Shown: in pieces, positions 1 to 64,000 of the stretch
Numbering within the stretch: the first letter of the stretch is position 1
Layout of the letters: the number at the start of each line of letters is the position of its first letter
Virus record (IMG/VR): IMGVR_UViG_3300027974_001530
Source: a virus
Lineage: Duplodnaviria > Caudoviricetes
Direction: 5' to 3' (one strand)
DNA length: 64,000 nucleotides
Position numbers and translations under genes: made by a program
Notes under the pieces: model-generated
Database searches by the model: none
Seen by the model: only the letters and a program-made list of their open reading frames with translations
Told to the model about the DNA's origin: nothing

Positions 1-1500
1 AACGATCCAGTTAGCTCCACCTCTTAAAGTAGATTTGTGGATTTGTGCCGACAACTGATTGATCGCAGTGATCAAAGTTTGGTTCCAATCTTTTTGAGTA
101 TAAGATGTAGTTAATTGTAGTCTTCTCCATCCGTTGTAATCCCAACGTAGGTTCCAAGCCGCTCCTTTACGTAAGTCACGTAAAATTTCACGGTCGATCT
201 CAGCTGCAACTTGTTCTGACAACAATGCCGTCAATTCAGCTTCAGCATCGATGTTATGGAATGCTGCAACGTCTTGTGCTAATTCAGGAGACCATTGTGC
301 TCTTAGTTTTCTTTCTGTAACAGATACAGTAACTGACTCAAGGTCAAAAGAAACTTCACCAATTTGATCTTCGAATTCTAAACTTTTATATCTTCTATAA
401 ACAGCTTGGAATGGAGATGATCCTAAAGTGGCTGTATTATTCGTTAATTCACCAATTGTTGTTCCTGTGTAACCATCTAATGTAGTTGCTCCACAATCAG
501 CACATGCTGGACAAGAAAGATCAACTTCTAAATAGATACAACCATCTTGGCTACAAATGTCATTGAAAGAACCACCGTTACCGTTAGTTGGGTAAGTAGT
601 TTGGAATGATGATGATGTAGGTTGTACAATACCTTTACCATAAATTTGAGTAACAACTCTAAATAATAATGGTGCGGATAAATTTGTATTTCCAAGTTCA
701 TCTAAATTAGGACAACCTGTAGATCCTGTTAACACACTTAAGTCTGCAACGATTTTAAGATCTGATAAGAAAGTTTCAGTATCGATTTCGTTACCATCAG
801 GTCCTATTAATTTACCAACACCTGCGTTATTAAATCCACAAAGTTTAACAATCATTTTTCTTGTAACTTCACCGTCAAATTGGTTAGTCGCTGCAACTAA
901 GTTTGAACCTGACCATACTTGTGCAATAGCCGGTTGAGTTACCGCAGTCCACTGACCTTTTGAGTAATCGAACAATCCTGGAGGATCTAATCCTGCCTCA
1001 TTACCTTCATAAAATAAATCATAAAGATTTTTAGTGTATGGTGTTCCTGGTCCACCTGGATATCCTTGGTTAGGATCATTATTACCATCAGCAATTGCTT
1101 GTGGAGATCCGATTGGAGAATAGTGAGTTCCACCTGGATTGGCAATTGCAGGGTCTGAATTATACCCTTGTATACGAGGTACAAAGAAGAACAATTTACC
1201 GATTGGTAAGTTCATTGCTTGTACTGATACGATATCATTCGCTAACAATTTAGAGAAAACTCTTCTTACGATAGGGAAAACAACAGTTTCGAACGCTCCG
1301 TTAGAAGTTTCAGAAGTTGATTCGTTAATCAAGAAAGAAGCTTGGTTTTCATATAACTGTGCTACGTTTTCTTTTAGGTGACCTTTAAGGCCTTCAAGGA
1401 ATCCTAATCTATCCCATTTGTTAATTGTGTCTTCTTTGATAACTTTAAGGTGTTTTAACCCAATATTACCAACAAGACCTGATTCTAATAATGCTCCCAT
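1..1500 (-). CDS. Major capsid protein, T4 gp23-like (3' end runs off the window)
   Basis: Manual translation from ATG at 1500: MGALLESGLVGNIGLK...FPIVRRVFSKLLANDIVSVQAMNLPIGKLF...ERKLRAQWSPELAQDVAAFHNIDAEAELTALLSEQVAAEIDREIL; these are gp23 family motifs. Absent from the ORF track because the stop is outside the window. Confidence 0.97.
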   Translation of the reverse strand, partial: MGALLESGLVGNIGLKHLKVIKEDTINKWDRLGFLEGLKGHLKENVAQLYENQASFLINESTSETSNGAFETVVFPIVRRVFSKLLANDIVSVQAMNLPIGKLFFFVPRIQGYNSDPAIANPGGTHYSPIGSPQAIADGNNDPNQGYPGGPGTPYTKNLYDLFYEGNEAGLDPPGLFDYSKGQWTAVTQPAIAQVWSGSNLVAATNQFDGEVTRKMIVKLCGFNNAGVGKLIGPDGNEIDTETFLSDLKIVADLSVLTGSTGCPNLDELGNTNLSAPLLFRVVTQIYGKGIVQPTSSSFQTTYPTNGNGGSFNDICSQDGCIYLEVDLSCPACADCGATTLDGYTGTTIGELTNNTATLGSSPFQAVYRRYKSLEFEDQIGEVSFDLESVTVSVTERKLRAQWSPELAQDVAAFHNIDAEAELTALLSEQVAAEIDREILRDLRKGAAWNLRWDYNGWRRLQLTTSYTQKDWNQTLITAINQLSAQIHKSTLRGGANWIV

Positions 1501-1573
1501 TTTTATTTGTTTTTTTTGCTTTATTTTTTATTTATGTATATTATAAATATACGTTTGTTTTAAAAAGTTTATT

Positions 1574-3268
1574 TTATTTTATTTTACCCATTAAGTCTTT
1601 CATTCTTAAGAATTGTGGATTTTCGTATGTTTTTGATTCAATTAAATTAACCGAAGATCCCGTAGACGGAGATTTTGTTACGGTTCTATTAAATGATTCG
1701 TTAATACTATTATCAGATAAATTATTGTTAGATAATTCACCTTTAAGAATTTGATAAAGATTTTTGGATTCTTTTAAAGATTCAACATTATCGAATCTTC
1801 TCAAAATATTTATTTTTTCTGGTTTAGTTGTTGAATGTTCTGTGAACAATCTTGTTGCGTATGCCAAGTTAGAATTGAATACCGCCACCTCATTTAATTT
1901 TGTTCTAAACAAATCAAGGGCTTTTCTGTATTCGTCATTCTTTTCTCTTAGTACTTCAACTTCTTCTTTCAATTGACTTGGTGATGCCATTAAGTTTCTT
2001 TTTACCTTTCTGTTGTTTGCCAATGTTCTTGAAGCCTCTTTAGTTTCAATTTTTTTACCTTTAGTAATTTTGTTCACAATTTTCATCACAATTTCTGAAT
2101 TTGGGTCTTCGTTATCGTAATCAAAATTAGCTTTACCTGATTTTCCATAACGTTTAGAACCTTCTTTCATTTTTGTATCAAACCCACCTTCTTGGTTTGG
2201 TTTTTTACTATATTTAAATTTTGACGCATTTCCTGTTTTTTGTTTAGATTCCATCATCGACATTTGACTTCTTGTTTTTAGGTTATCCCAATTTAATGAA
2301 TCTTCCTCAACAAACATTTCATCAAGGTCTTCATAAGTCATATCTTCATCCATATACATTTCACCAAGATCTTCATAAGACATATCTTCATCCATGTACA
2401 TTTCATCAAGGTCTTCACCTAAACCAACGTCTCCTTCCATTTCCTCACCGATTTCTAACTCATAAATAGTTTCTTCTGGTTCTCTACCAAAACGTCCGCC
2501 TTTCATAGATCCAAAACGATCTTCATCATCAAAACGTCCGCCTTTCATAGATCCAAAACGATCTTCATCATCAAAGGTAGAACCCATCATAGATCCAAAC
2601 TCATCTTCCACTTCTTCGTCACCGAAATAACGACCTCTCATAGTTCCCAACTCTTCATCATTTTCTTCATCATCAAAACTAGAACTCATCATAGAACCAA
2701 AACGATCTTCATCTTTAAAACGAGAACCCATCATAGAACCAAACTCATCCTCATCAGATTCATTTAATTTTATAATATATTCAGTGTCATTTTCAGTGTC
2801 TTTAAGATCATAATAGTCACCAATTTTTTCGATAGAAACTTTATCATTTTTACCCATCTTAGAGAATACAACCGCAACATCTTCGTCGCTAGCGCCTCTC
2901 ATGTCGATAGTTTCTTCTTCGTCATCCATGTCAAGATCCATATTAACGTCCATGTCTTCATCTTCGTCGTCCATGTCTTCATCTTCTACGTCCATGTCAT
3001 CGTCTTCTAGATCCATGTCATCGTCTTCTACGTCAAAAGTTTCCTCATCGTCAACATTAACGTCTTCTTCGTCATCAGGCGATACAATATCAACCTCTTC
3101 TTCGTCATCAGTGTCAACCTCATCTTGTTCTTTCAGAGATTCTTTTACTAGTGATTTGATTTCTTGTCTCATTGTCGAAGCAAGTATTCCTTTTGCGTTT
3201 TCTTTAAGAGCGTCTTCTAAATTTTTCATTTGGATAACTGCCTCTTCTACTACTGTTTTTCTACTCAT
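1574..3268 (-). CDS. Prohead core/scaffolding protein (gp22-like), acidic and repetitive
   Basis: Lies between protease and capsid genes; very acidic; coiled-coil C-terminus (LFRTKLNEVAVFNSNLAYATRLF); many L/I-x-E sites. Confidence 0.8.
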   Translation of the reverse strand: MSRKTVVEEAVIQMKNLEDALKENAKGILASTMRQEIKSLVKESLKEQDEVDTDDEEEVDIVSPDDEEDVNVDDEETFDVEDDDMDLEDDDMDVEDEDMDDEDEDMDVNMDLDMDDEEETIDMRGASDEDVAVVFSKMGKNDKVSIEKIGDYYDLKDTENDTEYIIKLNESDEDEFGSMMGSRFKDEDRFGSMMSSSFDDEENDEELGTMRGRYFGDEEVEDEFGSMMGSTFDDEDRFGSMKGGRFDDEDRFGSMKGGRFGREPEETIYELEIGEEMEGDVGLGEDLDEMYMDEDMSYEDLGEMYMDEDMTYEDLDEMFVEEDSLNWDNLKTRSQMSMMESKQKTGNASKFKYSKKPNQEGGFDTKMKEGSKRYGKSGKANFDYDNEDPNSEIVMKIVNKITKGKKIETKEASRTLANNRKVKRNLMASPSQLKEEVEVLREKNDEYRKALDLFRTKLNEVAVFNSNLAYATRLFTEHSTTKPEKINILRRFDNVESLKESKNLYQILKGELSNNNLSDNSINESFNRTVTKSPSTGSSVNLIESKTYENPQFLRMKDLMGKIK

Positions 3269-3386
3269 TTATAGTTTGTTTTATCAAATAAATATTATGA
3301 GTTTGTAAAAAATTCAGTTTTTATTAATATAAATAAAAAAAGGAGGTATTATTAGTACCTCCTTTTCAAAATTTTAAGTTTTTTAT

Positions 3387-3602
3387 TTATTCAATAACCT
3401 CATCAATCTTACTTTCTGTAATTGAAGTAATTCTCCAATCCATTGTATAGTGTTCGTAAACTTTGGTTACTTTTGCCTCAACATCCGTTGGGGTATACCC
3501 TAAAACTAATTTTTCTTCTTTTACTTTTTTTACTTTTCCTGATTCACTATCTAATAAATCAGAAGCAATTTTTGCTACAAAATATTTTTCTCCTTGTTCC
3601 AT
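3387..3602 (-). CDS. DUF4494-like small protein
   Basis: YFVAKI...GKVKKVKEEKLVLGYTPTDVEAKV resembles Bacteroidota DUF4494. Confidence 0.6.
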   Translation of the reverse strand: MEQGEKYFVAKIASDLLDSESGKVKKVKEEKLVLGYTPTDVEAKVTKVYEHYTMDWRITSITESKIDEVIE

Positions 3603-3610
3603 AATTTTTT

Positions 3611-4330
3611 TTATTTACCCAAATAATCGGTTAATCTTTTCATTAAGTCAAGAGATTTATTTCCGGATTCACCAACATTTCTTTCTACTGACATTTTTTT
3701 ATTTTCTTCTAAATTCTCATCAAATTTTGATCTGTCATTTTTATCTAAGAATAAATAAGCACCAGGAGTTGATGGTGAAGACACTAAATCAAAACATATA
3801 AGTTCAAAATCATCCTGTACTTCGTTTTGTTCTCCAACCTTTTTTAATGATCCTACACCACGAGAGGATATACCTAAAGTAACTCCTTGTCTTAGGTAAT
3901 TTGCCGCTAAGTCACCTTTTGTTGAACATATACCACTTTCATGAAATCCTGGACTTGTAAGTAATCTCAATTTACCTAAAAGAACCGGACCATCCCACCA
4001 AACTTCGGTGATAATGTGTGAAACTCTATCTAAATCAATTAATGATGATTCAGGGTGATTTAATTCAGAAAGAGAGGTTCCCTTATCGATCATTTTTTTA
4101 TAATTCTCAGATTCTCTTTTTAGAATTTTTTCAGGGTAAATTCTACCGTTTCTATTTGGGGTATCGTATTTTTGTAATACCGCATAAAATTCAAATGGTT
4201 TTGAATGGTCTAAATTATTATTATTAGACTCAAGTATATATTGATTGTTTACAGTTCTTGGATTAATGTATCCCGCATCATATTCTATAAGAATGCCCTT
4301 TCCAATTTCATTAGGTCCTAATATTTTCAT
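3611..4330 (-). CDS. Prohead core protease (T4 gp21-like)
   Basis: NRNGRIYP, ELNHP, LDRVSH, GISSRGVGS, FDLVSSPSTPGA motifs. Confidence 0.95.
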   Translation of the reverse strand: MKILGPNEIGKGILIEYDAGYINPRTVNNQYILESNNNNLDHSKPFEFYAVLQKYDTPNRNGRIYPEKILKRESENYKKMIDKGTSLSELNHPESSLIDLDRVSHIITEVWWDGPVLLGKLRLLTSPGFHESGICSTKGDLAANYLRQGVTLGISSRGVGSLKKVGEQNEVQDDFELICFDLVSSPSTPGAYLFLDKNDRSKFDENLEENKKMSVERNVGESGNKSLDLMKRLTDYLGK

Positions 4331-4351
4331 TTTAAAGTTTTTTAATAAATA

Positions 4352-4819
4352 TTAAACTTTTTCGGTTTTTACTTTTATTACCTTAGAATTTCCATTTTTA
4401 GTTAAATAACATTTAAAATATTCGTTCTTATTTAAGACATCATCGTATATGTTTTTTACTAATAATTTTAATGATTTTTTTAATGCTAGTGATTTAAAGT
4501 CAATTTCTTTAATTAGATATAAGTTAACCTCCAAATTCATGAATGATTTTTTCTTTAATTGTAATCCACTTGTTCTAAGATCCAAATCAACAATAAATTT
4601 TTCATCAAATATATTTTTATCCATGTTTTGATATAAGGAGTGTTTAATTGCCCTATTCATATTTAAGACAACCCTTGTCCAATTTTCAGAGTCTTTTTTA
4701 GGTTCTACCCAAGTTTGTAAATTTAAATAGAGTGATTTAAATTCTTTCGAATCAACAGTTCCGTAAGTTATTTTTGACGTTCTGAACCCGTTGATTTTTG
4801 AGGTTTTTCCTTTTTTCAT
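4352..4819 (-). CDS. Hypothetical protein in head module
   Basis: 155-aa ORF co-oriented with head genes. Confidence 0.75.
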   Translation of the reverse strand: MKKGKTSKINGFRTSKITYGTVDSKEFKSLYLNLQTWVEPKKDSENWTRVVLNMNRAIKHSLYQNMDKNIFDEKFIVDLDLRTSGLQLKKKSFMNLEVNLYLIKEIDFKSLALKKSLKLLVKNIYDDVLNKNEYFKCYLTKNGNSKVIKVKTEKV

Positions 4820-4908
4820 ATTTTTTTTTCATAGTAAAATTGTTTATTTTGAATAAGTTTACTTAAATTTGTTATATATATCAAGGTAAACAAAATCAAT
4901 ATAAATTT

Positions 4909-5088
4909 ATGTTAATAGTAAAGGTGAAAAAAGGAGATATCGAACGATCTCTAAAAGAATTAAAAAGTAAAGTTATCAAAACAAGACAAAATAGTATCTT
5001 AAATGATTTAAAAGAATATAAAAAAAAATCTGTCATTAATAGACAGATTTTAAATAATTCAAAATATAAACAAAAGAATTTTAATTAA
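4909..5088 (+). CDS. rpsU: Ribosomal protein bS21 homolog (59 aa)
   Basis: Manual translation MLIVKVKKGDIERSLKELKSKVIKTRQNSILNDLKEYKKKSVINRQILNNSKYKQKNFN fits the bS21 pattern; below the 60-aa ORF cutoff; antisense within the head module. Confidence 0.85.
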   Translation: MLIVKVKKGDIERSLKELKSKVIKTRQNSILNDLKEYKKKSVINRQILNNSKYKQKNFN

Positions 5089-5804
5089 AGACTTTCATTT
5101 AGATTTTTTAATTTTATATAGGAGATTTTATCAAAAGATTCATTTTTAACCTTTTCAATAGTTTCCTTAATTGCCCCAACAGTATCAGGGTCTGAGTCAG
5201 AAGATAATATATTCTCAAGTCTTTTTATTGTGTTTTCTTTAATGAAGTCAAATTTAATTTCTAACTTATCGTTATCTTCTTTTAATAAACTAAGTATTTC
5301 TTTTTTTTCTGACTCACTAACATTAGATAAATAATTTGTAATTGTATCATTAGCAACTTTAACCATACTTTCTAAAGGAAGTGAAACAACCTCGTTATTA
5401 GAAAATGGTTTGGATGACTTAAGACCTTCAACAACAAGTTTTCTACTTTGTATTTTACTTTCCAACATAACAACATTACTTGAAAATAGGTTGTCTATTT
5501 TTTCGTATTCGTTTTTTGTGTTAACGTTATTTAACCATAAACTAATTTCTTGGATGTCCTTTTTATTAATTTTGTTTAATGCGTTCTCATATATTGTTAT
5601 TGACCCATTAATAAAATCATTCGCCACTGATTCGGACAAACCTTTATTAGATGAAAGTTCATCATATAAATAATAAATTTTACTTATATTTTTGTTCTTT
5701 TTAACCAATTCATTAAAGATAAAAATATTATCTTTTAACGTGTTTTTATTGTATGACTCAATTAAACACTTTTCTATTTTAGATTTTAAAACACCAAATT
5801 TCAT
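5085..5804 (-). CDS. Hypothetical protein adjacent to portal
   Basis: 239-aa helical ORF directly downstream of portal. Confidence 0.8.
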   Translation of the reverse strand: MKFGVLKSKIEKCLIESYNKNTLKDNIFIFNELVKKNKNISKIYYLYDELSSNKGLSESVANDFINGSITIYENALNKINKKDIQEISLWLNNVNTKNEYEKIDNLFSSNVVMLESKIQSRKLVVEGLKSSKPFSNNEVVSLPLESMVKVANDTITNYLSNVSESEKKEILSLLKEDNDKLEIKFDFIKENTIKRLENILSSDSDPDTVGAIKETIEKVKNESFDKISYIKLKNLNESL

Positions 5805-5824
5805 ATTTTTTTTTATTATAAATA

Positions 5825-7639
5825 TTAACTGTTTAGTAATTTATCAAGTTCTTGTTCTATATCCCCTAAAGAATTTGACGCCTTTGATAAATCAATATAT
5901 TCATCCCCAAATATATCATCACTTTCTAAAAGTAAGTTTAAATTATTTTTCTTAATACTTTCAGGGATTGGTGGTCCTCCTGCCGACTCTGCTCCTCCAG
6001 GTGGTGGAGGTGGTCCTCCTCCCATTGGTGGAGGTGTTGACCCTCCTGCTGCTGGATCGGCACCCGCAGTTTGGGTACTTCCTGTTTGAGTTTTATAAAG
6101 TTTATCTACAGTATCAAAGAATCCTGTGTGAGTAATTATTGTTGGTGTATTTGCCAATTCGGCTGACACCGCCCTTTCTAATCTTATTTGTTGTAATTCT
6201 AATTTAATTTCTTCATCAGAAAAACCAAAAATATGTTTTTTAGCCCAAGTTGCGGATGTAGGTTGTAGTGAATTTGGAATTTCTGTAACCATATCCTTAT
6301 ACAATAAAACCTTTTCTTTCCATACCTCAACCATTAATAGATCGGCCTGTTTAGATGGGTTAGTTAAACCTAAAGTAAAGTTATTTAATTCATCCTCAAA
6401 CCCAAGTAAAAATAAATGTATAATCGCAATTTTATTTAATTCCGAAATTATACTTTTTTGTATTTTATGAATAGTTCTTGCAAATCTAATATCTAATAAA
6501 GATAAATTTTTACCATCACCCACCGCTTCCTCAAAACCTATATACGCTTTTGGTATTCTTAATGCGGTTAATAATTTCTTTTGGATATATTCAATATCAG
6601 CAATCTCAGAAAGATTTGCGGCTCCCGCCAATGTCTCAATAGGCATTGTCTGTGTTGCGTCCCTAACAGGAATAAAGTAATCTTGATCTACCGCCATTTG
6701 GTTGAAACGTAAATCAACATTACCTGTTTTAGAATCAACAATTTGATCTCGTTTAAATTTATTCGCAACTCTTTGTACGTAAGCCTCAACATCTTTATCG
6801 TCCATATTACCAACAAAGACTTTAAATACTCTTCTTTCGGGAGCTCTTGATGTTCTATAAATTAACATAGCATCTTCCGCTAATACAAGTTGTTTCCATA
6901 TTCTACGAGCCTTTTCTAACATTGATGTACCATATGGTAATTTTCTATCATCACCTAGCAATCTAAAATGGGCCATTTCCCAAGTGTTAAACTCCATATC
7001 CTTATTTTTCCAAGTAAACCTTAAGTTTTTCTCGTTTTTTATTGATGGAGTGGTGTTCATAGTTCTGGCTTCCATGCCTCTTTCTAATCTTTCAATTTCA
7101 ATATTAGGTAATTGCATACAACTTACAATACCTTTTTCAGGATCAAGTTTTAAGTAAACAAAGTTATCACCATACTTACACATGTTTCTTACCCACATTT
7201 GTAAGTTTGTATTAATATCTAAATTATTATTAAATAAATCTACTAAGATACTTTTAATTCTTTGTGATTCAGAATAAACTTGTAATATAAACCCATCATG
7301 GTTTGATGTTGTTGACTCCTCAGCATATATATCCAAGGCCGTTGAGATTTCTGGAGTATATTCCATAGATTCGTAATCGTAGAATGCAGAAATTCTGTTT
7401 GGTTCATAATATACCGCTTGACTGTATAAGTTATTTTCAATCTTTTTCCAATTATCACTTAAAAATAAAGTTTGTTGTATTTCTAATTTCTCTTTTTCAA
7501 ATTTAGACTTATCGGTAGTCTTTAATATTTCTTTTTTATCAAACCTATAGGTAGGATCATCCATCCCTAATAATGAATTAGGTCCGAACGTTTTGGATAA
7601 TCTTTGCCAAATCGTTAAATTTTTTTCGTTTTGTTCCAT
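5825..7639 (-). CDS. Portal vertex protein (T4 gp20-like)
   Basis: EDAMLIYRTSRAPERRVFKVFVGN, QDYFIPVR, IEYIQKKLLTALRIP motifs. Confidence 0.96.
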   Translation of the reverse strand: MEQNEKNLTIWQRLSKTFGPNSLLGMDDPTYRFDKKEILKTTDKSKFEKEKLEIQQTLFLSDNWKKIENNLYSQAVYYEPNRISAFYDYESMEYTPEISTALDIYAEESTTSNHDGFILQVYSESQRIKSILVDLFNNNLDINTNLQMWVRNMCKYGDNFVYLKLDPEKGIVSCMQLPNIEIERLERGMEARTMNTTPSIKNEKNLRFTWKNKDMEFNTWEMAHFRLLGDDRKLPYGTSMLEKARRIWKQLVLAEDAMLIYRTSRAPERRVFKVFVGNMDDKDVEAYVQRVANKFKRDQIVDSKTGNVDLRFNQMAVDQDYFIPVRDATQTMPIETLAGAANLSEIADIEYIQKKLLTALRIPKAYIGFEEAVGDGKNLSLLDIRFARTIHKIQKSIISELNKIAIIHLFLLGFEDELNNFTLGLTNPSKQADLLMVEVWKEKVLLYKDMVTEIPNSLQPTSATWAKKHIFGFSDEEIKLELQQIRLERAVSAELANTPTIITHTGFFDTVDKLYKTQTGSTQTAGADPAAGGSTPPPMGGGPPPPPGGAESAGGPPIPESIKKNNLNLLLESDDIFGDEYIDLSKASNSLGDIEQELDKLLNS

Positions 7640-7704
7640 AATTAAAATTTAACTTATAATTTTTTTTTATAAAGTTTATTGTCTTATATTATAAATATAT
7701 TCCA

Positions 7705-7875
7705 TTATTTTGTTGTGGTGGTTGTTGTTGTGGTTATTTCTTCAATCATATTATACTGACTTTTCTTGTTAAAAGTTGGTTTAATAACTTTAACACTATA
7801 GATACCTTGACCTGTTATAATTAAGTCTGAACCCGCAAATATTTTACCACTTTTTTTTCTCTGAACACTACCCAT
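7705..7875 (-). CDS. Small hypothetical protein (56 aa, poly-Thr tail)
   Basis: Manual translation MGSVQRKKSGKIFAGSDL...TTTTTTTTK; fills the gap between TerL and portal. Confidence 0.5.
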   Translation of the reverse strand: MGSVQRKKSGKIFAGSDLIITGQGIYSVKVIKPTFNKKSQYNMIEEITTTTTTTTK

Positions 7876-7886
7876 AATTATAAATA

Positions 7887-9659
7887 TTACCTACCACCAA
7901 ATAACCACCCGTATTTAATGTAATCATCTTTTGTAGCGGCATTAATTTCCCTACCAAAATTATCTCTTTTAACATTCATGTTAGGTAACAATGGATTAAA
8001 GTGAGCCTCTTTTGCAACAGAATCATTTGACGCTACGGTCCAAGACTCCAACATAACCTTAGCTTGTTGGGCAACCTTTTCTAATTTTGTAAAGGAAGAC
8101 TCCCCAACATAAATCGCCATTGATATCCCCATGATAAGGTCATCATGTTGTCCTCTTTGGTGATCTGGTCTACCATTTACATATATAAAAGTGTTCATTT
8201 CATTATATAATCTAACACTTTTTATTTTAAATTTGTGTCTAACCGCCTCCTCAAATGCCGCAATTATTTGTACTCTTTTGTTATTAAAGTTAATTCCGGG
8301 GATTTTATCCACCGCCTTACTTGCATTAGCCCATATACTTGTGGTATCAATACCCTCAACGTATAAACTTTTGTACCCTAATTCTTGTAATTTTCTAACT
8401 GTTGTTATTCCCATACCTCCGGTGATATCGACAACAATAAACGCATTATACATAATCCCCCATTTATATGCGATCTCAGCAAGAGAATCAGGTGGAATTT
8501 TACCAACGTATTCAAAAACTTGTTCTCTCGCATCAAAATCAATAATTTGTATTGAACTAAAATCCTCACTATCCCCTCTTGATACGTCAACCCCCATTAT
8601 GTATTTATTGCCCAATATTGGTTCTTTCCACATCCATAATGAGTTACCCATTAATTTACCTTCAGGTTCTAAAAGGGTGTTATTTTTTATTTCCTCTAAT
8701 TGTTTATTATCAAATACATTATCCCCTGAACCTAAGAACTCACAATTTAACTCTTGATTGATCTTCCTCTTATCGTACTTTAATTTTTTAACCATTTTTT
8801 CGTACCAATTTGAACACGGTTTGTATCCCTCTTTAAAGTATTTAGATATTTCCGTATGATCCCTAACATACGGGTCAATATGTGCAAAGGAGACATGTTT
8901 AGACTCATCCTGTTCATCTTTATTTAAAAGATAATGTACAAGATCATCTGTAGGAACTAAAAACAAATCTTTGGCGTATCTTGGATCTCTCCACCAAAAC
9001 ATTTCAGAAATTTTAAAGTTATTAAAACCTTTTAATGTTTGATCATATATTTCGTAATATATTGGGTCATAACCATTTGGTGTTGATACTACAATTACTT
9101 TACCTCCAGTAGATAACGAGGCCATACAAGCCGGCCAAAAATCACTATCGGCCTCGATAAATGCCGCCTCATCAAACACAAGAATGGTTGGGGTAAATCC
9201 ACGTAACGCATCTTTTGATGTTGCTACCGCCTTTACTTCACTACCATTATTTAATTTATAATGTTTTTGTGAGTTTTTATCTATGGAAAATCCAGCACCA
9301 ACCCACGAAGGCCATTGATCAACAAACGCTCTTATTTTATTAGCCATTTCCATTGAGGTATCAAGTTTGTTGGCAATTATTAGAATTTTTTCAGGTTGGG
9401 TCTTTTTTGCAAAAACTAACCTTTTTGATACCCAAGCCGCAGTAACGGTAGAAACTCCTGCCTGTCTATATTTTAATGCAATGTTCTCTTCGTAGTCCTC
9501 GTAATCTTTCAATAAAGAAACTTGATCAGGAAATAGTTGTAATGGTACGTATTTAGATACTGTATTATCGTATGTTTGTAGATATGTTTTTAAAGCGTAT
9601 TCCGTATCTTTCATACACCTAACATATTCTAACATCACTTGTTCTTTTGTTAAACTCAT
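7887..9659 (-). CDS. Terminase large subunit (T4 gp17-like)
   Basis: KYRQAGVST, Walker B ILVFDEAAF, VSTPNG, GVDVSRG, HDDLIMG nuclease motifs. Confidence 0.96.
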   Translation of the reverse strand: MSLTKEQVMLEYVRCMKDTEYALKTYLQTYDNTVSKYVPLQLFPDQVSLLKDYEDYEENIALKYRQAGVSTVTAAWVSKRLVFAKKTQPEKILIIANKLDTSMEMANKIRAFVDQWPSWVGAGFSIDKNSQKHYKLNNGSEVKAVATSKDALRGFTPTILVFDEAAFIEADSDFWPACMASLSTGGKVIVVSTPNGYDPIYYEIYDQTLKGFNNFKISEMFWWRDPRYAKDLFLVPTDDLVHYLLNKDEQDESKHVSFAHIDPYVRDHTEISKYFKEGYKPCSNWYEKMVKKLKYDKRKINQELNCEFLGSGDNVFDNKQLEEIKNNTLLEPEGKLMGNSLWMWKEPILGNKYIMGVDVSRGDSEDFSSIQIIDFDAREQVFEYVGKIPPDSLAEIAYKWGIMYNAFIVVDITGGMGITTVRKLQELGYKSLYVEGIDTTSIWANASKAVDKIPGINFNNKRVQIIAAFEEAVRHKFKIKSVRLYNEMNTFIYVNGRPDHQRGQHDDLIMGISMAIYVGESSFTKLEKVAQQAKVMLESWTVASNDSVAKEAHFNPLLPNMNVKRDNFGREINAATKDDYIKYGWLFGGR

Positions 9660-9740
9660 AAAGTTTTTTTATTATAAATACTTTAAATAGTTTATTTAAT
9701 AAAAAACCCACCTTTTGGGTGGGTTTACTATTTTTAATTT

Positions 9741-11105
9741 TTAGTAGGATAAATCATCATCATTATCATAATTATATTCATCATCCTCATCATCTTCACC
9801 TTTAAATCTCTGATATTCCTTTTTAGCCTTTTCAAAAATGTCCTTAAATTCTTTAACCGCTTTTGCGTTATCTTCTTTTCTATTTGAAACAACATTTGCA
9901 ATTATTTGTTTTAGGAATCTTTCCGCCGGTACCTCATAAAGGTTCTTTTCAAAGAACGGCATATAAATACGACCATCAGGATCTAAAACTAATTCTTCAG
10001 GTAACATTGTTCTAATTTTTCTTGCTAATTCAGCACCAATTCTGAAGTTCATTGGTTCATGTTCCATTGTGTCAGTTTGACTAATAACTTGTTGTGCCAT
10101 TTCAGGATTCATTCCTTTCCACTGTTGTCTTGCGGTAACCATACCAAATGCTTTATCAACTTCATGTAATAGAATTGGGAAGATTAATCCATTTGCAAAC
10201 CAAGTATCTTTATCCATTTCTTCACCACTTTGGTCGTCATCCTCATCTTCATCGCTTTGTTCTGGTTTGGCTTTACCTGCCGATCCTGCCGCATTACCCC
10301 CCAACATTTCAATTAGTTGTTGGTTGGTAAAATACATTAAATCATTTGCTCCCATAATTTTATTATACAATTCATATAAAGATGGGTCTATAGCGTCTAA
10401 TCTATCTTTATATTCCTGATAAGCGTATTGACCTCTTTTTGCCTTACCCATCACATATGCATTTATAACGTGTCGTTTTTCAATCTCCAATTGTTTTTCT
10501 TCTTCTGGAGTTAATTCATCAATGTCAAATGAAAAGTTTGCAGGTATTGGTAGTTTTTCATTTTTTTTAGGTTTCATCTGAAATATAGTTGGGTCTATAG
10601 ATTGTTCCCCAAGGAAAGTTAAAAGATTCATCAATTCAAATTCATAAATGGTCCCACCATCCTTAGATTTTCTTTTTTTTACAAGACCTTCCCTTAACGC
10701 ATTTTCCATTGTAATATTATTAGGCATCCAACCATTTTCTTTGGCCTTAATTTCAACTGCAAGATCTCTAAGTTTTTCTCTATGTCTTGGCTCTTTGGTC
10801 ATTGCTTGTCTAACCGCCATCATTTGTTCCATTTGAATCGCGGCCATTACCGAAGGATCTGTTATATTTCTTTCAGTGGTATAATATCTTTTTACGTAAT
10901 CAACAATCTCTTTGAATCTGTCTCCTGATAACCTCTCAACATCAGATACTCCTCCTTGAAACCCTCTATTTTTTGCATAGATACTTTCGGGATCCTCAAT
11001 CTTTTGTTGTACTCTAGGGTCCATTCTTTCTGGATAATCCCCATAATCAACAGGAGCCTCGTTTATGATTTTCCTCACTAAACTCTCAATATATTTATGT
11101 CCCAT
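9741..11105 (-). CDS. Hypothetical protein (454 aa)
   Basis: Long ORF in the late-gene run; N-terminus ends in IINE. Confidence 0.85.
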   Translation of the reverse strand: MGHKYIESLVRKIINEAPVDYGDYPERMDPRVQQKIEDPESIYAKNRGFQGGVSDVERLSGDRFKEIVDYVKRYYTTERNITDPSVMAAIQMEQMMAVRQAMTKEPRHREKLRDLAVEIKAKENGWMPNNITMENALREGLVKKRKSKDGGTIYEFELMNLLTFLGEQSIDPTIFQMKPKKNEKLPIPANFSFDIDELTPEEEKQLEIEKRHVINAYVMGKAKRGQYAYQEYKDRLDAIDPSLYELYNKIMGANDLMYFTNQQLIEMLGGNAAGSAGKAKPEQSDEDEDDDQSGEEMDKDTWFANGLIFPILLHEVDKAFGMVTARQQWKGMNPEMAQQVISQTDTMEHEPMNFRIGAELARKIRTMLPEELVLDPDGRIYMPFFEKNLYEVPAERFLKQIIANVVSNRKEDNAKAVKEFKDIFEKAKKEYQRFKGEDDEDDEYNYDNDDDLSY

Positions 11106-12091
11106 TAGTTAAAATTTAATATGTTCATTATTGCATCAATGAAACCACTTTGTTGTTTTTCCATTTTTGCTTTTGGATTTTCCTTAACATCAGGATTAGG
11201 ATCTTTAAAAGGATTATCCCTTCTTCTTTCTTTTTCCTTAGTTCTTTCTTTTTCCTTAGTTCTTTCTTTTTCTTTTGTATTTGCTTTAGGTTTTTCTTCT
11301 ACGTCAGGATTAGGGTCTTTAAAAGGGTTACCCTTTCTTCTTTCTTTTTCCTTAGTTCTTTCTTTTTCCTTAGTTCTTTCTTTTTCTTTTGTGTCTTCCC
11401 CTAAAGAAGAGATTCTACCAATAGGCCTTTTCATACTTTTCATTTCAATTCCAGATTCGTTTGAAAACATAGACATTTTTTTTGGGGTTTTCAAAAACAT
11501 AGAATTAAATTTTTCTGTTTTTTCAGATATTGTATTAATCATTTGACCTTTTGTAAACGTTGGGTTCACATATTCATCCAACATGTTAACAATTCTATCT
11601 TCTAAAAATCTTTCTAAATTTTCATTAGTTTTTTTAGTTGTTTTTTTAACCGTTTTTTCGGGATGTTTTTTTTCTGGCATTTTTTTATAATCTTTTTTAG
11701 ATGTACTATCAGAAAATTCTTTAGCCATGTTACACCATTTTTCTTTTGTTTTTCCTGTACTATTTTTACATTTTGACCAAAATAATCCTTGTTGGGATTT
11801 TGATTCAAATTTCTCATCTAACTCAACTGAAGCGTTTGGGTCTGCTTTTGTTACCATAGCCTGAACTGCTTCCATATCTTTTGGGTTTTTTGTTGGTTGA
11901 TATACAGTCTTTGTTACCGCTTCTTTATTCTCTTCTTTTTTTGTAAATTTTTCGGATAATACCTTAATTTGTAAGTCATTTAAATTACTAATAGTGTTAA
12001 ATGACAATCCGTGTTCTAACAAAGTTAAAATATGATTTTTAGGATTCATATACTGCTTTTTTATCAAATTCAAGAACGATATCTCGTTCAT
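11105..12091 (-). CDS. Hypothetical protein with duplicated (KEKERT)n-NPFKDPNPDV module
   Basis: ORF track; internal duplication visible in protein and DNA; start may be the second Met. Confidence 0.8.
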   Translation of the reverse strand: MNEISFLNLIKKQYMNPKNHILTLLEHGLSFNTISNLNDLQIKVLSEKFTKKEENKEAVTKTVYQPTKNPKDMEAVQAMVTKADPNASVELDEKFESKSQQGLFWSKCKNSTGKTKEKWCNMAKEFSDSTSKKDYKKMPEKKHPEKTVKKTTKKTNENLERFLEDRIVNMLDEYVNPTFTKGQMINTISEKTEKFNSMFLKTPKKMSMFSNESGIEMKSMKRPIGRISSLGEDTKEKERTKEKERTKEKERRKGNPFKDPNPDVEEKPKANTKEKERTKEKERTKEKERRRDNPFKDPNPDVKENPKAKMEKQQSGFIDAIMNILNFN

Positions 12092-12446
12092 ATAGTTTAT
12101 CTTTTACGTCTTGTTCAGTTTCCCCAAACTTAAATACTAATCTTTTTGTGATTGAGAAATCAATTTCATTTGTTTCTTTTTCCCAACCTATGGACAGTAC
12201 CCCATCCATTGAATCCATCATTGAAAATACGTCTGAGTTTTGAACCAATTCTAATAAGATTTCCCCATTAATTAATGATCCAACCTTTTTTATATATTCA
12301 AAGTCAGGTGGTGATGGGTAACCATTAGATGGTTTTGATTCCCAATTCTCACCCCAAACATCTAAAGTTTCTGAAAAAATAAATTCATAAATGTTGTCTC
12401 CCTTATAATTGGGTCCCATACCATTTATGTAAATTAAATAATTCAT
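12039..12446 (-). CDS. Hypothetical protein
   Basis: 135-aa ORF overlapping both neighbours. Confidence 0.8.
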   Translation of the reverse strand: MNYLIYINGMGPNYKGDNIYEFIFSETLDVWGENWESKPSNGYPSPPDFEYIKKVGSLINGEILLELVQNSDVFSMMDSMDGVLSIGWEKETNEIDFSITKRLVFKFGETEQDVKDKLYERDIVLEFDKKAVYES

Positions 12447-13759
12447 AGTACTCTTCTTCCGTCTGTTGATATTTTGTGTTCATTAATACCGACTTTAAAT
12501 AGTAAATTACTTTTATTTGTTGATCCTATTAAAACCGCGTTTGGATTTTTTTCTAAGAATTTTAATGCCGATCTTTCTTGTTGAATTGATTTTGAAAGTC
12601 TTTTGATCTCCATTTCGTTTACAACCATATTTTCTTTTAAAAGTCCCTTATTAATAATTTTTTTTCTATTATTAACCTTTTTTTCATCTTCATTAATTGA
12701 AAAATATCTTCCAATGATTTTATCAACTTTAGATTCTGAGAACATATTATCTGTTCTTGTCCCTAAAGGACCTACTGTCATTCTATTTCTGTTTCTATAT
12801 CCGTATTCTGTAACCTCACCTTCATCTGACGGTGGTTCAGGAGAATCAACATCAGGGTCTTCATCCGAGGTTAAATTTTCATCACCTTCTTCATTACCCT
12901 CTTCGTCGCCCTCTTCTTTATCTTCTTCATCACCTTCCAAACGATCTATAATTTCCTCAACGTCTTCGTCATCCAACACAGATAAATCTAATGAAGATAA
13001 CACAGAATTTAAAATATACTTAACATCGTCAGAATCCATTTCTTCACTGTTAAGATATTTTCTAATTTTTTGGGATAGTTTTCCTGTTAATTTTTGAATC
13101 AACTTAAACGATACTCCATTTTCTTTGCCTGTATTTTCCTCTTCATCGTCGGTAGATTCGTCATCCCCACCAAGGTCTGCCATTGGATCTTCATCCCCAC
13201 CAAGGTCTGCCATTGGATCTTCTTCTGGTCCTGTTGTTTCGGTACCTCCCATAAGTCCTGCCATTGGATCTTCTTCTGATCCTGTTGCGGGAGCCGGAGA
13301 TGGTTCTGCCGCAGGTGCGGGAGCCGGAGATGGTTCAGGTAATGTTGGTGCCTGTTCAGGGGCAACATCTGACTTTGGTGTTGGAACTTTAAGTTTAAAC
13401 TTTTTTTGTTCGGTAAAAAGATTTGTGCCCTCATCGTTATTATATAATGAGTTAAAATCTTTAGCCATTAAATTTAATTTTTTTAATGCTTCAGAGTAAG
13501 ATCTGTAATATCTCCTATTTTTCATAGGTTCGATATAATCAGAGTAAGATTCAGTAATATTTCTTTTAATTATATATCCTTGTCTTTCTTTTACAATGTC
13601 ATATGAATTTCCATCTGATAAACCAAGTCTATACTCTGTAGATTTTAATTCAATATCTTTATTAGATAATTCGTGGTTATAGTTAGCAATTTCCATAATT
13701 CTACGGATTTTATCCATACCAACTAATTTCTCACTCCCAATAGGTTTTAGTCCTCCCAT
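12443..13759 (-). CDS. Hypothetical acidic low-complexity protein
   Basis: 438 aa; PAPA and EDPMADLGGD repeats. Confidence 0.85.
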   Translation of the reverse strand: MGGLKPIGSEKLVGMDKIRRIMEIANYNHELSNKDIELKSTEYRLGLSDGNSYDIVKERQGYIIKRNITESYSDYIEPMKNRRYYRSYSEALKKLNLMAKDFNSLYNNDEGTNLFTEQKKFKLKVPTPKSDVAPEQAPTLPEPSPAPAPAAEPSPAPATGSEEDPMAGLMGGTETTGPEEDPMADLGGDEDPMADLGGDDESTDDEEENTGKENGVSFKLIQKLTGKLSQKIRKYLNSEEMDSDDVKYILNSVLSSLDLSVLDDEDVEEIIDRLEGDEEDKEEGDEEGNEEGDENLTSDEDPDVDSPEPPSDEGEVTEYGYRNRNRMTVGPLGTRTDNMFSESKVDKIIGRYFSINEDEKKVNNRKKIINKGLLKENMVVNEMEIKRLSKSIQQERSALKFLEKNPNAVLIGSTNKSNLLFKVGINEHKISTDGRRVL

Positions 13760-13834
13760 AGTATATTTTTTTGATTAAATTATTTTTATTAAATAAATAT
13801 ACCAATAATCGATATTGTTTTATTTTTAATCTAT

Positions 13835-14572
13835 TTATTGATTCATTGATAATTTTTTGTCGATTAATTTTGTTGGTATATCATATAATTTACCAATATA
13901 ACCGTTTCTTCTTAATAGTTTAAATACTAGATTTTCTATAGACATTTCCCCACCTTTTTCAAGTCCACAACTTCTAAACTTCTTAAGTTTTTCTTTATAT
14001 TTTTTTACAATAGATTTTATCTCATCAGGACTTTCATCTCCGATGTTGTCAACAACACCATCAATAATATTCATCCATTGTTTTGCCTTTTCTTTAATTA
14101 GTTCTGTATCAATTTCTTTCATTTCATCTTTTTTTGGTTCATTAACCCACATATTATAAAGAACAGAATATACCCCAGAACTAAATGCGACCTCATTCTC
14201 GTCTTGTACAAAACACTCAACGTCGTAACCAAATAATTTTATATTATGTTTTTGATTAAAAACTATTTTTTTTAGATCAAAGAATTCAACATATAAATCC
14301 TTAGAGTCAGATGGGAATTGACCATAATTTAAGACAATGTGTAAATCAATATCAGAATATTTGGACCAATTGTAATTGACTAATGATCCAATCATAATAA
14401 TATCAGTTATTAAAATATCTACCCCAAGAGAATCTATAAATAAATTTGCAGTCTTAAGAAGACTGTCCCTAACATCTGGGTTTATTTTTGTTATTTTTCC
14501 AGAGTCGTCCCAAATTTTTGGGTTTAATTCTTTTTTTGGTTCAAAACTTTTTATTAATTCATTGTCCATCAA
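13835..14572 (-). CDS. Pol beta-superfamily nucleotidyltransferase
   Basis: IMIGSLVNYNWSKYSDIDLH is a hG[S]..D.D motif; third acidic residue in YDVECF. Confidence 0.75.
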   Translation of the reverse strand: MMDNELIKSFEPKKELNPKIWDDSGKITKINPDVRDSLLKTANLFIDSLGVDILITDIIMIGSLVNYNWSKYSDIDLHIVLNYGQFPSDSKDLYVEFFDLKKIVFNQKHNIKLFGYDVECFVQDENEVAFSSGVYSVLYNMWVNEPKKDEMKEIDTELIKEKAKQWMNIIDGVVDNIGDESPDEIKSIVKKYKEKLKKFRSCGLEKGGEMSIENLVFKLLRRNGYIGKLYDIPTKLIDKKLSMNQ

Positions 14573-14594
14573 ATATAAATATTAAGTTTTTTGT

Positions 14595-14840
14595 TTAACT
14601 TAATTTTTTATATTTGTAAATTTTTGAAATGTTTTTATTAAAATATGTACCTTGAGATTGTGCGGTTCTAAATTCGGTGTATTTTTGATGAGGTACATCC
14701 TCATATTCATATCTAATACCGTTTTTAAATTCAGTTATCATTTTTTTTGTTTCAGTATCATATTCTGTTTTAACTATGTTTGACGATTGTATTTCGTTAA
14801 TAATCTTTGTTCCTTTAAATTCTTCTCTTGTAATTGCCAT
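14595..14840 (-). CDS. KTSC domain protein
   Basis: SSNI..TEYD...EFKNG.RYEY.DVP......F..A.SQG.YFN. Confidence 0.9.
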   Translation of the reverse strand: MAITREEFKGTKIINEIQSSNIVKTEYDTETKKMITEFKNGIRYEYEDVPHQKYTEFRTAQSQGTYFNKNISKIYKYKKLS

Positions 14841-14930
14841 AATTTTTTATTATTAAAATAAATAACACAAATAAAAAAATCCACCAATCAATGGGACTTT
14901 TTATTTTAAAAATATAACATTTATTAAAAT

Positions 14931-14975
14931 ATGACATTTTGTCATGTAATTATACCCACACCTGACAAAAAGACA
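14931..14975. promoter_or_regulatory. TGACA-N3-TGTCA inverted repeat plus a degenerate copy upstream of clpC
   Basis: ATGACA ttt TGTCAT at 14931-14945; cTGACA aaa AGACA at 14962-14975. Confidence 0.45.
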
Positions 14976-15026
14976 AGTATTGACTAACAATATGAATATA
15001 TTTAGATTTATATAAAACTTTTAATT

Positions 15027-17087
15027 ATGTTAGATTTTGTAGACGATAGTAATGATAAAAATAAAAAAAAGAGTGAGGCCGGAACACCTGTATTAGATAA
15101 TTTTAGTAAAGATCTAATAAAACTTGCCGAACAAGGTAAATTAGACCCAGTAATTGGTAGAGAAAAAGAAATCTTTAGAATTGCCCAAGTTTTATCAAGG
15201 AGGAAAAAAAATAACCCTATTATTATTGGTGAACCAGGAGCAGGTAAAACTGCAATCGTCGAGGGTCTTGCAATGATGATTTATGGTGGAGAGTGCCCAA
15301 AAAATTTGGTAGATAAAAGAATTGTGTCTTTAGACATTAACTCAATTGTTGCCGGCACAAAGTATAGAGGTCAATTTGAAGAAAGAATGAAGGTGATTAT
15401 TGAAGAACTTCAGAACACCCCTAATATTATTTTATTTATAGATGAAATTCATACTATGGTTGGTGCGGGTAATAGTTCAGGTTCTTTAGACGCATCAAAC
15501 ATATTTAAACCTGCGTTATCAAGAGGTGAAATTCAGTGTATTGGAGCAACAACCCTTGATGAATATAGAAGACATTTTGAGAAAGATGGTGCATTAGAAA
15601 GAAGATTCCAAAAGATTATTGTAGATCCATCAACCAAAGAAGAAACGTTTCAAATACTACAACAAAGTAAGGGTAAATATGAAGAACATCATAAGGTTAA
15701 TTATACCGATGAATCACTTCGGTTATGTGTTGAGTTAGCCGATAGATATATTACGGATAGAGAGTTTCCTGATAAGGCTTTTGATATTTTAGATGAGGTT
15801 GGGTCAAGAATGCAAATAGATATAAAATTACCTGAAGAAATTGAGTTATTAAAAGTTGAGGCCCAAGAAATAAAGAAAGAGAAGGCGACCGTTATTAAAA
15901 AACAAAACTACGAACAAGCAGCCGAATTAAGAGATAGAGAAAGAAACGTTTTAATTAAATTAGAAGAGGAGAAAAAGAAATTTGAGGATCATCTTAAAAA
16001 TAGTAAACGAGGTATTCCTGATGAAATCATTTATGAGGTAGTTTCAAACATGACTAAAATTCCTGTTAGTAAAATAAATGTAGATGAGAAAAATTCGTTA
16101 GTTAATCTTGAATTAACTTTAAATAAATACGTTATTGGTCAAGAAGAGGCGGTTGGAAAAATATCAAAATCTATAAGAAGAAATAGAGTTGGGATTAAAG
16201 ACCCTAATAGACCAATCGGTTCGTTTATATTTTTAGGATCAACAGGTGTTGGTAAGACGTTTTTAGCAAAAAAATTAGCAAAAGAAATATTTGGTAGTGA
16301 AGATAGTTTAATAAGAGTTGACATGTCTGAGTACCAAGAGAAACATACCATCTCAAGACTTATTGGATCCCCTCCAGGATATGTGGGACATGAAGAAGGG
16401 GGTCAATTAACAGAACAAGTTAAAAATAAACCATATTCTGTCATACTTTTTGATGAGATTGAGAAGGCAAATAAAGACATATTCGCAACCTTACTACAGA
16501 TGTTAGATGATGGACATTTAACTGATGGGTTAGGCAGAAAGATCAACTTTAAAAACTGTTTAATTATTATGACATCAAATATTGGTGTTAGAAAATTACA
16601 GGACTTTGGGAATGGTGTTGGATTTAAAACAAATAATAATAGTGAAGTTGTCCAAGAGGAGTATAAAAGAGACGTATTGAAAAAAGAATTACGCAAATTT
16701 TTTGCACCTGAATTTTTAAATAGAATTGATGATGTTGTAATATTTAATTCTTTAGTAAAAGAACATATTGATAAAATTGTAAAACTTGAAATTGATAAAC
16801 TAATTGACAGATTAACATCTATGAAATATAACGTTTCTTATGAAGGTTCTGTGACTGATTTTATATCAAAAGTTGGTTTTGATGATCAATACGGAGCAAG
16901 ACCAATTAAAAGAGCGATCCAAGATAAAATCGAAGACTTAATTTCAGAAAAGATATTAAACAATGAGGTTATAGAAGGGGGCGAATATATGTTATTTGTT
17001 AAAGGAGAAGGTGATGATCAAACAATAGAAATTGAGGATAGGTCAAAACCAGAACCAAAGAAAAAAGGAAGAAATAAAAAGGGATAA
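15027..17087 (+). CDS. clpC: ClpC-like AAA+ unfoldase lacking the N-terminal repeat domain
   Basis: Two Walker A motifs (GEPGAGKT, GSTGVGKT), UVR-type middle coil (KKQNYEQAAELRD), VGF ClpP-docking loop; protein starts directly at NBD1. Confidence 0.9.
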   Translation: MLDFVDDSNDKNKKKSEAGTPVLDNFSKDLIKLAEQGKLDPVIGREKEIFRIAQVLSRRKKNNPIIIGEPGAGKTAIVEGLAMMIYGGECPKNLVDKRIVSLDINSIVAGTKYRGQFEERMKVIIEELQNTPNIILFIDEIHTMVGAGNSSGSLDASNIFKPALSRGEIQCIGATTLDEYRRHFEKDGALERRFQKIIVDPSTKEETFQILQQSKGKYEEHHKVNYTDESLRLCVELADRYITDREFPDKAFDILDEVGSRMQIDIKLPEEIELLKVEAQEIKKEKATVIKKQNYEQAAELRDRERNVLIKLEEEKKKFEDHLKNSKRGIPDEIIYEVVSNMTKIPVSKINVDEKNSLVNLELTLNKYVIGQEEAVGKISKSIRRNRVGIKDPNRPIGSFIFLGSTGVGKTFLAKKLAKEIFGSEDSLIRVDMSEYQEKHTISRLIGSPPGYVGHEEGGQLTEQVKNKPYSVILFDEIEKANKDIFATLLQMLDDGHLTDGLGRKINFKNCLIIMTSNIGVRKLQDFGNGVGFKTNNNSEVVQEEYKRDVLKKELRKFFAPEFLNRIDDVVIFNSLVKEHIDKIVKLEIDKLIDRLTSMKYNVSYEGSVTDFISKVGFDDQYGARPIKRAIQDKIEDLISEKILNNEVIEGGEYMLFVKGEGDDQTIEIEDRSKPEPKKKGRNKKG

Positions 17088-17137
17088 TAATTTTTTTAAA
17101 TAAATTTTTTTTTATAAATTTGTTTTAATAACAGAAT

Positions 17138-17560
17138 ATGAAAACAATTTTTTTAACCCTATTTTTTTTCTTTAATTTTTTATCATTTAGTCAAAAATTA
17201 ATAATTCACGTATTTGAAAAACAAGAAATGATTTCATTTCATAGAACATCGGTGGATTCTGTGTTAATGAAACCGGATTTAATATATGATGTTAATAGTG
17301 ATTACACCAAATATATTATAGACCTTGGTAATGAAACTTCCACATATTTTATTGATGGTGTTGAAATTAGTTCGTTACCAATTAAATTTGTAAATCTTGG
17401 TAATGGGTCACTTAAGATTAATATATTGGAAAAAAGTTTTGATTATGGTTTGATCGTTAATACAAATTATGGGAGCGAAAATGTTATTTGGTTTTGGTTT
17501 ACAGATAACTCAACCACAGTAAAAAATATTACAAAGTTTAATATAGAAAAACCATCATAA
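17138..17560 (+). CDS. Hypothetical exported protein
   Basis: Signal-peptide-like N-terminus MKTIFLTLFFFFNFLSFSQ. Confidence 0.7.
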   Translation: MKTIFLTLFFFFNFLSFSQKLIIHVFEKQEMISFHRTSVDSVLMKPDLIYDVNSDYTKYIIDLGNETSTYFIDGVEISSLPIKFVNLGNGSLKINILEKSFDYGLIVNTNYGSENVIWFWFTDNSTTVKNITKFNIEKPS

Positions 17561-17592
17561 AAAAATCCCCATCTTTTCAGGTGGGGATTTTT
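17561..17592. terminator. Bidirectional intrinsic terminator
   Basis: AAAAATCCCCATC..GGTGGGGATTTTT between convergent genes. Confidence 0.75.
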
Positions 17593-17608
17593 ACATAACT
17601 TAATATTT

Positions 17609-18097
17609 TTATTTTTGGGTTGGGGAAGTTAATAAAGTTTTTTTAACCGCATCTATCCCACTTCTAACGGCAATTGCAAGTTTATCTTTAACTGCAGCAT
17701 CTGCAGTATTTAAAACATTTACTAAACTACCGCTAAACTGCATTAGTTTACCATCCACTATTTTTGTTCCGTAGTTGTCTAATGGGTCCTTTTCTTGTTG
17801 TACACCTGTTGATAAGTTTGCGGTAATTGCGACACCAAAATCTTGTGGTGATTTAACTAATTCTTTACCATCTTTGTAAATAACTATATTTCCGTGATAA
17901 TCATCAGCTCCTTTTACAAATTTTGCGGTGTATGCAGGTAATTTATATGCCGTCATAACTCTGTTAAATTCATTAACAAATGCCGCGGCTTGAGTGTTAG
18001 CAAGAGATTGTTCCATTATATAATGTCTTGATGTAGCGTTTTGGTGCATTTCCAAAATTCTACTTTTTTCTTGTTCTGAGATTATAAATTTTATCAT
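17609..18097 (-). CDS. Hypothetical protein with ISEQEKSRILEMH N-terminal motif
   Basis: ORF track; shared N-terminal motif. Confidence 0.8.
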   Translation of the reverse strand: MIKFIISEQEKSRILEMHQNATSRHYIMEQSLANTQAAAFVNEFNRVMTAYKLPAYTAKFVKGADDYHGNIVIYKDGKELVKSPQDFGVAITANLSTGVQQEKDPLDNYGTKIVDGKLMQFSGSLVNVLNTADAAVKDKLAIAVRSGIDAVKKTLLTSPTQK

Positions 18098-18169
18098 AAT
18101 ATTTTTTTGTATTTAACAAATAAATATATGAATTTTAAAGAAATTAAAGGATATGAGTAAATTTTTTTA

Positions 18170-18955
18170 TTAATGTTTATTATTACCTAACTCCTCTATC
18201 ATTAATTTACCCACCTTAATACCATTGTATGTGTCGTCAACAACCACGTATTCGTTTCTTGTGTGGTAATTGTAGTACCCAATAGAGATATTGAAACAGG
18301 ACAACCCAAAGTTCTTATTTAATGGGTATATATCCGTGTATGGGTGTCTATGGTATTCTGTATCGCCAGGAAAATGTTCTGTTATTAGTCTACCCCCAAC
18401 ATTAAAGAATTCACTGTCTCTATTAAACATTGGTTTGTTCATTAAAAATTCTGAAATCATATTATTTTCGGGGGCATCAAATTGTATAACGTAACCAACA
18501 TTAGTGAAAAAATTAGGATCCGCATTAAATGAACCCTTACATCCTGTTTCTTCAGCAACAAAGAAAGCGGCTTTTAGATTAGGTAATTCTTTTAGTAGTT
18601 CTAAACACCCATAAACCCCACATTTATCATCACCACCAATTCCTGTTGGGTCTCCGTTATTATTATATGCCTTTAAAGATAGTTTAACATTACCTTGAGC
18701 ATCAGGTAACATCTCTTCTTTAACATTTATTGTGTCAATATTATGTACAGTATCAGTATGTGCGACCACACAAGGAAAGTATTCAATATCCTGATCAGTT
18801 TGTTTTGTTGCATATATGTTGTATAAGTCATCAACATAATATGTGATGTTATTTTTATCTAACCAATCACAGATAAATTGTATCAATAAATCTTCTTGAT
18901 ATGTTTTTGAGGGTACCGATAACACCTCTTTTAGTAATTCGTAATTTCTTTCCAT
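18170..18955 (-). CDS. M28-family zinc metallopeptidase
   Basis: AHTDTV, GGDDKCG, AEETG, QFD, YHTRNE motifs. Confidence 0.85.
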   Translation of the reverse strand: MERNYELLKEVLSVPSKTYQEDLLIQFICDWLDKNNITYYVDDLYNIYATKQTDQDIEYFPCVVAHTDTVHNIDTINVKEEMLPDAQGNVKLSLKAYNNNGDPTGIGGDDKCGVYGCLELLKELPNLKAAFFVAEETGCKGSFNADPNFFTNVGYVIQFDAPENNMISEFLMNKPMFNRDSEFFNVGGRLITEHFPGDTEYHRHPYTDIYPLNKNFGLSCFNISIGYYNYHTRNEYVVVDDTYNGIKVGKLMIEELGNNKH

Positions 18956-18984
18956 TTTACAAACTTACGAAAAATAAATGGTGT

Positions 18985-20064
18985 TTACAAAATAATACCT
19001 TTTATTTTTTTAAGTTGTTCAAATAATTCAGGATGGTAAAGTGATAAATTTAAATCCTCAACATTATCCACAGATCTATCTTCTGAAGGATGGTTTGGTT
19101 TTCTAGAGGTAAAATTAAGTTTTCCTGTTTTTATATCTAGATCTGAAAAGTACACTTCAATTTTTTTTGAGGGGATATTAATCCATCTTCTAAAACCTCC
19201 TAATTTTTCCACAATATTAAACAATTCGTTGTACCTTTCAAAACTTACATCTTCAGATAAATCTTCTTCTACCTTTTCTAAGATATCATTTAAATGACGG
19301 GCAGTTTCTTTGTGAAAAGAGTCCCATTCAAAATCATCACACCAAACATTATATTCCAATTCATACCAGTTACCTCTAGATTCTCTATCGTATTTTGTTA
19401 ACATTAACTTTAATAATTCTGGTATATCAAAATTTTTGGCCTCTAAAGTCTCGTACCAATGTATTAATACACCTAAAGTGGTTTTAAATCTGTAATTCCC
19501 ATAAGTCTCACTAATCCCAAGTTTTTTAAATGGATTTTTAGTTTCATTTTTTAAAACATTACTAACCGCCCTTCTAGTACAGTCTTGGTTCAAAGAACCA
19601 TATTCACTAACAATATATTCAATATCACCAAACCTTTTGTCTAAATAAGTCGCAATAATACCCATATTGGCATCCGTATCGTCATCTCGTAAAACCATTG
19701 ATGGGTTAACTAATCTTAGAATTTGTTTAACCAAGTTAAGATTTTCTGGACTAAATTCTTTTAATATGTACCCCTCTTTCCAATCTTCTTCATATCTGTA
19801 ATAATCATAATCATAATCGTAATAATAATTATCCATAAATTTATTCCACACATAGATATCTTCCTCATCCTCAATACCTAAAATTTTAAAATATTCTTCA
19901 GTATTTTCAAATTCAAAATAAATAACACTTGATGACGGGGAATCATAATTGTATTTAATATCATCGATTATATCAGGATACTGGTATTTACTAAATCTAA
20001 CATCCGTTAAATCCTTTTTTGATAATTTTTTTAAATATTCGTATGTTTCCCCAATTTCTGACAT
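18985..20064 (-). CDS. Hypothetical protein (359 aa)
   Basis: Long acidic, Tyr-rich ORF. Confidence 0.8.
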   Translation of the reverse strand: MSEIGETYEYLKKLSKKDLTDVRFSKYQYPDIIDDIKYNYDSPSSSVIYFEFENTEEYFKILGIEDEEDIYVWNKFMDNYYYDYDYDYYRYEEDWKEGYILKEFSPENLNLVKQILRLVNPSMVLRDDDTDANMGIIATYLDKRFGDIEYIVSEYGSLNQDCTRRAVSNVLKNETKNPFKKLGISETYGNYRFKTTLGVLIHWYETLEAKNFDIPELLKLMLTKYDRESRGNWYELEYNVWCDDFEWDSFHKETARHLNDILEKVEEDLSEDVSFERYNELFNIVEKLGGFRRWINIPSKKIEVYFSDLDIKTGKLNFTSRKPNHPSEDRSVDNVEDLNLSLYHPELFEQLKKIKGIIL

Positions 20065-20085
20065 ATAAAATAAATATCAAAATAT

Positions 20086-20116
20086 TTTGATTATTGTAAT
20101 TTACCCATTATATTTG
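20086..20116 (+). promoter_or_regulatory. Bacteroidota sigmaA-type promoter of tmRNA
   Basis: TTTG-N19-TATATTTG, followed by boxA-like GTTATTTGACA at 20134-20144. Confidence 0.8.
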
Positions 20117-20147
20117 TATTTATATAAACAAAAGTTATTTGACATAT

Positions 20148-20558
20148 GGGGGTGTTTTTGGATTTGACAGGTATTGGCTGAGAATAAAGGGCACGTAGAG
20201 ACTGAATTAATCTCTTTAAAAACTGATTCACAAAAACAATCGGCGACGTTTTATCGAAAATGGAAACTCTTGGTTTACTAAGAGGTTCTGAAGTTACTGT
20301 AGCTTAATTAGTTAACGGAAACGGGGGTCGGTGGACACATAACCTAGCAACAGAAGTCCTTTAAGGTGGAATACGACTGAACCCGAAATCGAGTCGTTTA
20401 TTGGTTGTTAGTTTACGATAATGAAGAACAAACTAACCTTGTTTTCGATCAAGTTAAAAATCGAATATTTTGGAACGTTAGAAAATGTTAACCTAAACGT
20501 GTAGTCCTTGTTTGACAGGATATTATGGACCGGAGTTCGAGCCTCCGCACCTCCACCA
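20148..20558 (+). ncRNA. ssrA: tmRNA
   Basis: 5' GGGGGTG..TTTGGATTTGAC; 3' T-arm CGGAG-TTCGAGC-CTCCG and CACCTCC-ACCA with G3:U; tag ORF 20242-20307 GDVLSKMETLGLLRGSEVTVA*. Confidence 0.95.
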
Positions 20559-20641
20559 ATTAAAATCCCCATCTTTATGGTGGGGATAAAAAAAAATAAC
20601 TATCTTTATAAAAAAATCATTAATTTAAACCTTTAATAAAA

Positions 20642-21088
20642 ATGAAAACATTATTTTTTTCTTTAATCATGACATTGTCAAGTTTTTTGTCATTTTCCCA
20701 AAAAAATGTAAATATTTTTGCCACAGACTTTTATGATTTTACTATGACTATAGATGAGTTAATGTATTTTATGAGTACAGACTCAACAATGAATAGATGG
20801 TCATATATGGAAAGTTATGAATCAGATTATTTTATGGTTTTTAATATCAACTTTAAAGAAAATAATGTAATATCAAGTGTTGATGAAGGAGATACGTTAA
20901 AAAATTATCAAATTACATCTAAAAATATTTTAAATAATAAAAATATTTTTTTAAGTATTTCTGACTCTAATAGTAAATCACGAATGGTTGTAGTTTATAA
21001 AAATAATCAACCATTTAGATTGATCACTTACCATATTGAGGGTAATTACGCTATTGGGTATATATCAAAAAACGTAAGTCTACAATAG
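20642..21088 (+). CDS. Hypothetical exported protein
   Basis: Signal-peptide-like N-terminus MKTLFFSLIMTLSSFLSFSQ, similar to 17138..17560. Confidence 0.7.
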   Translation: MKTLFFSLIMTLSSFLSFSQKNVNIFATDFYDFTMTIDELMYFMSTDSTMNRWSYMESYESDYFMVFNINFKENNVISSVDEGDTLKNYQITSKNILNNKNIFLSISDSNSKSRMVVVYKNNQPFRLITYHIEGNYAIGYISKNVSLQ

Positions 21089-21124
21089 ACTTACGTTTTT
21101 TTTATCTCCATAAAAATCTCTTTA

Positions 21125-21622
21125 TTATGCGGTAACGTTATACAATTTACAAATTGCATCAGTCATTTCGCTTCCAGCCGTAAATCCAGGTCGACCCCAA
21201 GTAACTAATACACCTTTTGCGTTTTTAGTTTTACCACCGGCCTTGATTGTGAACGGGTCTTTATATCCTCCTTGGACCACGGCCTTAACCGCAGTTTCTA
21301 CCTCAGCTCTTGTTTTAGGGGTTGTATTAAGGAAAACACCAAATGCCGTCCTTTGATCTATATTTGTTGGGTCTGCCTCTGTGTTAACTACTTGGAAACT
21401 TCCATCTCTCATATTCATTAAATTTCCTAAAGTTTTACTACCCGCAAAATTTACGTCCCATGCCGTCCCATTTTTTTTATATTGTAATTGCGGGAACAAT
21501 GCACTTTTATATCCAGTTACCGAATCAAACGCTAAAACAGTATTTTGAGCAAATCCTTCACTAATTACTCTTCTTACTATTCTTGCAAGATCTGATTCTG
21601 TTAGTCTAATTATTCTTTTCAT
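21125..21622 (-). CDS. Hypothetical protein with RLTESDLARIVRRVISE N-terminal motif
   Basis: ORF track; shared motif. Confidence 0.85.
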   Translation of the reverse strand: MKRIIRLTESDLARIVRRVISEGFAQNTVLAFDSVTGYKSALFPQLQYKKNGTAWDVNFAGSKTLGNLMNMRDGSFQVVNTEADPTNIDQRTAFGVFLNTTPKTRAEVETAVKAVVQGGYKDPFTIKAGGKTKNAKGVLVTWGRPGFTAGSEMTDAICKLYNVTA

Positions 21623-21680
21623 AATGTAAAATTATTTATTTATCTTTAAATATAAATACATCAGTATATAAAAAAAAACA

Positions 21681-21710
21681 AAAAAAAAGGGATCGATTCA
21701 CATCGTCCCT
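21681..21710 (-). terminator. Intrinsic terminator downstream of the large ncRNA
   Basis: AGGGACGAT-GTGA-ATCGATCCC followed by T8. Confidence 0.75.
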
Positions 21711-21749
21711 ATTAATTTTTTTCTTATAAGATTTAACCTAAAAATAAAA

Positions 21750-22620
21750 ACCTGAGATTACAGTTTTTGTAAGTGTCTTTCGAGTCATTATTGGTTCTAC
21801 TCTTATCCACAGGATTTTGTCCTGTAACACTCATTACCGATTGGTTAGACCAATCACTCCTTGACGACATAACTACTCTCTTACTAATCCTGTCTCCTCA
21901 AGATTGCGTCCTGATTCGGTCTTCGACGACCTAGAGATTTTTCATAAAAATACGGTCAAACTTGCGGTTATCACGTTCCACTGACTGCCAGTGAATAGGT
22001 GGGTAACTTCCGTTATATCGTGACGGACACTTTTGCTTTATAGTTTATAAATGTTACTTCATTAACATAAAAGTTTTTGTGTCGTGGATTGGTCAAAGCA
22101 GTGGTCCGTCTTAAGCTTCATTATCTTTTGAATAACAAAATACCAAACTGCCTCGTGAAATGTCCCCATTTCAATATTTCAAGATTACTTCGAGATTAAC
22201 CCCTTGGTAGAAGTTTATCAAGGACAATGTCAGCACCACCTGTTTGTTGTCATACCTTTCGGTTTTAAGTACCCTATCGTACTGAGACCCGCAATAACAA
22301 CATTGGAAATATTGATTCTTGCATCGTCCCTACGAGTTATTCCTATTAGAGTTCCCTCCTCAACAAGATGACCCACATCACCTCATCATAAAATCACTTT
22401 CCCTACACCGTTGGCCTCGGTACTAAAGATTTTATGGTATCTCGCCTGTGTACTCGACCTCAATGATCCGAAGACCATTAAGACGCAAACCCGTTACACT
22501 TGGGGGTTCACTTTATCCTACTTTCGTAGTTTATTTTATGGACTATACACGGCCCAATATCTTTATCAGTTTCATTCTTAAACCCGAAGGTTCTTAACTT
22601 AATCCTGAACGGATAATATC
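21750..22620 (-). ncRNA. Large structured ncRNA, GOLLD/ROOL-like (boundaries approximate)
   Basis: ~870 nt with no ORF of 60 aa or more and GC above the flanks; many hairpins with UUCG/GNRA loops; tandem promoters, boxA and terminator; 3' end GTAATCTCAG resembles GOLLD/ROOL ends as recalled. Confidence 0.65.
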
Positions 22621-22625
22621 TAACT

Positions 22626-22780
22626 TTTCAAAGAACGTTATCGGACTTTTCCGATTTGTTTTACAAAGATAAGAATACTTTTTGAATTTTCCAAATTTTT
22701 TCTAAACTTTTTTTATTTCTTATTTGGACGTTTTCCAAATTTGTTTTACAAAGTTACGACATTTGTTTTGTTTTGTCAAG
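22626..22780 (-). promoter_or_regulatory. Tandem Bacteroidota-type promoters plus boxA-like element
   Basis: CTTG-N20-TAACTTTG (22780-22749), TTTG-N20-TATCTTTG (22695-22664), GTTCTTTGAAA (22636-22626). Confidence 0.8.
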
Positions 22781-22797
22781 TACTTTGTGAACTTTTT

Positions 22798-22947
22798 TTA
22801 ATATTTTTCTACGTAAACTTTAAACGTCCCGTATTTTCTTGCCATAACATCGGCAAATTCAAAATTTGGAGTAAAAAGTCTTTGACCTTTATCGTTAAGG
22901 TAACTAAAAAGTTCGATCTCGATTACTTGTGTTTCTAATTCTGTCAT
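22798..22947 (-). CDS. Small hypothetical protein (49 aa)
   Basis: Manual translation MTELETQVIEIELFSYLNDKGQRLFTPNFEFADVMARKYGTFKVYVEKY. Confidence 0.55.
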   Translation of the reverse strand: MTELETQVIEIELFSYLNDKGQRLFTPNFEFADVMARKYGTFKVYVEKY

Positions 22948-23018
22948 TTTTCTTGTTTTTAAATATACAACAATTATAAACCATATATTTTAAACAGTCA
23001 ACAAAGTCATTAAAAAAA

Positions 23019-24542
23019 TTAAGACCATCCTTGTTGTTTTGCAAATTCTTGCCTTTTTATTTTTGCGGAAGTCCTATCTGAAGGTCTCTCAACATTATCA
23101 ACAATCCAATCTATCCAAGTTCTTACGTCCTTCTCACTGTTAATTTGTTCTTCTTTTATTCTTTTTGACATAAACTCAACTTGTTTATTATAATCAAATA
23201 AAATTCTTAATTTTTCTTCATCTGAAGAAGTATCAACATTTACGTTATAGTTCTTCAAGAATGAAACTCCCATTCCACCACAAATATTATATTGCCATAA
23301 ACCAAAAGAACAGTATTTTTTACCATCAATGTTTATTGATCTATTTGAACTTTCCCCGTAACTTCCTGAATCCCCTTTAGCCTTAACGTTAAAAACACTT
23401 TCACCAAAAGCGTTTGCAACAACTCCTTTGGCGGCATTATCTGAAAGACCATAAGATTTTAAATCATTAAGAAGTTTTATTGGAACTACTTTATCAATTC
23501 CTCCACCTACGTAAATACTTTTATTAACACGTAAAATTTGGTTCCCTTTATCTGTTACAGTATTTGGACAAATATTATTTATTGTTTTAACTAAACTTTT
23601 AACAAATAGTTCATCTCCATAATTCATTTCACTATTAATGTAATCAAATACGTCTTTATATTTTTTCCCATCAATTTCCTTTCTTTCAACCATTTTATTT
23701 AGTTCATCAAGTTCATAACAACTACTTAATTTTTTAATTGCATCATGTATTGAAGTTTCATCGGTACCGATACCTTCTGAAGATAGTATTATTTTATTTA
23801 AGACTCCAGATACGGAATCAGTATTAACATCAACGTCTGTAATACCAAATCTTGAAGCAATACCACTTATATCCGATTCAGGTCTTTTAATATCTAAAGA
23901 ACTTAGAGCGGCTGCGGTTAATCCGGCTGCCGTACCCATTATTGTTTTAGTGTCAATAGGGGTTTCTTCACCTTTACTTGTTGTAATTGATAAATTACCT
24001 AATAAACTATTATCCACACCCTCAATATTACCGTTTACGTCAACGAAATCTTTAACATCACCAACTTTAACTGAAACGTGTGCATGATCAGGAATTCCTA
24101 ACTCACCCTTTACGATATATGCAAGTAATTGACCTTTTTTAATAGGATCCCCATCCTCAACAACAATATTTGTAATATGGGTATAAAAAACGTCAGGATT
24201 ACCACCACTACCCCTAACGGTAATACTGTCACCATAAATTCTTTTACCTCCACTAGATTTTAATCCGGGAGGGTTATCTGTAATTTTATCAACATATCCA
24301 TCGGATATTGAATAAACAGGTGTACCTTCAGGTGCCATTATATCGTAGGCGTTATTACTCCACCAATCCTTTCCTGTTGGGTCTGGATGTCTTGCGGCAT
24401 GTGAATTAGGTCCTCCTCCCCAAGTAGGATCCACTTTATCAAATATTTTAGTTGAAAATTTAGGTGCCGTAGTATCTATTGATTCATTAATTGACATTAA
24501 TGTTTTTATTCTTCTTATTTCTTCAGATAAAAAATGTTTCAT
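23019..24542 (-). CDS. Multidomain peptidoglycan hydrolase: M23 peptidase, annexin-like repeat, phage tail lysozyme
   Basis: YDIMAPEGTPVY..FYTH..HAH (M23); GIGTDE; AAKGVVANAFGES..FGLWQY (lysozyme). Start re-called at MKHFLSEE behind a TATTTATA motif. Confidence 0.85.
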   Translation of the reverse strand: MKHFLSEEIRRIKTLMSINESIDTTAPKFSTKIFDKVDPTWGGGPNSHAARHPDPTGKDWWSNNAYDIMAPEGTPVYSISDGYVDKITDNPPGLKSSGGKRIYGDSITVRGSGGNPDVFYTHITNIVVEDGDPIKKGQLLAYIVKGELGIPDHAHVSVKVGDVKDFVDVNGNIEGVDNSLLGNLSITTSKGEETPIDTKTIMGTAAGLTAAALSSLDIKRPESDISGIASRFGITDVDVNTDSVSGVLNKIILSSEGIGTDETSIHDAIKKLSSCYELDELNKMVERKEIDGKKYKDVFDYINSEMNYGDELFVKSLVKTINNICPNTVTDKGNQILRVNKSIYVGGGIDKVVPIKLLNDLKSYGLSDNAAKGVVANAFGESVFNVKAKGDSGSYGESSNRSINIDGKKYCSFGLWQYNICGGMGVSFLKNYNVNVDTSSDEEKLRILFDYNKQVEFMSKRIKEEQINSEKDVRTWIDWIVDNVERPSDRTSAKIKRQEFAKQQGWS

Positions 24543-24553
24543 ATATGATTTTA

Positions 24554-25036
24554 TCATATAAATACTTCGTCGGGTTGAAACCAACTTGGAATAACCCTGT
24601 TTTTCCAACTAACGATAAGTTTTTTTCCTTCTCGGTAATAATTTCTATATGATTCGATCACATCGTTTCCTATTTTAAATTCATCACCCATCGCTAATGG
24701 TGGGGATGTAAAATCAACATCGTGGATATTTGGTTTATTTATTAAACACCATTCTATTACATCCTGAGATTTGTGTCTTTTACCATATCGATAAGTGTAT
24801 TCTTTACATAACTCCAAACCAAGATCACATAAATAAAGATAATTTGAGAGGGACTCTCTAACCCATATTGAACATGGGTGATTTTTGTGGGATAATTTAT
24901 ATGGGGCCTCATTTCCAATTACCCAGTGAGTCCCACATAAAAGTTGTGCGGTTTCTAATATCATCTTGACAACGTGTTTATCACAATGATATTGAGCGCA
25001 TTTTTTTGTATCAAAATCTAAAAAGAAAATATTCAT
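24554..25036 (-). CDS. Pyrimidine-dimer DNA glycosylase / T4 endonuclease V-like
   Basis: MNIFFLD..CAQYHCDKHVVKMILETAQLL, HKNHPC..W. Confidence 0.85.
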   Translation of the reverse strand: MNIFFLDFDTKKCAQYHCDKHVVKMILETAQLLCGTHWVIGNEAPYKLSHKNHPCSIWVRESLSNYLYLCDLGLELCKEYTYRYGKRHKSQDVIEWCLINKPNIHDVDFTSPPLAMGDEFKIGNDVIESYRNYYREGKKLIVSWKNRVIPSWFQPDEVFI

Positions 25037-25072
25037 ACCGTAAAGATATGAACTTTAATTGTATTTACAAAA

Positions 25073-25681
25073 TTATTGTTGTAAGTGCGTCATTAAAACT
25101 CCACCTAAAGAGGTTGCATGAACCAATAAATGATTTATTGATTCAATGTCAAGTTTTGTTTTTCTTTTTGTGTAATCAAGACCTAAAGTACCTATAAACC
25201 TATCATCAATTGTTTTAATTGCAAATAAGTAACTTGATTTACATCCCGTGTCTTCGGCAATGTATTTTAATCCGTATGTTGCAATTGTTTCATCTTTGAA
25301 GTCGGACACCTCAATTACATCATTACTTAATAATTGATTTATTGATTTTGAAAATAAATTTACGGGAATATTATGAAAATTAGTTTGTACGGATTGAACT
25401 CCTGGATGTACTGTTTCGTACATTATTGAAAACTTAGCCATTGATTTACCTGTTGGGTAGAAGTTACCTCCATTGTGAAATTGAGTTATCCAAACTCTAT
25501 CGGCATTAAATTCATCTTTAATATGTTCTATTTTGTTTGTTACCAACTCCGCAACCCTCAATGTGTCTTTAACCATATCCGGTTTTTCTTTATTCTCTAA
25601 TTTCTTTTTAATATAAAGAAGTAATATGGGACCAACAACTCCTGTTATAAATGCTATTATAATTCCTACATAACTTTCCAT
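25073..25681 (-). CDS. Single-TM protein with GAF-like domain (T4 holin T-like topology)
   Basis: N-terminal TM, then ADRVWITQFHNGG..IGTLGLDY GAF-like pattern. Confidence 0.55.
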   Translation of the reverse strand: MESYVGIIIAFITGVVGPILLLYIKKKLENKEKPDMVKDTLRVAELVTNKIEHIKDEFNADRVWITQFHNGGNFYPTGKSMAKFSIMYETVHPGVQSVQTNFHNIPVNLFSKSINQLLSNDVIEVSDFKDETIATYGLKYIAEDTGCKSSYLFAIKTIDDRFIGTLGLDYTKRKTKLDIESINHLLVHATSLGGVLMTHLQQ

Positions 25682-25686
25682 ATTTA

Positions 25687-26340
25687 TTAAACTTTTTTAA
25701 CTAATGATCTTGAGATTTCAGGTGGAGTTATTTTTCCTACACTTAAAACTTTACTAATTCCGTCTTTTGTTCCCCAAGTATCTAAACTAGAACATTGAGC
25801 AATCTCTTTTGCTCCTTTATTTTTTTTCAATCCATTAACAATACAATCATATCTACCATTTGTCAATGTTTTTACGGTTGCTTCAATACCGTCCTTTTCG
25901 TTTTTATAATTTCTAACACCACTAAGACATTTACCCTCTTTTTTACTTAAACAATTCCAAAACGTAGATTCAGGCATAGATTGTGTTGTGTTAAATGGAT
26001 TGTATGAAGATTTTGCCCCTTCGGCTTGTCTCCAAGAATAAAAAAACGCCATATTTTCCTTTGTTATAGGTGCGTCTATTTTTTCTAAAACTTTTTCGTA
26101 GAATTTTATGTCTTCGTCTGAAGGATCTTCAATTTTGTAACTTTTATATTCTTTTGTTACTTCTCCTGTCTTTTCTTTTTCTTCAAAATCAACTCCAGTT
26201 AATTCTTTAAATTTTTTCTTAATATCTTTTATCGTATCTGATTTTTTTATGGTATCAAGAACATCAGAAAACCAACCTTCCTCAATAGAATTCATTTTTC
26301 TAATTCTGGTTTTTTCCGATTCTGAAATTAATTTCTTCAT
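25687..26340 (-). CDS. Lysozyme-like fold protein, putative virion muramidase
   Basis: W.QAEG..S.YNPFNTT..GVRNY....GIEATVKTL.NGRY. Confidence 0.55.
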   Translation of the reverse strand: MKKLISESEKTRIRKMNSIEEGWFSDVLDTIKKSDTIKDIKKKFKELTGVDFEEKEKTGEVTKEYKSYKIEDPSDEDIKFYEKVLEKIDAPITKENMAFFYSWRQAEGAKSSYNPFNTTQSMPESTFWNCLSKKEGKCLSGVRNYKNEKDGIEATVKTLTNGRYDCIVNGLKKNKGAKEIAQCSSLDTWGTKDGISKVLSVGKITPPEISRSLVKKV

Positions 26341-26377
26341 ATTAATTTGATTTATATGATAAATATTACGTTAAATT

Positions 26378-26405
26378 AAAAACCCCCAAAAAATTTGAGG
26401 GTTTT
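26378..26405 (-). terminator. Intrinsic terminator after holin
   Basis: AAAACCCTCAAA..TTGGGGGTTTTT on minus strand. Confidence 0.65.
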
Positions 26406-26422
26406 ACGTCTATCCACTAAAT

Positions 26423-26590
26423 TTATTTTTTATCGACAATAGACCAAATGGCACCTGTTAATGTCATTGCACCACCGATAATTTCGGTTACTACTGACTC
26501 ACTAGCAAGTCCTTTCATTATAAAGATACCACCAACGAATGTTAATCCGTGTCTGATAATCCCCATAATTTGTTCTTTAGATAATTTCAT
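26423..26590 (-). CDS. Putative small holin (55 aa, two TM, Pam3-gp28-like)
   Basis: Manual translation MKLSKEQIMGIIRHGLTFVGGIFIMKG..GGAMTLTGAIWSIVDKK; immediately downstream of endolysin. Confidence 0.7.
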   Translation of the reverse strand: MKLSKEQIMGIIRHGLTFVGGIFIMKGLASESVVTEIIGGAMTLTGAIWSIVDKK

Positions 26591-26627
26591 AAAATTTATT
26601 TTTTTATAGTTTATTTTATTATAAATA

Positions 26628-27452
26628 TCACTTTAATAAGTTATAGTACTCTTTGAAGTGTTTTATTCTATCAGGTAATCCAATAGTTCCACCATTAACT
26701 CGTTTTGTAACTGCGGTAACTGTGACATCATCCGCCCCCTTATCACATATTGACCAAAGTTTGTTTGAGTCAAAAAAGAACGCTGCCGAAGCCAATGGAT
26801 ATTTGGTCGCAACAAGATCAGGATTTGACACACAATCCTCACCAATAAATTTTGTAAAACTCGTATAATTTCCTTTTCCTGTTAATTGTATGTAACCTCT
26901 ACCTCTAAATTTATAACCTTCTTTTGATGTCTCATCTCCGTTACTCATACGGTTAGCATATACCCTTGATGCGATCTTTTCAGGTTGTTTAGCGTATGAT
27001 TCGGCCAAGTTACCAGGAAAGTATTTACCAAACGTTCTTTTTAATCCGTCAGCAGAATAATTTAAATTTTCTGACACCGCCTTAAATCCTCCTGACTCGT
27101 GTCCACACTGTGATAAAAAGTGAGCAAGTCTAAGATTGGTTGTGATATTAAATTTCTTTGCAGTTTCAGGGATTTGGGCAATAACAACATCAGGAATATG
27201 ACCTTTTAATTTTTCAATGTTTAATGGTCCACCTGAAGGAATTACAAAATCTTCTTTAACTACCTGAGTTGTTCCGAACATTTTAGACCAAGTACCATCA
27301 CCAACAATACCATCTGAGGTTAATCCATTAGATAATTGCCATTCTTTTACCGCTTTTTCTGTTCCATGACCAAATGATCCGTCCGCAGTAAGTCCTAATT
27401 TTGTTTGGAGTTTTTTTACATCCTCTCCTTTGGATCCATTTTTTAATAACAT
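26628..27452 (-). CDS. Endolysin: peptidoglycan-binding domain plus GH19 domain
   Basis: LKNGSKGEDVKKLQ..DGIVGDGT (PG-binding); AHFLSQCGHESGGF, RGRGYIQLTG..NY, RVNGG. Confidence 0.93.
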   Translation of the reverse strand: MLLKNGSKGEDVKKLQTKLGLTADGSFGHGTEKAVKEWQLSNGLTSDGIVGDGTWSKMFGTTQVVKEDFVIPSGGPLNIEKLKGHIPDVVIAQIPETAKKFNITTNLRLAHFLSQCGHESGGFKAVSENLNYSADGLKRTFGKYFPGNLAESYAKQPEKIASRVYANRMSNGDETSKEGYKFRGRGYIQLTGKGNYTSFTKFIGEDCVSNPDLVATKYPLASAAFFFDSNKLWSICDKGADDVTVTAVTKRVNGGTIGLPDRIKHFKEYYNLLK

Positions 27453-27464
27453 AGATTTTTTATT

Positions 27465-28139
27465 TTATTGTTTATTTTCTGTTGCGTATTTTATACCCAT
27501 AATAGTTCCCACTATTGAAAAGGCGTTTGTTAGAAGTATCCCAAATATATTAGACCAAGTAGCACTTATTACTTGAGTATCTTTACCCATTATAAGAGTA
27601 AAAACATACACTCCTGTGGTAACAATACCAACACCAATAATAATATAAAGAGCAACTTTTACTATATTGGATATTAATTCTGTTTGGTTTCTTTTTTGGA
27701 GTATATCCAAGTCGTTTAATGCGTTTGTTTTTGCCGTTTCTGACTGAATTCTAGCCTGTTCAGATTTAATCATTTCTTTTTGAAGTTCCTGTTGGATTTT
27801 TTCATTCCCCACTCTCCAATCCATCAATTCCTCGTTCTGTTTTTCTATTTGTTCTTTTTGTTCCTCAGCTTCTTTTAATGTTAACTGAAGATCTTCCATC
27901 ATTTTTTGATTTTCCACATTTAGATTTGATAACTCATTATTTTGCGTTTGAATTTTTTTTGTTATCTCCAATCTTTTACGTCTTGAATCTTTGTCTTTCT
28001 CCGAACACTTAGTTAAGTATGATTTAAATTCATCATTATCTGTTTCAAACAACTTGATAATATTTCCCTCAATCCCAATATTTTTGGAATCAAAGAGTTT
28101 AATTAAATTTTCTTCACTATTTGTATCTAACTTTATCAT
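27465..28139 (-). CDS. Coiled-coil protein with two C-terminal TM helices
   Basis: Heptad-rich middle, two hydrophobic segments; ATGA overlap with the receiver gene. Confidence 0.8.
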   Translation of the reverse strand: MIKLDTNSEENLIKLFDSKNIGIEGNIIKLFETDNDEFKSYLTKCSEKDKDSRRKRLEITKKIQTQNNELSNLNVENQKMMEDLQLTLKEAEEQKEQIEKQNEELMDWRVGNEKIQQELQKEMIKSEQARIQSETAKTNALNDLDILQKRNQTELISNIVKVALYIIIGVGIVTTGVYVFTLIMGKDTQVISATWSNIFGILLTNAFSIVGTIMGIKYATENKQ

Positions 28140-28573
28140 TTATATACTTTAAAAGGTAATGTTCTATTTTTATACCCCTCATAATCCTTTCTGAACTCTT
28201 CTAAACGAGGTTCAATATCATCTGATTTAATAATCCAGAATTGAGCACCAGCCTGGAGCGCTTTTGCTTGTTCTTCCGGTTCGTTTGATGATGATATGAT
28301 ACCAATAACTACGTGATTACCATATTCAAAATTAACTTTTCTAATTAACTCTATACCATCAAAAGAACTACCAATTATGTTTAAGTCAACAAACACACAT
28401 TCAGGTTTATCATTATTGTCACCATCCTGGAACCATTTTTGAAATAGTTTTGCTGCCTCGTCAGAACTATTTAACGCATTTAAAGACAAACTTATGTCAA
28501 GTAACGAACAAGCGTCTTCAAATACCAAATGGAATAAATCCTCATCATCTACTAATAAAATTGAATCAATCAT
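28136..28573 (-). CDS. Stand-alone response regulator receiver
   Basis: LLVDD acidic pocket, FVDLN phospho-Asp, ISSS, WIIKS lysine. Confidence 0.92.
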   Translation of the reverse strand: MIDSILLVDDEDLFHLVFEDACSLLDISLSLNALNSSDEAAKLFQKWFQDGDNNDKPECVFVDLNIIGSSFDGIELIRKVNFEYGNHVVIGIISSSNEPEEQAKALQAGAQFWIIKSDDIEPRLEEFRKDYEGYKNRTLPFKVYK

Positions 28574-28591
28574 TTTTTTCTTTTTTGTTTT

Positions 28592-30211
28592 TTATTTTAT
28601 TTTTATTTTTATTTTTGTTCCTATTTCATTTTTCTCACAGGTAATATTAAACCCGTGTTCTTCTAAAATAGCAACGCAAATATTTAATCCCAAACCAGTA
28701 CCAGATTCTTTTTGTCCTTCTTTTCTTGTATATGGTTTACATAGGTGGTCAAAATCTTCTTGTGTGATTCCTCTACCATTATCTTGAATGTAAACATAAT
28801 TCTCGTCTGAAGTTATTTTAACAAATTTAGAATCCGAATCATTATACTTTAAACCGTTTCTAATCAAGTTATCAACCGCAGTACAAAATAGTGCTTCGTT
28901 TACCTCAATAGTTGGTAACTCATCTATAATAACTTGACTAATATATGCAGTAGATGATAGATAATCAGATAGGATTAATTTTAAATCACATTCCGCTTTA
29001 TTTAAAACAACATCTTTTTTAACCAAATTGGTAAATTCGTAAACCCCTTTATATACTTTTTGAGAATGTTTTAAACCTTCTTTAATCATTCTAAGTGGGG
29101 ATTCTATTTTTAAATTTTTTATATCTTCAGGAGTTAATCTTCGTTCTAAAGAGCTTAATCCTCTTGGCATATATGTATTAATACCAGAGTGCATATCGTG
29201 TCTTAATATCTTTGCGGCATGCTCTAAATAGGTATTTTTCTTTTCAATCTCCATTTGTTGATTAATACTTTGGGTGATGTCAGTGGCGATTTTCATTACT
29301 CTATATGGTTTCCCATCGGTTCCTATGATGGGGTTATATGTCGCTTGGAGATAAATTAAAGATCCGTTTTTTTTCTTTCTAATGATTTCACCCATAAAGA
29401 ATTGACCACCTTTTAAAGTTTTCCAAAAGTTTGAATATTCTTCAGAGTCTTTTACCACATCTTCAACAAATATACTATGATGTTTTCCAACAAGTTCATC
29501 GTGCGAATCATAACCTAAAGTACTTAAAAATAAATCATTTGCAAATTTTATGTTACCATCTAAATCAAATTCAATAACGGCATTTGATCTGTTAATCGCA
29601 TTCATTCTATTTGATATTTCTTGTTCAGTCTTTTTTAAAGAAGTTAAGTCTTGACGAATTGACATAAACTCTAACAATTTACCGTTTTCATCAAAACTAC
29701 ATTTAATAAAAGTATCCACATAATAAAGACTTCCATCTTTTGCCCTATTGACACAAACCTCATTCCAAAGACCCTTATTCACAACAACAGTTTTATACAT
29801 ATTAGACCAAAACTCTTTTGGGTGTGTTCCAGAATTTACAATATTGTGGTCTTTACCAAGAACATCTTCTAATGAATAACCTGAGATTTCGGTAAATTTT
29901 TGATTAACGTATGTAATCTTTCCTTTTGCATCAGCTTTAGATATGATGGAAGAAGAATTTAAGAAATGTTCTAATTCTACCAATTTATCCACCGATTCTT
30001 TAGATACAGTATCTTTAGTGGAATTGATAAAGTCTTTAATTAATAACGCAGATATAGGGATGAGAGAAATAACCCCAAAAAATTCTAGCCATCTAGTTGT
30101 TTCTGTAGATTCTCGTAACCCAATAAGAACCGCAATTTTAACACACATAAATGCAATCATTAGTAAAGCGGCGATAACTAATGTTATTTTTATTCTTAAA
30201 CGATATTTCAT
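28592..30211 (-). CDS. Membrane PAS-PAS sensor histidine kinase
   Basis: Two N-terminal TM; two PAS/PAC domains; LRHD H-box; NLIRNGLKYN, DNGRG, GTGLGL ATPase boxes. Confidence 0.93.
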   Translation of the reverse strand: MKYRLRIKITLVIAALLMIAFMCVKIAVLIGLRESTETTRWLEFFGVISLIPISALLIKDFINSTKDTVSKESVDKLVELEHFLNSSSIISKADAKGKITYVNQKFTEISGYSLEDVLGKDHNIVNSGTHPKEFWSNMYKTVVVNKGLWNEVCVNRAKDGSLYYVDTFIKCSFDENGKLLEFMSIRQDLTSLKKTEQEISNRMNAINRSNAVIEFDLDGNIKFANDLFLSTLGYDSHDELVGKHHSIFVEDVVKDSEEYSNFWKTLKGGQFFMGEIIRKKKNGSLIYLQATYNPIIGTDGKPYRVMKIATDITQSINQQMEIEKKNTYLEHAAKILRHDMHSGINTYMPRGLSSLERRLTPEDIKNLKIESPLRMIKEGLKHSQKVYKGVYEFTNLVKKDVVLNKAECDLKLILSDYLSSTAYISQVIIDELPTIEVNEALFCTAVDNLIRNGLKYNDSDSKFVKITSDENYVYIQDNGRGITQEDFDHLCKPYTRKEGQKESGTGLGLNICVAILEEHGFNITCEKNEIGTKIKIKIK

Positions 30212-30278
30212 ATCAATAAATATGTCCTAACTCTTTACTTTTCAAAGTGAGATATATTTATAATGAAAATTAATTATT

Positions 30279-30875
30279 ATGAGTTATACAAGAGAACAGG
30301 TTGAAACCGCAGTAAAATCCAAAGGTTATGTTTGGTTTGAAGATACATCAAACAAAAGTTACGATGTTAATATCATTGGGATCAGAAATGCCGCTACAGG
30401 ACAAAAAGTTACTAATGTTTTTGATGATTATTTAACATTATCCTATAAAGTAGACGGTCAATGGAAATTCCATATTTGGCCAGCAACTACAGATCCAGGT
30501 AAAAAAGGTGTTATGGAATACCATAATAAAGATGGTGTTGCAAGATTGGTTGAGGGTCAATATAGAGGATCTCACACAATTAGATTACATCAAGGTAAAT
30601 ACGAAGCTTTAGGTCAAGCGAAAAACGTTAAGGTTTATCGTGATGCCAATAAAGATCTAATTTATGATGAGAAAAAAATTACTGAAGGTGTTTATGGTAT
30701 TAACATTCATAAAGCAGGTGCCGATTCAACATATGTTGAGAATTGGTCTGAAGGTTGTCAAGTATTTAAAAAATCTGCGGATTTTGAGGAGTTCATGAAG
30801 ATTTGTAGAAAAGCCAAAGAAATACATGGTAACTCATTTAGTTACACATTAATTAAATCAACAGATATTAAATAA
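30279..30875 (+). CDS. L,D-transpeptidase-like (YkuD-type) protein
   Basis: GINIH..WSEGCQV catalytic His/Cys pattern. Confidence 0.6.
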   Translation: MSYTREQVETAVKSKGYVWFEDTSNKSYDVNIIGIRNAATGQKVTNVFDDYLTLSYKVDGQWKFHIWPATTDPGKKGVMEYHNKDGVARLVEGQYRGSHTIRLHQGKYEALGQAKNVKVYRDANKDLIYDEKKITEGVYGINIHKAGADSTYVENWSEGCQVFKKSADFEEFMKICRKAKEIHGNSFSYTLIKSTDIK

Positions 30876-30900
30876 AATTGAAGGGACTTAGGTCCCTTTT

Positions 30901-30984
30901 TTATTTTTTGTTATATATCATATAAGACAATAAAACAATTCCCGCCAAAATAAAAGGGATTGAAATTCCGATAATAATTTCCAT
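30901..30984 (-). CDS. Small membrane peptide (27 aa)
   Basis: MEIIIGISIPFILAGIVLLSYMIYNKK downstream of a TATTTATT motif. Confidence 0.4.
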   Translation of the reverse strand: MEIIIGISIPFILAGIVLLSYMIYNKK

Positions 30985-31075
30985 AACGTTTTTTTTAATA
31001 AATAATAAATAAAATACCCAAAACTATACCAAATGAGCGGGGTCTGTCCCATAATGAACAAACCCCACATTCTTT

Positions 31076-31852
31076 TTATTTAAACCAAAGGTGTGACATT
31101 TTTTGAAGAACTTTGGTGTCACCTTCCCAAGACTTGATTTGTGAATTTGGAACCCAAAATTCCATCTCACCGATCTCCTCAACCCTCTTAAGGTATTCTT
31201 CACGGAATTTGTCAACTTGATTCACATCCGTAATGTATGTAACCCCCATGTGTTTAGCACATGTCTTACCCATTTTAGTCAACATTGAGAACTCGTCTGT
31301 AAGAGTCTTAGCACAACACACACAAACATCCCCACGTTTTACGGTCATTTTACCTGAGAATTTAACCGCCTTTGATGTGAAAGACAAAACTTTAGTGATA
31401 TCCAAAAGGATTGGGTTAAAGTTAAGTCCGTATTGTTCTTTAAGTTGTTGTCCGATTTTTCGACCAACTTTGATTGTGTCTCCAATCGCAGGAACGTTAA
31501 CTTTACGGATAACAGTTTTGTTCTCCTCTTTATCGATTTGTTTCAAACCAGTAGAGATCTGTTTTTCAGAAAGTTTACCGTATTGGTTAAGTTTGTTTTT
31601 AAGGTCAATAACGAAAGAGTTAGGACCTTCGTAAGATGCGATTTTTTTCATATCGTCAGTCATCTCAACTGATTTTGCCTCAACAGGATTGTTGAAAATC
31701 TTCTCAACCGCAGATCTTTGGTTAACTGTCAAAGAACCGTATTTAGAGACTGCGTCCTTCATTTTCAAGATGAAAGAATTTTTACCGTTGTAGTTTTTTA
31801 CCTGAGTTGTGATGTCTGTCGTCATATCCTTAATGTTTTTTGGTTTAAACAA
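31076..31852 (-). CDS. Hypothetical protein with DUF6011-like Zn finger
   Basis: CVCCAKTLTDEFS..MGKTCAK. Confidence 0.65.
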   Translation of the reverse strand: MFKPKNIKDMTTDITTQVKNYNGKNSFILKMKDAVSKYGSLTVNQRSAVEKIFNNPVEAKSVEMTDDMKKIASYEGPNSFVIDLKNKLNQYGKLSEKQISTGLKQIDKEENKTVIRKVNVPAIGDTIKVGRKIGQQLKEQYGLNFNPILLDITKVLSFTSKAVKFSGKMTVKRGDVCVCCAKTLTDEFSMLTKMGKTCAKHMGVTYITDVNQVDKFREEYLKRVEEIGEMEFWVPNSQIKSWEGDTKVLQKMSHLWFK

Positions 31853-31897
31853 AGATAAGGGAATTTCTGAGATCTACAAAATTTTTTTAAAAAAATG

Positions 31898-31969
31898 TAG
31901 CCCCACCTAGAATCGAACTAGGAACTAATCTTTAGAAGAGATTCGTTATATCCATTTAACTATGGGGCC
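31898..31969 (-). tRNA. tRNA-Arg(TCT)
   Basis: Manual cloverleaf; loop CTTCTAA. Confidence 0.95.
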
Positions 31970-32013
31970 ATTTTTAATATAGTAATATTTTACTAAAAAA
32001 TAAATATATTTTG

Positions 32014-32088
32014 TGGTCCCAGCAGGACTCGAACCTGCGACCCCTTGATTATGAGTCAAGTGCTACTAACCAACTGAGCTATAGGACC
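32014..32088 (-). tRNA. tRNA-CAT (elongator Met or Ile2)
   Basis: Cloverleaf; loop CTCATAA; G1-C72 paired; C4-G69. Confidence 0.9.
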
Positions 32089-32092
32089 TTTG

Positions 32093-32167
32093 ATGTCAGG
32101 GTGGGATTCGAACCCACAATGAGCAACCATAAAGGACTCGGCACCATGCCTCATTACACTCCTGACA
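32093..32167 (-). ncRNA. Non-canonical tRNA-like RNA, copy 1
   Basis: TGTCAGG/CCTGACA acceptor and canonical T-arm; no canonical anticodon arm. Confidence 0.7.
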
Positions 32168-32177
32168 AACAACGACT

Positions 32178-32264
32178 CTTCAGCATTCTACTCCCCGCAC
32201 ATACATAAATGTAACACGAAATTGTATCTAATTTAACCCTACGTTGGCGGTACGGGTACTGAAG
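32178..32264 (-). ncRNA. Unassigned structured RNA
   Basis: Stacked closing helices CTTCAGTA/TGCTGAAG and CCCGTAC/GTGCGGG. Confidence 0.45.
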
Positions 32265-32272
32265 TTTATCAT

Positions 32273-32359
32273 TGGTACTCGAAGAGGGACTCGAACCCTC
32301 ACAACCCACTGGTCAACAGAGCTTAAACCTGTCGTGTCTACCAATTCCACCATCCGAGC
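32273..32359 (-). tRNA. tRNA-Leu(TAA)
   Basis: Class II cloverleaf with encoded CCA. Confidence 0.95.
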
Positions 32360-32370
32360 ATTTTAAAGAG

Positions 32371-32433
32371 TTATTTTCTCTTTCTTACCATAAAGATAAA
32401 CAAAACAAATAATACAAATAATATTGGTGTCAT
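32371..32433 (-). CDS. Hydrophobic mini-peptide (20 aa)
   Basis: MTPILFVLFVLFIFMVRKRK. Confidence 0.3.
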   Translation of the reverse strand: MTPILFVLFVLFIFMVRKRK

Positions 32434-32449
32434 AATTTTTTAATATTTG

Positions 32450-32523
32450 TAGTCAGGACAGGACTCGAACCTGCAATCTCCCCAACATTCTGTCGGGGCG
32501 CGTTACCAATTAGCCACCTGACT
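32450..32523 (-). ncRNA. tRNA-like RNA with 9-nt anticodon loop (ACAGAATGT)
   Basis: Acceptor AGTCAGG/CCTGACT, D- and T-arms present; loop lacks U33. Confidence 0.7.
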
Positions 32524-32531
32524 AAATATTG

Positions 32532-32670
32532 TTGATAGTGATGGAGTACCCTTCTCGCTCCAATCTTAACTGCGTCTTCTGAGTTTTCTCAGGGCCCCGG
32601 CAGAGGGTGCTGAATTCCTGATCCACTCTGGATTGTCGACATCCGTTGAGGTGGGGAAAACCACTATCAA
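32532..32670 (-). ncRNA. Unassigned ~140-nt multibranch RNA
   Basis: 10-bp terminal helix TTGATAGTGG/TCACTATCAA; four internal hairpins; directly after boxA-like motif. Confidence 0.7.
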
Positions 32671-32690
32671 TATTTCAAAGAACTCTCTTT

Positions 32691-32766
32691 TGGCGGAGAT
32701 TACGGGAGTCGAACCCGCTCCGAACGCCGTGACAGGGCGACATCTTAACCATTTGACCTAATCTCC
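32691..32766 (-). tRNA. tRNA-Asp(GTC)
   Basis: Cloverleaf, G73, CCA. Confidence 0.95.
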
Positions 32767-32826
32767 AATAACCACACTTTAAAACCGTAGAGGTACAACT
32801 TGTGTGCTATGTTGTTCATTTCATTG

Positions 32827-32898
32827 TAGTCCCACCGGGAGTCGAACCCGACTTTCCAGGATGAAAACCTGGCGACCTAACCGATAGTCGATGGGACC
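32827..32898 (-). tRNA. tRNA-Glu(TTC)
   Basis: Cloverleaf; loop TTTTCAT. Confidence 0.93.
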
Positions 32899-32909
32899 AT
32901 TTTGTTTTA

Positions 32910-33191
32910 TTACAAACCTAACATTTCACCAACTTTTTTGAAATGTTTTTCAATTTTATTCAAAGAGGAGGTAGCCTTTTGTTTGGTTTTGAAGTACACG
33001 TAGAACTGACCACTTTCAGAATCAAATTCACCATCAATCTTTAAGACATTCTGAACAAAACTTTCAAACTCATATGCGTCTTCCCATTCACGGATTGTGT
33101 TTTTGTTTGGGTATCCTGTCAAACAATAATCATATCCCTCAATCTTTATAATTCTTAAACCTACTGTTTTAATTGTCTCTGTGTTTGTCAT
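32910..33191 (-). CDS. Hypothetical protein
   Basis: ORF behind a TTTG-N20-TATCTTTG promoter. Confidence 0.75.
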   Translation of the reverse strand: MTNTETIKTVGLRIIKIEGYDYCLTGYPNKNTIREWEDAYEFESFVQNVLKIDGEFDSESGQFYVYFKTKQKATSSLNKIEKHFKKVGEMLGL

Positions 33192-33428
33192 AGTTCTTTA
33201 TTTTTGTTCTACAAAGATATGTAATCTATTTTGATCTACCAAATCTTTTTTTAAATTTTTTTGTGGGACCCGCTCCCCACCCTAAACTTGTACTTCGTTC
33301 TATTAAGCGTTTTTTTCAGTTTCTTCAACCAGTCAGTATTCGTGTTAACTCTAATCATTTTAACTTTCGATGACTCTGAGGTTCCTGATAAAACTTCTCT
33401 CATCATTCATTTGTATTAATTGTTTATT

Positions 33429-33501
33429 TGGTGGACACTGTGGGAATCGAACCCATACGATCTGATTGCAAATCAGTCGACCTGCCGTCGGCATCAGGCC
33501 C
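33429..33501 (-). tRNA. tRNA-Ala(TGC)
   Basis: Loop TTTGCAA, G3:U70, CCA; imperfect acceptor stem. Confidence 0.8.
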
Positions 33502-33506
33502 ATTTG

Positions 33507-33578
33507 TGCGGGTAGAATGAATCGAACACTCGTCTCCACATTGGAAGTGTGGAGTAATAACCATTATACGATACCCGC
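33507..33578 (-). tRNA. tRNA-Gly(TCC)
   Basis: Cloverleaf; loop CTTCCAA. Confidence 0.93.
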
Positions 33579-33584
33579 TTATTG

Positions 33585-33665
33585 TACTGACGGTTGGATT
33601 CGAACCAACGTTTTAAACTTACCACTACAGTCATAGACGATATAAGCGTCCACTGGTACGTCAGC
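33585..33665 (-). ncRNA. tRNA-like RNA without a D-arm
   Basis: Acceptor GCTGACG/CGTCAGT and T-arm GTTGG/CCAAC; middle folds as a long stem capped by a CTTATAT loop. Confidence 0.7.
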
Positions 33666-33671
33666 ATTTAG

Positions 33672-33742
33672 TAGCGGATTCAGGGCTCGAACCTGGCCTC
33701 AGGGTTATGAGCCCCGTGTGCTACCAATTACACTAAACCGCA
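33672..33742 (-). tRNA. tRNA-fMet(CAT)
   Basis: 1:72 mismatch; three G-C pairs closing loop CTCATAA. Confidence 0.85.
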
Positions 33743-33747
33743 ATATG

Positions 33748-33869
33748 TAGGTAAAACAGGATTCGAACCTGTACGATATAGTTCCCTTTTCAAGAGACAT
33801 CCCCAGCTATATCTCGGTGACTTCTTACGGGGAATAAACCTAAGCGTCTGCCAATTCCGCCACTTACCT
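33748..33869 (-). ncRNA. 122-nt tRNA-like RNA with Leu-type D-arm and ~70-nt central domain
   Basis: AGGTAAG/TTTACCT acceptor, GCGGAATTGGCAGACGC D-arm, ACAGG-TTCGAAT-CCTGT T-arm. Confidence 0.75.
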
Positions 33870-33882
33870 ATTTAAAATTTTT

Positions 33883-33957
33883 TTGTCAGGGCCGGACTCG
33901 AACCGGATAAGCAACCTATAGGATTCGGGCACCGTCCCTCATTACGCCCACCTGACA
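33883..33957 (-). ncRNA. Non-canonical tRNA-like RNA, copy 2
   Basis: Paralog of 32093..32167; same length and conserved core. Confidence 0.7.
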
Positions 33958-33969
33958 AATTTATGTAGT

Positions 33970-34054
33970 TAGTAGTTGACTCACACTCTTGTTTCACCAT
34001 CTTGAGCCAACAGGTTAATGTACTTTACAAGTTTCCCGTTTCTTACAACCACTA
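33970..34054 (-). ncRNA. Unassigned structured RNA
   Basis: 9-bp closing helix TAGTGGTTG/CAACTACTA; GCTCA/TGAGT arm; follows boxA-like GTTCATTGAAA. Confidence 0.5.
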
Positions 34055-34155
34055 TATTTTTATTTCAATGAACTTCTTCTGTCTTCACGGGAGTAGGACA
34101 CCAACCTCTCACTTCCTACCCCCGTTGTTTGTCTTACAAATATACAAGGTTTTTT

Positions 34156-34320
34156 CTAATCTACCAAACTTTTTTTGTGTTTTTCTTTCCTTGTGTAATT
34201 ATTTTTTAAATCCATAGATCTAGTAACAAATCTACCATCAAAAAAACCTTGTTCTTTTTGAGCAACCCTTTGACTACCCAAGATCATCTTATGTACGATA
34301 TTTTTTTCCTTTGTTTTCAT
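34156..34320 (-). CDS. Small basic protein, ArfA-like C-terminal motif (54 aa)
   Basis: Manual translation ends FDGRFVTRSMDLKNNYTRKEKHKKSLVD. Confidence 0.5.
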   Translation of the reverse strand: MKTKEKNIVHKMILGSQRVAQKEQGFFDGRFVTRSMDLKNNYTRKEKHKKSLVD

Positions 34321-34321
34321 T

Positions 34322-34612
34322 TTAACAGTATCTTAAAATTTGAGTAATTAATTTATTTATATCCTCTTTAGTCTGATAACCCAAAACATCATTAGTTATT
34401 TTTGTGTCATAAGAAATTTCCCAATCATCTTTTGTTCCTTTAATAACGGCGACCTCATAATCATCATCATCTGAAGTATATGATCCACCCCCACCAAAAG
34501 GAGATTTAAATCTTACAACCGAGATTCCGTATCCTCCAGGAAAAAACAGTAATCCGTGAACCCCATTACCAATACCATGTGGTTTAAACTCTATATCATC
34601 AAATGTTATCAT
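34322..34612 (-). CDS. Hypothetical phage protein
   Basis: FPGGYGISVV..YEVAVI; start re-called at MITFDD behind a promoter. Confidence 0.75.
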   Translation of the reverse strand: MITFDDIEFKPHGIGNGVHGLLFFPGGYGISVVRFKSPFGGGGSYTSDDDDYEVAVIKGTKDDWEISYDTKITNDVLGYQTKEDINKLITQILRYC

Positions 34613-34850
34613 AAAACAAAGATACTGTTTATTTTTTAATTTCCAAAATTTCAAAGAACAAAAAAACCCACCTCTTTTGGAGATGGGTTTTCAAAATTTA
34701 TTATGTGTTAAATTATCATACCATCTCCTTATAGGAACGATCCTCAGCTATCGCCAATCCGCCTAATAATATGATATGTAAATTTTTCATTTGCGTTTTT
34801 ATTTGTTTTGTTATAAATATATGATACTTTTTAAAAGTGTCAAGTTTTAT

Positions 34851-35183
34851 TTAATAATTTCCATCTTCATCGTCGTAATCTTCATCTTCTTCACCAACTA
34901 TTGCGTAGTTAAGTTCATCAAGAATTACATTAACAGGGATCTCATCACCTTCTTCATTATAAAACATACCTTCAGTTCCATACTCAGAATAGTCAACAAG
35001 AGTAGACCCCTCTTCAACAAGTTCATTATACATGTCAATGACATCTTGTGGGTTAGCACTTTTTCCAAGTTCCATTCTAACACCCTCATACATACTTGGG
35101 ATACGAATCATACCCTCTTTATTTTCATTAATTACACGTTTAACAATACGTGATAAGTCTCTTTCTGTTAATCTATTTCTCAT
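34851..35183 (-). CDS. Hypothetical protein with RLTERDLSRIVKRVINE motif
   Basis: ORF track; shared motif. Confidence 0.85.
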   Translation of the reverse strand: MRNRLTERDLSRIVKRVINENKEGMIRIPSMYEGVRMELGKSANPQDVIDMYNELVEEGSTLVDYSEYGTEGMFYNEEGDEIPVNVILDELNYAIVGEEDEDYDDEDGNY

Positions 35184-35206
35184 TTTTATGTTTTTTATAT
35201 TTTTTA

Positions 35207-35539
35207 TTATGCATATTCTTCATCATCAAAGTCTTCGTCCTCATCGGCATTATAAAAACCTTCTTGGTTTAATAATTTTTCAATTTCATCAGCTAAATCT
35301 TCATTATTATCAGCATATAACGCCTCAATAATATCAAATTCATCCATTGAATTGATTTCTTCAATGTCATATCCACATTCATTTTCAAGGAAATCTCTCG
35401 CCTCTTCAATTAACTCTTGAAGTTCTTCACTATAGTACGGATCATACATACTTCTGTCTTTATAGTTGTCATTTTCATTAATTACACGTTTAACAATTCT
35501 TGTTAAATCTGATTCTGTTAGTCTAATTACTTTTTTCAT
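35207..35539 (-). CDS. Hypothetical protein with RLTESDLTRIVKRVINE motif
   Basis: ORF track; shared motif. Confidence 0.85.
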   Translation of the reverse strand: MKKVIRLTESDLTRIVKRVINENDNYKDRSMYDPYYSEELQELIEEARDFLENECGYDIEEINSMDEFDIIEALYADNNEDLADEIEKLLNQEGFYNADEDEDFDDEEYA

Positions 35540-35578
35540 TAAATGTTTTATTAATAAATATTCAATATACGATTTAAA

Positions 35579-35821
35579 TCACCACTTTCTTTTTTTATCA
35601 AGTTTTTTTGTTTTTTGATCCTCGATCATAGTTGCGTACTCATCTTTGGTTAATCTTTTAAAAGACTCATTATCCACATTACCAAATCTTTTTTTTGCAC
35701 TCGCCATTACTTGGATGAAGTTCTTACTCCACAAAATATTTGACCCTGCGACTTTACCGTTTTGAATTATATCAAAAACGTATAGGTATTCTCCTTCTTT
35801 ATTTTTCATCAACTTTTCCAT
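35579..35821 (-). CDS. Hypothetical protein (80 aa)
   Basis: Track ORF trimmed to MEKLMKNK because the upstream part overlaps two tRNAs. Confidence 0.7.
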   Translation of the reverse strand: MEKLMKNKEGEYLYVFDIIQNGKVAGSNILWSKNFIQVMASAKKRFGNVDNESFKRLTKDEYATMIEDQKTKKLDKKRKW

Positions 35822-35840
35822 CTTCACTTTTTTTTGTTTG

Positions 35841-35914
35841 TACCTCCGGCAGGACTCGAACCTGCAAAATTCACTTTCTAAGAGTGACGTGTATACCAAT
35901 TCCACCACGAAGGC
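35841..35914 (-). tRNA. tRNA-Leu(TAG), short variable loop
   Basis: Leu-type D-arm; loop CTTAGAA; variable region only ATTTT. Confidence 0.85.
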
Positions 35915-35921
35915 ATTTTTG

Positions 35922-35994
35922 AGCTCAGGGAGGGATTCGAACCCCCGTACCAAGGTTTTGCAGACCTGGGCCTAAACCACTCGACCACCTGAGC
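35922..35994 (-). tRNA. tRNA-Cys(GCA)
   Basis: Cloverleaf; U73. Confidence 0.95.
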
Positions 35995-35996
35995 AA

Positions 35997-36452
35997 TTAA
36001 CGGCAGTGGTGATCTGCCGCTCTTGTTGCAATTTGATTGTCAGGTTTAATATTTGCTTTATAACCTAACGACGTTGCCCACCCAACAACAGGAGAAACAA
36101 GTTTTGAACTGTAATGTTTATCTTCACAATTATAATCCAAATCTATTTCAACCTTAACTTTTACTTTTTGAGTTAACCATTCGGCAACCTCAATTGAATA
36201 ATCGGCTTCATTCCAAAGACGTGTCCACTTGTCTTTTATTTTTTTCACTTTTTGTTTGTGTAGGATGTAGTGAACACCACGATTACCATACCTGTAAGCA
36301 ATTACCGTAACATATACGGTACTTCTTCTATGGTTTTGTGAATCGGTTCCAATATGGATCTCAACCCATGGACATTCCTTTAAAACATCTAAGGTGTGTT
36401 TAACCACATCAGGTATCGCTTCACCATTAATTGTCCTAAATACTCTGTTCAT
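35997..36452 (-). CDS. YkuK/DUF458 RNase H-like protein
   Basis: IHIGTDSQ, RLWNEADYS, EIDLD, ATRAAD. Confidence 0.85.
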   Translation of the reverse strand: MNRVFRTINGEAIPDVVKHTLDVLKECPWVEIHIGTDSQNHRRSTVYVTVIAYRYGNRGVHYILHKQKVKKIKDKWTRLWNEADYSIEVAEWLTQKVKVKVEIDLDYNCEDKHYSSKLVSPVVGWATSLGYKANIKPDNQIATRAADHHCR

Positions 36453-36468
36453 TATTTCTTTTTATTTG

Positions 36469-36541
36469 TGGACAGAGAGGGTGTCGAACCCCCGACTCCA
36501 GGATCTTCAATCCTGAGCTCTACCAACTGAGCTACCTGTCC
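36469..36541 (-). tRNA. tRNA-Phe(GAA)
   Basis: Cloverleaf; loop TTGAAGA. Confidence 0.95.
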
Positions 36542-36604
36542 TTCTTCAGGGAGGACTTGGTTGAGGTATCCTAATGGTTCTACCCTCAACTCTCGCCTCC
36601 CGTC

Positions 36605-37099
36605 TTATTTAACTTCAAACGCATGAAGTAATACACGTTTTTTCTTGGTTGAATCCTCGTGGTTACCAATTACCACACCATCTTTGATTGTGAAAGCGTG
36701 ACGACTAACTAACATAAAGAATGTCCCAATAGGGTTTTGTTTTGTAAATGTACCCACAGTCATTTTACGTTTAACTCTCTCACCCTTTACTTTAACATCG
36801 TACTCCAAAGTGTGTCTACGGTAATTGTTTAATTTACCAACACACTTAACTTTTTTGTAGTTTACTTGACTTCTATTTTCTGCAAGTTTAGTCATTTTAT
36901 CTACAGTACCATAAGTACCGTTACGATCTCTACGACCAAAATTTTCTCTAACGTATTTGTGAGCGTAATCGTAAGACACATCAAAACAAGATGCAAATGC
37001 TCTTACAACACAATCGTTGGTTTCATTTTTTGCGATTGCAGATTCTTCATAACCTTTAATGGCTTTTCCTGTATTACAATATGGTAGTGCGTCTTTCAT
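36605..37099 (-). CDS. Hypothetical phage protein (NDCVVRA motif)
   Basis: Cys and His motifs NDCVVRAF..SRHAFTIKDG; Bacteroidota-type promoter upstream. Confidence 0.8.
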   Translation of the reverse strand: MKDALPYCNTGKAIKGYEESAIAKNETNDCVVRAFASCFDVSYDYAHKYVRENFGRRDRNGTYGTVDKMTKLAENRSQVNYKKVKCVGKLNNYRRHTLEYDVKVKGERVKRKMTVGTFTKQNPIGTFFMLVSRHAFTIKDGVVIGNHEDSTKKKRVLLHAFEVK

Positions 37100-37145
37100 A
37101 CTGTAAAGATACGAAATTTTTTTTAACTGGCAAAATTAATTTTTG

Positions 37146-37217
37146 CACATGGTGTTAGAATCGAACTAACCCGTCGAGGTTTTGGAGACCTGACCGACAC
37201 CTTGTCTGTACCATGTG
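37146..37217 (-). tRNA. tRNA-Trp(CCA)
   Basis: Loop CTCCAAA; G73; irregular D-arm. Confidence 0.8.
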
Positions 37218-37224
37218 TGTTTTG

Positions 37225-37297
37225 TACCCCCACAGAGATTCAAACTCCGATCTTTCCCTTAGAAGGGGAACGTCCTGTTCAGTTGGACGATGGGGGC
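37225..37297 (-). tRNA. tRNA-Arg(TCT), second copy
   Basis: Cloverleaf; loop CTTCTAA; T-loop TTTGAAT. Confidence 0.9.
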
Positions 37298-37301
37298 AAA
37301 T

Positions 37302-37478
37302 AAAAGATGATAAATGACTTTATCAGGAATCTGGGGTTCGTATCACTACGACGCTTCACACACCATTAGAGAGTTGGGTTGTTACATCAATACAATTAAG
37401 ATTGAATACCTTTCCTTAGTGTGTACCCTTACGACACGTCTCTCCACGTCTGTCATTCTACGTTTCTTATCATCTTTT
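37302..37478 (-). ncRNA. Unassigned ~177-nt structured RNA
   Basis: Perfect 12-bp closing helix AAAAGATGATAA/TTATCATCTTTT, flush between two tRNAs; possible pseudoknot. Confidence 0.65.
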
Positions 37479-37479
37479 G

Positions 37480-37552
37480 TACCTTCGGCGAGACTCAAAC
37501 TCACATCTTGTGGTCCGTAGCCACAGGTTCTATTCTATTTAACTACGAAGGT
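37480..37552 (-). tRNA. tRNA-Arg(ACG)
   Basis: Cloverleaf; loop CTACGGA. Confidence 0.9.
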
Positions 37553-37687
37553 AATTAAAGAATTTTGGTCAACCACTCGCATCCCACCAATCTCTTGTAT
37601 CAAACTTTCTGTAGTCCAAACGATAACATCTCCTACTACTCATTCTCAACTCACTTGCCTAAGCCTTGTCCGTTGTAAATTCTTTTG

Positions 37688-37761
37688 GGTGAATGGTGGG
37701 TTTCGATCCCACTACTTTCGGCTTCACAAACCGACGCTCTCCCGATTGAGCTACAAACACC
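37688..37761 (-). tRNA. tRNA-His(GTG)
   Basis: G-1:C73; loop TTGTGAA; T-loop ATCGAAA. Confidence 0.88.
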
Positions 37762-37767
37762 ATATAG

Positions 37768-37835
37768 TCCCGTATGTTGGACTTGAACCAACCTCAAGTC
37801 GGATATGAGCCAACTTTGATCCCTGATCATACGGG
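37768..37835 (-). tRNA. Atypical tRNA-CAT with reduced D-arm (68 nt)
   Basis: CCCGTAT/ATACGGG acceptor; GTTGG-CTCATAT-CCGAC anticodon arm. Confidence 0.7.
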
Positions 37836-37849
37836 TTGTTGTTTTATAT

Positions 37850-37923
37850 CTATCCGGAAATTTTCCTAATAGATTATTCAATTGTAGATGTCTATCCGGA
37901 AAAAAAGTCATCCTATCCGGAAA
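37850..37923. repeat. Three direct repeats of CTATCCGGAAA
   Basis: Copies at 37850, 37892 and 37913. Confidence 0.8.
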
Positions 37924-37941
37924 ATTTCCGGATTTTAATCG

Positions 37942-38027
37942 AGGAAGACATTGGAATCGAACCAAATACCCTTACGGGTACATCTCGCTTAGCAGGCGGA
38001 CCCTATCTCCATCAAGGTTTATCTTCC
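37942..38027 (-). tRNA. tRNA-Ser(GCT)
   Basis: Class II; loop CTGCTAA. Confidence 0.88.
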
Positions 38028-38085
38028 ATAGAGTGTGGTACTCCTGCAGTAGTTGGGGCACCCACACAAGTTATTCCCCTTTTTG

Positions 38086-38158
38086 TGCTCACGATAGGTT
38101 ACGATCCTATTCTCTCCACGATATCAGCGTGGTGCTTTCCCGATTAAGCTACGTGAGC
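38086..38158 (-). tRNA. tRNA-Ile(GAT)
   Basis: Cloverleaf; T-loop ATCGTAA. Confidence 0.92.
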
Positions 38159-38165
38159 ATTGTTG

Positions 38166-38238
38166 CGGACAAGGTAGGGTACGATCCTACAACCCTCGTA
38201 TTAACAGTACGATGCTCTCCCAATTGAGCTACTTGTCC
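38166..38238 (-). tRNA. tRNA-Asn(GTT)
   Basis: Cloverleaf; G73; T-loop ATCGTAC. Confidence 0.93.
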
Positions 38239-38244
38239 ATTTTT

Positions 38245-38330
38245 TGGTGGGAGAGGAGGGACTCGAACCCCCAAGGTCTCACGACGACAGATTTACAGTC
38301 TGCTGAGCCAACCAATTGCTCAACTCTCCC
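38245..38330 (-). tRNA. tRNA-Tyr(GTA)
   Basis: Class II; CCA encoded. Confidence 0.95.
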
Positions 38331-38338
38331 AGTTCAGG

Positions 38339-38456
38339 AAAGGGGAAGATGGTTCCGTGGACATCCCCTTTTATGATTGGCGTTACTATGACAGTTAAAA
38401 CTCCGACATAACTACGAACTACTGACACGTTAACGTTATATCATTCCCCAATCAAC
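38339..38456 (-). ncRNA. Unassigned structured RNA between tRNA-Val and tRNA-Tyr
   Basis: TGATTGG/CCAATCA closes two hairpins; followed by an AAAGGGGA/TCCCCTTT hairpin. Confidence 0.5.
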
Positions 38457-38461
38457 CTTTG

Positions 38462-38535
38462 TACACCCTACAGGGATCGAACCTGTGACCTGTTGTATGT
38501 AAAACAACCGCTACTACCATCTGAGCTAAAGGTGC
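38462..38535 (-). tRNA. tRNA-Val(TAC)
   Basis: Cloverleaf; loop TTTACAT. Confidence 0.93.
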
Positions 38536-38537
38536 GT

Positions 38538-38753
38538 TTATGATGTTATCATTTTAATACTTTCAATTGTGGTAGAGTACATTCCTTGTTCAATATAAGG
38601 TTTACTATCTTTTAATAGTTTCAAAACAATTTCTGTTGCCTCGTTTTCGGATTTACCTTGTTTAACCAATCTTACGATTGCTCTCTCACATTCTTCCCCA
38701 ACCTTAACCATTCCGTTTGGCAGTCCTTTTTTAATTTTCTCTACTTTATTCAT
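38538..38753 (-). CDS. Hypothetical protein (71 aa)
   Basis: ORF four nt after a TTTG-N19-TAACTTTG promoter. Confidence 0.65.
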   Translation of the reverse strand: MNKVEKIKKGLPNGMVKVGEECERAIVRLVKQGKSENEATEIVLKLLKDSKPYIEQGMYSTTIESIKMITS

Positions 38754-38796
38754 AGTACAAAGTTAATGGTTTTTTTTAATCTACCAAATTTTTTTG

Positions 38797-38872
38797 TGTC
38801 CCCGACAGGGTTCGAACCTGTGACCCCTCCATTAAAAGTGGAGTGCTCTGAAACCAACTGAGCTACGAAGAC
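38797..38872 (-). tRNA. tRNA-Lys(TTT)
   Basis: Cloverleaf; loop CTTTTAA. Confidence 0.95.
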
Positions 38873-38877
38873 ATTAG

Positions 38878-38953
38878 TCGGGATACCAGGACTCAAACCT
38901 GGATGATGTCCACTTCCCAAAAGTGGCGACTTAGTCAATTAGTCCACATCCCG
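38878..38953 (-). tRNA. tRNA-Pro(TGG)
   Basis: Cloverleaf; loop TTTGGGA. Confidence 0.92.
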
Positions 38954-38959
38954 TTATAG

Positions 38960-39043
38960 AGGAAGAAGTAGGTGTCGATCCCAATACCTTTCGGTACCGC
39001 CCGTTTTCAAGACGGGGTCACAAGCCGTTGTGATTCATCTTCC
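38960..39043 (-). tRNA. tRNA-Ser(TGA)
   Basis: Class II; loop CTTGAAA; T-loop ATCGACA. Confidence 0.88.
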
Positions 39044-39049
39044 TTATTG

Positions 39050-39121
39050 TTGTTCCCCAAGGGTTCGAACCTCGATTCCATGGACCAAAACCATGTGTCC
39101 TGCCGATTAGACGAGGGAACA
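39050..39121 (-). tRNA. tRNA-Gln(TTG)
   Basis: Cloverleaf; loop TTTTGGT. Confidence 0.92.
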
Positions 39122-39158
39122 TTAATGAATCCAATATGTCAAAGAACTTTTTCTTTTG

Positions 39159-39231
39159 AGGTTCCTATCAGGGTCGAACTGATGACTCCGGGTTACAAAG
39201 CCGGGATATTACCAAACTATACTAAGGAACC
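39159..39231 (-). tRNA. tRNA-Thr(TGT)
   Basis: Cloverleaf; loop TTTGTAA; 31:39 mismatch. Confidence 0.88.
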
Positions 39232-39244
39232 AAATTTTTGGGTA

Positions 39245-39276
39245 TAAAAAAACCCTAACTGTTTTGAGTTAGGGTC
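39245..39276 (-). terminator. Intrinsic terminator (possible attenuator) just upstream of the tRNA array
   Basis: GACCCTAAC-TCAAAACA-GTTAGGGTT followed by a T-tract. Confidence 0.85.
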
Positions 39277-39307
39277 TTATATTTCTTATATGTTTAGTTA
39301 ATCTTTA

Positions 39308-39418
39308 TCAACTCATAAATAAAAATGCCCTATTATGCGACTTAAGCGTACGATACACGTTAAACGACCACTGAATGCTCGGGTTACAAATGTTCATATG
39401 TCTATTAGTTGTTTTCAT
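39308..39418 (-). CDS. Putative leader peptide (36 aa)
   Basis: MKTTNRHMNICNPSIQWSFNVYRTLKSHNRAFLFMS; stop ~30 nt before terminator; promoters directly upstream. Confidence 0.6.
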   Translation of the reverse strand: MKTTNRHMNICNPSIQWSFNVYRTLKSHNRAFLFMS

Positions 39419-39600
39419 CTTGTTATAAATATATTGTTTTTTCTAAAAATTTTAATTCTTGTACAAATATATGTGATTTTTTTTAATTGACAATCGTTTT
39501 TTCAATATTTTCCTGTTCTTCATCCAATCTACGTAAGAACACGTAGTAATCTTCCGATTCTATAAATTCGTTATGAATTAATTCTAAAATTTCTTCCATA

Positions 39601-39789
39601 TTATATTTTTTTTACTTCGTATATGTGACCTGAATCAGAATTAGTTTGGAAGATCTCTTTCATTTTTTCAGCCTCTTCGATGGTGTTAAATTCCCACACT
39701 TCAGTTTCGGTATTTAATAATATTACAGGAAGTCTTTTACCTGAAATTCCTTTATTATTTGTTTTTACGTGTTTAATTATAATGAACAT
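39601..39789 (-). CDS. Hypothetical protein
   Basis: ORF track. Confidence 0.65.
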   Translation of the reverse strand: MFIIIKHVKTNNKGISGKRLPVILLNTETEVWEFNTIEEAEKMKEIFQTNSDSGHIYEVKKI

Positions 39790-39833
39790 AAGTTTTTTAT
39801 TTAAAAATACTTAATACTTAAAACAATATCAAG

Positions 39834-41534
39834 TTAAAATCTTAATTTTGGTAGATCAAGTCTTCTATTTGGTTTTGGCGGATTAAACTCATCATTAATT
39901 TGTCTCTTTGTTTTTTGTTTTATTTGTTCAACATTTTTTCTTTGTTCTGTTACTATATTAACTTCAGTTACTTTTTCTTTGTTTTTAAGAATATTAAATA
40001 AAGGATTGTCCGAAACTACTTTTTGTTTTTTACGAATAAAAACTTCTTCTATTATTTTTGGTTCTTTGTTAAAAATAGAAACCAAACATTTTTCATTATT
40101 TGTTTCAACTATTTCAGGGTAAACAAACGTTTCTAAAATCCCATCATGGTCAATAATTTTAAAATCCCTTATGTTTAATTTTTTAGGATTGCCGTCACCT
40201 TTTTTAGATTTTGATATTTGTTGATATTGGAATCTTTTTGGTGATCTTAGTCCGGTGTCAGTACGACTTGTTAAACCATTATCATGAATTCTTCTTTTAA
40301 ATAAAGTTACAGGTGTATGTAGTATTTTACATTTTCTCTTATATAATCTACCCATAAAATCAGAATCAGCAGCACACATCCAAGGTTCAAAACCATTCAT
40401 ATTTAAGAATAATTCCTTAGTTATTGCAAACACACCCTCACCAAAAAGTGACTTATTTGACGGTGTAATACCAACACCAAAATCTTTATATTTTGGCTTT
40501 ATACAATCATATTTATCAATATTATTAATAATTGTTGACACTAATTCTTTTTCTGATATATCATCAGAATCAAAAAATAATAAATTTTTAGAATTACATA
40601 TACTTGTTAAAGTGTTCTTAATTGAGTAAGGACCTTCATTTTCATTGAAATAAAAAAATGTTACGTTTTTTGGGAACTTTTTTCCTTTAATAAAATCCAT
40701 AGTTTCTTTACACCCGTCAACCCCAATTAAAATCTCCACATTATAATTTTCTGTGGATTTGACCAAAGAATTTATACATTCGTCAAGGTAATTTGTATTC
40801 TTATATGTTGGTACAATTATAGATAAATCAAAATTATGTTTAGTCACTAATTTAGTTTTTAATCTTTCAGTATAATTCATTTTAGATTCATGATCCCCAT
40901 GAATTACCATAGATTTTTTGGTGTGGTATAGGAAAAACTTTTTTTTGTTTAATCTATCAGTTATTTGATGACCAACACCAGAACTTAGATTTGGGTTTTT
41001 AGACCACCTAGATAGTGGTATATCATATATTTTATAATCCAAGGACTCAAAAAACTTTTTTTCACAAATAAAACATAGGTCATTCCATTGCGTTTGATAA
41101 AAATCCCCATAATCCACCCCTTTAGGGTAACCCCAATTATCTCTAAGAACTCTATCGTCTGTTAATATGTTTAAACATATTTTTTTTCTTGAGTCAATTT
41201 TTATGTACATCTCTTTAGTTTCTTCAAAAAAATTATCAACTAATTTAATGTCGTCAGGTAAATAAATAAAATATTTAGAATGAATATTTTTTACAAATTC
41301 AAAAGTTTTATTAATAACATTATAATACTTTTTTTTACCCATGTTTGGGTAAATATCTATTTTTTTTACGTCATACCTACTAAGGTCATATTCAACGTCG
41401 CTACCATCATTAAAAACCGCAACCAAAACATTATAATCTTTTTTTTGGTTATTTATATCATCTAATAACCTTTTTAAAAAATCAGGTCTATTATATGTGG
41501 TAATTAAAATACAAAAATCATAAATTTTATCCAT
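39834..41534 (-). CDS. Glycosyltransferase with two GT2 (GT-A) domains
   Basis: ILITTYNR..NDGS..PDD; IIVPTYK..VDG..FFDSDD. Confidence 0.88.
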   Translation of the reverse strand: MDKIYDFCILITTYNRPDFLKRLLDDINNQKKDYNVLVAVFNDGSDVEYDLSRYDVKKIDIYPNMGKKKYYNVINKTFEFVKNIHSKYFIYLPDDIKLVDNFFEETKEMYIKIDSRKKICLNILTDDRVLRDNWGYPKGVDYGDFYQTQWNDLCFICEKKFFESLDYKIYDIPLSRWSKNPNLSSGVGHQITDRLNKKKFFLYHTKKSMVIHGDHESKMNYTERLKTKLVTKHNFDLSIIVPTYKNTNYLDECINSLVKSTENYNVEILIGVDGCKETMDFIKGKKFPKNVTFFYFNENEGPYSIKNTLTSICNSKNLLFFDSDDISEKELVSTIINNIDKYDCIKPKYKDFGVGITPSNKSLFGEGVFAITKELFLNMNGFEPWMCAADSDFMGRLYKRKCKILHTPVTLFKRRIHDNGLTSRTDTGLRSPKRFQYQQISKSKKGDGNPKKLNIRDFKIIDHDGILETFVYPEIVETNNEKCLVSIFNKEPKIIEEVFIRKKQKVVSDNPLFNILKNKEKVTEVNIVTEQRKNVEQIKQKTKRQINDEFNPPKPNRRLDLPKLRF

Positions 41535-41535
41535 A

Positions 41536-42156
41536 TTAAATATTTAAAATACTTTTACATTTATTCAAGAAAAAACTGTCTTTTTTTCTGAATCTAGATT
41601 CAAAAGAATGATAAGTGTTATTCTCATAGTTTGTCCCATACCCAAACCAAATATTGTCTTTTAATTTAACAGTTGGAACTTCTACGCTTGTTGGGTATAA
41701 TAATTTAATCTTTACGTCTTTTTCTATTGCGTTATGGGTTATTTCTGCACCACAATCTGATCTATTATTTGTTGTAAAACTTGGTTTACCTAATCTTTCA
41801 TATGTCTTCATAGTAAAAACCATAAAAGAAGGTGCAACATAAATAAAAGTATTATGAGGTTTCATTAATTTAGGGGCTAACTGAGAGTTACCAAATACAC
41901 CATCATTTTTTATCACCCATTCAACCGCATGTCCTATTATTTTTTTGTTTAATGGAATACAATCAATATCAAATAGAACAATAACTTCATTTGGGTCTTC
42001 AATTGTTGTTAAATAATCGTCAATTGAATTACCATGACTAACCCAATTTGATACGTTTATCTGATTTATATCATATTTAAAATGATTAAATACTTTTTTT
42101 TGATAATCAACAACTATTGGGTTTATTTTTTCATTATAAAATGTTATTATCCTCAT
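41536..42156 (-). CDS. Putative GT-A fold glycosyltransferase
   Basis: VLFDIDCIPL DxD motif; position in GT cluster. Confidence 0.6.
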   Translation of the reverse strand: MRIITFYNEKINPIVVDYQKKVFNHFKYDINQINVSNWVSHGNSIDDYLTTIEDPNEVIVLFDIDCIPLNKKIIGHAVEWVIKNDGVFGNSQLAPKLMKPHNTFIYVAPSFMVFTMKTYERLGKPSFTTNNRSDCGAEITHNAIEKDVKIKLLYPTSVEVPTVKLKDNIWFGYGTNYENNTYHSFESRFRKKDSFFLNKCKSILNI

Positions 42157-42159
42157 ATT

Positions 42160-42903
42160 TTATAAGTAGTTATTAATGTCCTTTATCCAATTTTGTTTTT
42201 GAGAATAAATTGTTTTTTTACCTGGGTTTTGGTTTTTAATAAAAGGGGTGTCCTTCCAAAGAATTAAAATATCCTTATTCATTGCACCAGCACAATGAGC
42301 TAATCCTGTATCATTTGATATTATCTTTTTTGCATCCCTAACTAACGATAAAGATCTTCTAATATCTCCAATCTCAATTCGGTCACATATTTTTTCCATC
42401 CAAGGATTTTGTTTCATATCGGATTCAGATCCGGTAAACACCAAAGGTAATTTACTTTTTTCTTTAATTTGATAAAAAATAATTTCGGATATTTCCTTTT
42501 TTCCAAACCAATGTGGTTTTGGGTCTTTATCATTCATAGATAACCCACCTAAACCATTAAGTAAAAGTATATAATCTTCATTATTTTTAGGTATTTCACT
42601 AACATTATCAACATACGTGTGATACTTTTCTGTCCAAGGTTGATTGATAACATTTTCAAAAACGTATTTATAGTCTGGCGTATTTCTGTTAACCATACTA
42701 CTTGATATTGTTGGTTCTCTTCTTAATTTACCTACGTGATTCATAAATTCACAATCGATGAAACATTCCTTAACATAAGGAGTTGTAAAATAAACGTCTA
42801 TTTTTTCTCCACGTATTTCCGATAATTTTTTTATTGTTGGCGTTAACATTATAAAATTACCTAAAGCGTAGGATTTATTCTGTTCTATTAATGGTCTTTT
42901 CAT
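42160..42903 (-). CDS. GT9 (heptosyltransferase-like) glycosyltransferase
   Basis: LGNFIMLTP..IKKL and ISNDTGLAHCAGA. Confidence 0.8.
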   Translation of the reverse strand: MKRPLIEQNKSYALGNFIMLTPTIKKLSEIRGEKIDVYFTTPYVKECFIDCEFMNHVGKLRREPTISSSMVNRNTPDYKYVFENVINQPWTEKYHTYVDNVSEIPKNNEDYILLLNGLGGLSMNDKDPKPHWFGKKEISEIIFYQIKEKSKLPLVFTGSESDMKQNPWMEKICDRIEIGDIRRSLSLVRDAKKIISNDTGLAHCAGAMNKDILILWKDTPFIKNQNPGKKTIYSQKQNWIKDINNYL

Positions 42904-42949
42904 ATTAAAAATTTATATAATTTTTTACATAAATACAGTGTTAAAAACA

Positions 42950-43056
42950 AAATGGGAACCTAAGTTCCCAAATTGCTAGATAATGAACACCTCCCCTTTC
43001 TTTGATGGTTTATCCTTACCAATCAACTACGATCGATAAGTGTTTTCAGTATCACC
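42950..43056 (-). other. Structured 3' element plus terminator after the large-protein operon
   Basis: GATA/TATC, TGAA/TTCA and TTGATTGGT/ACCATCAA stems, then GGGAAC-TTAG-GTTCCC. Confidence 0.4.
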
Positions 43057-44482
43057 TATAACTTTTATTTTTAGTACAAACTCCACTATTAAGTCTAACC
43101 GCAAAGTCTCCCATGGTAGCACTTGGTAATTGATTTAAAAAACTAATTAATTCTTTTCTACCTTTTCTCATTTCTTTATCGAACATGTTTTTAGTACCTA
43201 ATTTACCTAAATCTTCGTATTGTTTATCACACCAACATTTTTGTATTTCGGTCTTTACATTAACCAATAAAGTTGGTGAGTAAACTCCATCCTCTTGGTA
43301 TGTTTCTCTATAAACACCTAGAATATTTTTACAATTGTCAAAATTTCTATTTTTACTTACCTCGTTATAAAAACTTGTTATTTCCGAAACTGACTCTTTA
43401 TTATTTGTTTTTAAAGGCTGAGTATCAGTATACGTATAAACCATCATCATAAGATTAAGTCTACCTGATTTATATACAGACCTTAATTGTCCTCTAAACA
43501 CAAAATCTCTAATTTGTTTTTCCGTTGGTGATGTTAATGGGTCATAACCGTAAGCCGTTTTACTTTCATTTGCGGATGTTTTTATTTCATTGATTAATGT
43601 GTCAATACTTCCAAAAACATCGGTCCCTGTAGGATCTACCTTTTTTTGGAAAAAATCTTTGTATTTTTCTACGTTATACGATATTTTTAATGTCTCCATC
43701 ATTTCCACAAATGAACCAAAATCAGAAGAACTAACTTTTTGATTTATTAGTTCCACAATTTGTTTAGTTACTTGTGTTAACATTTTTAAAGACAGGAAAT
43801 TTGGAACATACTCCGATGGAGATAGGGTGTTTACGTTAATCCAACCTGTCGGGTCGTAAAAACTATTTAATATAGTTCTATATTGTTCCATAGAATTAAC
43901 AAGTTGTTGAGCATCAGGATCAACCTCTTGTTTTTTTGCCACGCAATTTTTTGTTGTCTCATCATAGTTCATTCCTTGAGACTCACATTCTTTCTTTTTT
44001 GCTTCAGGATCCACAACAGGGTTTTGGTTACCCTTTTTCCACTCTTCAAATTTTAATTTTAATTCTTTCCATGCCGCCTTTAATCCAGGACCACATGGTT
44101 TTGTTAATGATTGTTGATAAGTACAAGTTTTAGCGACTCCACTACCATTAACACCACAAGCTTTTGATTTATGAGCTATTGTATCAGGATTTCCTGACCC
44201 GTCAACCCATCCTTGACTAATCCAAATATATTTTATAAATTCAGGTTTTTCTGTTTCACTAGGACATTCGTTTGATACGACAGGAGGAGTTACAACAACA
44301 GGAGTCGATCCCTTTTTTTTACATTTAAAATAATTACTTCTAGTATCCTTCCAGTAATTATAATTAGCAGAATCGGACATATTCGCATATTCTGTTTGGG
44401 TTATAGTAACCTTTGTTCCGGCTTGACAATCAGTGGTCTCATTAAATTCAAGTAATAAATTAAGTAATTTAAAATTTTTCAT
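43052..44482 (-). CDS. Large hypothetical protein, probably virion-associated
   Basis: 476 aa; N-terminus ends in LLLE; several Cys. Confidence 0.85.
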   Translation of the reverse strand: MKNFKLLNLLLEFNETTDCQAGTKVTITQTEYANMSDSANYNYWKDTRSNYFKCKKKGSTPVVVTPPVVSNECPSETEKPEFIKYIWISQGWVDGSGNPDTIAHKSKACGVNGSGVAKTCTYQQSLTKPCGPGLKAAWKELKLKFEEWKKGNQNPVVDPEAKKKECESQGMNYDETTKNCVAKKQEVDPDAQQLVNSMEQYRTILNSFYDPTGWINVNTLSPSEYVPNFLSLKMLTQVTKQIVELINQKVSSSDFGSFVEMMETLKISYNVEKYKDFFQKKVDPTGTDVFGSIDTLINEIKTSANESKTAYGYDPLTSPTEKQIRDFVFRGQLRSVYKSGRLNLMMMVYTYTDTQPLKTNNKESVSEITSFYNEVSKNRNFDNCKNILGVYRETYQEDGVYSPTLLVNVKTEIQKCWCDKQYEDLGKLGTKNMFDKEMRKGRKELISFLNQLPSATMGDFAVRLNSGVCTKNKSYR

Positions 44483-44503
44483 ATATTTTTTTATAATTTA
44501 ATG

Positions 44504-46585
44504 TTAAGAATCAAATCTACAATATTGGTCAAATAATGGGTCAGTTGTTAAATCAGGTTTATTAGCACTTACCCACTCGTCATATGAAAAAATTAATACT
44601 AAATCAACATCACTAGTGTTTGTGTAAGTAAATTTTAACATTGTCAAATCTTTTCCGTCTTTATTAACTTTTGTTTCTCCTTCATATTTAATGTCGGTAG
44701 CTAAAACTTTTTTCTTTATAAACTTAGAAATAACCGATTTTTCATATAACATTGTTTTAACTTTATCTATTTCGGCTGAAGGAACTTGTTGTTTAGTAAC
44801 AATAGGTGTTTTTGATCCTTCTTTAACAAAAACTATTTTTGATGGTATTGATGTTCTATCTGTTGTGTATGTACCATTTGAAGTATCATATGGTGTAACT
44901 GTTATTCCAGATATAACAGTTCTTGGGGATGAGTTATCCGTTGGGTTCTGAAAATAAGTAACATACGACTTGTTATCAACAGGGTGAAATATAAATTGAT
45001 CCATTACGATATCCGTCCAACCGTTTGAGTCTCTTAGATATTCTTTTAAATCTGCCTCAGAAACGTAAGCATAATCTTCAATCATTACGTCTATCATTTT
45101 CACCGCAGTTTCATAACCAATTCTTAAAATAGGTGCCGCCCCAAAAAGTCCGCCACCTAACATATCTTTACCGGTTTCATAACCAAGTCTCATTAAAAGT
45201 TCGCCACTTGTTTCACCAACTTTTGGTCCTTGATTGTACTCCCTAAGTTTATCGGCAAATTGTATTGTAAAAATAAGAGTGTTAAATCCCGCCCATCTTT
45301 TTAACATATCTTTAAATGTTCCAAATTTACCCGTATTTAAACTTTGACCAAATAATAGACTTTTAATTGTTGATATCCATTCTCCATTACTCATGTAAGC
45401 ATCCCACCCCATAAAGGACTTAGTATTAAAAAACCAATTACCTGACTTTTTAATGTCTTCAAAAACTGCGGTACTAATTGCATCAATATCCGACTCAGTT
45501 AAAGCCTTTCCTGTTCCAGCACCACCCCCAAGTTTTTTAAGTACTTGAGCGGTATTTGTGATTGTACCTTGTAAAGGTTGAAATTGTTCTCCAAGTTTGA
45601 TTCTATTTAAAAATTCATTTTCAATATTGTTCCAAAACTTATTGTATTTTTCAGGGTTTTTCTTTGCAATATTGTTTAAAATTCTACAAGCTCTTGTATC
45701 ACAACCAGCCAAACGTTCTTGAAACATTTTCTGAGCCTTTTGTTTTTGGTCTAATGGTATATCATTATTATTAATAACATCTTCAATCTCAAAATCTATT
45801 GTAATTGGTTCTTCTAAATCTCTTTTTAAAATAGTAAATTCCGCATCATCTATTAAGGCCATAATCTCATCTTCCTCTCTTGCAATAATATCAATATAAG
45901 AGTCAGGATCATTTTTTTCAAAGATTTCTTCTTGCAAATCGGCCAAATACTTCTTTACATTATCGGGAGCATCATCCGAAACTTTATTTAAATCTTGAGC
46001 TAAAATACCCCACATTTCTGGATTTGCATCAAAAATAGTAGATTTTTTAACACCACCTGATTTCTCAATTACCGCCAATAAATCTAATAAAGTTGCATTT
46101 TTATTATTAATTTGTACATTCTTAGACAACTGAACGGTTCTAAGCATTGACGCAACATCACCATCCATAGTTAAAAGAGTTTGTACATTAAGACCCGCCA
46201 ATCTTCTTTCTATATTTCTTGATGCCTTTGCTAATACTTTTTTTAAGTCATCACCACTATCTGTTAATGTTTTTCTTAATGATGCAACAACAAATGGATC
46301 AGTTAAATCACCAGCAATACGACCACCAAGTTCATTTTGAGCGTCTATAAGTTCCTTCATATAGATTTTTTCCTCATCGGCTAAGGTTTTATAGAATTCT
46401 GCCGCTTCTTCATTAGAATATCTAAAAAATTTCCTAACTAATTCTATCATTTCTTGTTTGGGACCTATAGCCGCCTCATTAATTAGTATTTTTTTTATTA
46501 AATTTCTTGATTCATTTAAAGGGTTAGTCTTAAACCCCATTAAATTTTTTATTCTGATTATTTCATTTATTTGATTTCTAACCAT
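44504..46585 (-). CDS. Large hypothetical protein, probably virion-associated
   Basis: 693 aa; INEIIRIKNLM N-terminal motif. Confidence 0.85.
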   Translation of the reverse strand: MVRNQINEIIRIKNLMGFKTNPLNESRNLIKKILINEAAIGPKQEMIELVRKFFRYSNEEAAEFYKTLADEEKIYMKELIDAQNELGGRIAGDLTDPFVVASLRKTLTDSGDDLKKVLAKASRNIERRLAGLNVQTLLTMDGDVASMLRTVQLSKNVQINNKNATLLDLLAVIEKSGGVKKSTIFDANPEMWGILAQDLNKVSDDAPDNVKKYLADLQEEIFEKNDPDSYIDIIAREEDEIMALIDDAEFTILKRDLEEPITIDFEIEDVINNNDIPLDQKQKAQKMFQERLAGCDTRACRILNNIAKKNPEKYNKFWNNIENEFLNRIKLGEQFQPLQGTITNTAQVLKKLGGGAGTGKALTESDIDAISTAVFEDIKKSGNWFFNTKSFMGWDAYMSNGEWISTIKSLLFGQSLNTGKFGTFKDMLKRWAGFNTLIFTIQFADKLREYNQGPKVGETSGELLMRLGYETGKDMLGGGLFGAAPILRIGYETAVKMIDVMIEDYAYVSEADLKEYLRDSNGWTDIVMDQFIFHPVDNKSYVTYFQNPTDNSSPRTVISGITVTPYDTSNGTYTTDRTSIPSKIVFVKEGSKTPIVTKQQVPSAEIDKVKTMLYEKSVISKFIKKKVLATDIKYEGETKVNKDGKDLTMLKFTYTNTSDVDLVLIFSYDEWVSANKPDLTTDPLFDQYCRFDS

Positions 46586-46652
46586 GACTTTTTTATTTTA
46601 TGTTTTATATAATAAATATGTTCTTATTTAATAATGTAATTAAATAAGGATT

Positions 46653-49127
46653 TTAATTTTCTACTTTTTCTTTTATTTTTTTAAAATATTTAGTTTTTCC
46701 AAGACTATCTTTAAATGTACAATATTCATAGTTAGGATCATTTAACGTACCGATTTCGCTTGCCTTAGTAATTTCAGTAAAACCTGGTTTATTACAAGAA
46801 CTATTTTTAAAATCAGAATATAAAGTTCCGTATTGTGCCCATAAATTTTTCATTAATGGGTGAGACAAAAAGTCAGGATAATCAAATTTTGGTATATTTT
46901 GATTTATAGGGTTAAACCATTTTTCACATAAGATGTTTCCTACCGCCCTATTAGGGTTAGGTACGGTTAATCCACCATCTATACCCTTTACCCAAAATTT
47001 ATTTTTTTGAGTTTCTTTTGTAAAAGGTGAAGTAATTTCAATATTATAATAGTATTGAAATTTATCGTTATAATTTAAGTAAGCCCAATTTAAAAACTCA
47101 CATATTTCTGATTTACCTTTAAGTACTGATCCGTTGGCCGGATCTAAATCAGGTCTACTGTTAATAAGTGAGTTTTTTGCAATATTTGAGTCAAAAATAG
47201 GAACACTAAGACTATTTCTAGTACCTGACTGTACTTGTTCACATTGATTAATATAGTTTAATAAACTTATTTGATATGATTTATAAATTGTGTCCGATAA
47301 AAATCTTGTTGGGTCTACCGTTCCGGACGCTCCCATCCTACATAAATCTTTATATACTTTTAATAGTTCGTTTGTTTTAGAATAAAATAACTTCCAATTA
47401 TCAGACTCCGAAGCTTTCCCAATTTCATCTGTTAATTTTTTTATCTTTGTCTGTATTTGATTAGCAACTTTAGTCCCAAATAGTCTTTCTGATTCTGATA
47501 TTCCTTTATCCACTCTTGCTTTCATTTCTGATGGTTTACCCAATTCACTATCACTTGAGAAAAATACTGCGAATATTATTCCTGCCACTCCCGCCATACC
47601 AAGAGAAAAACCTAAATTTTTAGCGGTAGATGGCCAATGAGACGGCATCTTCTTAATAGATCTTTTTTCTACCGCATTTAAAAATTCATAAGCCTTTTCT
47701 ATGTTACCGCCTTTTGCGTTTAATAAGGCTAGTTCTAATCCAGAATAAATTTTTCTTTCTATAATCTTAGTTCCATTTCTTGCGGTTGTTTCAGCTAAAG
47801 GTAATGCTTTTGAAATATAATCATATAATGCAGGGTCAGTAACCTTCAATCCGTCAAGCCATTGTTTAAATTCGGCAGGAGTTTGCATACCACCCGACTT
47901 ATTTTTTCTAACCAAATTTTCTATTGCTTCATCAAAAGATGCGGGTTTTTTTAAAAATTTATTAAATCTTCCTAATTCACCAAATGCGGGTATTAAACAC
48001 ATAAAAAGTATTAATCCTGCTTGTGAATCCATACCCCTATCGTGAAGGTATATTGATTCAGGAACTCCAATAATTGCCTCAGTAAATACCACAACAGAAA
48101 CTCTTACTGCGGTTGATGCGGCGGCGGACAATGCCAAACCCTCTACGGCAGCGGCGGCTAATCCTCCTGTTAATACCCCTAATAAAATTGCAACCCCTAT
48201 AGTAATTAAAGTACCTGAACTTGAGTCATACCATTTATCAAAATCTGATCTTCCACCTTCTTGTTCTATTTTTGCCCAAGAATATTCTTCTATATTATTT
48301 AACGGAGAAGACGATATTAGGTTGGCCAATTTTTCATTTTTTTCATTTTCAATATTTTCTAGATCTCTGTTCAGTTTTGCCTCTCTTTCCATCTGTTGGA
48401 CATTATAAGGTTCGTATTCAGAATCAAAAACTTCTAATAACATATCATTTTTATTGTTTTTAGATTCTTGTATGTTTCCAACATTATTAATATAAAAATA
48501 TCCGGACGATTTAAAATTTGAATAAAGGTCCCACCCCCTATTTTCACTACTAATACTTCCAACAGAAATCAAACCTTCACTAGTTAATTGTAAAGTTTTA
48601 ATTGCTAAATTTGGGTCTTTTAGTTGGAATAGTAAAGTATAAATTTTATTCCCGTAAGCGTTTGGTTTATCACACTCATTAACTTTTTTAATTGAGAAAA
48701 TGCAGTTTGAAAATTGTTCAAACCATTCTTTTTTTGGTAAATATATCCTAATAGGGGAGTCTTTTGAAGGTTTTATATAAGTCCCGTCTTCATCCTCAAA
48801 TAAATCCTCACCTGGAACAAACCCCATTTTTTCTAATCCCATAATTTTCCATACAGGATCACTAAGATTAATTTTTGAATATGTATAACATTTCCCAACC
48901 ATCATATTAGGAACAAAATATCCCATAGGTATGTTATTTTTTCCCGTTTCTAAAAAAGTTTGTCTATTAAAAATACTGTCTTCAGGTGCAGTATTAGGAT
49001 TAAAGAAGTTCATAATGCCTTGAGCGGCAGATAATCCAGTTGGACCTACTCCAATTGGAAGTGCCTCATTAATAGTCATTAATGATTTAATATTTTCTAT
49101 TTCTTCGTTTAATTTATTTTTACTCAT
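46653..49127 (-). CDS. Large hypothetical protein with Gly/Ala-rich hydrophobic hairpin
   Basis: 824 aa; LNEEIENIKSLMTINE motif; TLITIGVAILLGVLTGGLAAAA segment. Confidence 0.85.
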   Translation of the reverse strand: MSKNKLNEEIENIKSLMTINEALPIGVGPTGLSAAQGIMNFFNPNTAPEDSIFNRQTFLETGKNNIPMGYFVPNMMVGKCYTYSKINLSDPVWKIMGLEKMGFVPGEDLFEDEDGTYIKPSKDSPIRIYLPKKEWFEQFSNCIFSIKKVNECDKPNAYGNKIYTLLFQLKDPNLAIKTLQLTSEGLISVGSISSENRGWDLYSNFKSSGYFYINNVGNIQESKNNKNDMLLEVFDSEYEPYNVQQMEREAKLNRDLENIENEKNEKLANLISSSPLNNIEEYSWAKIEQEGGRSDFDKWYDSSSGTLITIGVAILLGVLTGGLAAAAVEGLALSAAASTAVRVSVVVFTEAIIGVPESIYLHDRGMDSQAGLILFMCLIPAFGELGRFNKFLKKPASFDEAIENLVRKNKSGGMQTPAEFKQWLDGLKVTDPALYDYISKALPLAETTARNGTKIIERKIYSGLELALLNAKGGNIEKAYEFLNAVEKRSIKKMPSHWPSTAKNLGFSLGMAGVAGIIFAVFFSSDSELGKPSEMKARVDKGISESERLFGTKVANQIQTKIKKLTDEIGKASESDNWKLFYSKTNELLKVYKDLCRMGASGTVDPTRFLSDTIYKSYQISLLNYINQCEQVQSGTRNSLSVPIFDSNIAKNSLINSRPDLDPANGSVLKGKSEICEFLNWAYLNYNDKFQYYYNIEITSPFTKETQKNKFWVKGIDGGLTVPNPNRAVGNILCEKWFNPINQNIPKFDYPDFLSHPLMKNLWAQYGTLYSDFKNSSCNKPGFTEITKASEIGTLNDPNYEYCTFKDSLGKTKYFKKIKEKVEN

Positions 49128-50878
49128 TATCCAAATCTTTTAAAGTTAGTTCCACTATTGGACGGTAATATAAACCCTTGTTTTATTGAGTTTATCATTT
49201 TTTGATTCATCATTTCTACCGCAGCAATTTGTTCATCAATACTCAATTCACCTGTGACCTGTGTTTTTTGATCAGGTCCCTGTTTTCCCCAAAGTTCGGT
49301 GTGATCGTATTTTTTTAAACCATTATAATTTATTTCTTTTAATTTTTTTAATTCATCAACTGTTGCCGTATTAAAATTTAAAACTTTAATTGATTTCGGT
49401 ATTTTTTCAACACCAATTCGATATAAAGGTTTTGTTGCGGGATGTTTCTTTGGAGTACCTTTTAACCAAGACATAGATAATTTATCTTCTGTATAGGCAT
49501 TATCAAAAGCCTCAACTAACTCATCCCAAGCACCCGTAAACCAAGGTAATAAAATTTCTTTATTTGAGTTTACGTCATTTTTTATTACTTCTTGTTCACT
49601 TTTTACCCATATTAAACCATCCTCAAATTTTTTTTTATCAATAAAATCATCTATTTTAGGTTCATAAACTCTATTAATATAACTTTCTGTTCTATCATTC
49701 CATTCGTTGTCCAAACCGTATTTACCTGTGGAATCTTTTGTGTATAAATCCCCCTCAAGAGAATCATAAAAATCAACTTTAGATTTATAAATTAAATTCC
49801 AATCCACACTTAAATTTCCTTTTAATTTAAATTCCTGTAAAGATAAACCCATACTACTTGGTGATAACGCATTCGGTGGGTTATCCCAAGAATCTGTACC
49901 AAGACTACTATCTCTTAATATGTTCTCAACTTTTACAACTCCTGAAAAATTTGAGGCTTCACTTCCTGGTTTATTGCACTTGTTTGTATCAAATATACCT
50001 GTATATGGATCTTTTACTTTTGATTGACCTTCCTCAATATAACCAACAAACCTATTAAACCAAGGAAACCAATTGTCTGTCATACAACCAACATATGTTT
50101 TATCACCTTTTTTAAATTTTAATACGGAATTATTGTTAACACCTGTTGAAAATACAGACTGCCATGCATACCTTAAACATAAATTATAATCTATTGGGGT
50201 ACAGTCGGGGTCATATGTAAATTTGGTTAAATTATATGAATTTCCATTTTTTAATGTAATTGGATTTAGTAATTTCTTTTGATAAAGATATTCAACTTTG
50301 TTTTTATCTTTATCACTTACAACTTTTACTTTTTTTGATTTACATCTGGTGTTAGAGGATGACGAAACGTAATAATCCCAATCATCCGAATATCCAGCAT
50401 CATATTTTGGGTACCTTCCTGATAATTTCATACATTGTGAACCAAAATAATTTATGGCTTTTGATTCGTTATATGACTCATTAACTTTAGCCCACTCTAG
50501 TGGTGTTATTTTTGATTTGTTATAATCTTCTTGTGTTTGATATAACGTTTCATTAGGGACTACACTATTAATACTTATTAATTGATTTTGCATGGATTCT
50601 TTTGGTAGAGAGTTTGACTTATTTGTATTTTTCCAAGCAATATCTTTTAAAAAAGATCCTGAGATATTTTTAAAATTATCATCTTGGATTTTTTTCCAAT
50701 AATCCCCTTTATCGTAATATCCGGCATTTTCTAAACCTTTTTCAAGACCTTTACGTTTTAAATATTCGCTTTCATAGTCTTCAGAAATATTTAATAGTTT
50801 TTGTTCTGTCACATGTTTAGACCTATCGTAATTTATTAGTCTTAAAGAATTTAATATTATGTTGTCAATATTTTTCAT
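49127..50878 (-). CDS. Large hypothetical protein, probably virion-associated
   Basis: 583 aa; translationally coupled to neighbours. Confidence 0.85.
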   Translation of the reverse strand: MKNIDNIILNSLRLINYDRSKHVTEQKLLNISEDYESEYLKRKGLEKGLENAGYYDKGDYWKKIQDDNFKNISGSFLKDIAWKNTNKSNSLPKESMQNQLISINSVVPNETLYQTQEDYNKSKITPLEWAKVNESYNESKAINYFGSQCMKLSGRYPKYDAGYSDDWDYYVSSSSNTRCKSKKVKVVSDKDKNKVEYLYQKKLLNPITLKNGNSYNLTKFTYDPDCTPIDYNLCLRYAWQSVFSTGVNNNSVLKFKKGDKTYVGCMTDNWFPWFNRFVGYIEEGQSKVKDPYTGIFDTNKCNKPGSEASNFSGVVKVENILRDSSLGTDSWDNPPNALSPSSMGLSLQEFKLKGNLSVDWNLIYKSKVDFYDSLEGDLYTKDSTGKYGLDNEWNDRTESYINRVYEPKIDDFIDKKKFEDGLIWVKSEQEVIKNDVNSNKEILLPWFTGAWDELVEAFDNAYTEDKLSMSWLKGTPKKHPATKPLYRIGVEKIPKSIKVLNFNTATVDELKKLKEINYNGLKKYDHTELWGKQGPDQKTQVTGELSIDEQIAAVEMMNQKMINSIKQGFILPSNSGTNFKRFG

Positions 50879-51120
50879 AATAATGTATTCGCCTTTCCTC
50901 TTGTTATTTTATAAAGGTCTTTCCATTTAGACTTACTGTCTATTTGGTTGGCCACACTTCTTGCCAATCCTGTCTCCCATTTAGTTACAGTAGGGTATGG
51001 TGCTGAGGATCCTCCTCCACCTCCACCTCCGGCTTCATCTTGTTCTCCTAATTCTCCATTCTCAGAAGAATCAAAAGTATAATCAGACATTAATCTCATT
51101 ATTTGATTTAAGTCGGTCAA
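50875..51120 (-). CDS. Hypothetical protein
   Basis: 81 aa; poly-Gly linker; KWETGLAR..AN. Confidence 0.7.
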   Translation of the reverse strand: MTDLNQIMRLMSDYTFDSSENGELGEQDEAGGGGGGGSSAPYPTVTKWETGLARSVANQIDSKSKWKDLYKITRGKANTLL

Positions 51121-51422
51121 AATAAATCAGATTTAGGTAATTTATTGGGATAAACAATGTAATACTCATTTAAATAGGCCAATAACATTTCTTCATCTAC
51201 CGTAGCAAAATCATCAAAATCTTCATCAAAATCTTCATCTTCATCTAAATCAAAAAAATTAGAATCTTCGGTTATAATGTCATAACCAAATTCTTTTGCT
51301 TCTTCTAATTTTAGAACATCATGTCTTATCTCATCTTCAGAATCTATCGTTAATCTAAATGAAACATCAAGTCTTTTTGTGTCTTGATCAAAATAATATG
51401 ATGAGATTTCTTTTATTTCCAT
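51117..51422 (-). CDS. Hypothetical acidic protein
   Basis: ORF track. Confidence 0.75.
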   Translation of the reverse strand: MEIKEISSYYFDQDTKRLDVSFRLTIDSEDEIRHDVLKLEEAKEFGYDIITEDSNFFDLDEDEDFDEDFDDFATVDEEMLLAYLNEYYIVYPNKLPKSDLF

Positions 51423-51871
51423 TAATTATATTTTTTAAACCTTTTAAACATATTTAAAGATTCATGAACATTATCTTTTAAAGGCTCTTGTTCGTCCTCA
51501 TCAATTTCAGTATATAAATCAAACTCATTAATTTCTTCACCTAATTCATCTTCTGAAGACATTAATTGGTTAACCCAATCAGTATCATCCTCATCTTTAT
51601 AATCGTTAAAATCTAAACCAATATTACGTTTTAACCCTACATTGTCAATAGGTATATTAGTTTCGTTAATATTAACGTTAGTGTAGTTTTTAACAACACC
51701 TTTGTTTGATACTGTAATTCCATTTTTGTCATTTGCAAAATCTTGGACGTATAGTGGTTGATTATTTATTGATTGACCGTACTTGGTAACAAAACCATCA
51801 TAAACTGTCTTATGTTTATCTAAAATGTTTTGTTTTTCTTGTTTGTTAATATTTAAAAAGTAATTTCCCAT
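51422..51871 (-). CDS. Hypothetical protein
   Basis: ORF track; INKQEKQNILDKH N-terminal variant. Confidence 0.75.
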   Translation of the reverse strand: MGNYFLNINKQEKQNILDKHKTVYDGFVTKYGQSINNQPLYVQDFANDKNGITVSNKGVVKNYTNVNINETNIPIDNVGLKRNIGLDFNDYKDEDDTDWVNQLMSSEDELGEEINEFDLYTEIDEDEQEPLKDNVHESLNMFKRFKKYN

Positions 51872-51897
51872 AATTTAATTTTATTATAAATACTTTA

Positions 51898-52608
51898 TTA
51901 ACGCATAAATTTACTACCACCTTTCATTTTGGCATATAGTTGAAATAGGTCAGTCGCATCTTGCTGAACTTTTCTTTCCAAACCTCTCATATTATCTGCA
52001 CCAGTTACGGAATAGGCACCTCTAATGATCATGTTCTTGATCTTATCTGAATTTTCAAGAACATAATCATAATTTTCTTGTCTTTCCTCACTATCAAAGT
52101 CTTCAAAGTAGTGTTGGTGATAAATTCTATCTCTACCCATATATAGGTATGGTGAAGACCCATTCATATTTACAATACTAGAGATTCTAAGAGCCTCTAA
52201 ATATTTGTATATTTCGGCAATATTATATAACTCAGATAACCTTACAAACTCTTCAGGTATTTTTTTTTTTGACTCTTTTATAATCTGACCTTTTGTTAAC
52301 GTTATAAAATTTTCCTCTATTCGATCTTCATTTGAAGACTCGTCATACTCTTCGTCAACGATTCTAAACCAATTATCCAACCTTTTACCTGTTTCAGGAT
52401 TAATATCATCAATTAATGATAATGAACCAATAACAGTTCCATTAGGTGTTTTCCACTCAACGCCATAAATTTTACTTCCTTGTACGTTACTAACAAATTT
52501 AACCTTACCCATCATTGATGGAGGTATTTTATAAGGATCGGTCATACTTATTAACTGAACCGAGTCGCCAACTTCCAAGTCAGCATTTAACAATTTTTTC
52601 TTTCCCAT
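51898..52608 (-). CDS. Hypothetical protein with DUF4314-like N-terminus
   Basis: GDSVQLISMTDPY..G.V..V....V.W..LSLI. Confidence 0.7.
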   Translation of the reverse strand: MGKKKLLNADLEVGDSVQLISMTDPYKIPPSMMGKVKFVSNVQGSKIYGVEWKTPNGTVIGSLSLIDDINPETGKRLDNWFRIVDEEYDESSNEDRIEENFITLTKGQIIKESKKKIPEEFVRLSELYNIAEIYKYLEALRISSIVNMNGSSPYLYMGRDRIYHQHYFEDFDSEERQENYDYVLENSDKIKNMIIRGAYSVTGADNMRGLERKVQQDATDLFQLYAKMKGGSKFMR

Positions 52609-52643
52609 ATAAATAAATATTACGATATATTTATTAATTAACC

Positions 52644-53264
52644 ATGAATATAATAATTACGGAATCTCAATATAAATATATTTTACTCGAGGAGTCAAGC
52701 AACGGTATTATAAAAACTTTAAATGGTTTAAAATCATTCACATCTAAAGTACTTAAAACCTCCGAAAAACAAATTGGTTTTGATCTTGGATTTTTAATAA
52801 CTTGGGGGTCGACCATTGGTGGATTTATTGGTCCTATTTCTGATTTTGTTAAAAACGAGTCTGTAAATATTAATGATACGGATCTTTTTTTAATATTAAG
52901 TGGTGTTATATTGACTTATTTTTCATCAAATAAACAAAAATTAAATAAGGTTTTATTGGCAATAAAAGATCGTGGATTAGTTAATCTATTTGATAAAACT
53001 TTATCTAAATCTGAAAATTTAGAAAAAGTATTTTTATCGTTTATTGATAGTTTAGGTATTACAACACATAAAATAAGTAATATGATTGCTTATGCGTTTC
53101 TAATACCTATAATACCACAATTATATGAAATATCTCTTACAAATATGGGTGAATCAGAAATTAACGAATTAACAAAAAGATTAGTTTCATTTGGTGGAAT
53201 AACAATTTCTGGTGTGGTTGTAAGAGAATTAATTAAAAAAATAATAAATAGATTTAAATCTTAA
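52644..53264 (+). CDS. Hypothetical membrane protein
   Basis: Hydrophobic segments; MNIIITESQY..LLE N-terminus. Confidence 0.75.
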   Translation: MNIIITESQYKYILLEESSNGIIKTLNGLKSFTSKVLKTSEKQIGFDLGFLITWGSTIGGFIGPISDFVKNESVNINDTDLFLILSGVILTYFSSNKQKLNKVLLAIKDRGLVNLFDKTLSKSENLEKVFLSFIDSLGITTHKISNMIAYAFLIPIIPQLYEISLTNMGESEINELTKRLVSFGGITISGVVVRELIKKIINRFKS

Positions 53265-53265
53265 T

Positions 53266-53676
53266 TTAAAATTTATTATTGGGGTCAATAAATAGACCAA
53301 AAGATAACTTTTGGATCTCTGAAAATTTATAAGTTATTTCCGATAATAAAACCCCTCTTGTAGTATTCCCATTTACTATGTCCAATTTTGAGGTTACTTC
53401 AAATCTTGACCCATTTATAATTTTATCGTTATAGTTTTTAATGGTGTCAGCAAGAGAATCTATATAAAAATCACAATCATCACAATCAATAGATTTTAGG
53501 TCTATGTTAAAAATTAGTTCATGAAAAATATCAAGTTTTTGATCATAAGAATAATCATCTAATTCTATTTTAACTCCCTCATTTCCAAATTCAGATAATA
53601 ATTTAGATCTTATTAATACTAATCTTTTAATGTCTTCTATTTTTTGTATGTATTTTTGTGGAAATATTCTTGCCAT
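53266..53676 (-). CDS. Hypothetical protein
   Basis: ORF track. Confidence 0.65.
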   Translation of the reverse strand: MARIFPQKYIQKIEDIKRLVLIRSKLLSEFGNEGVKIELDDYSYDQKLDIFHELIFNIDLKSIDCDDCDFYIDSLADTIKNYNDKIINGSRFEVTSKLDIVNGNTTRGVLLSEITYKFSEIQKLSFGLFIDPNNKF

Positions 53677-53677
53677 T

Positions 53678-54403
53678 TTATTTGTTATTCATTAATATAT
53701 TTATAACATCTTCCATTTCTTTATTACTTAATCTATGAATATCTTTGTGTTTATCAAACCAGTTTTTAACCACCATTTCATATGGTTTTTTTGCGATTTT
53801 TGATAATCTCTTGAACCCAAATACTTGAGCATCAATTTCATGTGGTTGTGTGTAATATTCGTAAGGATCCTCTTCTTCAGGACCATCTAAATCAAAAGTT
53901 TCTTTATTTCTTTGATCAATATGTCTTATTTCATGAGCAACCACTTGGTTTAACTCACCAACTAAATCATATAGTATTTTATTTTTTACATCAGGATTAT
54001 AATCTATTATAATTTCTATTATATCATCACTACCCCAGTAATTTCCATCAACGATAAAATCATCAACATCAAAGTTGGGGTTTATAATCACTTCAACGGA
54101 TAAGTTGTTTTCAAAATTAGTGAAATTATAAAAATCTTTATCATCATTTATGTAGTTGGGTAAATAAAATTCACCGTCTTCCTCTTGTTTAAATACTGAG
54201 ATGATATCTTTTACAATAACTCTTATGACTTCCCTACGTCTATTGTTCTCAAGTAACAGATCATTATATTTCATATTAATAAATATTAGTGTTGATTGTA
54301 TTTTTAATAATACGTATTTTTTTATAGAAGGTAAATTAATGAAACTATTAAACAAATAGAAAGTACTAAAAATGAAAAACAAATTTGATTTCGAAGACAT
54401 CAC
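53678..54403 (-). CDS. Putative zincin-like metalloprotease (true start probably MKYNDLLLE)
   Basis: AHEIRH (HExxH) and downstream HEIDA. Confidence 0.6.
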   Translation of the reverse strand: MMSSKSNLFFIFSTFYLFNSFINLPSIKKYVLLKIQSTLIFINMKYNDLLLENNRRREVIRVIVKDIISVFKQEEDGEFYLPNYINDDKDFYNFTNFENNLSVEVIINPNFDVDDFIVDGNYWGSDDIIEIIIDYNPDVKNKILYDLVGELNQVVAHEIRHIDQRNKETFDLDGPEEEDPYEYYTQPHEIDAQVFGFKRLSKIAKKPYEMVVKNWFDKHKDIHRLSNKEMEDVINILMNNK

Positions 54404-55328
54404 ACTTATCCCACAATTTAGTTATGTGGATAGTAGGTCTGAATGCAACACAACTTGTGAGTTTGGTAAATTTAAATTTAAATTACCTGTGGTTCCTGCA
54501 AACATGGAAAGTATAATAGATGTTAGTTTGGCAATTAAACTCGCTGAGGAGGGTTATTTTTACATTCTACATAGGTTTAATATTGATGAGGTTGAGTTTG
54601 TTAAAACAATGAAAGAACTAAATCTTATCTCATCAATTTCTATTGGTGTGAATGATGACTCATATGGGTTAATTGATTATTTGGCATCGAAAGACCTTAT
54701 CCCTGATTTTATTACAATTGACATTGCACACGGACATTCAATTAAAATGAAAAAAATGGTCAGTTATATTAAAAATAAGATGTCTGATGTTTTTCTTATT
54801 GGTGGTAATGTTTGTACTCCTGACGCAGTTAAAGATCTAACAGAGTGGGGATGTGATGCAATTAAGTGTGGAATTGGTGGTGGGTCAGCCTGTACTACCT
54901 ACCATTCAACAGGATTTGGCAATCGAGGGTGGCAAGCAAACATGATTGAGTGGTGTAGTAGAGAGTCAAAAGTTCCAATAATTGCGGATGGATCAATTAA
55001 AGAACATTCTGATATTGTTAAAAGTTTGGTTTTAGGGGCGTCTATGGTTATGGTTGGGGGTATGTTTGCCGGTTATGACGAATCTCCAGGAAAACTGATC
55101 GAGAGTGGTGATTCTTTATTTGTTGAGTTTTGGGGTAGTGCCTCCTCATCTCAGACAGGCAAAACCAACAGAATAGAGGGTATTAGAAAATTAATACCAT
55201 ATAAAGAGAAATCAATTTTTAGTAAATTAAATGATATACAGGAGTCTCTACAAAGTGCAATTTCTTATGGGGGAGGAAACCCAAAAACTTTAGATTGTTT
55301 AAATACAGTAGAATACGTGATTAAATAA
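54372..55328 (+). CDS. guaC: GMP reductase (GuaC type)
   Basis: PVVPANM, ITIDIAHG, GNVCT, KCGIGGGSACTT, IIADG, ESPG; no CBS domains. Confidence 0.88.
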   Translation: MKNKFDFEDITLIPQFSYVDSRSECNTTCEFGKFKFKLPVVPANMESIIDVSLAIKLAEEGYFYILHRFNIDEVEFVKTMKELNLISSISIGVNDDSYGLIDYLASKDLIPDFITIDIAHGHSIKMKKMVSYIKNKMSDVFLIGGNVCTPDAVKDLTEWGCDAIKCGIGGGSACTTYHSTGFGNRGWQANMIEWCSRESKVPIIADGSIKEHSDIVKSLVLGASMVMVGGMFAGYDESPGKLIESGDSLFVEFWGSASSSQTGKTNRIEGIRKLIPYKEKSIFSKLNDIQESLQSAISYGGGNPKTLDCLNTVEYVIK

Positions 55329-55703
55329 TTACCAAGATCTACACGCCCAATATCTTGGTTTCCATCTTGGTCCTGGATTGTCACAATTATGTCTAGCCCT
55401 GAATGATCTTCTTCTTTCGGGGTTATTCTTTTTTATAACCATTCTTTTACCGTGAGCAGACTTACCACCAAAACCAAAATTAACTTTAACAACTTTACCT
55501 TTATCGTTTTTGACATAAACTTTGAATTTTTTTATGTCTCCTTGCATTATTTTACCTAACTGTACTTTTCTTCCTTGATATTCTGACTCATTAATAAAAT
55601 CAATATTTTCGACAGAACCATAATAGTCTTCATATAAAATATTAAAAAATTCCTCCCTTAATATTTTATTCAGTAATAGTTTTATTGTTGATTCATTTAT
55701 CAT
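55329..55703 (-). CDS. Basic hypothetical phage protein
   Basis: KVNFG..NPERRRSFRARHNC..RYWAC. Confidence 0.8.
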   Translation of the reverse strand: MINESTIKLLLNKILREEFFNILYEDYYGSVENIDFINESEYQGRKVQLGKIMQGDIKKFKVYVKNDKGKVVKVNFGFGGKSAHGKRMVIKKNNPERRRSFRARHNCDNPGPRWKPRYWACRSW

Positions 55704-55774
55704 GTTAAATAATTTATTAATATAAATATTTGTAAATTCAGTAATTTCGATATATTTATGTAAAAAATGATAAT

Positions 55775-56305
55775 ATGAGAATGCGTAAAATTTCAGAATC
55801 AGATATTAGAAGAATCGCCAATAGAATATTAAGTGAAGAGGATTCAGAAACCAAAAGAAAGAAGGAACAAGTTAAACCAAGATGTGTTCGTGAAAATGTA
55901 ATTCCATTAGATGAAATTGTTGGTAGATCAGAGGAGTTTGGTAAATATTCTTCAGGAATCACAAAAAGACAATCAGGAGTTAATTCTATGGTAGATACTT
56001 TAGGTATATTAAATAACATTAGATTATTTAAGGACATTAAAGACGGTGGATCCCATTTAGCTTATGAAATGATGAACCATTTAAATAAGTTTAGAAATAA
56101 AAACTATTATGATGAAACAACAGGTGATTGTCATAAATCTATGGATAAAATTATTGAGTTATATAAAGAAAATGAACACGGTACTGAACTTGTTAAGGAT
56201 ATTGAGAGGGTGTTAAATTTACAGACAAGGGAAGACGAATACACCCCATCCCCAAGGGCTAAAGAATATTTAAAACAATGTGTAAACTTAGTTAAAGGAC
56301 AATAA
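55775..56305 (+). CDS. Hypothetical protein with ISESDIRRIANRILSE motif
   Basis: ORF track; shared motif. Confidence 0.8.
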   Translation: MRMRKISESDIRRIANRILSEEDSETKRKKEQVKPRCVRENVIPLDEIVGRSEEFGKYSSGITKRQSGVNSMVDTLGILNNIRLFKDIKDGGSHLAYEMMNHLNKFRNKNYYDETTGDCHKSMDKIIELYKENEHGTELVKDIERVLNLQTREDEYTPSPRAKEYLKQCVNLVKGQ

Positions 56306-56372
56306 GGTTTTGCTTAGGATCGTTACCGTTAACGGTAACAAATAAAGGGACAATTCGCTACTGTCCCTTTTT
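56306..56372 (+). ncRNA. Flavo-1-like small RNA ending in a terminator
   Basis: GCTTAGGA.CGTT..AACGG and a terminator hairpin with TTCGCTAC loop match the Flavo-1 motif as recalled. Confidence 0.5.
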
Positions 56373-56464
56373 ATTTGACCATAATTTTCATTCATAATGT
56401 AAAAAATTATAAAGTAAATGGTTTTACCTAAAAAAATTAATATTTATAATTAAAACAAATAATT

Positions 56465-56728
56465 ATGAAAAATTTTTTTAAACAACTGTTCTGTGACAAC
56501 AACTCAATAAACGAAAAATCCGTAGTAGGGTTTATTGCGTTTATTATGATGTGTTTATTTGCCGGTGCGGATATTGTTACAGGTTTTATGGGATCTCCGT
56601 TAGTGGTTAATGAGTTTATTTTCAATTCATTCCTTATCATTGTGTTAGGGTCTTTTGCTATTGGATCTGTCGATAAATTTATCAATAAAAAACATGGATC
56701 TGAAAACGAAGAAACTCCTGTAGAGTGA
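56465..56728 (+). CDS. Small two-TM membrane protein (holin-like)
   Basis: Two hydrophobic helices and a charged tail. Confidence 0.7.
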   Translation: MKNFFKQLFCDNNSINEKSVVGFIAFIMMCLFAGADIVTGFMGSPLVVNEFIFNSFLIIVLGSFAIGSVDKFINKKHGSENEETPVE

Positions 56729-56924
56729 TTATTATTTATTTTATTATTTTCACTAACCCTACTTTAAAAAGTGGGGTTTTTTATTTAACGTAAACTTAAC
56801 TTTTGTATGACCTACTTTACCCCATAAAAAATACTTATTATTGTTATGATTTATGTGTTAATTTTTACAATATCTGTTTATTCTATTTTTTTTAACAGAA
56901 TTATAAAAGATAGGAAGGAATATC

Positions 56925-57161
56925 TTGAGTGGTATAATTCACTATACAAGAAAAATTAGGTATTTTAGTAAAAAACCCTTATATTTGTATAATATGAACG
57001 ATAAAAAGATTAAAAAAGTCCCTGAACGTAAAAAATACGAAAGGATCATAGAACACGACGACTGTACTATGATATGGAAATACGATAATTATAGGTCAAA
57101 TACAGGCCCATATGAGGTTGAAATACGTCAAAAAAAGGTAAAATTAGGTATTTTACCTTAA
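56925..57161 (+). CDS. Hypothetical protein (start probably MNDKK)
   Basis: ORF track. Confidence 0.5.
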   Translation: MSGIIHYTRKIRYFSKKPLYLYNMNDKKIKKVPERKKYERIIEHDDCTMIWKYDNYRSNTGPYEVEIRQKKVKLGILP

Positions 57162-57230
57162 AAACCCTCCTATTTATTGTAAAAAAAGAAGGGTTTTTAT
57201 GTAAATTTTTGATTTTTTTTGGTAAAAATG

Positions 57231-57461
57231 TTACTTTTTCTTTAAAAAGTCCTGAATTACCTTTAATTGTTGGTCAAAATCCTTAGAAAAGTTACCAAAA
57301 TTACCCATTTTTGGGTTTTTTAACATATCTTGGTTCACTTTTGTTAGGTTTTTAGACATTTCAAAGAAAGATTTACCAAATTTTCTCCACCAAAACACCA
57401 TTCCGATAGCAATTGCTACTAAAACTACCGTGAAAATGATTAAAACTACCGTTAACAACAT
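57231..57461 (-). CDS. Small membrane-anchored protein
   Basis: N-terminal TM followed by a basic segment. Confidence 0.7.
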   Translation of the reverse strand: MLLTVVLIIFTVVLVAIAIGMVFWWRKFGKSFFEMSKNLTKVNQDMLKNPKMGNFGNFSKDFDQQLKVIQDFLKKK

Positions 57462-57516
57462 ATTTTTTAATTTTTATACCAAAAACTTAGTAAATTTTAC
57501 TTAAAAAGTCAAATTT

Positions 57517-59979
57517 TTACCTAATTAATGTTATAAATCCGTGTATTTCCTTCTTTTCATCAGTATTTCCAACACTAAACACTATTTTCCAAGGATAAAC
57601 ACCGTCAGGACATGGTTTATTACCATAAGTCCCGTCCCATTTACCTTCAGGGTCCTTAGATTCCCAAATAATGTTACCCCAACGGTTAAAAACTAACAAT
57701 TCAAACCCATATTTGTCATATCCAGAGGTAAAAACGGGTCCCCAAAGGGTATTATACTCATCACCATTAGGTGTAAACGTGTTTGGGATGTAAAATATCT
57801 CATTTGGACACAATTCTAAGGTTATAATGAAGGTTTCGGGGTTAGAAACACATCCATTGTCCCATCTAACTACTTGAAATTGGAATATTCCATCTTGATC
57901 CCAAGTAATATTTAAGGTTTGACTAATTGTTGTGTCCCCAAACGAGTACCACTCGTTATATCCACCATTTGGAGACACTACATCAAACATATCGGTAATT
58001 GTATCCCCCTCACATATCTCATGATACTCAGTATTTTCAAAAACAACACCGTTTACAACAGGAGAAATGAGTGGTCTTGGGTATATTTGCACATTTATTG
58101 ATGTGTTAAACAAACATCCTGACTGAAAATAGTCATAATTCACAACATCAAGACCAATAAATCCGTTATTTGGACAATATTGACCATTCCAAACGTTTAA
58201 TCCATTAAAAATCCCACCTTGTGGGGTTCCATTTAGGTTAATACAGTTGTCGTATTCACAAAATGGACCAACTTGAGTGATCGACGGAAGAATATTTAAC
58301 ACAACAAGGTTAAAAGTTTCAGGTAATGACTGACATCCAAGTTGATTTACACCAATAACTGATAGTGAGTTAGAATAATTACCCCCATTTACGCCAGTAA
58401 CATCTAAATTTATTTGGTCTGTCCCTTGTCCTGTGGTAATATTACCTATTGTGTTGGACCAAACATACCCTAAGTTAGGAAAAACACTTGTAACACCATA
58501 AGGATTAACTGTAGAGTTATAACAAACCGTATCTAAACCTGTGATTTGGTTAACTGTAACCATCGGAGGATCAACTAAAGTGGTTGTTCCTTGTGCAGGA
58601 CAGTTATATTGGTCATAAACCGTTACAGTTTGTTGACCTGAACATAGATTTGTTACCGTTTGAGTGGTTTGACTGTTACCCCAAAGGAATGTATAAGGTG
58701 ATACACCATCAATTGGGTTCACAGTTGATGTTCCATCACAATAACCAAAACAAGTTGGGTTAGTATTTGCAAATTGTGGTGATTGTAATGGTGGAGGATT
58801 AAGTAAAGTTGCTGATCCACTGTAAGTGCAACCTGCAGCATCAACTAAATTAAACAAATAGTTACCACTACATAAGTTGTTTAGGGTTAAGTTTGTTGAT
58901 CCACCGTTCCAAGAGATAGTTGTTACTCCTGTTCCACCATTAGGGGTTACTATAATTGATCCATCACACCCATTATTACAGTGTGGATCTTGTAAAACTA
59001 AATTTGGTGGTGGTAATTGTGGTGGACCATGTTGAACAAACACAGTATCAGGACCTAAATTACCAATACCTACATTACAAGTAGACCATCCCGCATTACA
59101 GGTTGGATAAACAAATTGACAGGTGTAATTTGCACCTGCGGGTGGTGGTGTAACGGTAATTGTTGGTCCAGTTCCAATTGGATTTGGGTTACCTACTTGA
59201 TACCAAGTTAAAGTTGGTGTTACTGTAGGACCTGAAGGAGTCCATCTATATGAGTTATTTACCGTAGTCCAAGCAGTTGAATTTCTTCCTGGTGATGTAA
59301 TACCAATAGTACCCAATAAATTATGAATTCCTTGAGTTGCGGTTCCACTTTGCCATTGTAAACAAGCCGGTTTATTTTGAATGTGGTTTTCAATATAATT
59401 TGTTGATTCGTAAATTACAATATGAAATGTACCAAAGTTAGAGGTACAAGAAAACATTGGCATATTTGTCCAACTAACAACTAATTTTCTACACGGAGCA
59501 ACACCCTGAACTTGATATTTTATTTGACCACCAATACCTGGATGCCAATCTTGCCACGGTCCCATAATACAATTCTTAGGTACTAATGCGTTTCCTGTTG
59601 GAATAGGTTGTGATGTAAACGTTACGGGTTGTCCTCCACTAAATGAAATCCAACCATTAGACCCAATATAAAATTGTGTATATGTTTGACCAAAGAAACA
59701 AAAATTAAACCCAATATTAAATGGTCCTTGTTGTGAGTCGTCAGACATAAACAAACTTGTTCCCGTATTTGTTTGAGCAACATAAGGTATATTTGTTACA
59801 CCATAGTTTGTTGTTTGGTTTGGATTTGGTCCACCAGGTCCACACTGACTTAAATCCGCTGTTAAAGTGGTTGAGTTAATACCACAAGGTAATAATTGAT
59901 CGGGGCCTAAGTATGGACAATACTGACCGTGTCCAAGTACTGTAATTAAAATTAGTAATGTTGTTAAAATAAGTTTCAT
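57517..59979 (-). CDS. T9SS type-B CTD (gliding motility-associated CTD) surface protein with SprB-like repeats
   Basis: Signal peptide; P.C...CDGS.....GGT repeats; YIPNTFTPNGD.YN..VFNRWG..WDG C-terminus. Confidence 0.88.
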   Translation of the reverse strand: MKLILTTLLILITVLGHGQYCPYLGPDQLLPCGINSTTLTADLSQCGPGGPNPNQTTNYGVTNIPYVAQTNTGTSLFMSDDSQQGPFNIGFNFCFFGQTYTQFYIGSNGWISFSGGQPVTFTSQPIPTGNALVPKNCIMGPWQDWHPGIGGQIKYQVQGVAPCRKLVVSWTNMPMFSCTSNFGTFHIVIYESTNYIENHIQNKPACLQWQSGTATQGIHNLLGTIGITSPGRNSTAWTTVNNSYRWTPSGPTVTPTLTWYQVGNPNPIGTGPTITVTPPPAGANYTCQFVYPTCNAGWSTCNVGIGNLGPDTVFVQHGPPQLPPPNLVLQDPHCNNGCDGSIIVTPNGGTGVTTISWNGGSTNLTLNNLCSGNYLFNLVDAAGCTYSGSATLLNPPPLQSPQFANTNPTCFGYCDGTSTVNPIDGVSPYTFLWGNSQTTQTVTNLCSGQQTVTVYDQYNCPAQGTTTLVDPPMVTVNQITGLDTVCYNSTVNPYGVTSVFPNLGYVWSNTIGNITTGQGTDQINLDVTGVNGGNYSNSLSVIGVNQLGCQSLPETFNLVVLNILPSITQVGPFCEYDNCINLNGTPQGGIFNGLNVWNGQYCPNNGFIGLDVVNYDYFQSGCLFNTSINVQIYPRPLISPVVNGVVFENTEYHEICEGDTITDMFDVVSPNGGYNEWYSFGDTTISQTLNITWDQDGIFQFQVVRWDNGCVSNPETFIITLELCPNEIFYIPNTFTPNGDEYNTLWGPVFTSGYDKYGFELLVFNRWGNIIWESKDPEGKWDGTYGNKPCPDGVYPWKIVFSVGNTDEKKEIHGFITLIR

Positions 59980-60058
59980 ATAAAATAAATAGTAATATTA
60001 ATAAATAATTCAATTGAAAACCTTGTCAAATGAGCATTTAATGATTACCATATAATAT

Positions 60059-60340
60059 ATGAAAAGAAAAAGAATGTTACAACTTTTTTTAGACACCCAA
60101 CTTAAAGGTCAAATACAAAATATATTTGGTAAAAATAGTTGTATAGTAATTAACAATTTAACTCACGTTAGGAGTAAGGATTGTTATTTAATAAACACAA
60201 CTTTATATGTTAACAGTTTGGAGGACTTTGAGGTTTTATATCCAACAAGTTTAATTTCATTTATTAAATTAGCTTGGAGTGTGGTTGGTCATAAAAAAGA
60301 AATTATTGTTCAATCTTCGTTTGATCTTGTATCTGAATAA
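60059..60340 (+). CDS. Hypothetical protein
   Basis: ORF track. Confidence 0.55.
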   Translation: MKRKRMLQLFLDTQLKGQIQNIFGKNSCIVINNLTHVRSKDCYLINTTLYVNSLEDFEVLYPTSLISFIKLAWSVVGHKKEIIVQSSFDLVSE

Positions 60341-60497
60341 CCCCAGCATCAATTAAATCTTTAATTGTTTTATTAAGTGGTGCCTTTAGATAGTAATTAT
60401 CATTTTCATACCTAAAAAAACACCACCCACTTAACCCAATTCTTAAATTTTCGTAATTTTCTTTATCTTTTACTTTATATACTTTTAATCCCACCAT
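60303..60497 (-). CDS. Hypothetical protein
   Basis: ORF track. Confidence 0.55.
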   Translation of the reverse strand: MVGLKVYKVKDKENYENLRIGLSGWCFFRYENDNYYLKAPLNKTIKDLIDAGVIQIQDQTKIEQ

Positions 60498-61075
60498 CTT
60501 CTCATTCTTTCTTTTAATACTCTATGTAAAAGGTCGTGAGCCTTTTCTTCATTATGTTTTGCAACATAAAAACACAAATCTTTTTTATCTAAATCAGGTT
60601 TTTCTTTCAATACTTTACGAACACTTGAAGAGTATTTTTTTATATATTCATCATATTTTTCTGAAATAACATCTTGTTCCATTGAGTAGAGTTCTCTATC
60701 TCCCTCAATCGGTTCAAATCTAAATTTAGTTTCAGAGTAATCAAGATATTCAATACCATAATAATCTTCTTTAACTCTTTCAATTAAATTAAGGGTTATA
60801 GTCATATCACGATTATCACGATCAACTTGCATATGACGATTTGCGTAGATTATCTCCTTTCTTTGAAACTCAATTTTCTTTTGTAATATTGTATAGATAT
60901 ACCAATCGTCCCAATCCTTATCTTTATATAAAGTTGGTATCCACCTTATGATATTTTTACATCCACCAATAAAGTATCTTATTCTCCAATGTAGATTTCT
61001 CCAAATACGAGCGGATATTGTTTTTCTATTCCAAGCGGAATCTTCAGGTATTGTCAGTTTTTCGTAATTTTTCAT
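60485..61075 (-). CDS. Hypothetical phage protein
   Basis: 196 aa; LYKDKDWDDWYIY..MRRWWD. Confidence 0.8.
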   Translation of the reverse strand: MKNYEKLTIPEDSAWNRKTISARIWRNLHWRIRYFIGGCKNIIRWIPTLYKDKDWDDWYIYTILQKKIEFQRKEIIYANRHMQVDRDNRDMTITLNLIERVKEDYYGIEYLDYSETKFRFEPIEGDRELYSMEQDVISEKYDEYIKKYSSSVRKVLKEKPDLDKKDLCFYVAKHNEEKAHDLLHRVLKERMRRWWD

Positions 61076-61259
61076 TTTCCTTTTCTTTGTATTGCAAATA
61101 TACGGAAAATATAACTAAAAAATTAACTAAAACACATAAAAAAGTTTCAAGTATCCAGTGCCAATCTGTTTGTGTCATAGATATGTGAGTACCAAACCAC
61201 ATAAATGAACCATATTTATCCATTATGGTCATTAAAAGATATTTTAAAAATTTAAACAT
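61044..61259 (-). CDS. Small membrane protein
   Basis: Hydrophobic segment. Confidence 0.55.
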   Translation of the reverse strand: MFKFLKYLLMTIMDKYGSFMWFGTHISMTQTDWHWILETFLCVLVNFLVIFSVYLQYKEKENEKLRKTDNT

Positions 61260-61270
61260 TACGTTTAAAT

Positions 61271-61777
61271 TTAATATCTAGGTTCTTTATTAAACAGTGA
61301 TTTAATTTGAGTTCCTAATGAAAGTAAACTACTACCTAACATTACCCAAATTGAAGCTTGACCATGAACCGAATTTTTCTCAGTATTTAATTTACCTGAC
61401 ATTGCCAATAATTGTCCTTTAATACTATCACATTTTAAATAATCAGATCCCTTTTTACCCTTACAATCTAAACACTTTTCAATTATATTTTCTTTTAAAT
61501 TTCCTACCGCAAGTAATTTTAACATTTCACCACAAGGTTTACATTTGTTATTATTTTGATCACATATTTTGTTAGTTAATGACTCAATTGATTCTTTAGG
61601 GTCTTCTTCTTTTTTAGGTTCTTCTATTTTTTTAGGTTCTTCTATTTTTTTTTCAGGATCAGTGGGTAATTCTGTGGTGTTTGTGGTTACAACTTCTTGT
61701 TCTGACACCACAACTCCTTTTTTATAATCAAAAAGGAATTTAATATAATTTAATTCTTCGTTTATATTAGTTTTCAT
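61271..61777 (-). CDS. Hypothetical protein with INEELNYIKFLF..VSE motif
   Basis: ORF track; Cys pairs. Confidence 0.75.
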   Translation of the reverse strand: MKTNINEELNYIKFLFDYKKGVVVSEQEVVTTNTTELPTDPEKKIEEPKKIEEPKKEEDPKESIESLTNKICDQNNNKCKPCGEMLKLLAVGNLKENIIEKCLDCKGKKGSDYLKCDSIKGQLLAMSGKLNTEKNSVHGQASIWVMLGSSLLSLGTQIKSLFNKEPRY

Positions 61778-62043
61778 ATATAATAAATATGTTGATTTGT
61801 GAAAAAAAATTTCTTATACTTATCATATGTTTAATATTATAAAATCTTATTGGCCTAACATTAAATCATTTTTAATTGATTTGTTGAAATTTAAGAAGAA
61901 GGATATACTATATAAGTTATTGGGAGTTTTTTTATGGTTGTATATCGTAAGAATTATTGTAACAATAGTTTTATTAGTAATTTTTATTTTTGTTTGATTT
62001 TACATTTATAATTAAAATATTTATATTTTAAAAAAAATAAATT

Positions 62044-62469
62044 ATGGGAAAAATTACAAGTAACAGTACCGTGACTGTTAATTACACGGGTAAATTAGAG
62101 GACGGATCAATTTTTGATTCTTCATTGAATGAAGGTAGAGATCCATTAACCGCAACATTAGGTCAAGGCCAACTTATTAAAGGATTTGAGGATGGTTTGA
62201 TTGATATGGAAGTTGGTGATAAAAAAACTGTTGAAATCGAGTCAGACATGGCTTACGGCCAACATAACGAAGCTATGATTCAAGAAGTACCAAAAGAACA
62301 AGTTCCTGAAGGTGTGATGGTTGGTAATATGCTACAAGCAAACACACCAATGGGACCAATTAACTTTAGGGTGATGGAAGTCAATGAAGAAAGTGTTAAA
62401 TTGGATGGTAACCATCCTTTGGCAGGTAAAAAATTGATTTTTGATTTAGAAGTATTGGAAGTAAAATAA
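62044..62469 (+). CDS. FKBP-type peptidyl-prolyl isomerase with IF domain (SlyD/SlpA-like, no His tail)
   Basis: VNYTGKLEDGSIFDSS, GQGQLIKGFEDGL, AYG, DGNHPLAGK.L.F. Confidence 0.92.
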   Translation: MGKITSNSTVTVNYTGKLEDGSIFDSSLNEGRDPLTATLGQGQLIKGFEDGLIDMEVGDKKTVEIESDMAYGQHNEAMIQEVPKEQVPEGVMVGNMLQANTPMGPINFRVMEVNEESVKLDGNHPLAGKKLIFDLEVLEVK

Positions 62470-62525
62470 TTAAAATCCCCGATTAATTTTGGGGATTTAT
62501 ACTATCTAATAACCAATCCATATAG

Positions 62526-63227
62526 TTAAGCAACTCTACCGTAACCGGCTATTTTAGGGGACCAATAGGAATTCTTATTAACCCCTGTTTTGGTGTAGTT
62601 AGTTTTTTCCGTATCTTGTATTCCAGATGATGAAGATGCGTGTACCATGTGAAAAATTTTTTCATCTTTTTCATTATCGGTTACATTTGAAATTAACCCA
62701 ATATGACTTATTTTACTACCGCTTTTAAAAAATACCAAATCTCCTGGTTGTATTTCATTAAAAGATATTTTATTTGTGTTTGGTGAGGAGTATATTCCTG
62801 AAGCGGTTCTTGGTATTTTTTTTATATCATCAATGCCACCTATAACTCCTGCTTTAGAAAAGACATATCTTATAAATCCACTACAGTCAAATGAATTAGG
62901 TCCTTGAGATCCATACACATAAGGTTTACCTATAAAATCCTTCGCAATTTCAATAACTGCAGGTGGTCTATCAACCCTTTCAATTTTTTTAATTGGTAAT
63001 TCGGGTAGATTCTCACCTTTAAATATATCTTTAACCGGAATAACCTCTCCATTATCAACAGTATTTTTTTCTGTGGTAGTGGTTGTTGTGTAATCAGGGT
63101 TATCAAGCATAGATGTTGCGTAAGGACTAAAACTATCTTGTTCTGATATTAAATTACCATGTTTTTTATGCATTTCCAATATCTCATTTTTTTCTGATTG
63201 CAATATTTTATTAAAAACTTTTTTCAT
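62526..63227 (-). CDS. NlpC/P60 peptidoglycan endopeptidase
   Basis: GKPYVYG..FDCSG, PGDLVFF, HIGL, HASS. Confidence 0.92.
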   Translation of the reverse strand: MKKVFNKILQSEKNEILEMHKKHGNLISEQDSFSPYATSMLDNPDYTTTTTTEKNTVDNGEVIPVKDIFKGENLPELPIKKIERVDRPPAVIEIAKDFIGKPYVYGSQGPNSFDCSGFIRYVFSKAGVIGGIDDIKKIPRTASGIYSSPNTNKISFNEIQPGDLVFFKSGSKISHIGLISNVTDNEKDEKIFHMVHASSSSGIQDTEKTNYTKTGVNKNSYWSPKIAGYGRVA

Positions 63228-63229
63228 TG

Positions 63230-63520
63230 TTAGTCTTTTGGAAATACGGTTCTACTGATTCTTAATCCTTTAGGTAAATCTATATCCTCAACTGATCTAG
63301 GTCTTGGAATTCTTCTAACTTTTTCTGGATTAAATTTTGAATTTAATCTGTTAAGTTCTATTTTATATTGCATCCCAAACTCACTTAATCTGTTAATAAC
63401 GTCATCAATTAGTTCAGTTTTTTCTGATGCGGAAACCCCCGTTACGTAATCATCGTTTTCACTAATGATTTTCTTTATCGCTTTTATTAATTCTGTTTCT
63501 GTTAGTCTAACTTCTCTCAT
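63230..63520 (-). CDS. Hypothetical protein with RLTETELIKAIKKIISE motif
   Basis: ORF track; shared motif. Confidence 0.8.
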   Translation of the reverse strand: MREVRLTETELIKAIKKIISENDDYVTGVSASEKTELIDDVINRLSEFGMQYKIELNRLNSKFNPEKVRRIPRPRSVEDIDLPKGLRISRTVFPKD

Positions 63521-63521
63521 T

Positions 63522-64000
63522 TTAATCGAACATATTTTTTATTTTATCAAAGAAAACATTTCCTGCGATTTTCATTTTATCCCATAGATCTACTTCGTCT
63601 TCTGCTTTTACATTACCTTTATCGTCTTTTTCCTCAGTCCCAAATATTTTTTTAAATGTGTTTTTAAATTTATCCCCAAGATCCTCAAATTTACGTTCTG
63701 TAGGTTTCTCCGATTTTTTACCAATTGCCTTTTTAAGAACATCTAAAGGATCTTCACCACTGTAAAAACCACCACTTGTTTTATAAATATTATAATGTAG
63801 ATGAGGTGCGGTGCCTTTTGCGTTACCTGAATCACCTAATGTTCCTACTTGTTGTCCTGCAAAAACAAAATCACCTTCTTTTATTGTTCTTGTATCTAAG
63901 TGACCCAACCAATGTGAGAAACCTGTCTCAGGATCTTCAATAATTACGGTTAACCCATTACCACCAAACTTAACTTTACCGTCAACAGGAGCAAGTATTG
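63522..64000 (-). CDS. M23 peptidase (5' end outside the window)
   Basis: Frame stays open to the window edge: ILAPVDGKV..WLGHL..VGTLGDSGN..PHLH. Confidence 0.88.
   Translation of the reverse strand, partial: ILAPVDGKVKFGGNGLTVIIEDPETGFSHWLGHLDTRTIKEGDFVFAGQQVGTLGDSGNAKGTAPHLHYNIYKTSGGFYSGEDPLDVLKKAIGKKSEKPTERKFEDLGDKFKNTFKKIFGTEEKDDKGNVKAEDEVDLWDKMKIAGNVFFDKIKNMFD

Follow-up and report, generated by a model that had tools for sequence, protein, structure and literature searches.

The window analysed here is a 64,000-nt stretch of viral DNA (IMG/VR record IMGVR_UViG_3300027974_001530), whose minus strand carries a GOLLD RNA gene headed by putative promoters and a short leader and closed by an intrinsic terminator. 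Positions 22155–21749 match the Rfam family RF02032 over the whole model (positions 1–416 of 416) at E 5.7e-81, with a score of 287 bits where the cut-off is 150, while ROOL is absent from the 25 above-threshold Rfam matches in the window. An earlier note on this DNA had suggested one of these two RNAs on the strength of 3′ similarity alone and proposed an Rfam search for both; the full-length match, far above threshold, settles the choice for GOLLD. The family is thus a known one, and the window copy is a new sequence within it. GOLLD RNAs are among the largest bacterial and phage RNAs, and we know of no function established for them since 2009.

The surroundings are those of a large phage. 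Phage genes in the window include those for a large terminase, an M23 peptidase/tail-lysozyme protein and a Clp-type ATPase. The GOLLD gene lies near a tmRNA gene (20148–20558), and 22 tRNA genes (31897–39231) are found approximately 9.7–17 kb away. A search with the flanking M23/lysozyme gene led to four syntenic IMG/VR loci (L001–L004), three of them from contigs of 274–291 kb; each has GOLLD in the corresponding position (320–328 bits) with a tmRNA beyond it. The nearest record, a 20%-complete fragment (G001), has no GOLLD, and the phage collection contained no close relative, with partial matches coming only from a megaphage and a Streptococcus prophage. The gene belongs to an uncultured lake-water jumbo phage of ~290 kb whose host is probably a member of the Bacteroidota. 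Its features are as follows, in the order of transcription:

22749–22779, minus strand: predicted distal promoter P1, with a −33 element TTGACA (22779–22774), a 20-nt spacer and the −7 box TAACTTTG (22756–22749)
22723–22748, minus strand: first leader copy, TAAAACAAAT and then the hairpin TTTGGA-AAACG-TCCAAA (22739–22723), with no boxA after it
22664–22695, minus strand: predicted proximal promoter P2, with a −33 element TTTG (22695–22692), a 20-nt spacer and the −7 box TATCTTTG (22671–22664)
22640–22663, minus strand: second leader copy, TAAAACAAAT (probable transcription start region) and then the hairpin ATCGGA-AAAG-TCCGAT (22655–22640), in a boxB-like position
22625–22636, minus strand: boxA-like element GTTCTTTGAAAA, ~28 nt after the −7 box, with the hairpin 22655–22640 in between
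22557–22624, minus strand: semi-conserved 5′ extension from boxA to the core, consisting of ATTATCCGTTCAGGA, a variable hairpin and AAACTGATAAAGATATT, upstream of the start of the env-38 construct
22156–22556, minus strand: GOLLD 5′ domain (the nanocage cap in the solved homologue), delimited by covariation, the env-38 match and RNA contigs
22322–22332, minus strand: internal TAGGGACGATG, identical to the terminator 5′ arm (21711–21701) and lying within two conserved 5′-domain helices
21749–22155, minus strand: GOLLD 3′ domain (RF02032), with an A/U-rich variable linker at ~22093–22025 and the kissing loop UCGAA at ~21923–21919
21741–21748, minus strand: U-rich tail past the last GOLLD hairpin, with a possible mature 3′ end at 21741 (RNA contig stops)
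21670–21709, minus strand: intrinsic terminator, GGGACGAT-GTGA-ATCGaTCCC (21709–21689) followed by T9, G and T9

The earlier description of ~870 nt of noncoding, hairpin-rich sequence agrees with what is found at the locus. A primary transcript from the proximal promoter would measure ~980 nt, of which the structured body, from ~22556 to ~21741, makes up ~815 nt. No ORF longer than 56 aa occurs on either strand between 21733 and 22597, and among relatives there are indels of lengths not divisible by three, along with compensatory changes in stems. The RF02032 model spans only the GOLLD 3′ domain, the A/U-rich linker aligning to an unpaired stretch of it, and leaves the 5′ domain unmodelled. 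GOLLD loci were gathered by a motif of the 3′ domain, independently of the leader, which returned 106 stretches of viral contigs; a local nhmmer screen found the 3′ domain in 97 of 110 loci. An alignment of 45 non-redundant sequences covering leader and 5′ domain yielded a consensus fold of 103 pairs, 71 of which show compensatory double changes.

A hairpin and the block AAATAAACTACGAAAGTAGGATAAAGTG open the 5′ domain at ~22556, which is also where the construct used for cryo-EM of GOLLD env-38 starts. Over its first ~190 nt the domain visibly matches that construct, in AAATAAACTACGAAAGTAGGATAAAGTG and in the blocks that follow it. By cryo-EM, GOLLD env-38 forms a cage of 14 subunits, in which the 5′ domains are the caps, the 3′ domains are the rings and a disordered linker points inward (Kretsch et al. 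2025, PMC12286853). The symmetric inter-subunit kissing loop L21a alternates only between GC and CG (PMC12286853). In the lake clade (60 sequences), the dinucleotide of the corresponding B8 kissing loop is CG in the window and 13 other members and GC in the remaining 46, and no other state was found. This restriction supports, without proving, the same assembly for the window copy. The window copy and env-38 share a two-domain layout, an A/U-rich variable linker, the type of 5′ domain (AAATAAACTACGAAAGTAGGATAAAGTG and the blocks that follow it) and a self-complementary kissing loop. By homology to env-38, we infer that the body from ~22556 to ~21741 would assemble with other copies into a 14-subunit cage. 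The window copy differs from described and solved GOLLD RNAs in adding a promoter-proximal leader of ~100 nt (hairpin, boxA and 5′ extension), and from other GOLLDs in having the rarer CG type of kissing loop. ROOL is likewise a large, ornate and cage-forming RNA of phages that is found near tRNAs; in sequence and fold it is unrelated to GOLLD.

GOLLD exists as RNA in lakes. Six lake-water metatranscriptome runs contain 67–74% of the sampled words of the stretch. Three of these RNA runs, which share year and habitat and may represent one campaign, were compared with one DNA run other than the source over positions 19000–25500. In all three, contigs identical to the window extend from 21741 to ~22534 (to 22568 in one), at a word depth of 60–90. 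The same runs assembled nothing at 19000–20085 or 22689–25500, where the DNA run is even at ~8–16. GOLLD contigs that lack these flanks are the pattern expected of an abundant RNA and not of DNA carry-over, although contigs carry no information on strand, transcript ends or expression level. The earlier note had made the feature depend on its being transcribed, and identical contigs from three lake metatranscriptomes now bear it out.

In each of the three RNA runs the contigs end at 21741, a position that a DNA contig (21580–22050) crosses. This is a faint hint of a 3′ end at 21741, 8 nt past the end of the Rfam model and ahead of the terminator. At the other side, the stops at 22533–22535 were considered as RNA ends and rejected, as a DNA contig also breaks at 22536/22539 and the stops are assembly breaks. 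The RNA contigs miss the leader (22569–22663), the stretch from 21740 to the terminator and most of the flanks, an absence that speaks neither for processing nor for silence of these parts.

Upstream of the leader, the earlier note had seen two tandem host-type promoters, each followed by a near-duplicate segment. The duplication is borne out as a 69-nt direct repeat (D1) whose copies are 71% identical and 85 nt apart, each with TAAAACAAAT and a hairpin. Both promoter-like units are likewise present, and they are of the Bacteroidota type, for which the pattern is TTG near −33 and TAnnTTTG at −7. A scan with the sigma-70 consensus found nothing at P1 or P2, because Bacteroidota-type promoters are not what it describes. 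TAnnTTTG alone is unenriched in the AT-rich window; the promoter calls therefore rest on conserved position. The combination ACAAAGTACTTGAC...TAACTTTG, which is the distal promoter of the window, is the single proximal promoter of three relatives (L001, L004 and L089), and a P2-type promoter is also found in three others (L090, L074 and L053). Most relatives have a TAnnTTTG box 34–36 nt before boxA. What does not hold generally is the P1/P2 arrangement, as tandem promoters occur in only about a third of the relatives. Leaders of 16S rRNA genes in Bacteroidota use TACCTTTG, a TAnnTTTG promoter then being followed by G[AT]TCTTTGAAA. P1 and P2 are putative promoters of the Bacteroidota type, called from their sequence and position.

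The boxA-like motif pointed out earlier is GTTCTTTGAAAA at 22636–22625. With up to two mismatches allowed, it is unenriched in the window (34 found against 28 expected), so that only the strict core is informative. Of this core, GTTCTTTGA[AC]A, the window has six copies where 0.15 would be expected, and every one is on the minus strand. Three exact copies stand in RNA-gene contexts, namely in the GOLLD leader and in the spacers directly after tRNA-Asp and tRNA-Thr. Copies with one mismatch are found behind a promoter and a long hairpin that precede a tRNA cluster, and 2 nt before the 5′ end of the tmRNA. Of the remaining three exact copies, two lie inside ORFs (a shorter GTTCTTTGAAC match lies in a third ORF) and one follows a terminator, ahead of an ORF promoter.

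The core is also conserved in relatives. Among 63 distinct GOLLD loci with enough upstream DNA, the strict motif stands 409–523 nt before the 3′ domain in 51, and near variants are found in eight more. Hairpin and motif or near variant thus head 59 of the 63 loci, the four most divergent ones being without the motif. In the alignment of 45 relatives the hairpin precedes boxA in 43, with at least five different stem sequences and, in some cases, long alternative hairpins. The module is kept even where GOLLD follows a tRNA and has no promoter of its own (L023 and L232/634-kb phage LR745206). It is specific to this lake subfamily, and the possibility that the leader is a family-wide feature of GOLLD was rejected: GOLLDs of the Streptococcus prophage type (phage Javan345 and a metagenomic relative) differ in their 5′ domain and are without a boxA leader, and three or four divergent metagenomic GOLLDs also lack the leader. 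Since the Streptococcus prophage type does without it, GOLLD in itself does not require the leader. The motif also lies outside the cage-forming construct, which starts ~70 nt downstream.

The element is close to the boxA of rRNA operons. The gammaproteobacterial consensus is GYTCTTTAANA (PMC5725501), and in Bacillus subtilis the rrn boxA GAUCUUUGAAA binds NusB and follows a 5′ hairpin (PMC13753749). GTTCTTTGAAA agrees with the E. coli/gammaproteobacterial consensus at 10 of 11 positions, and with GAUCUUUGAAA likewise at 10 of 11. It is identical to the core of the boxA in Bacteroidota rRNA spacers. The extended form found in the phage tRNA spacers, GTTCTTTGAMATATTG, leads to the same bacteria, as 60 of the 80 loci listed for it are Bacteroidota by name. 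When eight Bacteroidota loci were tested with Rfam, it lay in the 16S–23S spacer before the 23S gene in seven, and after spacer tRNA genes in six. Among 81 sites, 29 are followed by a 23S gene at a distance of 36–246 nt. In the Bacteroidota, the probable host phylum, copies of boxA were also found in the rRNA leaders of four genera. To our knowledge, rRNA antitermination has not been studied in Bacteroidota.

Bacterial rRNA operons (E. coli with P1/P2 and boxB-boxA-boxC, B. subtilis with hairpin and boxA) and the GOLLD unit of the window have in common the tandem promoters, a hairpin and then a boxA close to consensus among the first 40 nt of a transcript that is not translated, and the reuse of the motif in spacers after tRNAs. 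The GOLLD unit differs in that its cargo is a phage RNA, no boxC is recognised, there is no leader-trailer stalk, and the tandem promoters are inconstant among relatives. No obvious GU-rich (boxC-like) element was recognised 3′ of boxA in the leader. The earlier phrase that the RNA is expressed like an rRNA operon is upheld at the level of sequence by the leader in 59 of 63 loci, the match to the boxA consensus and the match to the Bacteroidota spacer boxA. In the literature searched, which stopped short of the 2009 GOLLD discovery paper (Weinberg et al.) and its supplement, nothing linking GOLLD with boxA was found, and the rRNA-type leader of GOLLD appears to be unpublished.

Phages are known to use the boxA of their hosts, as in the nut sites of lambda and in the early region of T7 (PMC2724277, PMC3709561). 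The likeness to the GOLLD leader lies in a host boxA placed behind promoters for the host polymerase, which makes transcription termination-resistant in lambda and T7 and would do so in the GOLLD unit. In lambda, however, boxA precedes boxB and the phage N protein is needed, whereas the GOLLD leader has the hairpin first and boxA second, which is the order of rRNA leaders. A lambda-type nut site was rejected on account of this order. The cargo differs as well, being messenger RNA in lambda and T7 and a stable structured RNA behind the GOLLD leader. Neither NusB nor NusG was found in the 99%-complete genome of a relative (G002), and no phage NusB or NusG was seen in the window; host factors would therefore be used.

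Taken as a whole, we regard it as somewhat more probable than its alternatives together that the locus is a GOLLD gene of a Bacteroidota phage whose RNA would be made by way of an rRNA-type boxA leader and would form a cage, a reading that is drawn largely from sequence comparison. Host RNA polymerase would start at one of the two putative Bacteroidota-type promoters. Within its first 40 nt, the transcript would present a small hairpin and then GTTCTTTGAAAA, in the order and nearly the sequence of rRNA leaders and Bacteroidota 16S–23S spacers. This boxA could load host NusB/NusE(S10), and thereby an rRNA-type antitermination complex, onto the polymerase. The untranslated RNA of 0.9 kb would then be completed without Rho termination, perhaps folded co-transcriptionally, and released at the intrinsic terminator, with the leader predicted to stay outside the cage-forming body. 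Our best guess for the cage is that, in the infected cell, it might act on the translation machinery by keeping hold of tRNAs or ribosomes or by organising them.

The same motif could also be read as serving RNA maturation. GTTCTTTGAAA would then mainly be a processing signal of stable-RNA precursors (GOLLD, tRNAs, tmRNA and rRNA), recognised by a host or phage nuclease instead of, or besides, loading Nus factors. Its positions suit such a role, as it lies in stretches that the mature molecules no longer contain: 2 nt ahead of the tmRNA, after two tRNAs, in the rRNA spacer and outside the GOLLD body. However, genuine boxA elements also sit in removed segments, and an rRNA-type leader-trailer processing stalk is not conserved in the relatives (median z 0.3). 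A signal for a nuclease would moreover leave aside the match at 10 of 11 positions to a boxA whose binding of NusB has been experimentally defined in E. coli and B. subtilis, together with the same hairpin-first layout. We consider processing as the main role of the motif unlikely, if worth keeping in mind.

Much less probable is that the motif is a structural part of GOLLD, either as a pairing partner of the conserved 3′-domain loop UUCAAAAGA or as an element that closes the molecule, its likeness to boxA being a coincidence. It is almost invariant and keeps a fixed distance to the 3′ domain, UCUUU could pair with the loop AAAGA, and RNAalifold drew a 4-bp pairing of CUUU with the start of the 3′ domain. 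This last pairing shows no compensatory change and takes as its partner the first stem of the Rfam 3′ domain; it is an artefact of the truncated alignment. Pairing of boxA with the 3′-domain loop was rejected for want of covariation, and the loop is constant where the motif varies or is absent. Furthermore, the construct that formed cages in cryo-EM begins ~70 nt downstream of the motif, and the motif is also found next to tRNA, tmRNA and host rRNA genes.

The lake (Bacteroidota-phage) GOLLD subfamily is nearly always headed by a hairpin and boxA of the host rRNA type, and the leader documents a likely boxA for Bacteroidota. The leader and cage parts of the transcript are now delimited, and the assembly of GOLLD from small lake metatranscriptomes means that it is made in nature. 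Because the boxA-like motif, exact or with one mismatch, also occurs in two tRNA spacers, in the leader of a tRNA cluster and ahead of the tmRNA, GOLLD seems to belong with other stable phage RNAs that are related to translation and are made like host rRNA. The signal, or its one-mismatch variant, would thus place GOLLD among the phage tRNAs and tmRNA, and makes Nus-dependent synthesis, and possibly folding, of GOLLD a testable hypothesis.

A bolder proposal, which we offer tentatively, is that tRNA blocks, tmRNA and GOLLD might constitute a "stable-RNA regulon" in Bacteroidota lake phages. It would be transcribed through the host NusB/S10-boxA complex, which would be needed both against Rho and as a co-transcriptional chaperone for the folding and assembly of the 14-mer. 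If true, this would tie GOLLD to the machinery of ribosome synthesis and give a first experimental handle on its function.

At the 3′ end, the terminator that the earlier note had placed at the close of the unit is found as the hairpin 21709–21689 with its T-run. Its bulge made an automatic scan pass over it. The terminator recurs unchanged in five relatives, and a hairpin with a T-run is present in 33 of 45. The earlier note had further remarked that the 5′ arm recurs at 22322–22332. The repeat is indeed exact; the importance that this implied does not stand, as the identity is not conserved in relatives. The internal TAGGGACGATG might be thought to compete with the 5′ arm of the terminator for the 3′ arm, and so to act as a long-range switch on termination or 3′ end formation. 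An 11-nt identity that falls on the terminator arm by chance is fairly unlikely (a few percent by a rough estimate), but an exact 11-mer repeat of some kind arose in 39% of shuffles of this AT-rich region. In the five relatives that share this terminator, the internal site is TAGGGATATTG or TAGGAATATTG, and L030 combines TAGGAACGATG there with an unrelated terminator. The internal copy is also paired inside two covarying helices of the 5′ domain. Such a switch therefore carries a very small probability, slightly below that of a structural role for boxA, and the identity of the internal TAGGGACGATG is probably a coincidence. That the region encodes one or more small proteins, its RNA structure being incidental, is a negligible prospect, as the ORFs of 30–56 aa on both strands include no conserved one and are set against non-triplet indels, 71 covarying pairs and a full-length match to the covariance model.

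A second complete rRNA-style leader and a tmRNA gene with related upstream signals were found elsewhere in the phage sequence, along with a tRNA-like match:
34000-34110, minus strand: second complete rRNA-style leader, upstream of a tRNA cluster
33748-33869, minus strand: 122-nt tRNA match (Rfam, 32.7 bits, 71/71 model positions)
20134-20558, plus strand: phage tmRNA and its upstream signals (104 bits)

The leader of the tRNA cluster comprises, in order, TATATTTG, TAAGACAAAC, a long hairpin (ACGGGGGTAGGA...TCCTACTCCCGT) and GTTCATTGAAAT, and the cluster behind it opens with a tRNA-Met at 33742. The 122-nt match adjoins this tRNA-Met (33671-33742). ARAGORN made no tRNA call for the 122-nt match, which may be a tRNA gene carrying an intron or a large insertion. 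Upstream of the tmRNA lie another TATATTTG box and GTTATTTGACAT, a copy of the boxA-like motif with one mismatch that ends 2 nt short of the mature 5′-end.

Two matches were also obtained in L004, a syntenic IMG/VR relative:
L004 5745-5966, minus strand: match to the group I intron family RF00028 (96 bits)
L004 5942-6339, minus strand: weak tmRNA match (56 bits)

These matches adjoin or overlap within 5745-6339, and a group I intron may interrupt the tmRNA gene of this relative or be fused to it.

One assembly each of Berkelbacteria, Methylotenera and Nostoc (loci L142, L164 and L165) carries the exact 16-mer GTTCTTTGAMATATTG 80–159 nt upstream of its 23S gene, and this spacer boxA form is thus not exclusive to Bacteroidota. 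In supplementary file 5 of a cryo-EM study of GOLLD, UGUUCUUUGAUAU is found in several rows of one alignment block, the sequence names of which are from human gut and rumen (Kretsch et al., 2025; PMC12286853). The block is probably the ROOL alignment, and some ROOL genes may likewise be accompanied by a boxA-like motif.

The stretch ahead of the GOLLD promoters contains three further features:
22798-22947, minus strand: 49-aa ORF, immediately upstream of the GOLLD promoters
22973-23001, minus strand: sigma-70-type promoter match (11/12)
23165-23194, plus strand: sigma-70-type promoter match (12/12)

The ORF is conserved at the protein level in two syntenic relatives (L001 and L004), and searches of Pfam and PHROGs returned no family match for it. 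The two promoter matches lie back to back within the 3′-terminal part of the M23/lysozyme gene. Such near-perfect matches were unexpected in a phage whose remaining signals resemble the Bacteroidota type. Transcription from the minus-strand match could proceed through the 49-aa ORF and on into GOLLD.

In the three lake-water metatranscriptomes, the conserved GOLLD segment ACTACGAAAGTAGGATAAAGTG (22494-22535) reached a summed word depth of ~800. The contributing contigs differ from one another on both sides of the segment, and the same RNA samples therefore contain many other GOLLD variants. A depth spike in DNA run X3 (~340 vs. ~10 nearby) was located at 19651-19867, inside the ORF at 18985-20064, which suggests a repeat or a segment common to many other genomes.

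Follow-up and report, generated by a model that had tools for sequence, protein, structure and literature searches.

The DNA stretch analysed here (the window; 64,000 nucleotides) comes from a large freshwater phage of Bacteroidota. Its minus strand carries five co-oriented genes which code for a sensor histidine kinase (539 aa; positions 28592..30211), a single-domain response regulator (receiver; 145 aa; 28136..28573), a protein with a coiled coil and two transmembrane (TM) segments, termed CC (224 aa; 27465..28139), an endolysin (274 aa; 26628..27452) and a holin of the Pam3 gp28 family (55 aa; 26423..26590). All five open reading frames were found where an earlier sequence-only reading had placed them, with gaps of 18, -4, 12 and 37 nt in the order kinase, receiver, CC, endolysin, holin; the negative value reflects an ATGA overlap of the receiver stop codon with the CC start codon. 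As that reading had also claimed, a scan of the window revealed no terminator-like site between the first four genes. A divergent neighbouring gene on the plus strand (30279..30875; 198 aa) matched phrog_3000 (1.3e-35) and, weakly, the endolysin family phrog_33083 (5e-12), and probably codes for a second cell-wall enzyme; it adjoins the kinase gene in 22 loci and directly follows the endolysin gene in locus L152. PDB sequence searches with this protein and with a 202-aa neighbour gave nothing useful.

The domain structure of the kinase was assigned by means of Pfam, hydropathy, PDB sequence matches and the conservation of catalytic boxes in 70 homologues. A membrane anchor of two TM segments (residues 3-63) is followed by PAS-A (~85-195), PAS-B (~205-315), a DHp domain with H338, and HATPase_c (442-538). 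Pfam recovered two PAS domains (PAS_3, 3.5e-22) and HATPase_c (1.5e-16), while its HisKA model did not match, the H-box being atypical: the block Y-L-E-H-A-A-K-I-L-R-H-D-M-H-S-G-I-N hardly varies among the 70 homologues. H338 lies within R-H-D, i.e., a phospho-acceptor histidine precedes an acidic residue in the DHp helix, and the N, G1 and G2 boxes are conserved as well (N-box at 448-457, DNGRG at 477, GTGLGL at 504). The receiver matched Response_reg (4.4e-8; 33.7 bits, cut-off 30.2), and the residues expected of PF00072, D9/D10, D63, S94-96 and K116, are invariant in an alignment of 45 sequences (A2), in which mean column identity is 90%. The alignments of homologues thus bear out the claim that all catalytic boxes of both proteins are intact. 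The two-component system is complete, and His-to-Asp transfer is predicted from its residues.

Both PAS domains align with the tandem PAS domains of MmoS (3EWK, 7.5e-28), PAS-B with MmoS PAS-B; NifL PAS1 and the Aer PAS domain were matched too. For PAS-A (29627..29959, minus strand), which contains a putative FAD pocket of the MmoS/Aer/NifL type, 3EWK was the best PDB match, followed by 2GJ3 (1.9e-13) and 8DIK (8.5e-13). Flavin-pocket residues have been described as H53/N85/R115 in Aer and H132/N164/R195 in MmoS (PMC9668731). Their counterparts H122, N155 and R186 are, together with W149, invariant in 55 of 55 homologues of the phage PAS-A, which argues for the flavin-type assignment made in the sequence-only reading. 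The N-cap threonine of FAD-binding PAS domains (T18 in Aer, T103 in MmoS) is replaced by Ala93 here, and 14 of the 55 relatives have Thr at this position. Like Aer, the phage kinase has a hairpin with hardly any periplasmic loop as its membrane anchor. It differs from MmoS, NifL and Aer in being encoded by a phage, in the alanine at the N-cap position, and in the R-H-D-M-H-S-G type of H-box that escapes the Pfam HisKA model. Judged by these likenesses, the input of the kinase is quite probably flavin or redox. Related loci exchange or gain sensors (GAF, a second periplasmic kinase) with receiver and CC unchanged.

As claimed previously, the receiver has no DNA-binding output: Response_reg is the sole Pfam domain in its 145 residues, followed by a conserved C-terminal tail of 28 aa. 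Some single-domain response regulators work through contact with another protein, among them DivK, which binds the kinase-like DivL, and CheY, which binds FliM. The phage receiver resembles these in its lack of an output domain, and gene coupling points to its likeliest partner. In contrast to DivK and CheY, it is predicted to bind a coiled-coil protein that is new, restricted to phages and terminated by a membrane hairpin.

CC was characterized by hydropathy, conservation in alignment A1 and an AF2 model (pLDDT 86.6) in which helices span residues 36-183 and 189-221. A small N-terminal domain and a conserved helix (residues 1 to ~110) form the putative input part, whereas the putative output part is a TM hairpin (153-221) preceded by a long cytoplasmic helix and a juxtamembrane motif. 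No PDB entry matched at E <= 0.001, and Pfam and PHROG gave weak matches only (V_ATPase_I, 0.0048; phrog_1544, 7e-4). Homologues of CC numbered 6680 in metagenomes, and 1.84 billion representatives yielded only 262 clusters. Those of the listed matches that were checked come from contigs of metagenomes; the three Atlas clusters nearest to CC are unnamed and of viral origin. Two familiar identities were considered and rejected: (i) a classical holin, given the length of 224 aa with a cytoplasmic N-terminal part of ~150 aa, a tail of 8 aa and no match to a holin family; (ii) a spanin, as the protein has neither an N-terminal hydrophobic segment nor a lipobox and carries its TM hairpin at the C-terminus.

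The endolysin combines PG_binding_1 (6e-12; 46.0 bits, cut-off 23) with Glyco_hydro_19 (3.6e-9; 37.2 bits, cut-off 25.5) and matched the endolysin family phrog_181 (3e-65), as expected of a GH19 endolysin. It has no signal peptide or TM segment and, without an export signal, needs a membrane lesion. The adjacent holin was identified by its match to PF23987 (Phage_holin_10; 6e-15; 55.4 bits, cut-off 27).

Transcription signals were predicted in the window and compared with those of relatives. A scan for sigma-70 promoters returned 33 sites, with 39 expected. The motif ATATTTAT is present in 35 copies as opposed to 16.7 +/- 4.1 expected, almost all of them on the matching strand just 5' of the starts of genes or tRNA arrays. 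One copy lies 4 nt upstream of the kinase start codon (30216..30223, minus strand), a spacing found in ~24 relatives. Another precedes the holin start by 30 nt (26621..26628, minus strand); it is kept at 29-31 nt in 13 of 13 relatives, even where 0.9 kb of inserted DNA separates endolysin from holin. The unit is closed by a hairpin with a T-run that resembles an intrinsic terminator (26374..26405, minus strand; -18.5 kcal/mol, z -3.69), and a terminator-like hairpin with compensatory stem changes is located 3' of holin in the same 13 of 13 relatives. Neither promoter motif nor terminator was found between kinase and endolysin in the window and ~31 relatives. Hence, of the proposed co-transcription with the lysis genes, the stretch from kinase to endolysin stands, and these four genes look like one transcription unit; the holin, however, with a promoter-like motif and a terminator of its own, appears to be a semi-independent unit. 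That a canonical holin so equipped is already present in this phage speaks against a role of the two-component genes in lysis.

Comparison of 60 distinct related loci defined the conserved unit as the trio of kinase(s), receiver and CC rather than all five genes. The trio was together in 60 of 60 loci, and receiver and CC genes always abutted or overlapped. We regard it as very likely that the trio is real and functional. The endolysin gene is its commonest neighbour (45 of 66 loci) and follows CC at a distance of 10-14 nt, with no promoter motif between them, in ~31 relatives (29 counted by script, plus L025 and L082, whose adjacent endolysin was read from gene strings). Direct succession of CC and endolysin was seen in ~27 of 33 loci of one clade and in 1 of 27 of the other. 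Because adjacency is largely a clade trait, much of the linkage reflects shared ancestry. The expected synteny was confirmed for the trio in all 60 loci. For about half of the family, however, the endolysin stands outside the operon, which counts in part against the sequence-only reading; within the other clade it has moved or lies up to 40-75 kb away. Examples are the sister lineage of the window (L014/G404) with ~75 kb, and L041/G408 with ~40 kb, between endolysin and an intact trio. The operon stops at CC in ~17 loci. G407, a relative whose genome of 304 kb is complete, has its endolysin beside CC, an adjacency that speaks for the link to lysis, and a holin homologue 35 kb from the endolysin.

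The distances of ~75 and ~40 kb between endolysin and trio favour an explanation in which the relay controls a membrane process other than lysis (e.g., host energy or membrane physiology during infection, superinfection exclusion, or envelope remodelling) and the adjacent endolysin reflects inherited gene order. Clade-bound adjacency and the canonical holin unit already present in the phage point the same way, as do other frequent neighbours of the trio which are not lysis genes, namely a T9SS-secreted SprB/PKD protein, DnaK and a phosphoesterase. Even so, the endolysin is still the commonest neighbour and is apparently co-transcribed with the trio in one whole clade. Where it is missing, the gene next to CC usually encodes a small 2-TM protein (c5, c12 or c29). 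A c12-like protein also occurs in the endolysin cluster of L152, and the only lead for c5 was to DUF2644. Fusion variants of CC within lysis-like cassettes, described below, likewise weigh against this explanation, which we consider possible though rather doubtful.

In natural fusions, PAS-PAS (P0175), PAS (P0178) or GAF (P0138) stand in for the N-terminal part of CC. The sensor domain is joined directly to the juxtamembrane helix and hairpin, and the locus has no kinase or receiver; by its domain combinations, CC is modular. These one-component fusions reside within lysis-like cassettes that encode a 2-TM protein, a TM and coiled-coil protein, a lipoprotein, GH19 and glucosaminidase. In L131 and L132, two of these loci, the endolysins are related (70% and 61% identity), so that both may represent one inherited locus rather than independent cases.

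The N-terminal part of CC also occurs outside phages. A chromosomal operon of Bacteroidota (L133, L136, L149) consists of a kinase gene, a receiver gene and a third gene in which the CC N-domain is fused to HisKA/HATPase_c. Its kinase is 55-62% identical to that of the phage and has the same H-box; its receiver is 65-69% identical, and its N-domain shares 36-41% identity with residues 1-108 of phage CC. The overlap between receiver stop and partner start codons is retained, and the neighbours are ordinary chromosomal genes (SusC-like, CreD, T9SS substrates). Whereas the third bacterial gene ends in a kinase core, phage CC ends in a membrane hairpin. As with DivK and DivL, the receiver of this operon is thus paired with a kinase, namely the N-terminal domain of the second one. 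A search of 401 sampled Bacteroidota species genomes at E <= 1e-25 did not recover the bacterial-type receiver, so the cellular pathway seems to be rare; nor did this receiver turn up at E <= 1e-10 in two named Bacteroidota genomes. A search of genome collections with the bacterial N-domain kinase matched only relatives of the kinase core.

Such a cellular counterpart suggests that the phage relay might mainly interfere with the homologous host pathway and rewire Bacteroidota signalling during infection, either by the phage receiver acting on host kinases with a CC N-domain or by phage CC sequestering the host receiver at the membrane. Besides the operon with its shared H-box, the unusual conservation of the receiver would be expected if it had to fit a conserved partner. 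The phage, however, brings a complete and always coupled set of kinase, receiver and partner, and the host-type receiver was absent from the 401 sampled genomes at the threshold given above; we judge such interference unlikely. Far less credible still is that the two-component genes merely sit upstream as a passenger unrelated to CC, with CC itself a structural protein of lysis akin to a spanin or holin. CC is indeed a membrane protein with a coiled coil encoded directly before the endolysin. Yet without an N-terminal TM segment or lipobox its coiled coil must be cytoplasmic, receiver and CC are unseparated in 60 loci with stop and start codons overlapping, and the CC N-domain accompanies the receiver in the bacterial operon too.

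A structure prediction of the receiver with CC residues 1-165 passed with an ipSAE of 0.37 (best control, 0.00), a value graded as weak support: of 80 solved complexes 58 attained the mark, as did 2 of 110 mismatches, but the range up to 0.60 held only 7 of the 80 solved complexes and both mismatches. At least 75% of contacts agreed between runs, and partner pLDDT was at least 85. Invariant adjacency, domain fusions, the pairing in the bacterial operon and this weak pass support the proposal of the sequence-only reading that the translationally coupled membrane protein is the likely output. From the CC fusions and the bacterial coupling of receiver and N-domain, the receiver most likely docks on the N-domain of CC and thereby switches the hairpin; docking as such appears reasonably probable.

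Taken together, the locus is best explained as a phosphorelay of three parts that belongs to the phage and has its output in the membrane, a reading to which we assign a probability of roughly 45%. The membrane-anchored kinase would read the redox or respiratory state of the host via its flavin-type PAS domain and phosphorylate the receiver at D63, as its intact residues suggest. Judging from the comparative architecture, the phosphorylated receiver would dock on the N-terminal input of CC, and the signal would run along the long cytoplasmic helix to the invariant two-helix membrane hairpin, the presumed effector. In this phage the trio would be transcribed from one promoter with the holin-dependent GH19 endolysin. 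The least secure step comes last: the output would most likely bring forward or postpone the permeabilisation of the membrane and the release of endolysin, i.e., set the timing of lysis. That the output concerns lysis falls somewhat short of even odds. For tuning of lysis timing by the phosphorelay, as originally suggested, speak the common operon with the endolysin in one clade and the lysis-like fusion cassettes, but the endolysin is often distant and the holin separate. More tentative is the specific idea that CC is a phosphorylation-gated lysis switch, an oligomeric hairpin that is opened or held shut and so times the access of the endolysin to the wall. An extension to its origin, by which a host relay protein exchanged its kinase core for a membrane effector, is similarly speculative.

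When to lyse the host is the main life-history decision for a lytic phage; to our knowledge, the timing depends on holin accumulation and, in T4, also on superinfection signals. In T4 lysis inhibition, superinfection is sensed and RI and RIII act on holin T by direct protein binding. If the proposed reading holds, a signal that arrives in the course of infection would similarly shift the moment of the membrane lesion; T4, however, has no phosphorelay or redox sensor, and the link to the holin is putative here. In staphylococci and Bacillus, LytSR with LrgAB/CidAB likewise links a two-component system to membrane proteins of holin/antiholin type and to how energised the membrane is. LytR binds DNA through a LytTR domain and regulates transcription, whereas Pfam revealed no LytTR or other DNA-binding domain in the phage receiver, and the present system is viral rather than cellular. 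A virus-owned relay that reads the redox or energy state of the host would, if confirmed, represent a new kind of lysis control, and if CC acts as the switch, the first phosphorelay-timed phage lysis. Our literature search found no published description of a phage-encoded two-component system of this kind. Lysis aside, the family offers a natural example of modular signalling, in which a sensor-kinase-receiver input and a PAS or GAF domain in direct fusion can replace each other, and a new putative receiver-docking domain common to phages and Bacteroidota.

When the locus was compared with phage GenBank entries by blastn, the endolysin alone matched, in two uncultured huge phages and in Cellulophaga phage phi14:2. 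The ecological weight of such a control would lie in the great abundance of the family in lake metagenomes, from which, besides the CC homologues counted above, over 100 viral contigs were obtained, the longest of 304 kb. In two runs of lake metatranscriptomes, only 5-7% of the sampled words were found. The contigs were short, mostly those of relatives, and uninformative as to transcript, strand or co-transcription, including the one that spans the kinase/receiver junction.

The open reading frames of five co-oriented genes were confirmed on the minus strand, as described in an earlier sequence-only reading: a histidine kinase (28592-30211), a receiver (28136-28573), a coiled-coil protein with two transmembrane (TM) helices, here termed CC (27465-28139), an endolysin (26628-27452) and a holin (26423-26590), separated by 18, -4, 12 and 37 nt. 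Using Pfam and PHROGs, the kinase (539 aa) was assigned a PAS-PAS-HATPase_c architecture, the receiver (145 aa) a stand-alone domain, the endolysin a GH19 and a PG_binding_1 domain, and the holin membership in the Pam3 gp28 family; neither database matched CC (224 aa) to a family. Hydropathy analysis indicated a two-helix anchor at the N terminus of the kinase and a C-terminal hairpin in CC, and detected no export signal in the endolysin. The relay proteins are intact, as had been claimed: H338 (in R-H-D), the N-box, DNGRG and GTGLGL of the kinase and D9/D10, D63, S94-96 and K116 of the receiver are all present and invariant among relatives. The H-box of the kinase is atypical and gives no match to the Pfam HisKA model. 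Kinase, receiver, GH19 endolysin, holin and flavin-type PAS all come from known families. A literature search yielded no description of CC, of its putative receiver-docking N-terminal domain (N-domain) that is common to a Bacteroidota kinase, or of an operon that combines a complete relay with an endolysin.

The first PAS domain of the kinase (PAS-A) had been likened to Aer/NifL-type flavin sensors, and sequence matches and pocket residues both support this assignment. Among solved structures, PAS-A together with the second domain (PAS-B) is closest to the tandem PAS of MmoS, which binds FAD (3EWK, 7.5e-28), with NifL PAS1 and Aer PAS next. In Aer, H53, N85 and R115 (H132, N164 and R195 in MmoS) are flavin-pocket residues which set a low redox potential (PMC9668731). 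Their counterparts H122, N155 and R186 in PAS-A, plus W149, are invariant in 55/55 homologues; the N-cap Thr position is occupied by Ala in the window and by Thr in 14 relatives among the 55 homologues compared. The sensory input of the kinase is best interpreted as a putative flavin redox sensor.

With kinase and CC as queries, 130 loci were retrieved, 66 of them distinct. Kinase(s), receiver and CC, referred to as the trio, occur together in 60/60 loci holding all three genes, and in these loci the receiver and CC genes adjoin or overlap. This conserved coupling argues against CC being a plain structural lysis protein with the two-component system as a passenger, which we regard as highly improbable. 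Mean column identity is 90% for the receiver and lower, at 63%, for CC, whose invariant islands comprise E24-G25-N26, F38, Y41 and an R-K-R-L-E-I-T-K-x-I-Q helix in the N-terminal part, and W195 to Y218 in the hairpin. Sensor layouts vary among the loci and include 2TM-PAS-PAS (the window), 2TM-GAF-PAS-PAS, soluble GAF-PAS-PAS, 2TM-GAF-PAS and soluble PAS-PAS. In many relatives (L060, L101, L108 and others) a second kinase gene intervenes between those of the first kinase and receiver; its product (440-484 aa) combines a signal peptide with a periplasmic domain of no assigned type. A gene for a secreted ~205-aa coiled-coil protein precedes this second kinase. Since one DHp block is common to all kinases of the related loci, several inputs feed into a single receiver and a single CC. 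At one locus, L069, a GIY-YIG homing endonuclease is inserted before the receiver.

The octamer ATATTTAT is present in 35 copies in the window (16.7 +/- 4.1 expected). Its interpretation as a phage promoter core rests on position: nearly all copies are located just 5' of a gene start or a tRNA array, in matching orientation (for example 30216-30223, 26621-26628, 26359-26366, 7691-7698 and 39425-39432, all on the minus strand). The motif ends 4 nt before the ATG of the kinase, with equal spacing in ~24 relatives, and merely 4-5 nt before the ATG in several cases, which suggests that the transcripts it drives are leaderless or near-leaderless. No copy was found from the kinase through the end of the endolysin in the window; the motif reappears 30 nt 5' of the holin and again before the next downstream gene. 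Downstream of the holin lies a hairpin with a T-run (-18.5 kcal/mol, z -3.7). In 13/13 relatives the holin likewise has a motif of its own, 29-31 nt before it, and a separate terminator whose stem shows compensatory changes; both persist even where a 0.9-kb gene sits between endolysin and holin. Judged from this placement of motifs and terminator, kinase, receiver, CC and endolysin look like one operon, and the holin would be a semi-independent unit which read-through from the upstream operon may reach too. The proposed co-transcription with the lysis genes is supported up to the endolysin and weakened for the holin, which has its own promoter-like motif and terminator.

The AF2 model of CC (pLDDT 86.6) consists of two short N-terminal helices, a long helix (residues 36 to 183) whose end enters the membrane, and a further TM helix. 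As CC is devoid of a signal peptide, the long helix in this model must be cytoplasmic, on the same side as the receiver. When 1.84 billion representatives were searched with a profile of CC, only 262 clusters matched, so that the family is closed; its three nearest clusters in the Atlas come from viruses. CC is modular. In natural fusions PAS-PAS (P0175), PAS (P0178) or GAF (P0138) is joined directly to its last cytoplasmic turns and hairpin, at loci without kinase or receiver. In the opposite type (P0244, P0265, P0267), the N-terminal 95-116 residues of CC are followed by a classical HisKA/HATPase_c core, and the surroundings are those of a Bacteroidota chromosome (GC 0.40; neighbours SusC-like, CreD and T9SS-substrate). 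The bacterial operon has the order kinase (55-62% identical to the phage kinase, with shared H-box), receiver (65-69% identity to the phage receiver) and N-domain::kinase, the latter two with the same stop/start overlap as in the phage. Both fusion types and this operon suggest that the pairing of receiver and N-domain predates the phage module and is retained when the output changes, and that the hairpin is an output open to control by this pairing as well as by a sensor fused directly to it. The same operon would favour an interference of the relay with the homologous host pathway, an explanation we consider improbable. Structure prediction of the receiver with CC residues 1-165, a check proposed earlier, gave a weak pass (ipSAE 0.37 vs 0.00 for the best control) relative to a mark reached by 58/80 solved complexes and 2/110 mismatches, with 7 of the 80 solved complexes and 2/2 of the passing mismatches at <=0.60. 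Runs agreed in at least 75% of contacts, with a partner pLDDT of at least 85.

The endolysin is the commonest neighbour of the trio (45/66 loci), which favours an output concerned with lysis; we assign this reading a tentative probability of about 0.45. In ~31 loci (29 from the automatic count plus L025 and L082, with adjacent endolysin in their gene strings) it lies 10-14 nt 3' of CC with no promoter motif between them; at other loci it is divergent beside the kinase or follows after one to three small genes. In the complete 304-kb genome G407 the endolysin adjoins CC and the holin homologue lies 35 kb off, in the gene block found beside the module in the window; in this clade it is the endolysin, not the holin, that travels with the trio. 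Where the endolysin is not nearby, a small 2-TM gene (clusters c5, c12, c29) usually lies downstream of CC or converges on it. A c12-like protein is encoded within the endolysin cluster of locus L152, and c5 is located immediately 3' of the GAF-hairpin fusion. The two fusion loci encode a 2-TM protein, a TM plus coiled-coil protein, a lipoprotein, GH19 and glucosaminidase, and look like full lysis cassettes; against the lysis reading, they have a common endolysin family and may represent one inherited locus.

A membrane output unconnected with lysis is less likely, and draws on the distribution of the endolysin. The receiver plus CC tree splits into two clades, with endolysin adjacency in ~27/33 loci of one and 1/27 of the other; adjacency is therefore largely a trait of one clade, which partly contradicts the linkage expected by the sequence-only reading. 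The endolysin is ~75 kb away in the window's sister (L014/G404), where no holin homologue was found in the 87%-complete record, and ~40 kb away in L041/G408. The operon ends at CC in ~17 loci. The canonical holin already present in the window also counts against a lysis role.

In the proposed mechanism, a flavin in PAS-A would sense the respiratory state, H338 would hand phosphate to D63 of the receiver, and the phosphorylated receiver would dock on CC residues 1 to ~110. The signal would then run along the CC helix to the hairpin, which might alter membrane permeability or holin behaviour and so set when the endolysin acts. Holins trigger at collapse of the proton-motive force; a respiration sensor would therefore read a variable already relevant to lysis.

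Further genes in the window and its relatives are of note. A 198-aa protein divergent from the kinase (30279-30875, plus strand; phrog_3000, with a weak endolysin PHROG match) is probably a second wall enzyme, because its homologue directly follows the endolysin in L152. Its H...S-x-G-C motif recalls YkuD-type peptidoglycan enzymes. Homologues of c5 (56465-56728, plus strand; 87 aa, 2 TM) and of cluster c15 (57231-57461, minus strand; 76 aa, N-terminal TM) encode small membrane proteins which adjoin CC or lie just 3' of the endolysin in relatives; they are 26 kb away in the window and are candidates for extra holin-like genes. A 202-aa protein (25073-25681, minus strand) with an N-terminal TM helix and a domain of no assigned type had no family or PDB match; its gene is directly 3' of the holin in 14 relatives and also present in the G407 holin block. 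Beside GH19 endolysins in L131 (4609-6764) and L132 (6955-7843) lie paired genes, one for a 93-99-aa protein with a TM segment and a coiled coil, the other for a 125-150-aa lipobox lipoprotein with a coiled coil; their products are candidate spanin-like proteins of Bacteroidota phages.

The window (GC ~31%) encodes a portal, a large terminase, a Lon-like protease and 22 tRNA genes, and contigs of IMG/VR relatives reach 304 kb; the phage is a jumbo phage. It carries a gene for a T9SS-secreted protein (57517-59979, minus strand; 820 aa) with 64% identity to a relative's homologue with SprB repeats, PKD and CHU_C (a signal for type IX secretion), which points to Bacteroidota as host. The gene for the SprB/PKD/CHU_C protein is immediately 5' of the kinase in ~11 relatives. 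The Lon-like ATP-dependent protease is encoded at 15027-17087 on the plus strand (phrog_4871, 2.4e-234). In one clade (L010, L034, L064, L069) a DnaK/Hsp70-like phage gene (ORF of ~616-629 aa) lies close to the signalling module.

What the first reader, a model, noticed from the sequence alone, without database searches (positions are those of the whole stretch)
33748..33869. 122-nt tRNA chassis carrying a ~70-nt inserted domain
Seen: good acceptor, Leu-type D-arm and T-arm, but the anticodon and variable region is replaced by a segment with mutually overlapping pairings TCCCC/GGGGA and GATATAG/CTATATC (pseudoknot or switch). It is too short for a group I intron. Inference: tRNA ends serve as a processing and stability scaffold for a functional RNA, comparable in size to the unexplained stable RNAs of the T4 tRNA cluster.
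Basis: partly seen in the sequence, partly recalled or inferred. Interest (0 to 1): 0.62.

Follow-up and report, generated by a model that had tools for sequence, protein, structure and literature searches.

The report
Anticodon-less leucine-tRNA-shaped phage RNA
This gene in a freshwater jumbo phage's tRNA operon makes an RNA with the upper body of a leucine tRNA but a conserved folded insert instead of a codon-reading arm; it belongs to a large, phage-enriched RNA family (phage T5 "RNA1" is an annotated member) whose job is still unknown.

Summary
On the minus strand, 33869 to 33748 encodes a 122-nt RNA. It has a perfect 7-bp acceptor stem, a leucine-type D arm, a canonical T arm and discriminator A. 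About 71 nt sit where the anticodon and variable arms should be. Rfam's tRNA model passes its threshold only by skipping 62 nt, and ARAGORN misses the element.

Six variants from related lake-phage contigs are 92-99% identical. Their 300-nt flanks are only 28-79% identical, and the real tRNAs of the same arrays average 78-83%. Every variable position fits one fold:
- a basal stem;
- a 5x5 internal loop;
- the UCCCC/GGGGA helix, which carries a compensatory C:G to U:A change;
- an invariant 24-nt loop whose GAUAUAG pairs with CUAUAUC as a pseudoknot. This last helix never varies, so it is untested.

The intron reading fails, because the implied anticodon is not conserved and position 37 is C.

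The same leucine-type chassis with unrelated inserts is common in viral contigs and rare in prokaryote genomes, and T5 RNA1 has this chassis.

It is most likely a non-decoding stable RNA cut out by tRNA-processing enzymes. It keeps the nucleotides of the bacterial LeuRS identity set, so leucylation is plausible but untested.

This scan has already reported the same class in other genomes.

The parts
33748..33869 (-). Whole 122-nt tRNA-shaped RNA gene (RNA position p = 33870 minus the window coordinate)
   Evidence: Rfam RF00005 scores 32.7 bits with a 62-nt insertion. Six conserved variants exist.
33863..33869 (-). Acceptor stem, 5' strand AGGUAAG (RNA 1-7)
   Evidence: Pairs 7 of 7 with 33749-33755. 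Pair 4:118 changes U:A to C:G in two lineages.
33844..33860 (-). Leucine-type D arm GCG-GAAUUGGCAGA-CGC (RNA 10-26), with A14, A15 and G18G19
   Evidence: Read directly. It is identical to the D arm of chassis RNAs in unrelated viral contigs. Relatives differ only by D-loop indels and C20U.
33839..33843 (-). Basal stem Pa, 5' strand UUAGG (RNA 27-31), pairing with CUUGA at 33790-33794 (RNA 76-80)
   Evidence: U28 to C turns U.G into C-G in three lineages. All cells are paired.
33790..33794 (-). Basal stem Pa, 3' strand CUUGA (RNA 76-80)
33829..33833 (-). Helix S1, 5' strand UCCCC (RNA 37-41)
   Evidence: C39:G68 becomes U:A in the L193/L195/L218 lineage.
33800..33804 (-). Helix S1, 3' strand GGGGA (RNA 66-70)
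   Evidence: Same compensatory pair.
33805..33828 (-). Invariant 24-nt terminal loop (RNA 42-65), which contains the S2 5' strand GAUAUAG (33807-33813)
   Evidence: No substitution in any of six variants.
33775..33781 (-). Helix S2, 3' strand CUAUAUC (RNA 89-95); pseudoknot partner of 33807-33813
   Evidence: Perfect 7-bp complement but invariant, so untested.
33782..33789 (-). Linker AAAGGGAA (RNA 81-88)
   Evidence: G85 to A in the L194 group breaks the pairing that RNAfold's MFE structure predicts here.
33756..33772 (-). T arm ACAGG-UUCGAAU-CCUGU (RNA 98-114)
   Evidence: Invariant. It is the commonest T arm among long chassis RNAs, 11 of 41.
33748..33755 (-). Acceptor stem 3' strand UUUACCU and discriminator A (RNA 115-122); no encoded CCA
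34139..34167 (-). Promoter-like site TTGGTA-17-TATATT upstream of the block that holds the element
   Evidence: Found by the consensus scan and conserved in relatives. No terminator-like site lies between it and the element.

Best explanation
The element is a non-decoding, tRNA-shaped stable RNA of the phage leucine-tRNA-chassis family, to which phage T5 RNA1 belongs.

Inferred pathway:
1. It is transcribed as part of the phage tRNA operon.
2. RNase P cuts its 5' end, and 3' processing of the 5-nt spacer before tRNA-Met frees its 3' end.
3. CCA is added.
4. The acceptor, D and T arms fold into a normal tRNA elbow.

The decoding half is replaced by one long interrupted arm, made of Pa 27-31/76-80, a 5x5 internal loop and S1 37-41/66-70. 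The invariant 24-nt terminal loop of that arm probably folds back and pairs with 89-95 next to the T stem, forming a pseudoknot (S2).

The insert is the lineage-specific working part, most likely a binding surface for a protein or another RNA. The chassis supplies processing, stability and recognition by host tRNA enzymes.

Shown here: the anatomy, the conservation, two compensatory pairs, family membership and enrichment in phages. Inferred: expression, processing, the S2 pseudoknot and any activity.
For: Chassis features were read directly and match the Rfam tRNA model.

Conservation:
- Six variants from viral and metagenome contigs are 92-99% identical, while their 300-nt flanks are 28-79% identical.
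- Real tRNAs of the same arrays average 78-83% identity.

Structure: all seven variable insert positions fit one fold. There is one compensatory pair in S1, one G.U to G-C change in Pa, three changes in the internal loop and one in the linker. Under this fold 100% of cells are paired.

Family:
- 29 of 69 viral-contig hits to a chassis-only pattern are such elements, all with unrelated inserts, against 4 of 120 hits in prokaryote genomes.
- T5 RNA1, annotated 'tRNA-like stable RNA with unknown functions', has the same D arm and matches the tRNA model across 131 nt. That annotation implies members accumulate unspliced.

Context: the gene is tightly packed between tRNA genes, and a conserved promoter-like site lies upstream.
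Against: - There are no expression data for this phage.
- The S2 pseudoknot never varies, and a 7-bp stem arises in 8.9% of shuffles.
- The whole RNA folds no better than shuffled sequence (z = -0.14).
- The S1 covariation is a single evolutionary event.
- tRNAs in these arrays are mosaic (64-100% identity), so part of the element's high identity could reflect recent cassette exchange rather than constraint.
- No binding partner or target was found. The best antisense match in a 290-kb relative is 12 nt, and shuffled inserts reach 11-14 nt.
Confidence: 0.62

Rival explanations
1. The chassis is the working part. Bacterial LeuRS ignores the anticodon, so the RNA is CCA-tailed and charged with leucine although it cannot decode. 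It would then act either as a leucine donor or sink outside the ribosome, or as a LeuRS/EF-Tu-binding regulator. The insert would set partner specificity.
For: The element and the family keep the nucleotides of the bacterial leucine identity set: U8, A14, A15, G18G19, U48 and A73. Among 41 long chassis RNAs, A73 is present in 37 and U48 in 39, although their acceptor stems differ widely. Canonical tRNA-Leu genes from the same scans have A73 in 80 of 81 and U48 in 81 of 81.

From the literature:
[quoted passage not shown] Charging is lost with C73 or when D/T-loop contacts are broken (PMC9976931, citing Larkin 2002).
- Deleting the whole anticodon arm costs Aquifex LeuRS only 2.5-fold in affinity (PMC2377443).

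A scaffold needed only for processing would not need a leucine-type D arm or A73.
Against: - No charging data exist.
- The shared features could simply be inherited from one tRNA-Leu ancestor.
- No L/F-transferase (PF03588) or class Ia synthetase (PF00133) gene is found in three 93-99% complete relatives.
- The scans that built the family fixed the D-arm sequence, so only A73 and U48 are unbiased counts.
- T5 RNA1's 3' end does not show an obvious A73.
Confidence: 0.2
2. It is a decoy or sponge. Its tRNA-shaped body would soak up a host tRNA-directed factor, such as a defence nuclease that reads the elbow or acceptor stem, a modification enzyme, or RNase P, and so protect or retune the phage's real tRNAs.
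For: - The family is enriched in phages.
- The gene sits inside a tRNA operon that also holds several other non-canonical tRNA look-alikes.
- The chassis sequence is conserved across unrelated phages.
Against: - Known anticodon nucleases read the anticodon loop, which this RNA lacks.
- A decoy would not need a 71-nt insert held almost invariant.
- No defence or counter-defence gene was linked to it here.
Confidence: 0.08
3. It is an intron-containing tRNA. A 37-nt hairpin (RNA 35-71) would be removed from the anticodon loop to give an 86-nt class II decoding tRNA.
For: ARAGORN run with introns allowed models the element as tRNA-Thr(UGU) with a 37-nt intron at position 34/35 and a 17-nt variable region. 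The same helices (Pa and S1) appear in my preferred fold.
Against: - The implied anticodon loop UUUGUCU has C at position 37, and there is no nucleotide 26.
- The implied anticodon changes from UGU to CGA in the L193 lineage, and the L120 variant is not called at all.
- Across 41 family members the intron-mode anticodons look random; 2 of 31 are Leu.
- A 37-nt hairpin cannot be a group I intron, and Rfam finds no ribozyme or intron family here at E up to 10.
- From general knowledge, bacteria and phages have no bulge-helix-bulge splicing endonuclease.
- T5 RNA1 is annotated as a full-length stable RNA.
Confidence: 0.04
4. It is a decaying tRNA-Leu pseudogene, or a DNA-level element such as a recombination or homing site, with no RNA function.
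For: - The thermodynamic signal is weak.
- The arrays show mosaic, cassette-like evolution.
- Homing endonucleases are known in T4 and T5 tRNA clusters.
Against: - Compensatory changes in the acceptor stem and in S1 act at the RNA level.
- The element is more conserved than most working tRNAs beside it.
- The perfect chassis is maintained in many unrelated phages.
Confidence: 0.03

Closest known systems
Phage T5 RNA1 (NC_005859 30501-30644, misc_RNA T5s03, annotated 'tRNA-like stable RNA with unknown functions')
   Same: - It has a leucine-type D arm (CCG-GAAUUGGUAGA-CGG), a canonical T arm and paired ends.
- A long middle replaces the anticodon and variable arms.
- It sits among the phage's tRNA genes.
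- It matches the Rfam tRNA model end to end only across a large insertion (24 bits over 131 nt).
Sources.
   Different: - Its insert has no sequence similarity to the one here.
- The acceptor stem is imperfect at its end, and the annotated RNA carries a 3' extension.
- The T-loop sequence differs.
- The host and phage family differ (Demerecviridae on E. coli, against an uncultured T4-like freshwater jumbo phage).
Phage T4 species 1 and species 2 RNAs (rnaC and rnaD) of the T4 tRNA cluster
   Same: - They are small stable RNAs of unknown function encoded directly after the phage tRNAs.
- rnaC ends in a canonical T arm (CCGGG-UUCGAAU-CCCGG) with partly paired termini.
- Their size is similar (119-139 nt).
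Sources.
   Different: - They have no leucine-type D arm.
- Neither matches the Rfam tRNA model at E up to 1.
- The acceptor-like stem of rnaC pairs at only about 5 of 7 positions.
Class II bacterial or phage tRNA-Leu (Rfam RF00005)
   Same: Acceptor stem, U8, D arm, T arm, U48 and A73 are those of tRNA-Leu. The 17 nt after Pa (RNA 81-97) match the length of a class II variable region.
   Different: - There is no 5-bp stem with a 7-nt anticodon loop, so the RNA cannot read a codon.
- Its chassis is closer to chassis RNAs of unrelated phages than to the two real tRNA-Leu genes of its own genome.
tmRNA tRNA-like domain
   Same: An aminoacylatable tRNA top half without an anticodon, in which a synthetase that ignores the anticodon (AlaRS there) does the charging. 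As an analogy, it shows how such an RNA could work.
   Different: - The pair at 3:70 is G-C here, not G.U.
- The D arm is complete.
- The middle is only 71 nt, with no tag reading frame.
- Rfam's tmRNA model does not match the element, and the phage has a separate full tmRNA at 20148-20558.
Engineered tRNA scaffolds for expressing recombinant RNA (anticodon arm replaced by cargo), and the RNase P-processed phage antisense RNAs P1 c4 and P4 CI
   Same: A tRNA-like frame gives correct processing and stability to an embedded RNA.
   Different: - The scaffolds are artificial. c4 and CI act by antisense pairing, and no antisense target was found here.
- No Rfam family other than tRNA (plus a sub-threshold CRISPR-repeat match) was reported on the element at E up to 10.

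Membership tests
Phage leucine-type tRNA-chassis RNAs (T5 RNA1-like) | 7-bp acceptor stem formed by the two ends, followed by a single discriminator base | tested here: met
   Positions 1-7 pair 7 of 7 with 115-121 and the discriminator is A. One pair covaries.
Phage leucine-type tRNA-chassis RNAs (T5 RNA1-like) | U8, a 3-bp D stem and an 11-nt D loop GAAUUGGYAGA with A14, A15 and G18G19 | tested here: met
   The D arm is identical to the family consensus and to the T5 RNA1 D loop except C20/U20.
Phage leucine-type tRNA-chassis RNAs (T5 RNA1-like) | Canonical T arm, preceded by U48 | tested here: met
   ACAGG-UUCGAAU-CCUGU preceded by GU. U48 is present in 39 of 41 members.
Phage leucine-type tRNA-chassis RNAs (T5 RNA1-like) | No anticodon arm; a middle of roughly 45-230 nt that is unrelated between member types | tested here: met
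   The middle here is 71 nt. No k-mer is shared among 37 insert types beyond shuffle level. ARAGORN intron-mode anticodons look random.
Phage leucine-type tRNA-chassis RNAs (T5 RNA1-like) | Found in phage rather than cellular DNA | tested here: met
   29 of 69 pattern hits in viral contigs, against 4 of 120 in prokaryote genomes. The window itself is a phage tRNA array carrying GOLLD and tmRNA.
Phage leucine-type tRNA-chassis RNAs (T5 RNA1-like) | Accumulates as a full-length stable RNA | not testable with these tools
   Known only from the T5 annotation. No transcript data exist for this phage.
Decoding tRNA (Rfam RF00005 / ARAGORN) | 5-bp anticodon stem closing a 7-nt loop with U33 and a purine at 37 | tested here: not met
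   The Rfam match needs a 62-nt insertion across the anticodon arm. ARAGORN default gives no call. The forced intron model has C37 and an anticodon that is not conserved.
Group I intron in a bacterial or phage tRNA gene | Self-splicing core (P3-P8, about 200 nt or more) inserted in the anticodon loop between intact anticodon-stem halves | tested here: not met
   The removable segment is 37 nt. No intron or ribozyme family matches at E up to 10.
tmRNA | G3.U70 pair, a degenerate D arm and a tag reading frame with pseudoknots | tested here: not met
   The 3:70 pair is G3-C119 and the D arm is complete. There is no tmRNA model hit on the element.
HDV-like and other small self-cleaving ribozymes, and pseudoknot riboswitch aptamers | A match to a curated covariance model; for HDV-like ribozymes, a P3 hairpin between the P2 5' strand and the P1 3' strand | tested here: not met
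   No such family matches at E up to 10. Only 2 nt separate the S2 5' strand from the S1 3' strand, so there is no room for P3 (direct reading).
T4 rnaC / rnaD | Sequence or model similarity to the T4 species 1 and 2 RNAs | tested here: not met
   Only a T arm is shared with rnaC. No leucine D arm is present, and neither RNA hits the tRNA model.

The most novel reading that the evidence does not exclude
Phages exploit the anticodon-blindness of LeuRS. On this reading, this RNA and its whole family are leucylated tRNA bodies that cannot decode. They would form a phage-specific class of charged RNAs that deliver or sequester leucine, LeuRS or EF-Tu, with each insert type directing the charged end to a different partner.
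Probability: 0.18. Interest if true: 0.85.

Novelty: new member of a known kind. Interest (0 to 1): 0.58.

Why it matters
Phage T5 and T4 records annotate tRNA-like stable RNAs in their tRNA clusters with no known function. This element shows that the T5 RNA1 design (a leucine-tRNA top half plus a private insert) is also kept under strong constraint in uncultured freshwater jumbo phages. In viral contigs it is common, carrying many unrelated inserts.

The family is absent from Rfam, and I found no description of it in the papers I searched.

The element offers a compact, nearly frozen insert with a testable fold. Because the chassis matches the minimal LeuRS substrate defined in the biochemical literature, it also yields a sharp experiment: is the RNA charged with leucine? 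A positive answer would reveal a new use of aminoacylation by viruses. A negative answer would support natural tRNA scaffolding of small RNAs.

Tried and rejected
- **Intron-containing tRNA.** ARAGORN with introns gives tRNA-Thr(UGU) plus a 37-nt intron. The loop has C37, the anticodon changes in a close relative, and across 41 family members the intron-mode anticodons look random.
- **RNAfold MFE long hairpin.** It is broken by G85A and by U34 to G or C in relatives.
- **A 'UUCCC/GGGAA stem plus UUGAAAA (Phe-like) loop' reading.** A pattern scan found only the known copies and chance hits, and G85A argues against the stem.
- **A weak anticodon-arm analogue (28-56).** It is less consistent, with 87.5% of cells paired.
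- **Antisense RNA.** There is no complement of 11 nt or more in the 64-kb window. The best in a 290-kb relative is 12 nt, while shuffled inserts reach 11-14 nt. An energy-based duplex scan timed out.
- **Known ribozyme, riboswitch or sRNA.** Apart from tRNA, the only Rfam match on the element at E up to 10 is a sub-threshold CRISPR-repeat match on the opposite strand, which is S2 read as a hairpin.
- **Cultured relatives.** None of 50,697 GenBank phage records matches the insert.
- **A fold common to all insert types.** No shared k-mers were found. Pairing between the 3' hairpin loop and upstream sequence is not enriched; 3 of 24 reach p of 0.05 or less.
- **A conserved neighbouring protein.** None recurs. 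Neighbours include large terminase, a DnaA-type HTH protein and a primase.
- **A phage L/F-transferase or LeuRS-type synthetase in near-complete relatives.** None was found.
- **More distant homologues of this insert.** Four further pattern scans returned only the same clade (one search was mis-specified by one N and found nothing).
- **Literature.** Searches found nothing on the function of T5 RNA1 or the T4 species 1 and 2 RNAs. The T4 genome review and Larkin 2002 are not held in the library.

Full report
**What is there**

The window carries a phage tRNA array on the minus strand, together with a GOLLD RNA (21749-22155) and a tmRNA (20148-20558). Earlier notes of this scan describe the source as an uncultured freshwater T4-like jumbo phage.

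The finding lies on the minus strand, 33869 to 33748, and is 122 nt long. RNA position p equals 33870 minus the window coordinate. Direct reading gives:
- acceptor AGGUAAG (1-7) pairing with UUUACCU (115-121);
- U8 and G9;
- D arm GCG-GAAUUGGCAGA-CGC (10-26);
- a 71-nt middle (27-97);
- T arm ACAGG-UUCGAAU-CCUGU (98-114);
- discriminator A122.

The gene starts 13 nt after a 75-nt tRNA look-alike and ends 5 nt before tRNA-Met. Rfam's tRNA model scores 32.7 bits (gathering score 29), but only by skipping 62 nt where the anticodon arm belongs. ARAGORN's default mode misses the element.

**Is it more than chance?**

Thermodynamics alone says no. The MFE is no better than shuffles (z = -0.14), and a perfect stem of 7 bp or more arises in 8.9% of shuffled inserts. 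The case rests on comparison with relatives.

Exact-word and chassis-anchored scans recovered the same element in six viral contigs and nine metagenome contigs. Together with the window's own copy, these make six distinct variants (alignment A1).
- The element is 92-99% identical between lineages whose 300-nt flanks are 28-79% identical.
- The bona fide tRNAs of the same arrays average 78-83% identity, with a range of 64-100%.
- The neighbouring tRNA-Met is heavily changed. The upstream 75-nt look-alike has gained 57 nt in one lineage and is absent in another.

**Structure**

Only seven of the 71 insert positions vary: 28, 33, 34, 39, 68, 73 and 85.
- C39 and G68 change together to U and A in one lineage, which supports S1.
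- Acceptor pair 4:118 changes from U:A to C:G.
- RNAfold's long-hairpin MFE structure is contradicted by G85A and by changes at 34.

The fold that accommodates every change is as follows (100% of cells paired):
- Pa 27-31/76-80, where U28 to C turns U.G into C-G;
- a 5x5 internal loop holding positions 33, 34 and 73;
- S1 37-41/66-70;
- an invariant 24-nt terminal loop (42-65);
- a linker 81-88 holding position 85;
- S2 57-63/89-95, which crosses S1 as a pseudoknot.

S2 never varies, so it remains a proposal. I estimate the odds that the S1 double change is a coincidence at about 1-2%. That figure is an inference, and it rests on a single evolutionary event.

**Not an intron-bearing tRNA**

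With introns allowed, ARAGORN models the element as tRNA-Thr(UGU) with a 37-nt intron at 34/35. Several things argue against this:
- The implied loop has C at position 37, and there is no nucleotide 26.
- The implied anticodon becomes CGA in a close relative.
- One variant is not called at all.
- Over 41 family members the intron-mode anticodons look random.
- No intron, ribozyme or riboswitch family matches at E up to 10.

**A family, not a one-off**

I scanned for only the D-arm core and the T loop, separated by 58-86 nt. This returned 69 viral contigs. In 29 of them the hit is a complete chassis with a perfect 7-bp acceptor. The middles are unrelated, and many share the acceptor AGUCAGG/CCUGACU.

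Among 119 viral loci chosen only by the leucine-type D arm, about 15% carry middles that bring the RNA to 94-181 nt.

Further properties of the family:
- Inserts share no k-mers beyond shuffle level.
- Most members stand alone rather than in tRNA arrays.
- No neighbouring protein recurs.
- The element's D and T arms equal the family consensus and differ from the two real tRNA-Leu genes of its own genome.

T5 RNA1, annotated 'tRNA-like stable RNA with unknown functions', has the same D arm and matches the tRNA model across 131 nt. T4 rnaC shares only a T arm.

This scan has already reported the class in at least 38 other genomes and this same insert in one other genome. My reading was reached before I saw those notes, and it agrees with them.

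**How it probably works**

The shown facts are the anatomy, the selection, family membership and enrichment in phages.

I infer that the RNA is transcribed with the tRNA block. A conserved promoter-like site lies at 34167-34139, and no terminator-like site intervenes. RNase P and 3' processing would then release it, CCA would be added, and it would persist as a stable, non-decoding RNA whose insert is the lineage-specific working surface.

I found no antisense target in the window or in a 290-kb near-complete relative. A protein or a structured-RNA partner therefore seems more likely than simple antisense action.

**The more novel reading**

The chassis equals the minimal LeuRS substrate. According to the literature:
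- E. coli tRNA-Leu lacking both the anticodon and variable arms is still charged, provided A73 and the D/T-loop contacts are intact.
- Removing the anticodon arm costs Aquifex LeuRS 2.5-fold in affinity (PMC9976931, PMC2377443).

Across 41 long family members, A73 is kept in 37 and U48 in 39, despite very different acceptor stems. This fits selection for leucylation, but it could also be ancestry. Three 93-99% complete relatives encode neither an L/F-transferase nor a class Ia synthetase. I put this reading at about 0.2.

**Verdict**

The element is a new member, with its own insert type, of the T5 RNA1-like phage tRNA-chassis RNAs. These are known only as unexplained stable RNAs, and the family is uncatalogued in Rfam.

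Noticed in passing
window 32449-32523 (-): ARAGORN calls this tRNA-Phe(GAA), but it looks like another chassis-type RNA. It has the acceptor AGUCAGG/CCUGACU common in the family, a degenerate Leu-like D arm and A at position 33. Its middle can instead form a 7-bp stem with a 5-nt loop. A canonical tRNA-Phe(GAA) exists at 36468-36541.
   Followed up: partly
window 33585-33665 (-): A tRNA-like RNA without a D arm, carrying a CUUAUAU loop. It is conserved in all three relative lineages, with a compensatory change in its stem (GGACG/CGUCU to GGAUG/CAUCU). The segment after the stem looks like a displaced D loop.
   Followed up: partly
window 33883-33957 (-) and 32093-32167 (-): Two 75-nt tRNA look-alikes with acceptor UGUCAGG/CCUGACA. 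The copy at 33883-33957 carries an extra 57-nt insert in L121 and L123 and is absent from the L120 lineage. These look-alikes therefore also gain and lose middles.
   Followed up: partly
window 33429-33501 (-): A 73-nt tRNA-like gene missed by ARAGORN. It has a UUUGCAA loop (anticodon UGC, Ala), G3.U70, an odd D region and an encoded CCA. Rfam aligns it weakly to the tmRNA tRNA-like domain (17.4 bits).
   Followed up: no
window 35840-35914 (-): tRNA-Leu(UAG) is only 75 nt long with a 5-nt variable loop, so it is a type I (short-arm) tRNA-Leu with a Leu-type D arm. Its presence in a phage fits LeuRS not needing the long variable arm.
   Followed up: no
L218:3283-3700 (+): In the relative lineage that carries the U39:A68 variant, the element is followed within about 80 nt by a small T-arm-bearing look-alike. 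After that comes a second Leu-chassis RNA (acceptor AGUCAGG) with a different 45-nt insert.
   Followed up: no
window 31897-39231 compared with G002 264000-272500, L121 and L194: Orthologous tRNAs in related phages are a mosaic, from 64% to 100% identity within one array. This suggests cassette-like exchange of individual tRNA genes between co-occurring phages.
   Followed up: no
window 34087-34126 (-): An 11-bp hairpin (ACGGGGGUAGG...CCUACUCCCGU) lies just downstream of the promoter-like site at 34167-34139 and is conserved in relatives. It has no U tract, and its role is unknown.
   Followed up: no

Follow-up and report, generated by a model that had tools for sequence, protein, structure and literature searches.

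A candidate leader-peptide attenuator ahead of a phage tRNA array

Known attenuators and the phage leader locus

The leader attenuators of enterobacteria, namely those of ilvGMEDA (Ile, Leu, Val) and thr (Thr, Ile) together with trpL, hisL, leuL and pheL, comprise a promoter, a short translated ORF, alternative 1:2, 2:3 and 3:4 hairpins and a terminator placed before the regulated genes. A ribosome that stalls at hungry codons reads a shortage of charged tRNA, and some of these leaders sense more than one amino acid. The pheM leader, which attenuates the E. coli pheST operon for phenylalanyl-tRNA synthetase, is likewise a leader-peptide attenuator and adjusts the decoding machinery to the supply of charged tRNA. 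In T-box riboswitches (RF00230), the state of a specific tRNA decides between terminator and antiterminator before translation-related genes, yet uncharged tRNA is bound directly and neither an ORF nor a ribosome is needed. Finally, promoter-early stem-loop (PeSL) elements are mobile regulatory cassettes that flank small ORFs in variable regions of T4-type phages. Phage tRNAs are usually viewed either as constitutively expressed helpers of codon usage or as substitutes for those tRNAs of the host that are lost in infection, and to our knowledge the regulation of phage tRNA genes by the phage itself is essentially unknown. A full-text literature search, carried out mostly without subscription journals, returned no account of leader-peptide attenuation of tRNA genes.

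The DNA analysed here (hereafter the window) is a stretch of 64,000 nucleotides from a Caudoviricetes virus, IMG/VR record IMGVR_UViG_3300027974_001530. On its minus strand, two promoter-like sites are followed by a 36-codon ORF, a hairpin at the stop codon, an intrinsic terminator and tRNA-Thr (Table 1), in good agreement with the original prediction of two promoters, such an ORF, a spacer of about 30 nt, a terminator and a first tRNA, each part lying at or near its expected position. The locus presents several features of the attenuator class, namely a maintained short ORF, a terminator, a maskable though weak antiterminator, and codon enrichment in the form of single codons rather than runs. 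It shares with the enterobacterial leaders the order of parts and, in its predicted folds, the alternative hairpins, and would share the reading of charged-tRNA shortage by a stalled ribosome if the inferred mechanism holds. However, it precedes tRNAs instead of biosynthetic enzyme genes, its codons cover 15 amino acids and 17 anticodons, most of them just once or twice, where the enterobacterial leaders have runs for one to three amino acids, the antiterminator strand falls within the final codons of the ORF, and it is phage-borne with Bacteroidota-type promoters. It also lacks sequence or covariance-model similarity to the curated Rfam Thr, His, Leu, Trp and Phe leaders, and an Rfam search of 31000-40500 with E up to 1 found neither a matching leader family nor a T-box. 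In being directed at the decoding machinery the locus would resemble pheM, which differs in controlling a synthetase, in responding to one amino acid via a run of Phe codons and in being chromosomal. Like PeSL elements, the window has repeated promoter and stem-loop modules, and its module is also found in a changed context; PeSL elements have not been described with a codon-matched leader or an antiterminator, whereas both are predicted here.

On the comparative evidence presented below, the best-supported reading of the locus is a ribosome-mediated leader-peptide transcription attenuator that would gate read-through from strong promoters into the first tRNA block, that is, leader-peptide attenuation in a new form. 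We assign this mechanism a probability of roughly 0.68; nothing experimental is available, and both translation of the leader and regulated read-through are inferred.

Table 1. Positions of the leader, tRNA and associated elements in the window
Feature	Position	Strand	Basis
Promoter P1, TTGTCA-16-TATATT (TTGTCA ... TATATTTG)	39464..39493, core 39493-39466	-	consensus scan, 10/12 matches
Promoter-like site P2, TTAAAA-16-TATATT within conserved motif ATATATTTATAAC	39422..39455, core 39455-39428	-	consensus scan
Segment 1, AAGATGAAAA, start codon and flanks	39412..39421	-	RNAalifold helix, alignment columns 48-56 with 146-154
Leader ORF, 36 codons including stop TGA (39310-39308)	39418-39308	-	ORF list, conserved openness
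Segment 2, TAGGGCATTTTTATTTAT, codons 29-34, antiterminator 5' strand, mimics terminator 3' arm	39315..39332	-	constrained folding and covariation
Stop-codon hairpin AGTTGAT-AAAG-ATTAACT, antiterminator apex	39296..39313	-	compensatory changes in 4/6 pairs
Segment 3, A-rich spacer and start of terminator 5' arm (AAGAAATATAAGACCCTA), antiterminator 3' strand	39270..39287	-	folding, covariation
Intrinsic terminator	39277-39246	-	9-bp stem, 6-nt loop, run of 7 T; dG -12 to -15 kcal/mol
tRNA-Thr(tgt), first gene past terminator	39231-39158	-	starts 14 nt beyond T run
Conserved 19-mer AAGTTCTTTGACATATTGG, between tRNA-Thr and tRNA-Gln	39131..39149	-	exact copies in IMG/VR
tRNA block 1, 17 tRNAs and interspersed small ORFs	39231-35840	-	ARAGORN, Rfam
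tRNA-Ser(tga), long variable arm	39043-38959	-	relaxed ARAGORN threshold only
tRNA-Ser-gct	38027-37943	-	relaxed ARAGORN/Rfam
tRNA-Trp	37217-37146	-	relaxed ARAGORN/Rfam
Second cassette: TTGACA...TATATTTATAAC promoter, 24-codon ORF, terminator	34843-34660	-	sequence, folding

Related IMG/VR contigs were gathered via the neighbouring GT2-type glycosyltransferase and then via the leader peptide itself. A stretch of about 250 nt that spans P1 and the terminator is found again in 26 distinct related sequences, where it stands ahead of Thr-Gln-Pro... arrays, and the upstream and flanking protein genes vary among these relatives. This recurrence, the openness of the ORF and its coverage of 15 amino acids confirm that the module is more than a chance arrangement. 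In one relative (L046, 1700-2300), a leader, terminator and promoter nearly identical to those of the window stand ahead of a different and far shorter array starting Trp-Cys-Leu; apparently the whole cassette moves or recombines together. Queries of a cultured-phage database with the region and with the neighbouring 566-aa glycosyltransferase, at DNA and protein level, returned nothing useful.

P1 is compatible with both sigma-70-like and Bacteroidota-type -33/-7 (TTG...TAnnTTTG) patterns, the latter being the promoter pattern described for Bacteroidota in the literature, and it is nearly invariant across the 26 relatives despite their differing upstream genes. P2 may alternatively be read as the conserved 5' UTR of the P1 transcript. 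The 13-mer that contains it, ATATATTTATAAC, recurs at 34810-34822, where it forms the -10/-7 part of the promoter of a second small-ORF cassette; a third exact copy at 53695 was set aside as probably due to chance, being located inside a gene on the other strand. The terminator stem, ACCCTAACT / AGTTAGGGT at 39275-39252, begins 32 nt past the ORF stop and is followed by a T run to 39246; compensatory changes occur at four of its pairs among the relatives, and 99% of the alignment cells are paired. Since tRNA-Thr starts only 14 nt after the T run, there is no room for a promoter of its own. Metatranscriptome contigs cover the leader at 39328-39500 (from relatives) and the tRNAs at 38000-39184; the terminator itself is not spanned by any of them, and transcript ends cannot be read from contigs.

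The leader ORF and its alternative RNA folds

No stop interrupts the leader ORF in any of the 23 distinct nucleotide variants, and indels occur only in multiples of three. In a neutral simulation, in which the observed substitutions were placed randomly on a minimum spanning tree in 2000 runs, 8.8 stops were expected in the ORF and no run was free of stops (0/2000). From this we infer that selection maintains the openness of the ORF; its lack of conservation would have refuted the original prediction. The identity of the encoded amino acids is only weakly constrained (dN/dS about 0.7), and synonymous codon changes number 30 against 22.7 expected, a marginal excess (P = 0.06). Residues present in a single copy shift position rather than vanish, as seen for Cys in L019, His in L007, Gln in L041 and Val, which moves between positions 9 and 21, while third positions, such as those of CCG and ACG, never vary. 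Weak amino-acid constraint in combination with invariant third positions points to constraint at the RNA level. Taken together with the maintained openness and the moving residues, these features fit a translated leader bound by composition and structure rather than a folded protein. The comparison implies that translation of the leader counts more than its peptide sequence, although translation itself has not been shown experimentally.

Could the ORF instead be a small-protein gene in its own right, served by a separate promoter and by an ordinary terminator that may leak, similar to the cassettes of T4-type phages, with the tRNAs expressed from promoters of their own such as the 19-mer? Several residues are indeed invariant (M1, K2, T3, P13, W17, Y22 and T24), the terminator is strong, and several other leader families carry the 19-mer, with its extended -10-like TGnCATATT, between the terminator and the first tRNA. 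Against this, the weak amino-acid constraint and the invariant third positions suggest that the RNA is what is constrained, Pfam holds no family for the peptide, and the space before tRNA-Thr would not accommodate a promoter. Furthermore, leaders of unlike sequence share geometry, arm complementarity and array-matched composition (see below), which a protein function does not predict. We therefore regard a small-protein gene as quite unlikely.

RNAalifold analysis of the 26 family sequences yields three helices, i.e., a start-codon helix, the stop-codon hairpin and the terminator. In this fold, the start-codon region AAGAUGAAAA pairs with UUUUCAUUU (codons 32-34); 98% of the cells are paired, the strands are almost invariant, and the changes are mostly to G-U, with one G-C compensation. 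When the terminator 3' arm is withheld, segment 2 pairs with segment 3 in 25 of the 26 family members, and this antiterminator helix (columns 141-154 with 190-207) is 95% paired with three pairs changed on both sides. Overall, the antiterminator state is 95% paired with seven pairs changed on both sides, as opposed to only 41-55% paired when the partners are slid, and the terminator state is 98% paired with nine such pairs. Folding of alternative structures, as the original prediction had called for, thus produces two covarying folds, which are mutually exclusive because columns 146-154 and 203-207 serve in both. As modelled, the set of folds corresponds to the classical 1:2, 2:3 and 3:4 arrangement, with the helix between segments 1 and 2 as a candidate anti-antiterminator. 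The stop-codon hairpin forms the apex of the antiterminator and may act as a pause hairpin, a role that is only inferred; comparable AU-rich hairpins are found at the stop codon in other leader families.

The antiterminator of the window is weak. Its composite hairpin is predicted at -11.2 kcal/mol against -14.9 kcal/mol for the terminator, and it is among the weakest compared. Two pairings between the ORF end and the terminator 5' arm had been proposed originally. One of them, TAGGG with CCCTA, lies within the conserved antiterminator; the other, TGAGTT with AACTCA, is the best simple duplex of the window (-7.4 kcal/mol) but was rejected, as close relatives have AACTA, AACCA or AACCC in place of the partner. 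TGAGTT is instead one arm of the covarying stop-codon hairpin, and its pairing with AACTCA could not stack with TAGGG:CCCTA because the partners are in the wrong order. Another possible partner of the 5' arm, the CAGTGGTC region 55-71 nt before the stop, rests on an invariant GACC:GGTC alone.

Nucleotide-level conservation of the 5' UTR, the start region and the ORF end, together with the covarying helices, would also suit a structured non-coding RNA, or an element of RNA stability or processing, in which the ORF is incidental. Such an element does not account for an ORF that has stayed open against 8.8 expected stops with all indels in frame, nor for a composition that matches the tRNA set, and the Rfam search (E up to 1) found no match for it. 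We consider this explanation very improbable.

Attenuation by a translated leader remains the preferred reading. Comparison establishes which parts are present, that they are conserved, that they can pair in alternative ways and that the codons match the block, every step of the mechanism being inferred. In the proposed scheme, transcription would start from P1 or P2 and a ribosome would translate the 36-codon leader. If decoding is fast, the ribosome would reach the last codons and the stop, cover segment 2 and melt the stop-codon hairpin; with segment 2 covered, the 5' arm of the terminator would pair with the 3' arm and transcription would end before tRNA-Thr. A stall anywhere in codons 2-25 would leave segment 2 free to pair with the A-rich spacer and the 5' arm, forming the antiterminator before the 3' arm is made, and the polymerase would then enter the array. 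If no ribosome is loaded, the start-codon region would pair with segment 2 and the terminator would form. In effect, the supply of tRNA would be subject to feedback from the speed at which the codons served by the block are decoded. The core of the original prediction, that stalling on a translated leader frees an antiterminator, gains comparative support from selection on the ORF, the covarying exclusive folds, the arm complementarity and the composition match. The host is presumed to belong to the Bacteroidota, from the promoter pattern only, and coupling of transcription and translation is not established there.

If correct, this would be the first case of leader-peptide attenuation controlling tRNA genes; it would place phage tRNA supply under feedback control by decoding speed, and a textbook mechanism would be found to act on another class of target genes and in Bacteroidota-type systems. 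The many tiny "hypothetical" ORFs ahead of phage tRNA clusters would be accounted for as well, and a compact natural part of about 230 nt would be available for monitoring how many codons are decoded simultaneously.

Leader codons and the downstream tRNA block

Default ARAGORN finds 22 tRNAs in the window, and relaxed ARAGORN together with Rfam adds three to block 1. With these three, Ser-gct, Trp and Ser-tga, block 1 comprises 17 tRNAs for 15 amino acids in the order Thr, Gln, Ser-tga, Pro, Lys, Val, Tyr, Asn, Ile, Ser-gct, His, Arg-acg, Arg-tct, Trp, Phe, Cys and Leu-tag. Neither default ARAGORN nor Rfam (E up to 1) picks up the tRNA-Ser(tga), a gene that relatives have conserved between those for Gln and Pro. 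Among the interspersed genes, the small protein genes at 35997-37099 and 38538-38753 on the minus strand encode products of 151 aa (phrog_11311), 164 aa (phrog_3754) and 71 aa (without family), some of them with promoter-like sites upstream; a PHROGs search of the ORFs within and next to the array matched only families without a known function.

The leader peptide uses 17 different amino acids and lacks only Asp, Glu and Gly, just as originally noted. Such diversity in 36 residues is not unusual by chance (P = 0.16). What stands is the match of the peptide to the first tRNA cluster, for which "array-matched" is a better term than "pan-amino-acid". All 15 amino acids of block 1 occur in the leader (P = 0.0023, exact, for 35 random residues of phage composition), and 32 of its 35 residues are matched to block 1 against 25.5 expected (P = 0.007). 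The match is concentrated where the scheme would place the stall: within codons 2-25, which precede segment 2, every one of the 15 amino acids and 17 anticodons of the block is represented (P about 4e-5). By standard rules the block-1 anticodons read 29 of the 36 leader codons, and two more by U34 four-box reading, which the match of Leu-tag to the leader CTT requires. Codons without a block-1 tRNA are two internal ATG (Met), GCA (Ala) and TTA (Leu), all but Met8 being located in the structure-constrained 3' end. In line with the original prediction, both Ser boxes and both Arg boxes of the leader are served within block 1 (Ser gct and tga, Arg acg and tct), and the Gly, Glu and Asp tRNAs are restricted to the distal cluster at 33578-32691. 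For most amino acids the leader has just one or two codons and not a run as in classical attenuators, so sensitivity to any one shortage may be low.

Within the family of the window, the L007 leader is the only one without Arg, and it precedes the only array without an Arg tRNA, as ARAGORN and Infernal agree. On the other hand, L046, L048, L054 and L055 carry near-identical leaders ahead of reduced arrays, which shows that the match between leader and array is not tightly maintained over short times. L007 also yields a sub-threshold match to the Rfam Thr_leader (RF00506) at 8062-8128 (26.5 bits against a gathering threshold of 55, E = 0.069); the match spans the ORF end and terminator and is probably driven by the hairpin.

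Other leader families and neighbouring elements

More than 100 further array loci were found via the conserved 19-mer, many of them with a different small ORF and terminator ahead of the array. Thirteen representative leaders of about 10 sequence families were compared, including the second cassette of the window. The best partner of the terminator 5' arm lies between -36 and -2 nt from the stop in all 13, with energies near those of the terminators. Pairings between each ORF end and its own arm sum to -176 kcal/mol, compared with -112 +/- 9 when partners are swapped, and none of 20000 permutations reaches the sum for own pairings. In a negative control of 39 terminators behind ordinary genes, there was almost no such effect (own -6.7, swapped -5.8). 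The simple duplex of the window is no better than shuffles (P = 0.22) and ranks 4 of 13 in its row. The gap between stop and terminator is 21-35 nt throughout the leader families.

An unbiased census took every array start in all fetched loci, and 84 of these starts follow a terminator at a distance of no more than 130 nt. For 82 of the 84 terminators there is an ORF, 22-47 codons long, that stops 10-45 nt ahead of the terminator; these ORFs encode 41 distinct peptides in 14 families. Leader residues are enriched for the amino acids of their own downstream array (Stouffer Z 6.3 over 14 families), own arrays match better than swapped ones (0/100000 permutations as good), and coverage of the array amino acids by the leader is complete in 11 of the 14 families. 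For example, the L133 leader contains all 16 amino acids of its array and lacks exactly C, H and S, which are likewise missing from the array; the L100 leader, ahead of Pro-Pro-Pro-Ala-Thr, is rich in T, A and P, and the L164 leader, ahead of Glu-Met-Gln-Gln, in Q, M and E. Three further leaders have an unusually broad composition: those of L119 (7290-7424) and L126, of 44 and 47 codons, contain all 20 amino acids, and that of L124 contains 19 of the 20 in 34 codons, with only Thr missing and no Thr tRNA in the 3.5 kb of array examined.

These data bear on whether the attenuator senses particular tRNAs or translation in general, in which case its cue would be how available ribosomes are, or how fast elongation overall proceeds compared with RNA polymerase, and its codons would merely be a representative sample of those of the phage. 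The folds and the arm complementarity fit such a general sensor equally well, the occurrence of most amino acids only once or twice would favour a sensor of global speed, and the retention of the same leader ahead of reduced arrays points the same way. Against it, leader composition follows its own array better than the arrays of other phages in the permutations, and leaders ahead of small arrays are strongly biased to just those amino acids, as in L141, where 18 of 31 residues come from the 6 amino acids of the array, and L099, where 26 of 37 come from 9; the L007 leader, moreover, has lost Arg together with the Arg tRNAs. A purely general sensor thus appears unlikely.

A broader possibility is a modular "decoding homeostat" in large phages, in which each tRNA block would stand behind a leader ORF written in the codons that the block reads, and precisely the tRNAs for slowly read codons would be raised. 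We lean towards this generalization only a little more than against it. As a matter of speculation, its triggers could be a scarcity of host tRNAs for the AT-rich phage codons or their cleavage by host anticodon nucleases. Such cassettes appear to be widespread, with about 14 families in the fetched contigs in addition to the second cassette of the window.

The ORF of this second cassette is rich in G, A, E, D, L and I. Its codons -11 to -2 from the stop are predicted to pair with the terminator 5' arm at -15.1 kcal/mol, compared with -14.1 kcal/mol for the terminator (P = 0.007). Homologues in L020, L062 and L165 stand directly ahead of Leu-Met-Ile-Gly-Glu-Asp arrays; in the window, ORFs are inserted between the cassette and block 2.

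The 19-mer has more than 120 exact copies in IMG/VR and is also present in the window at 34643-34659 (-) and 32667-32683 (-) with two mismatches. Its copies sit 6-16 nt (mode 8-9) upstream of tRNAs and of further structured RNAs rich in GC, some behind a terminator and some in the space separating two tRNAs, and the TGnCATATT within it is similar to an extended -10 element. The 19-mer may be an internal or phage-specific promoter, or a 5' processing signal; its extended -10-like motif and its position before many tRNAs suggest that part of the block may have its own promoter. Together with the promoter-like sites beside the block-internal ORFs, it could allow distal tRNAs to be expressed independently of the leader.

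Further downstream, a GC-rich and apparently structured stretch of about 240 nt (33885-34125, minus strand) follows a TTG...TATATTTG promoter at 34167-34139 and ends in a T-arm-like GGTTCGAGTCCGGCC and an acceptor-like stem, without being called by ARAGORN or Rfam. The next element, at 33869-33748, scores as a tRNA of 122 nt, possibly with an insertion.
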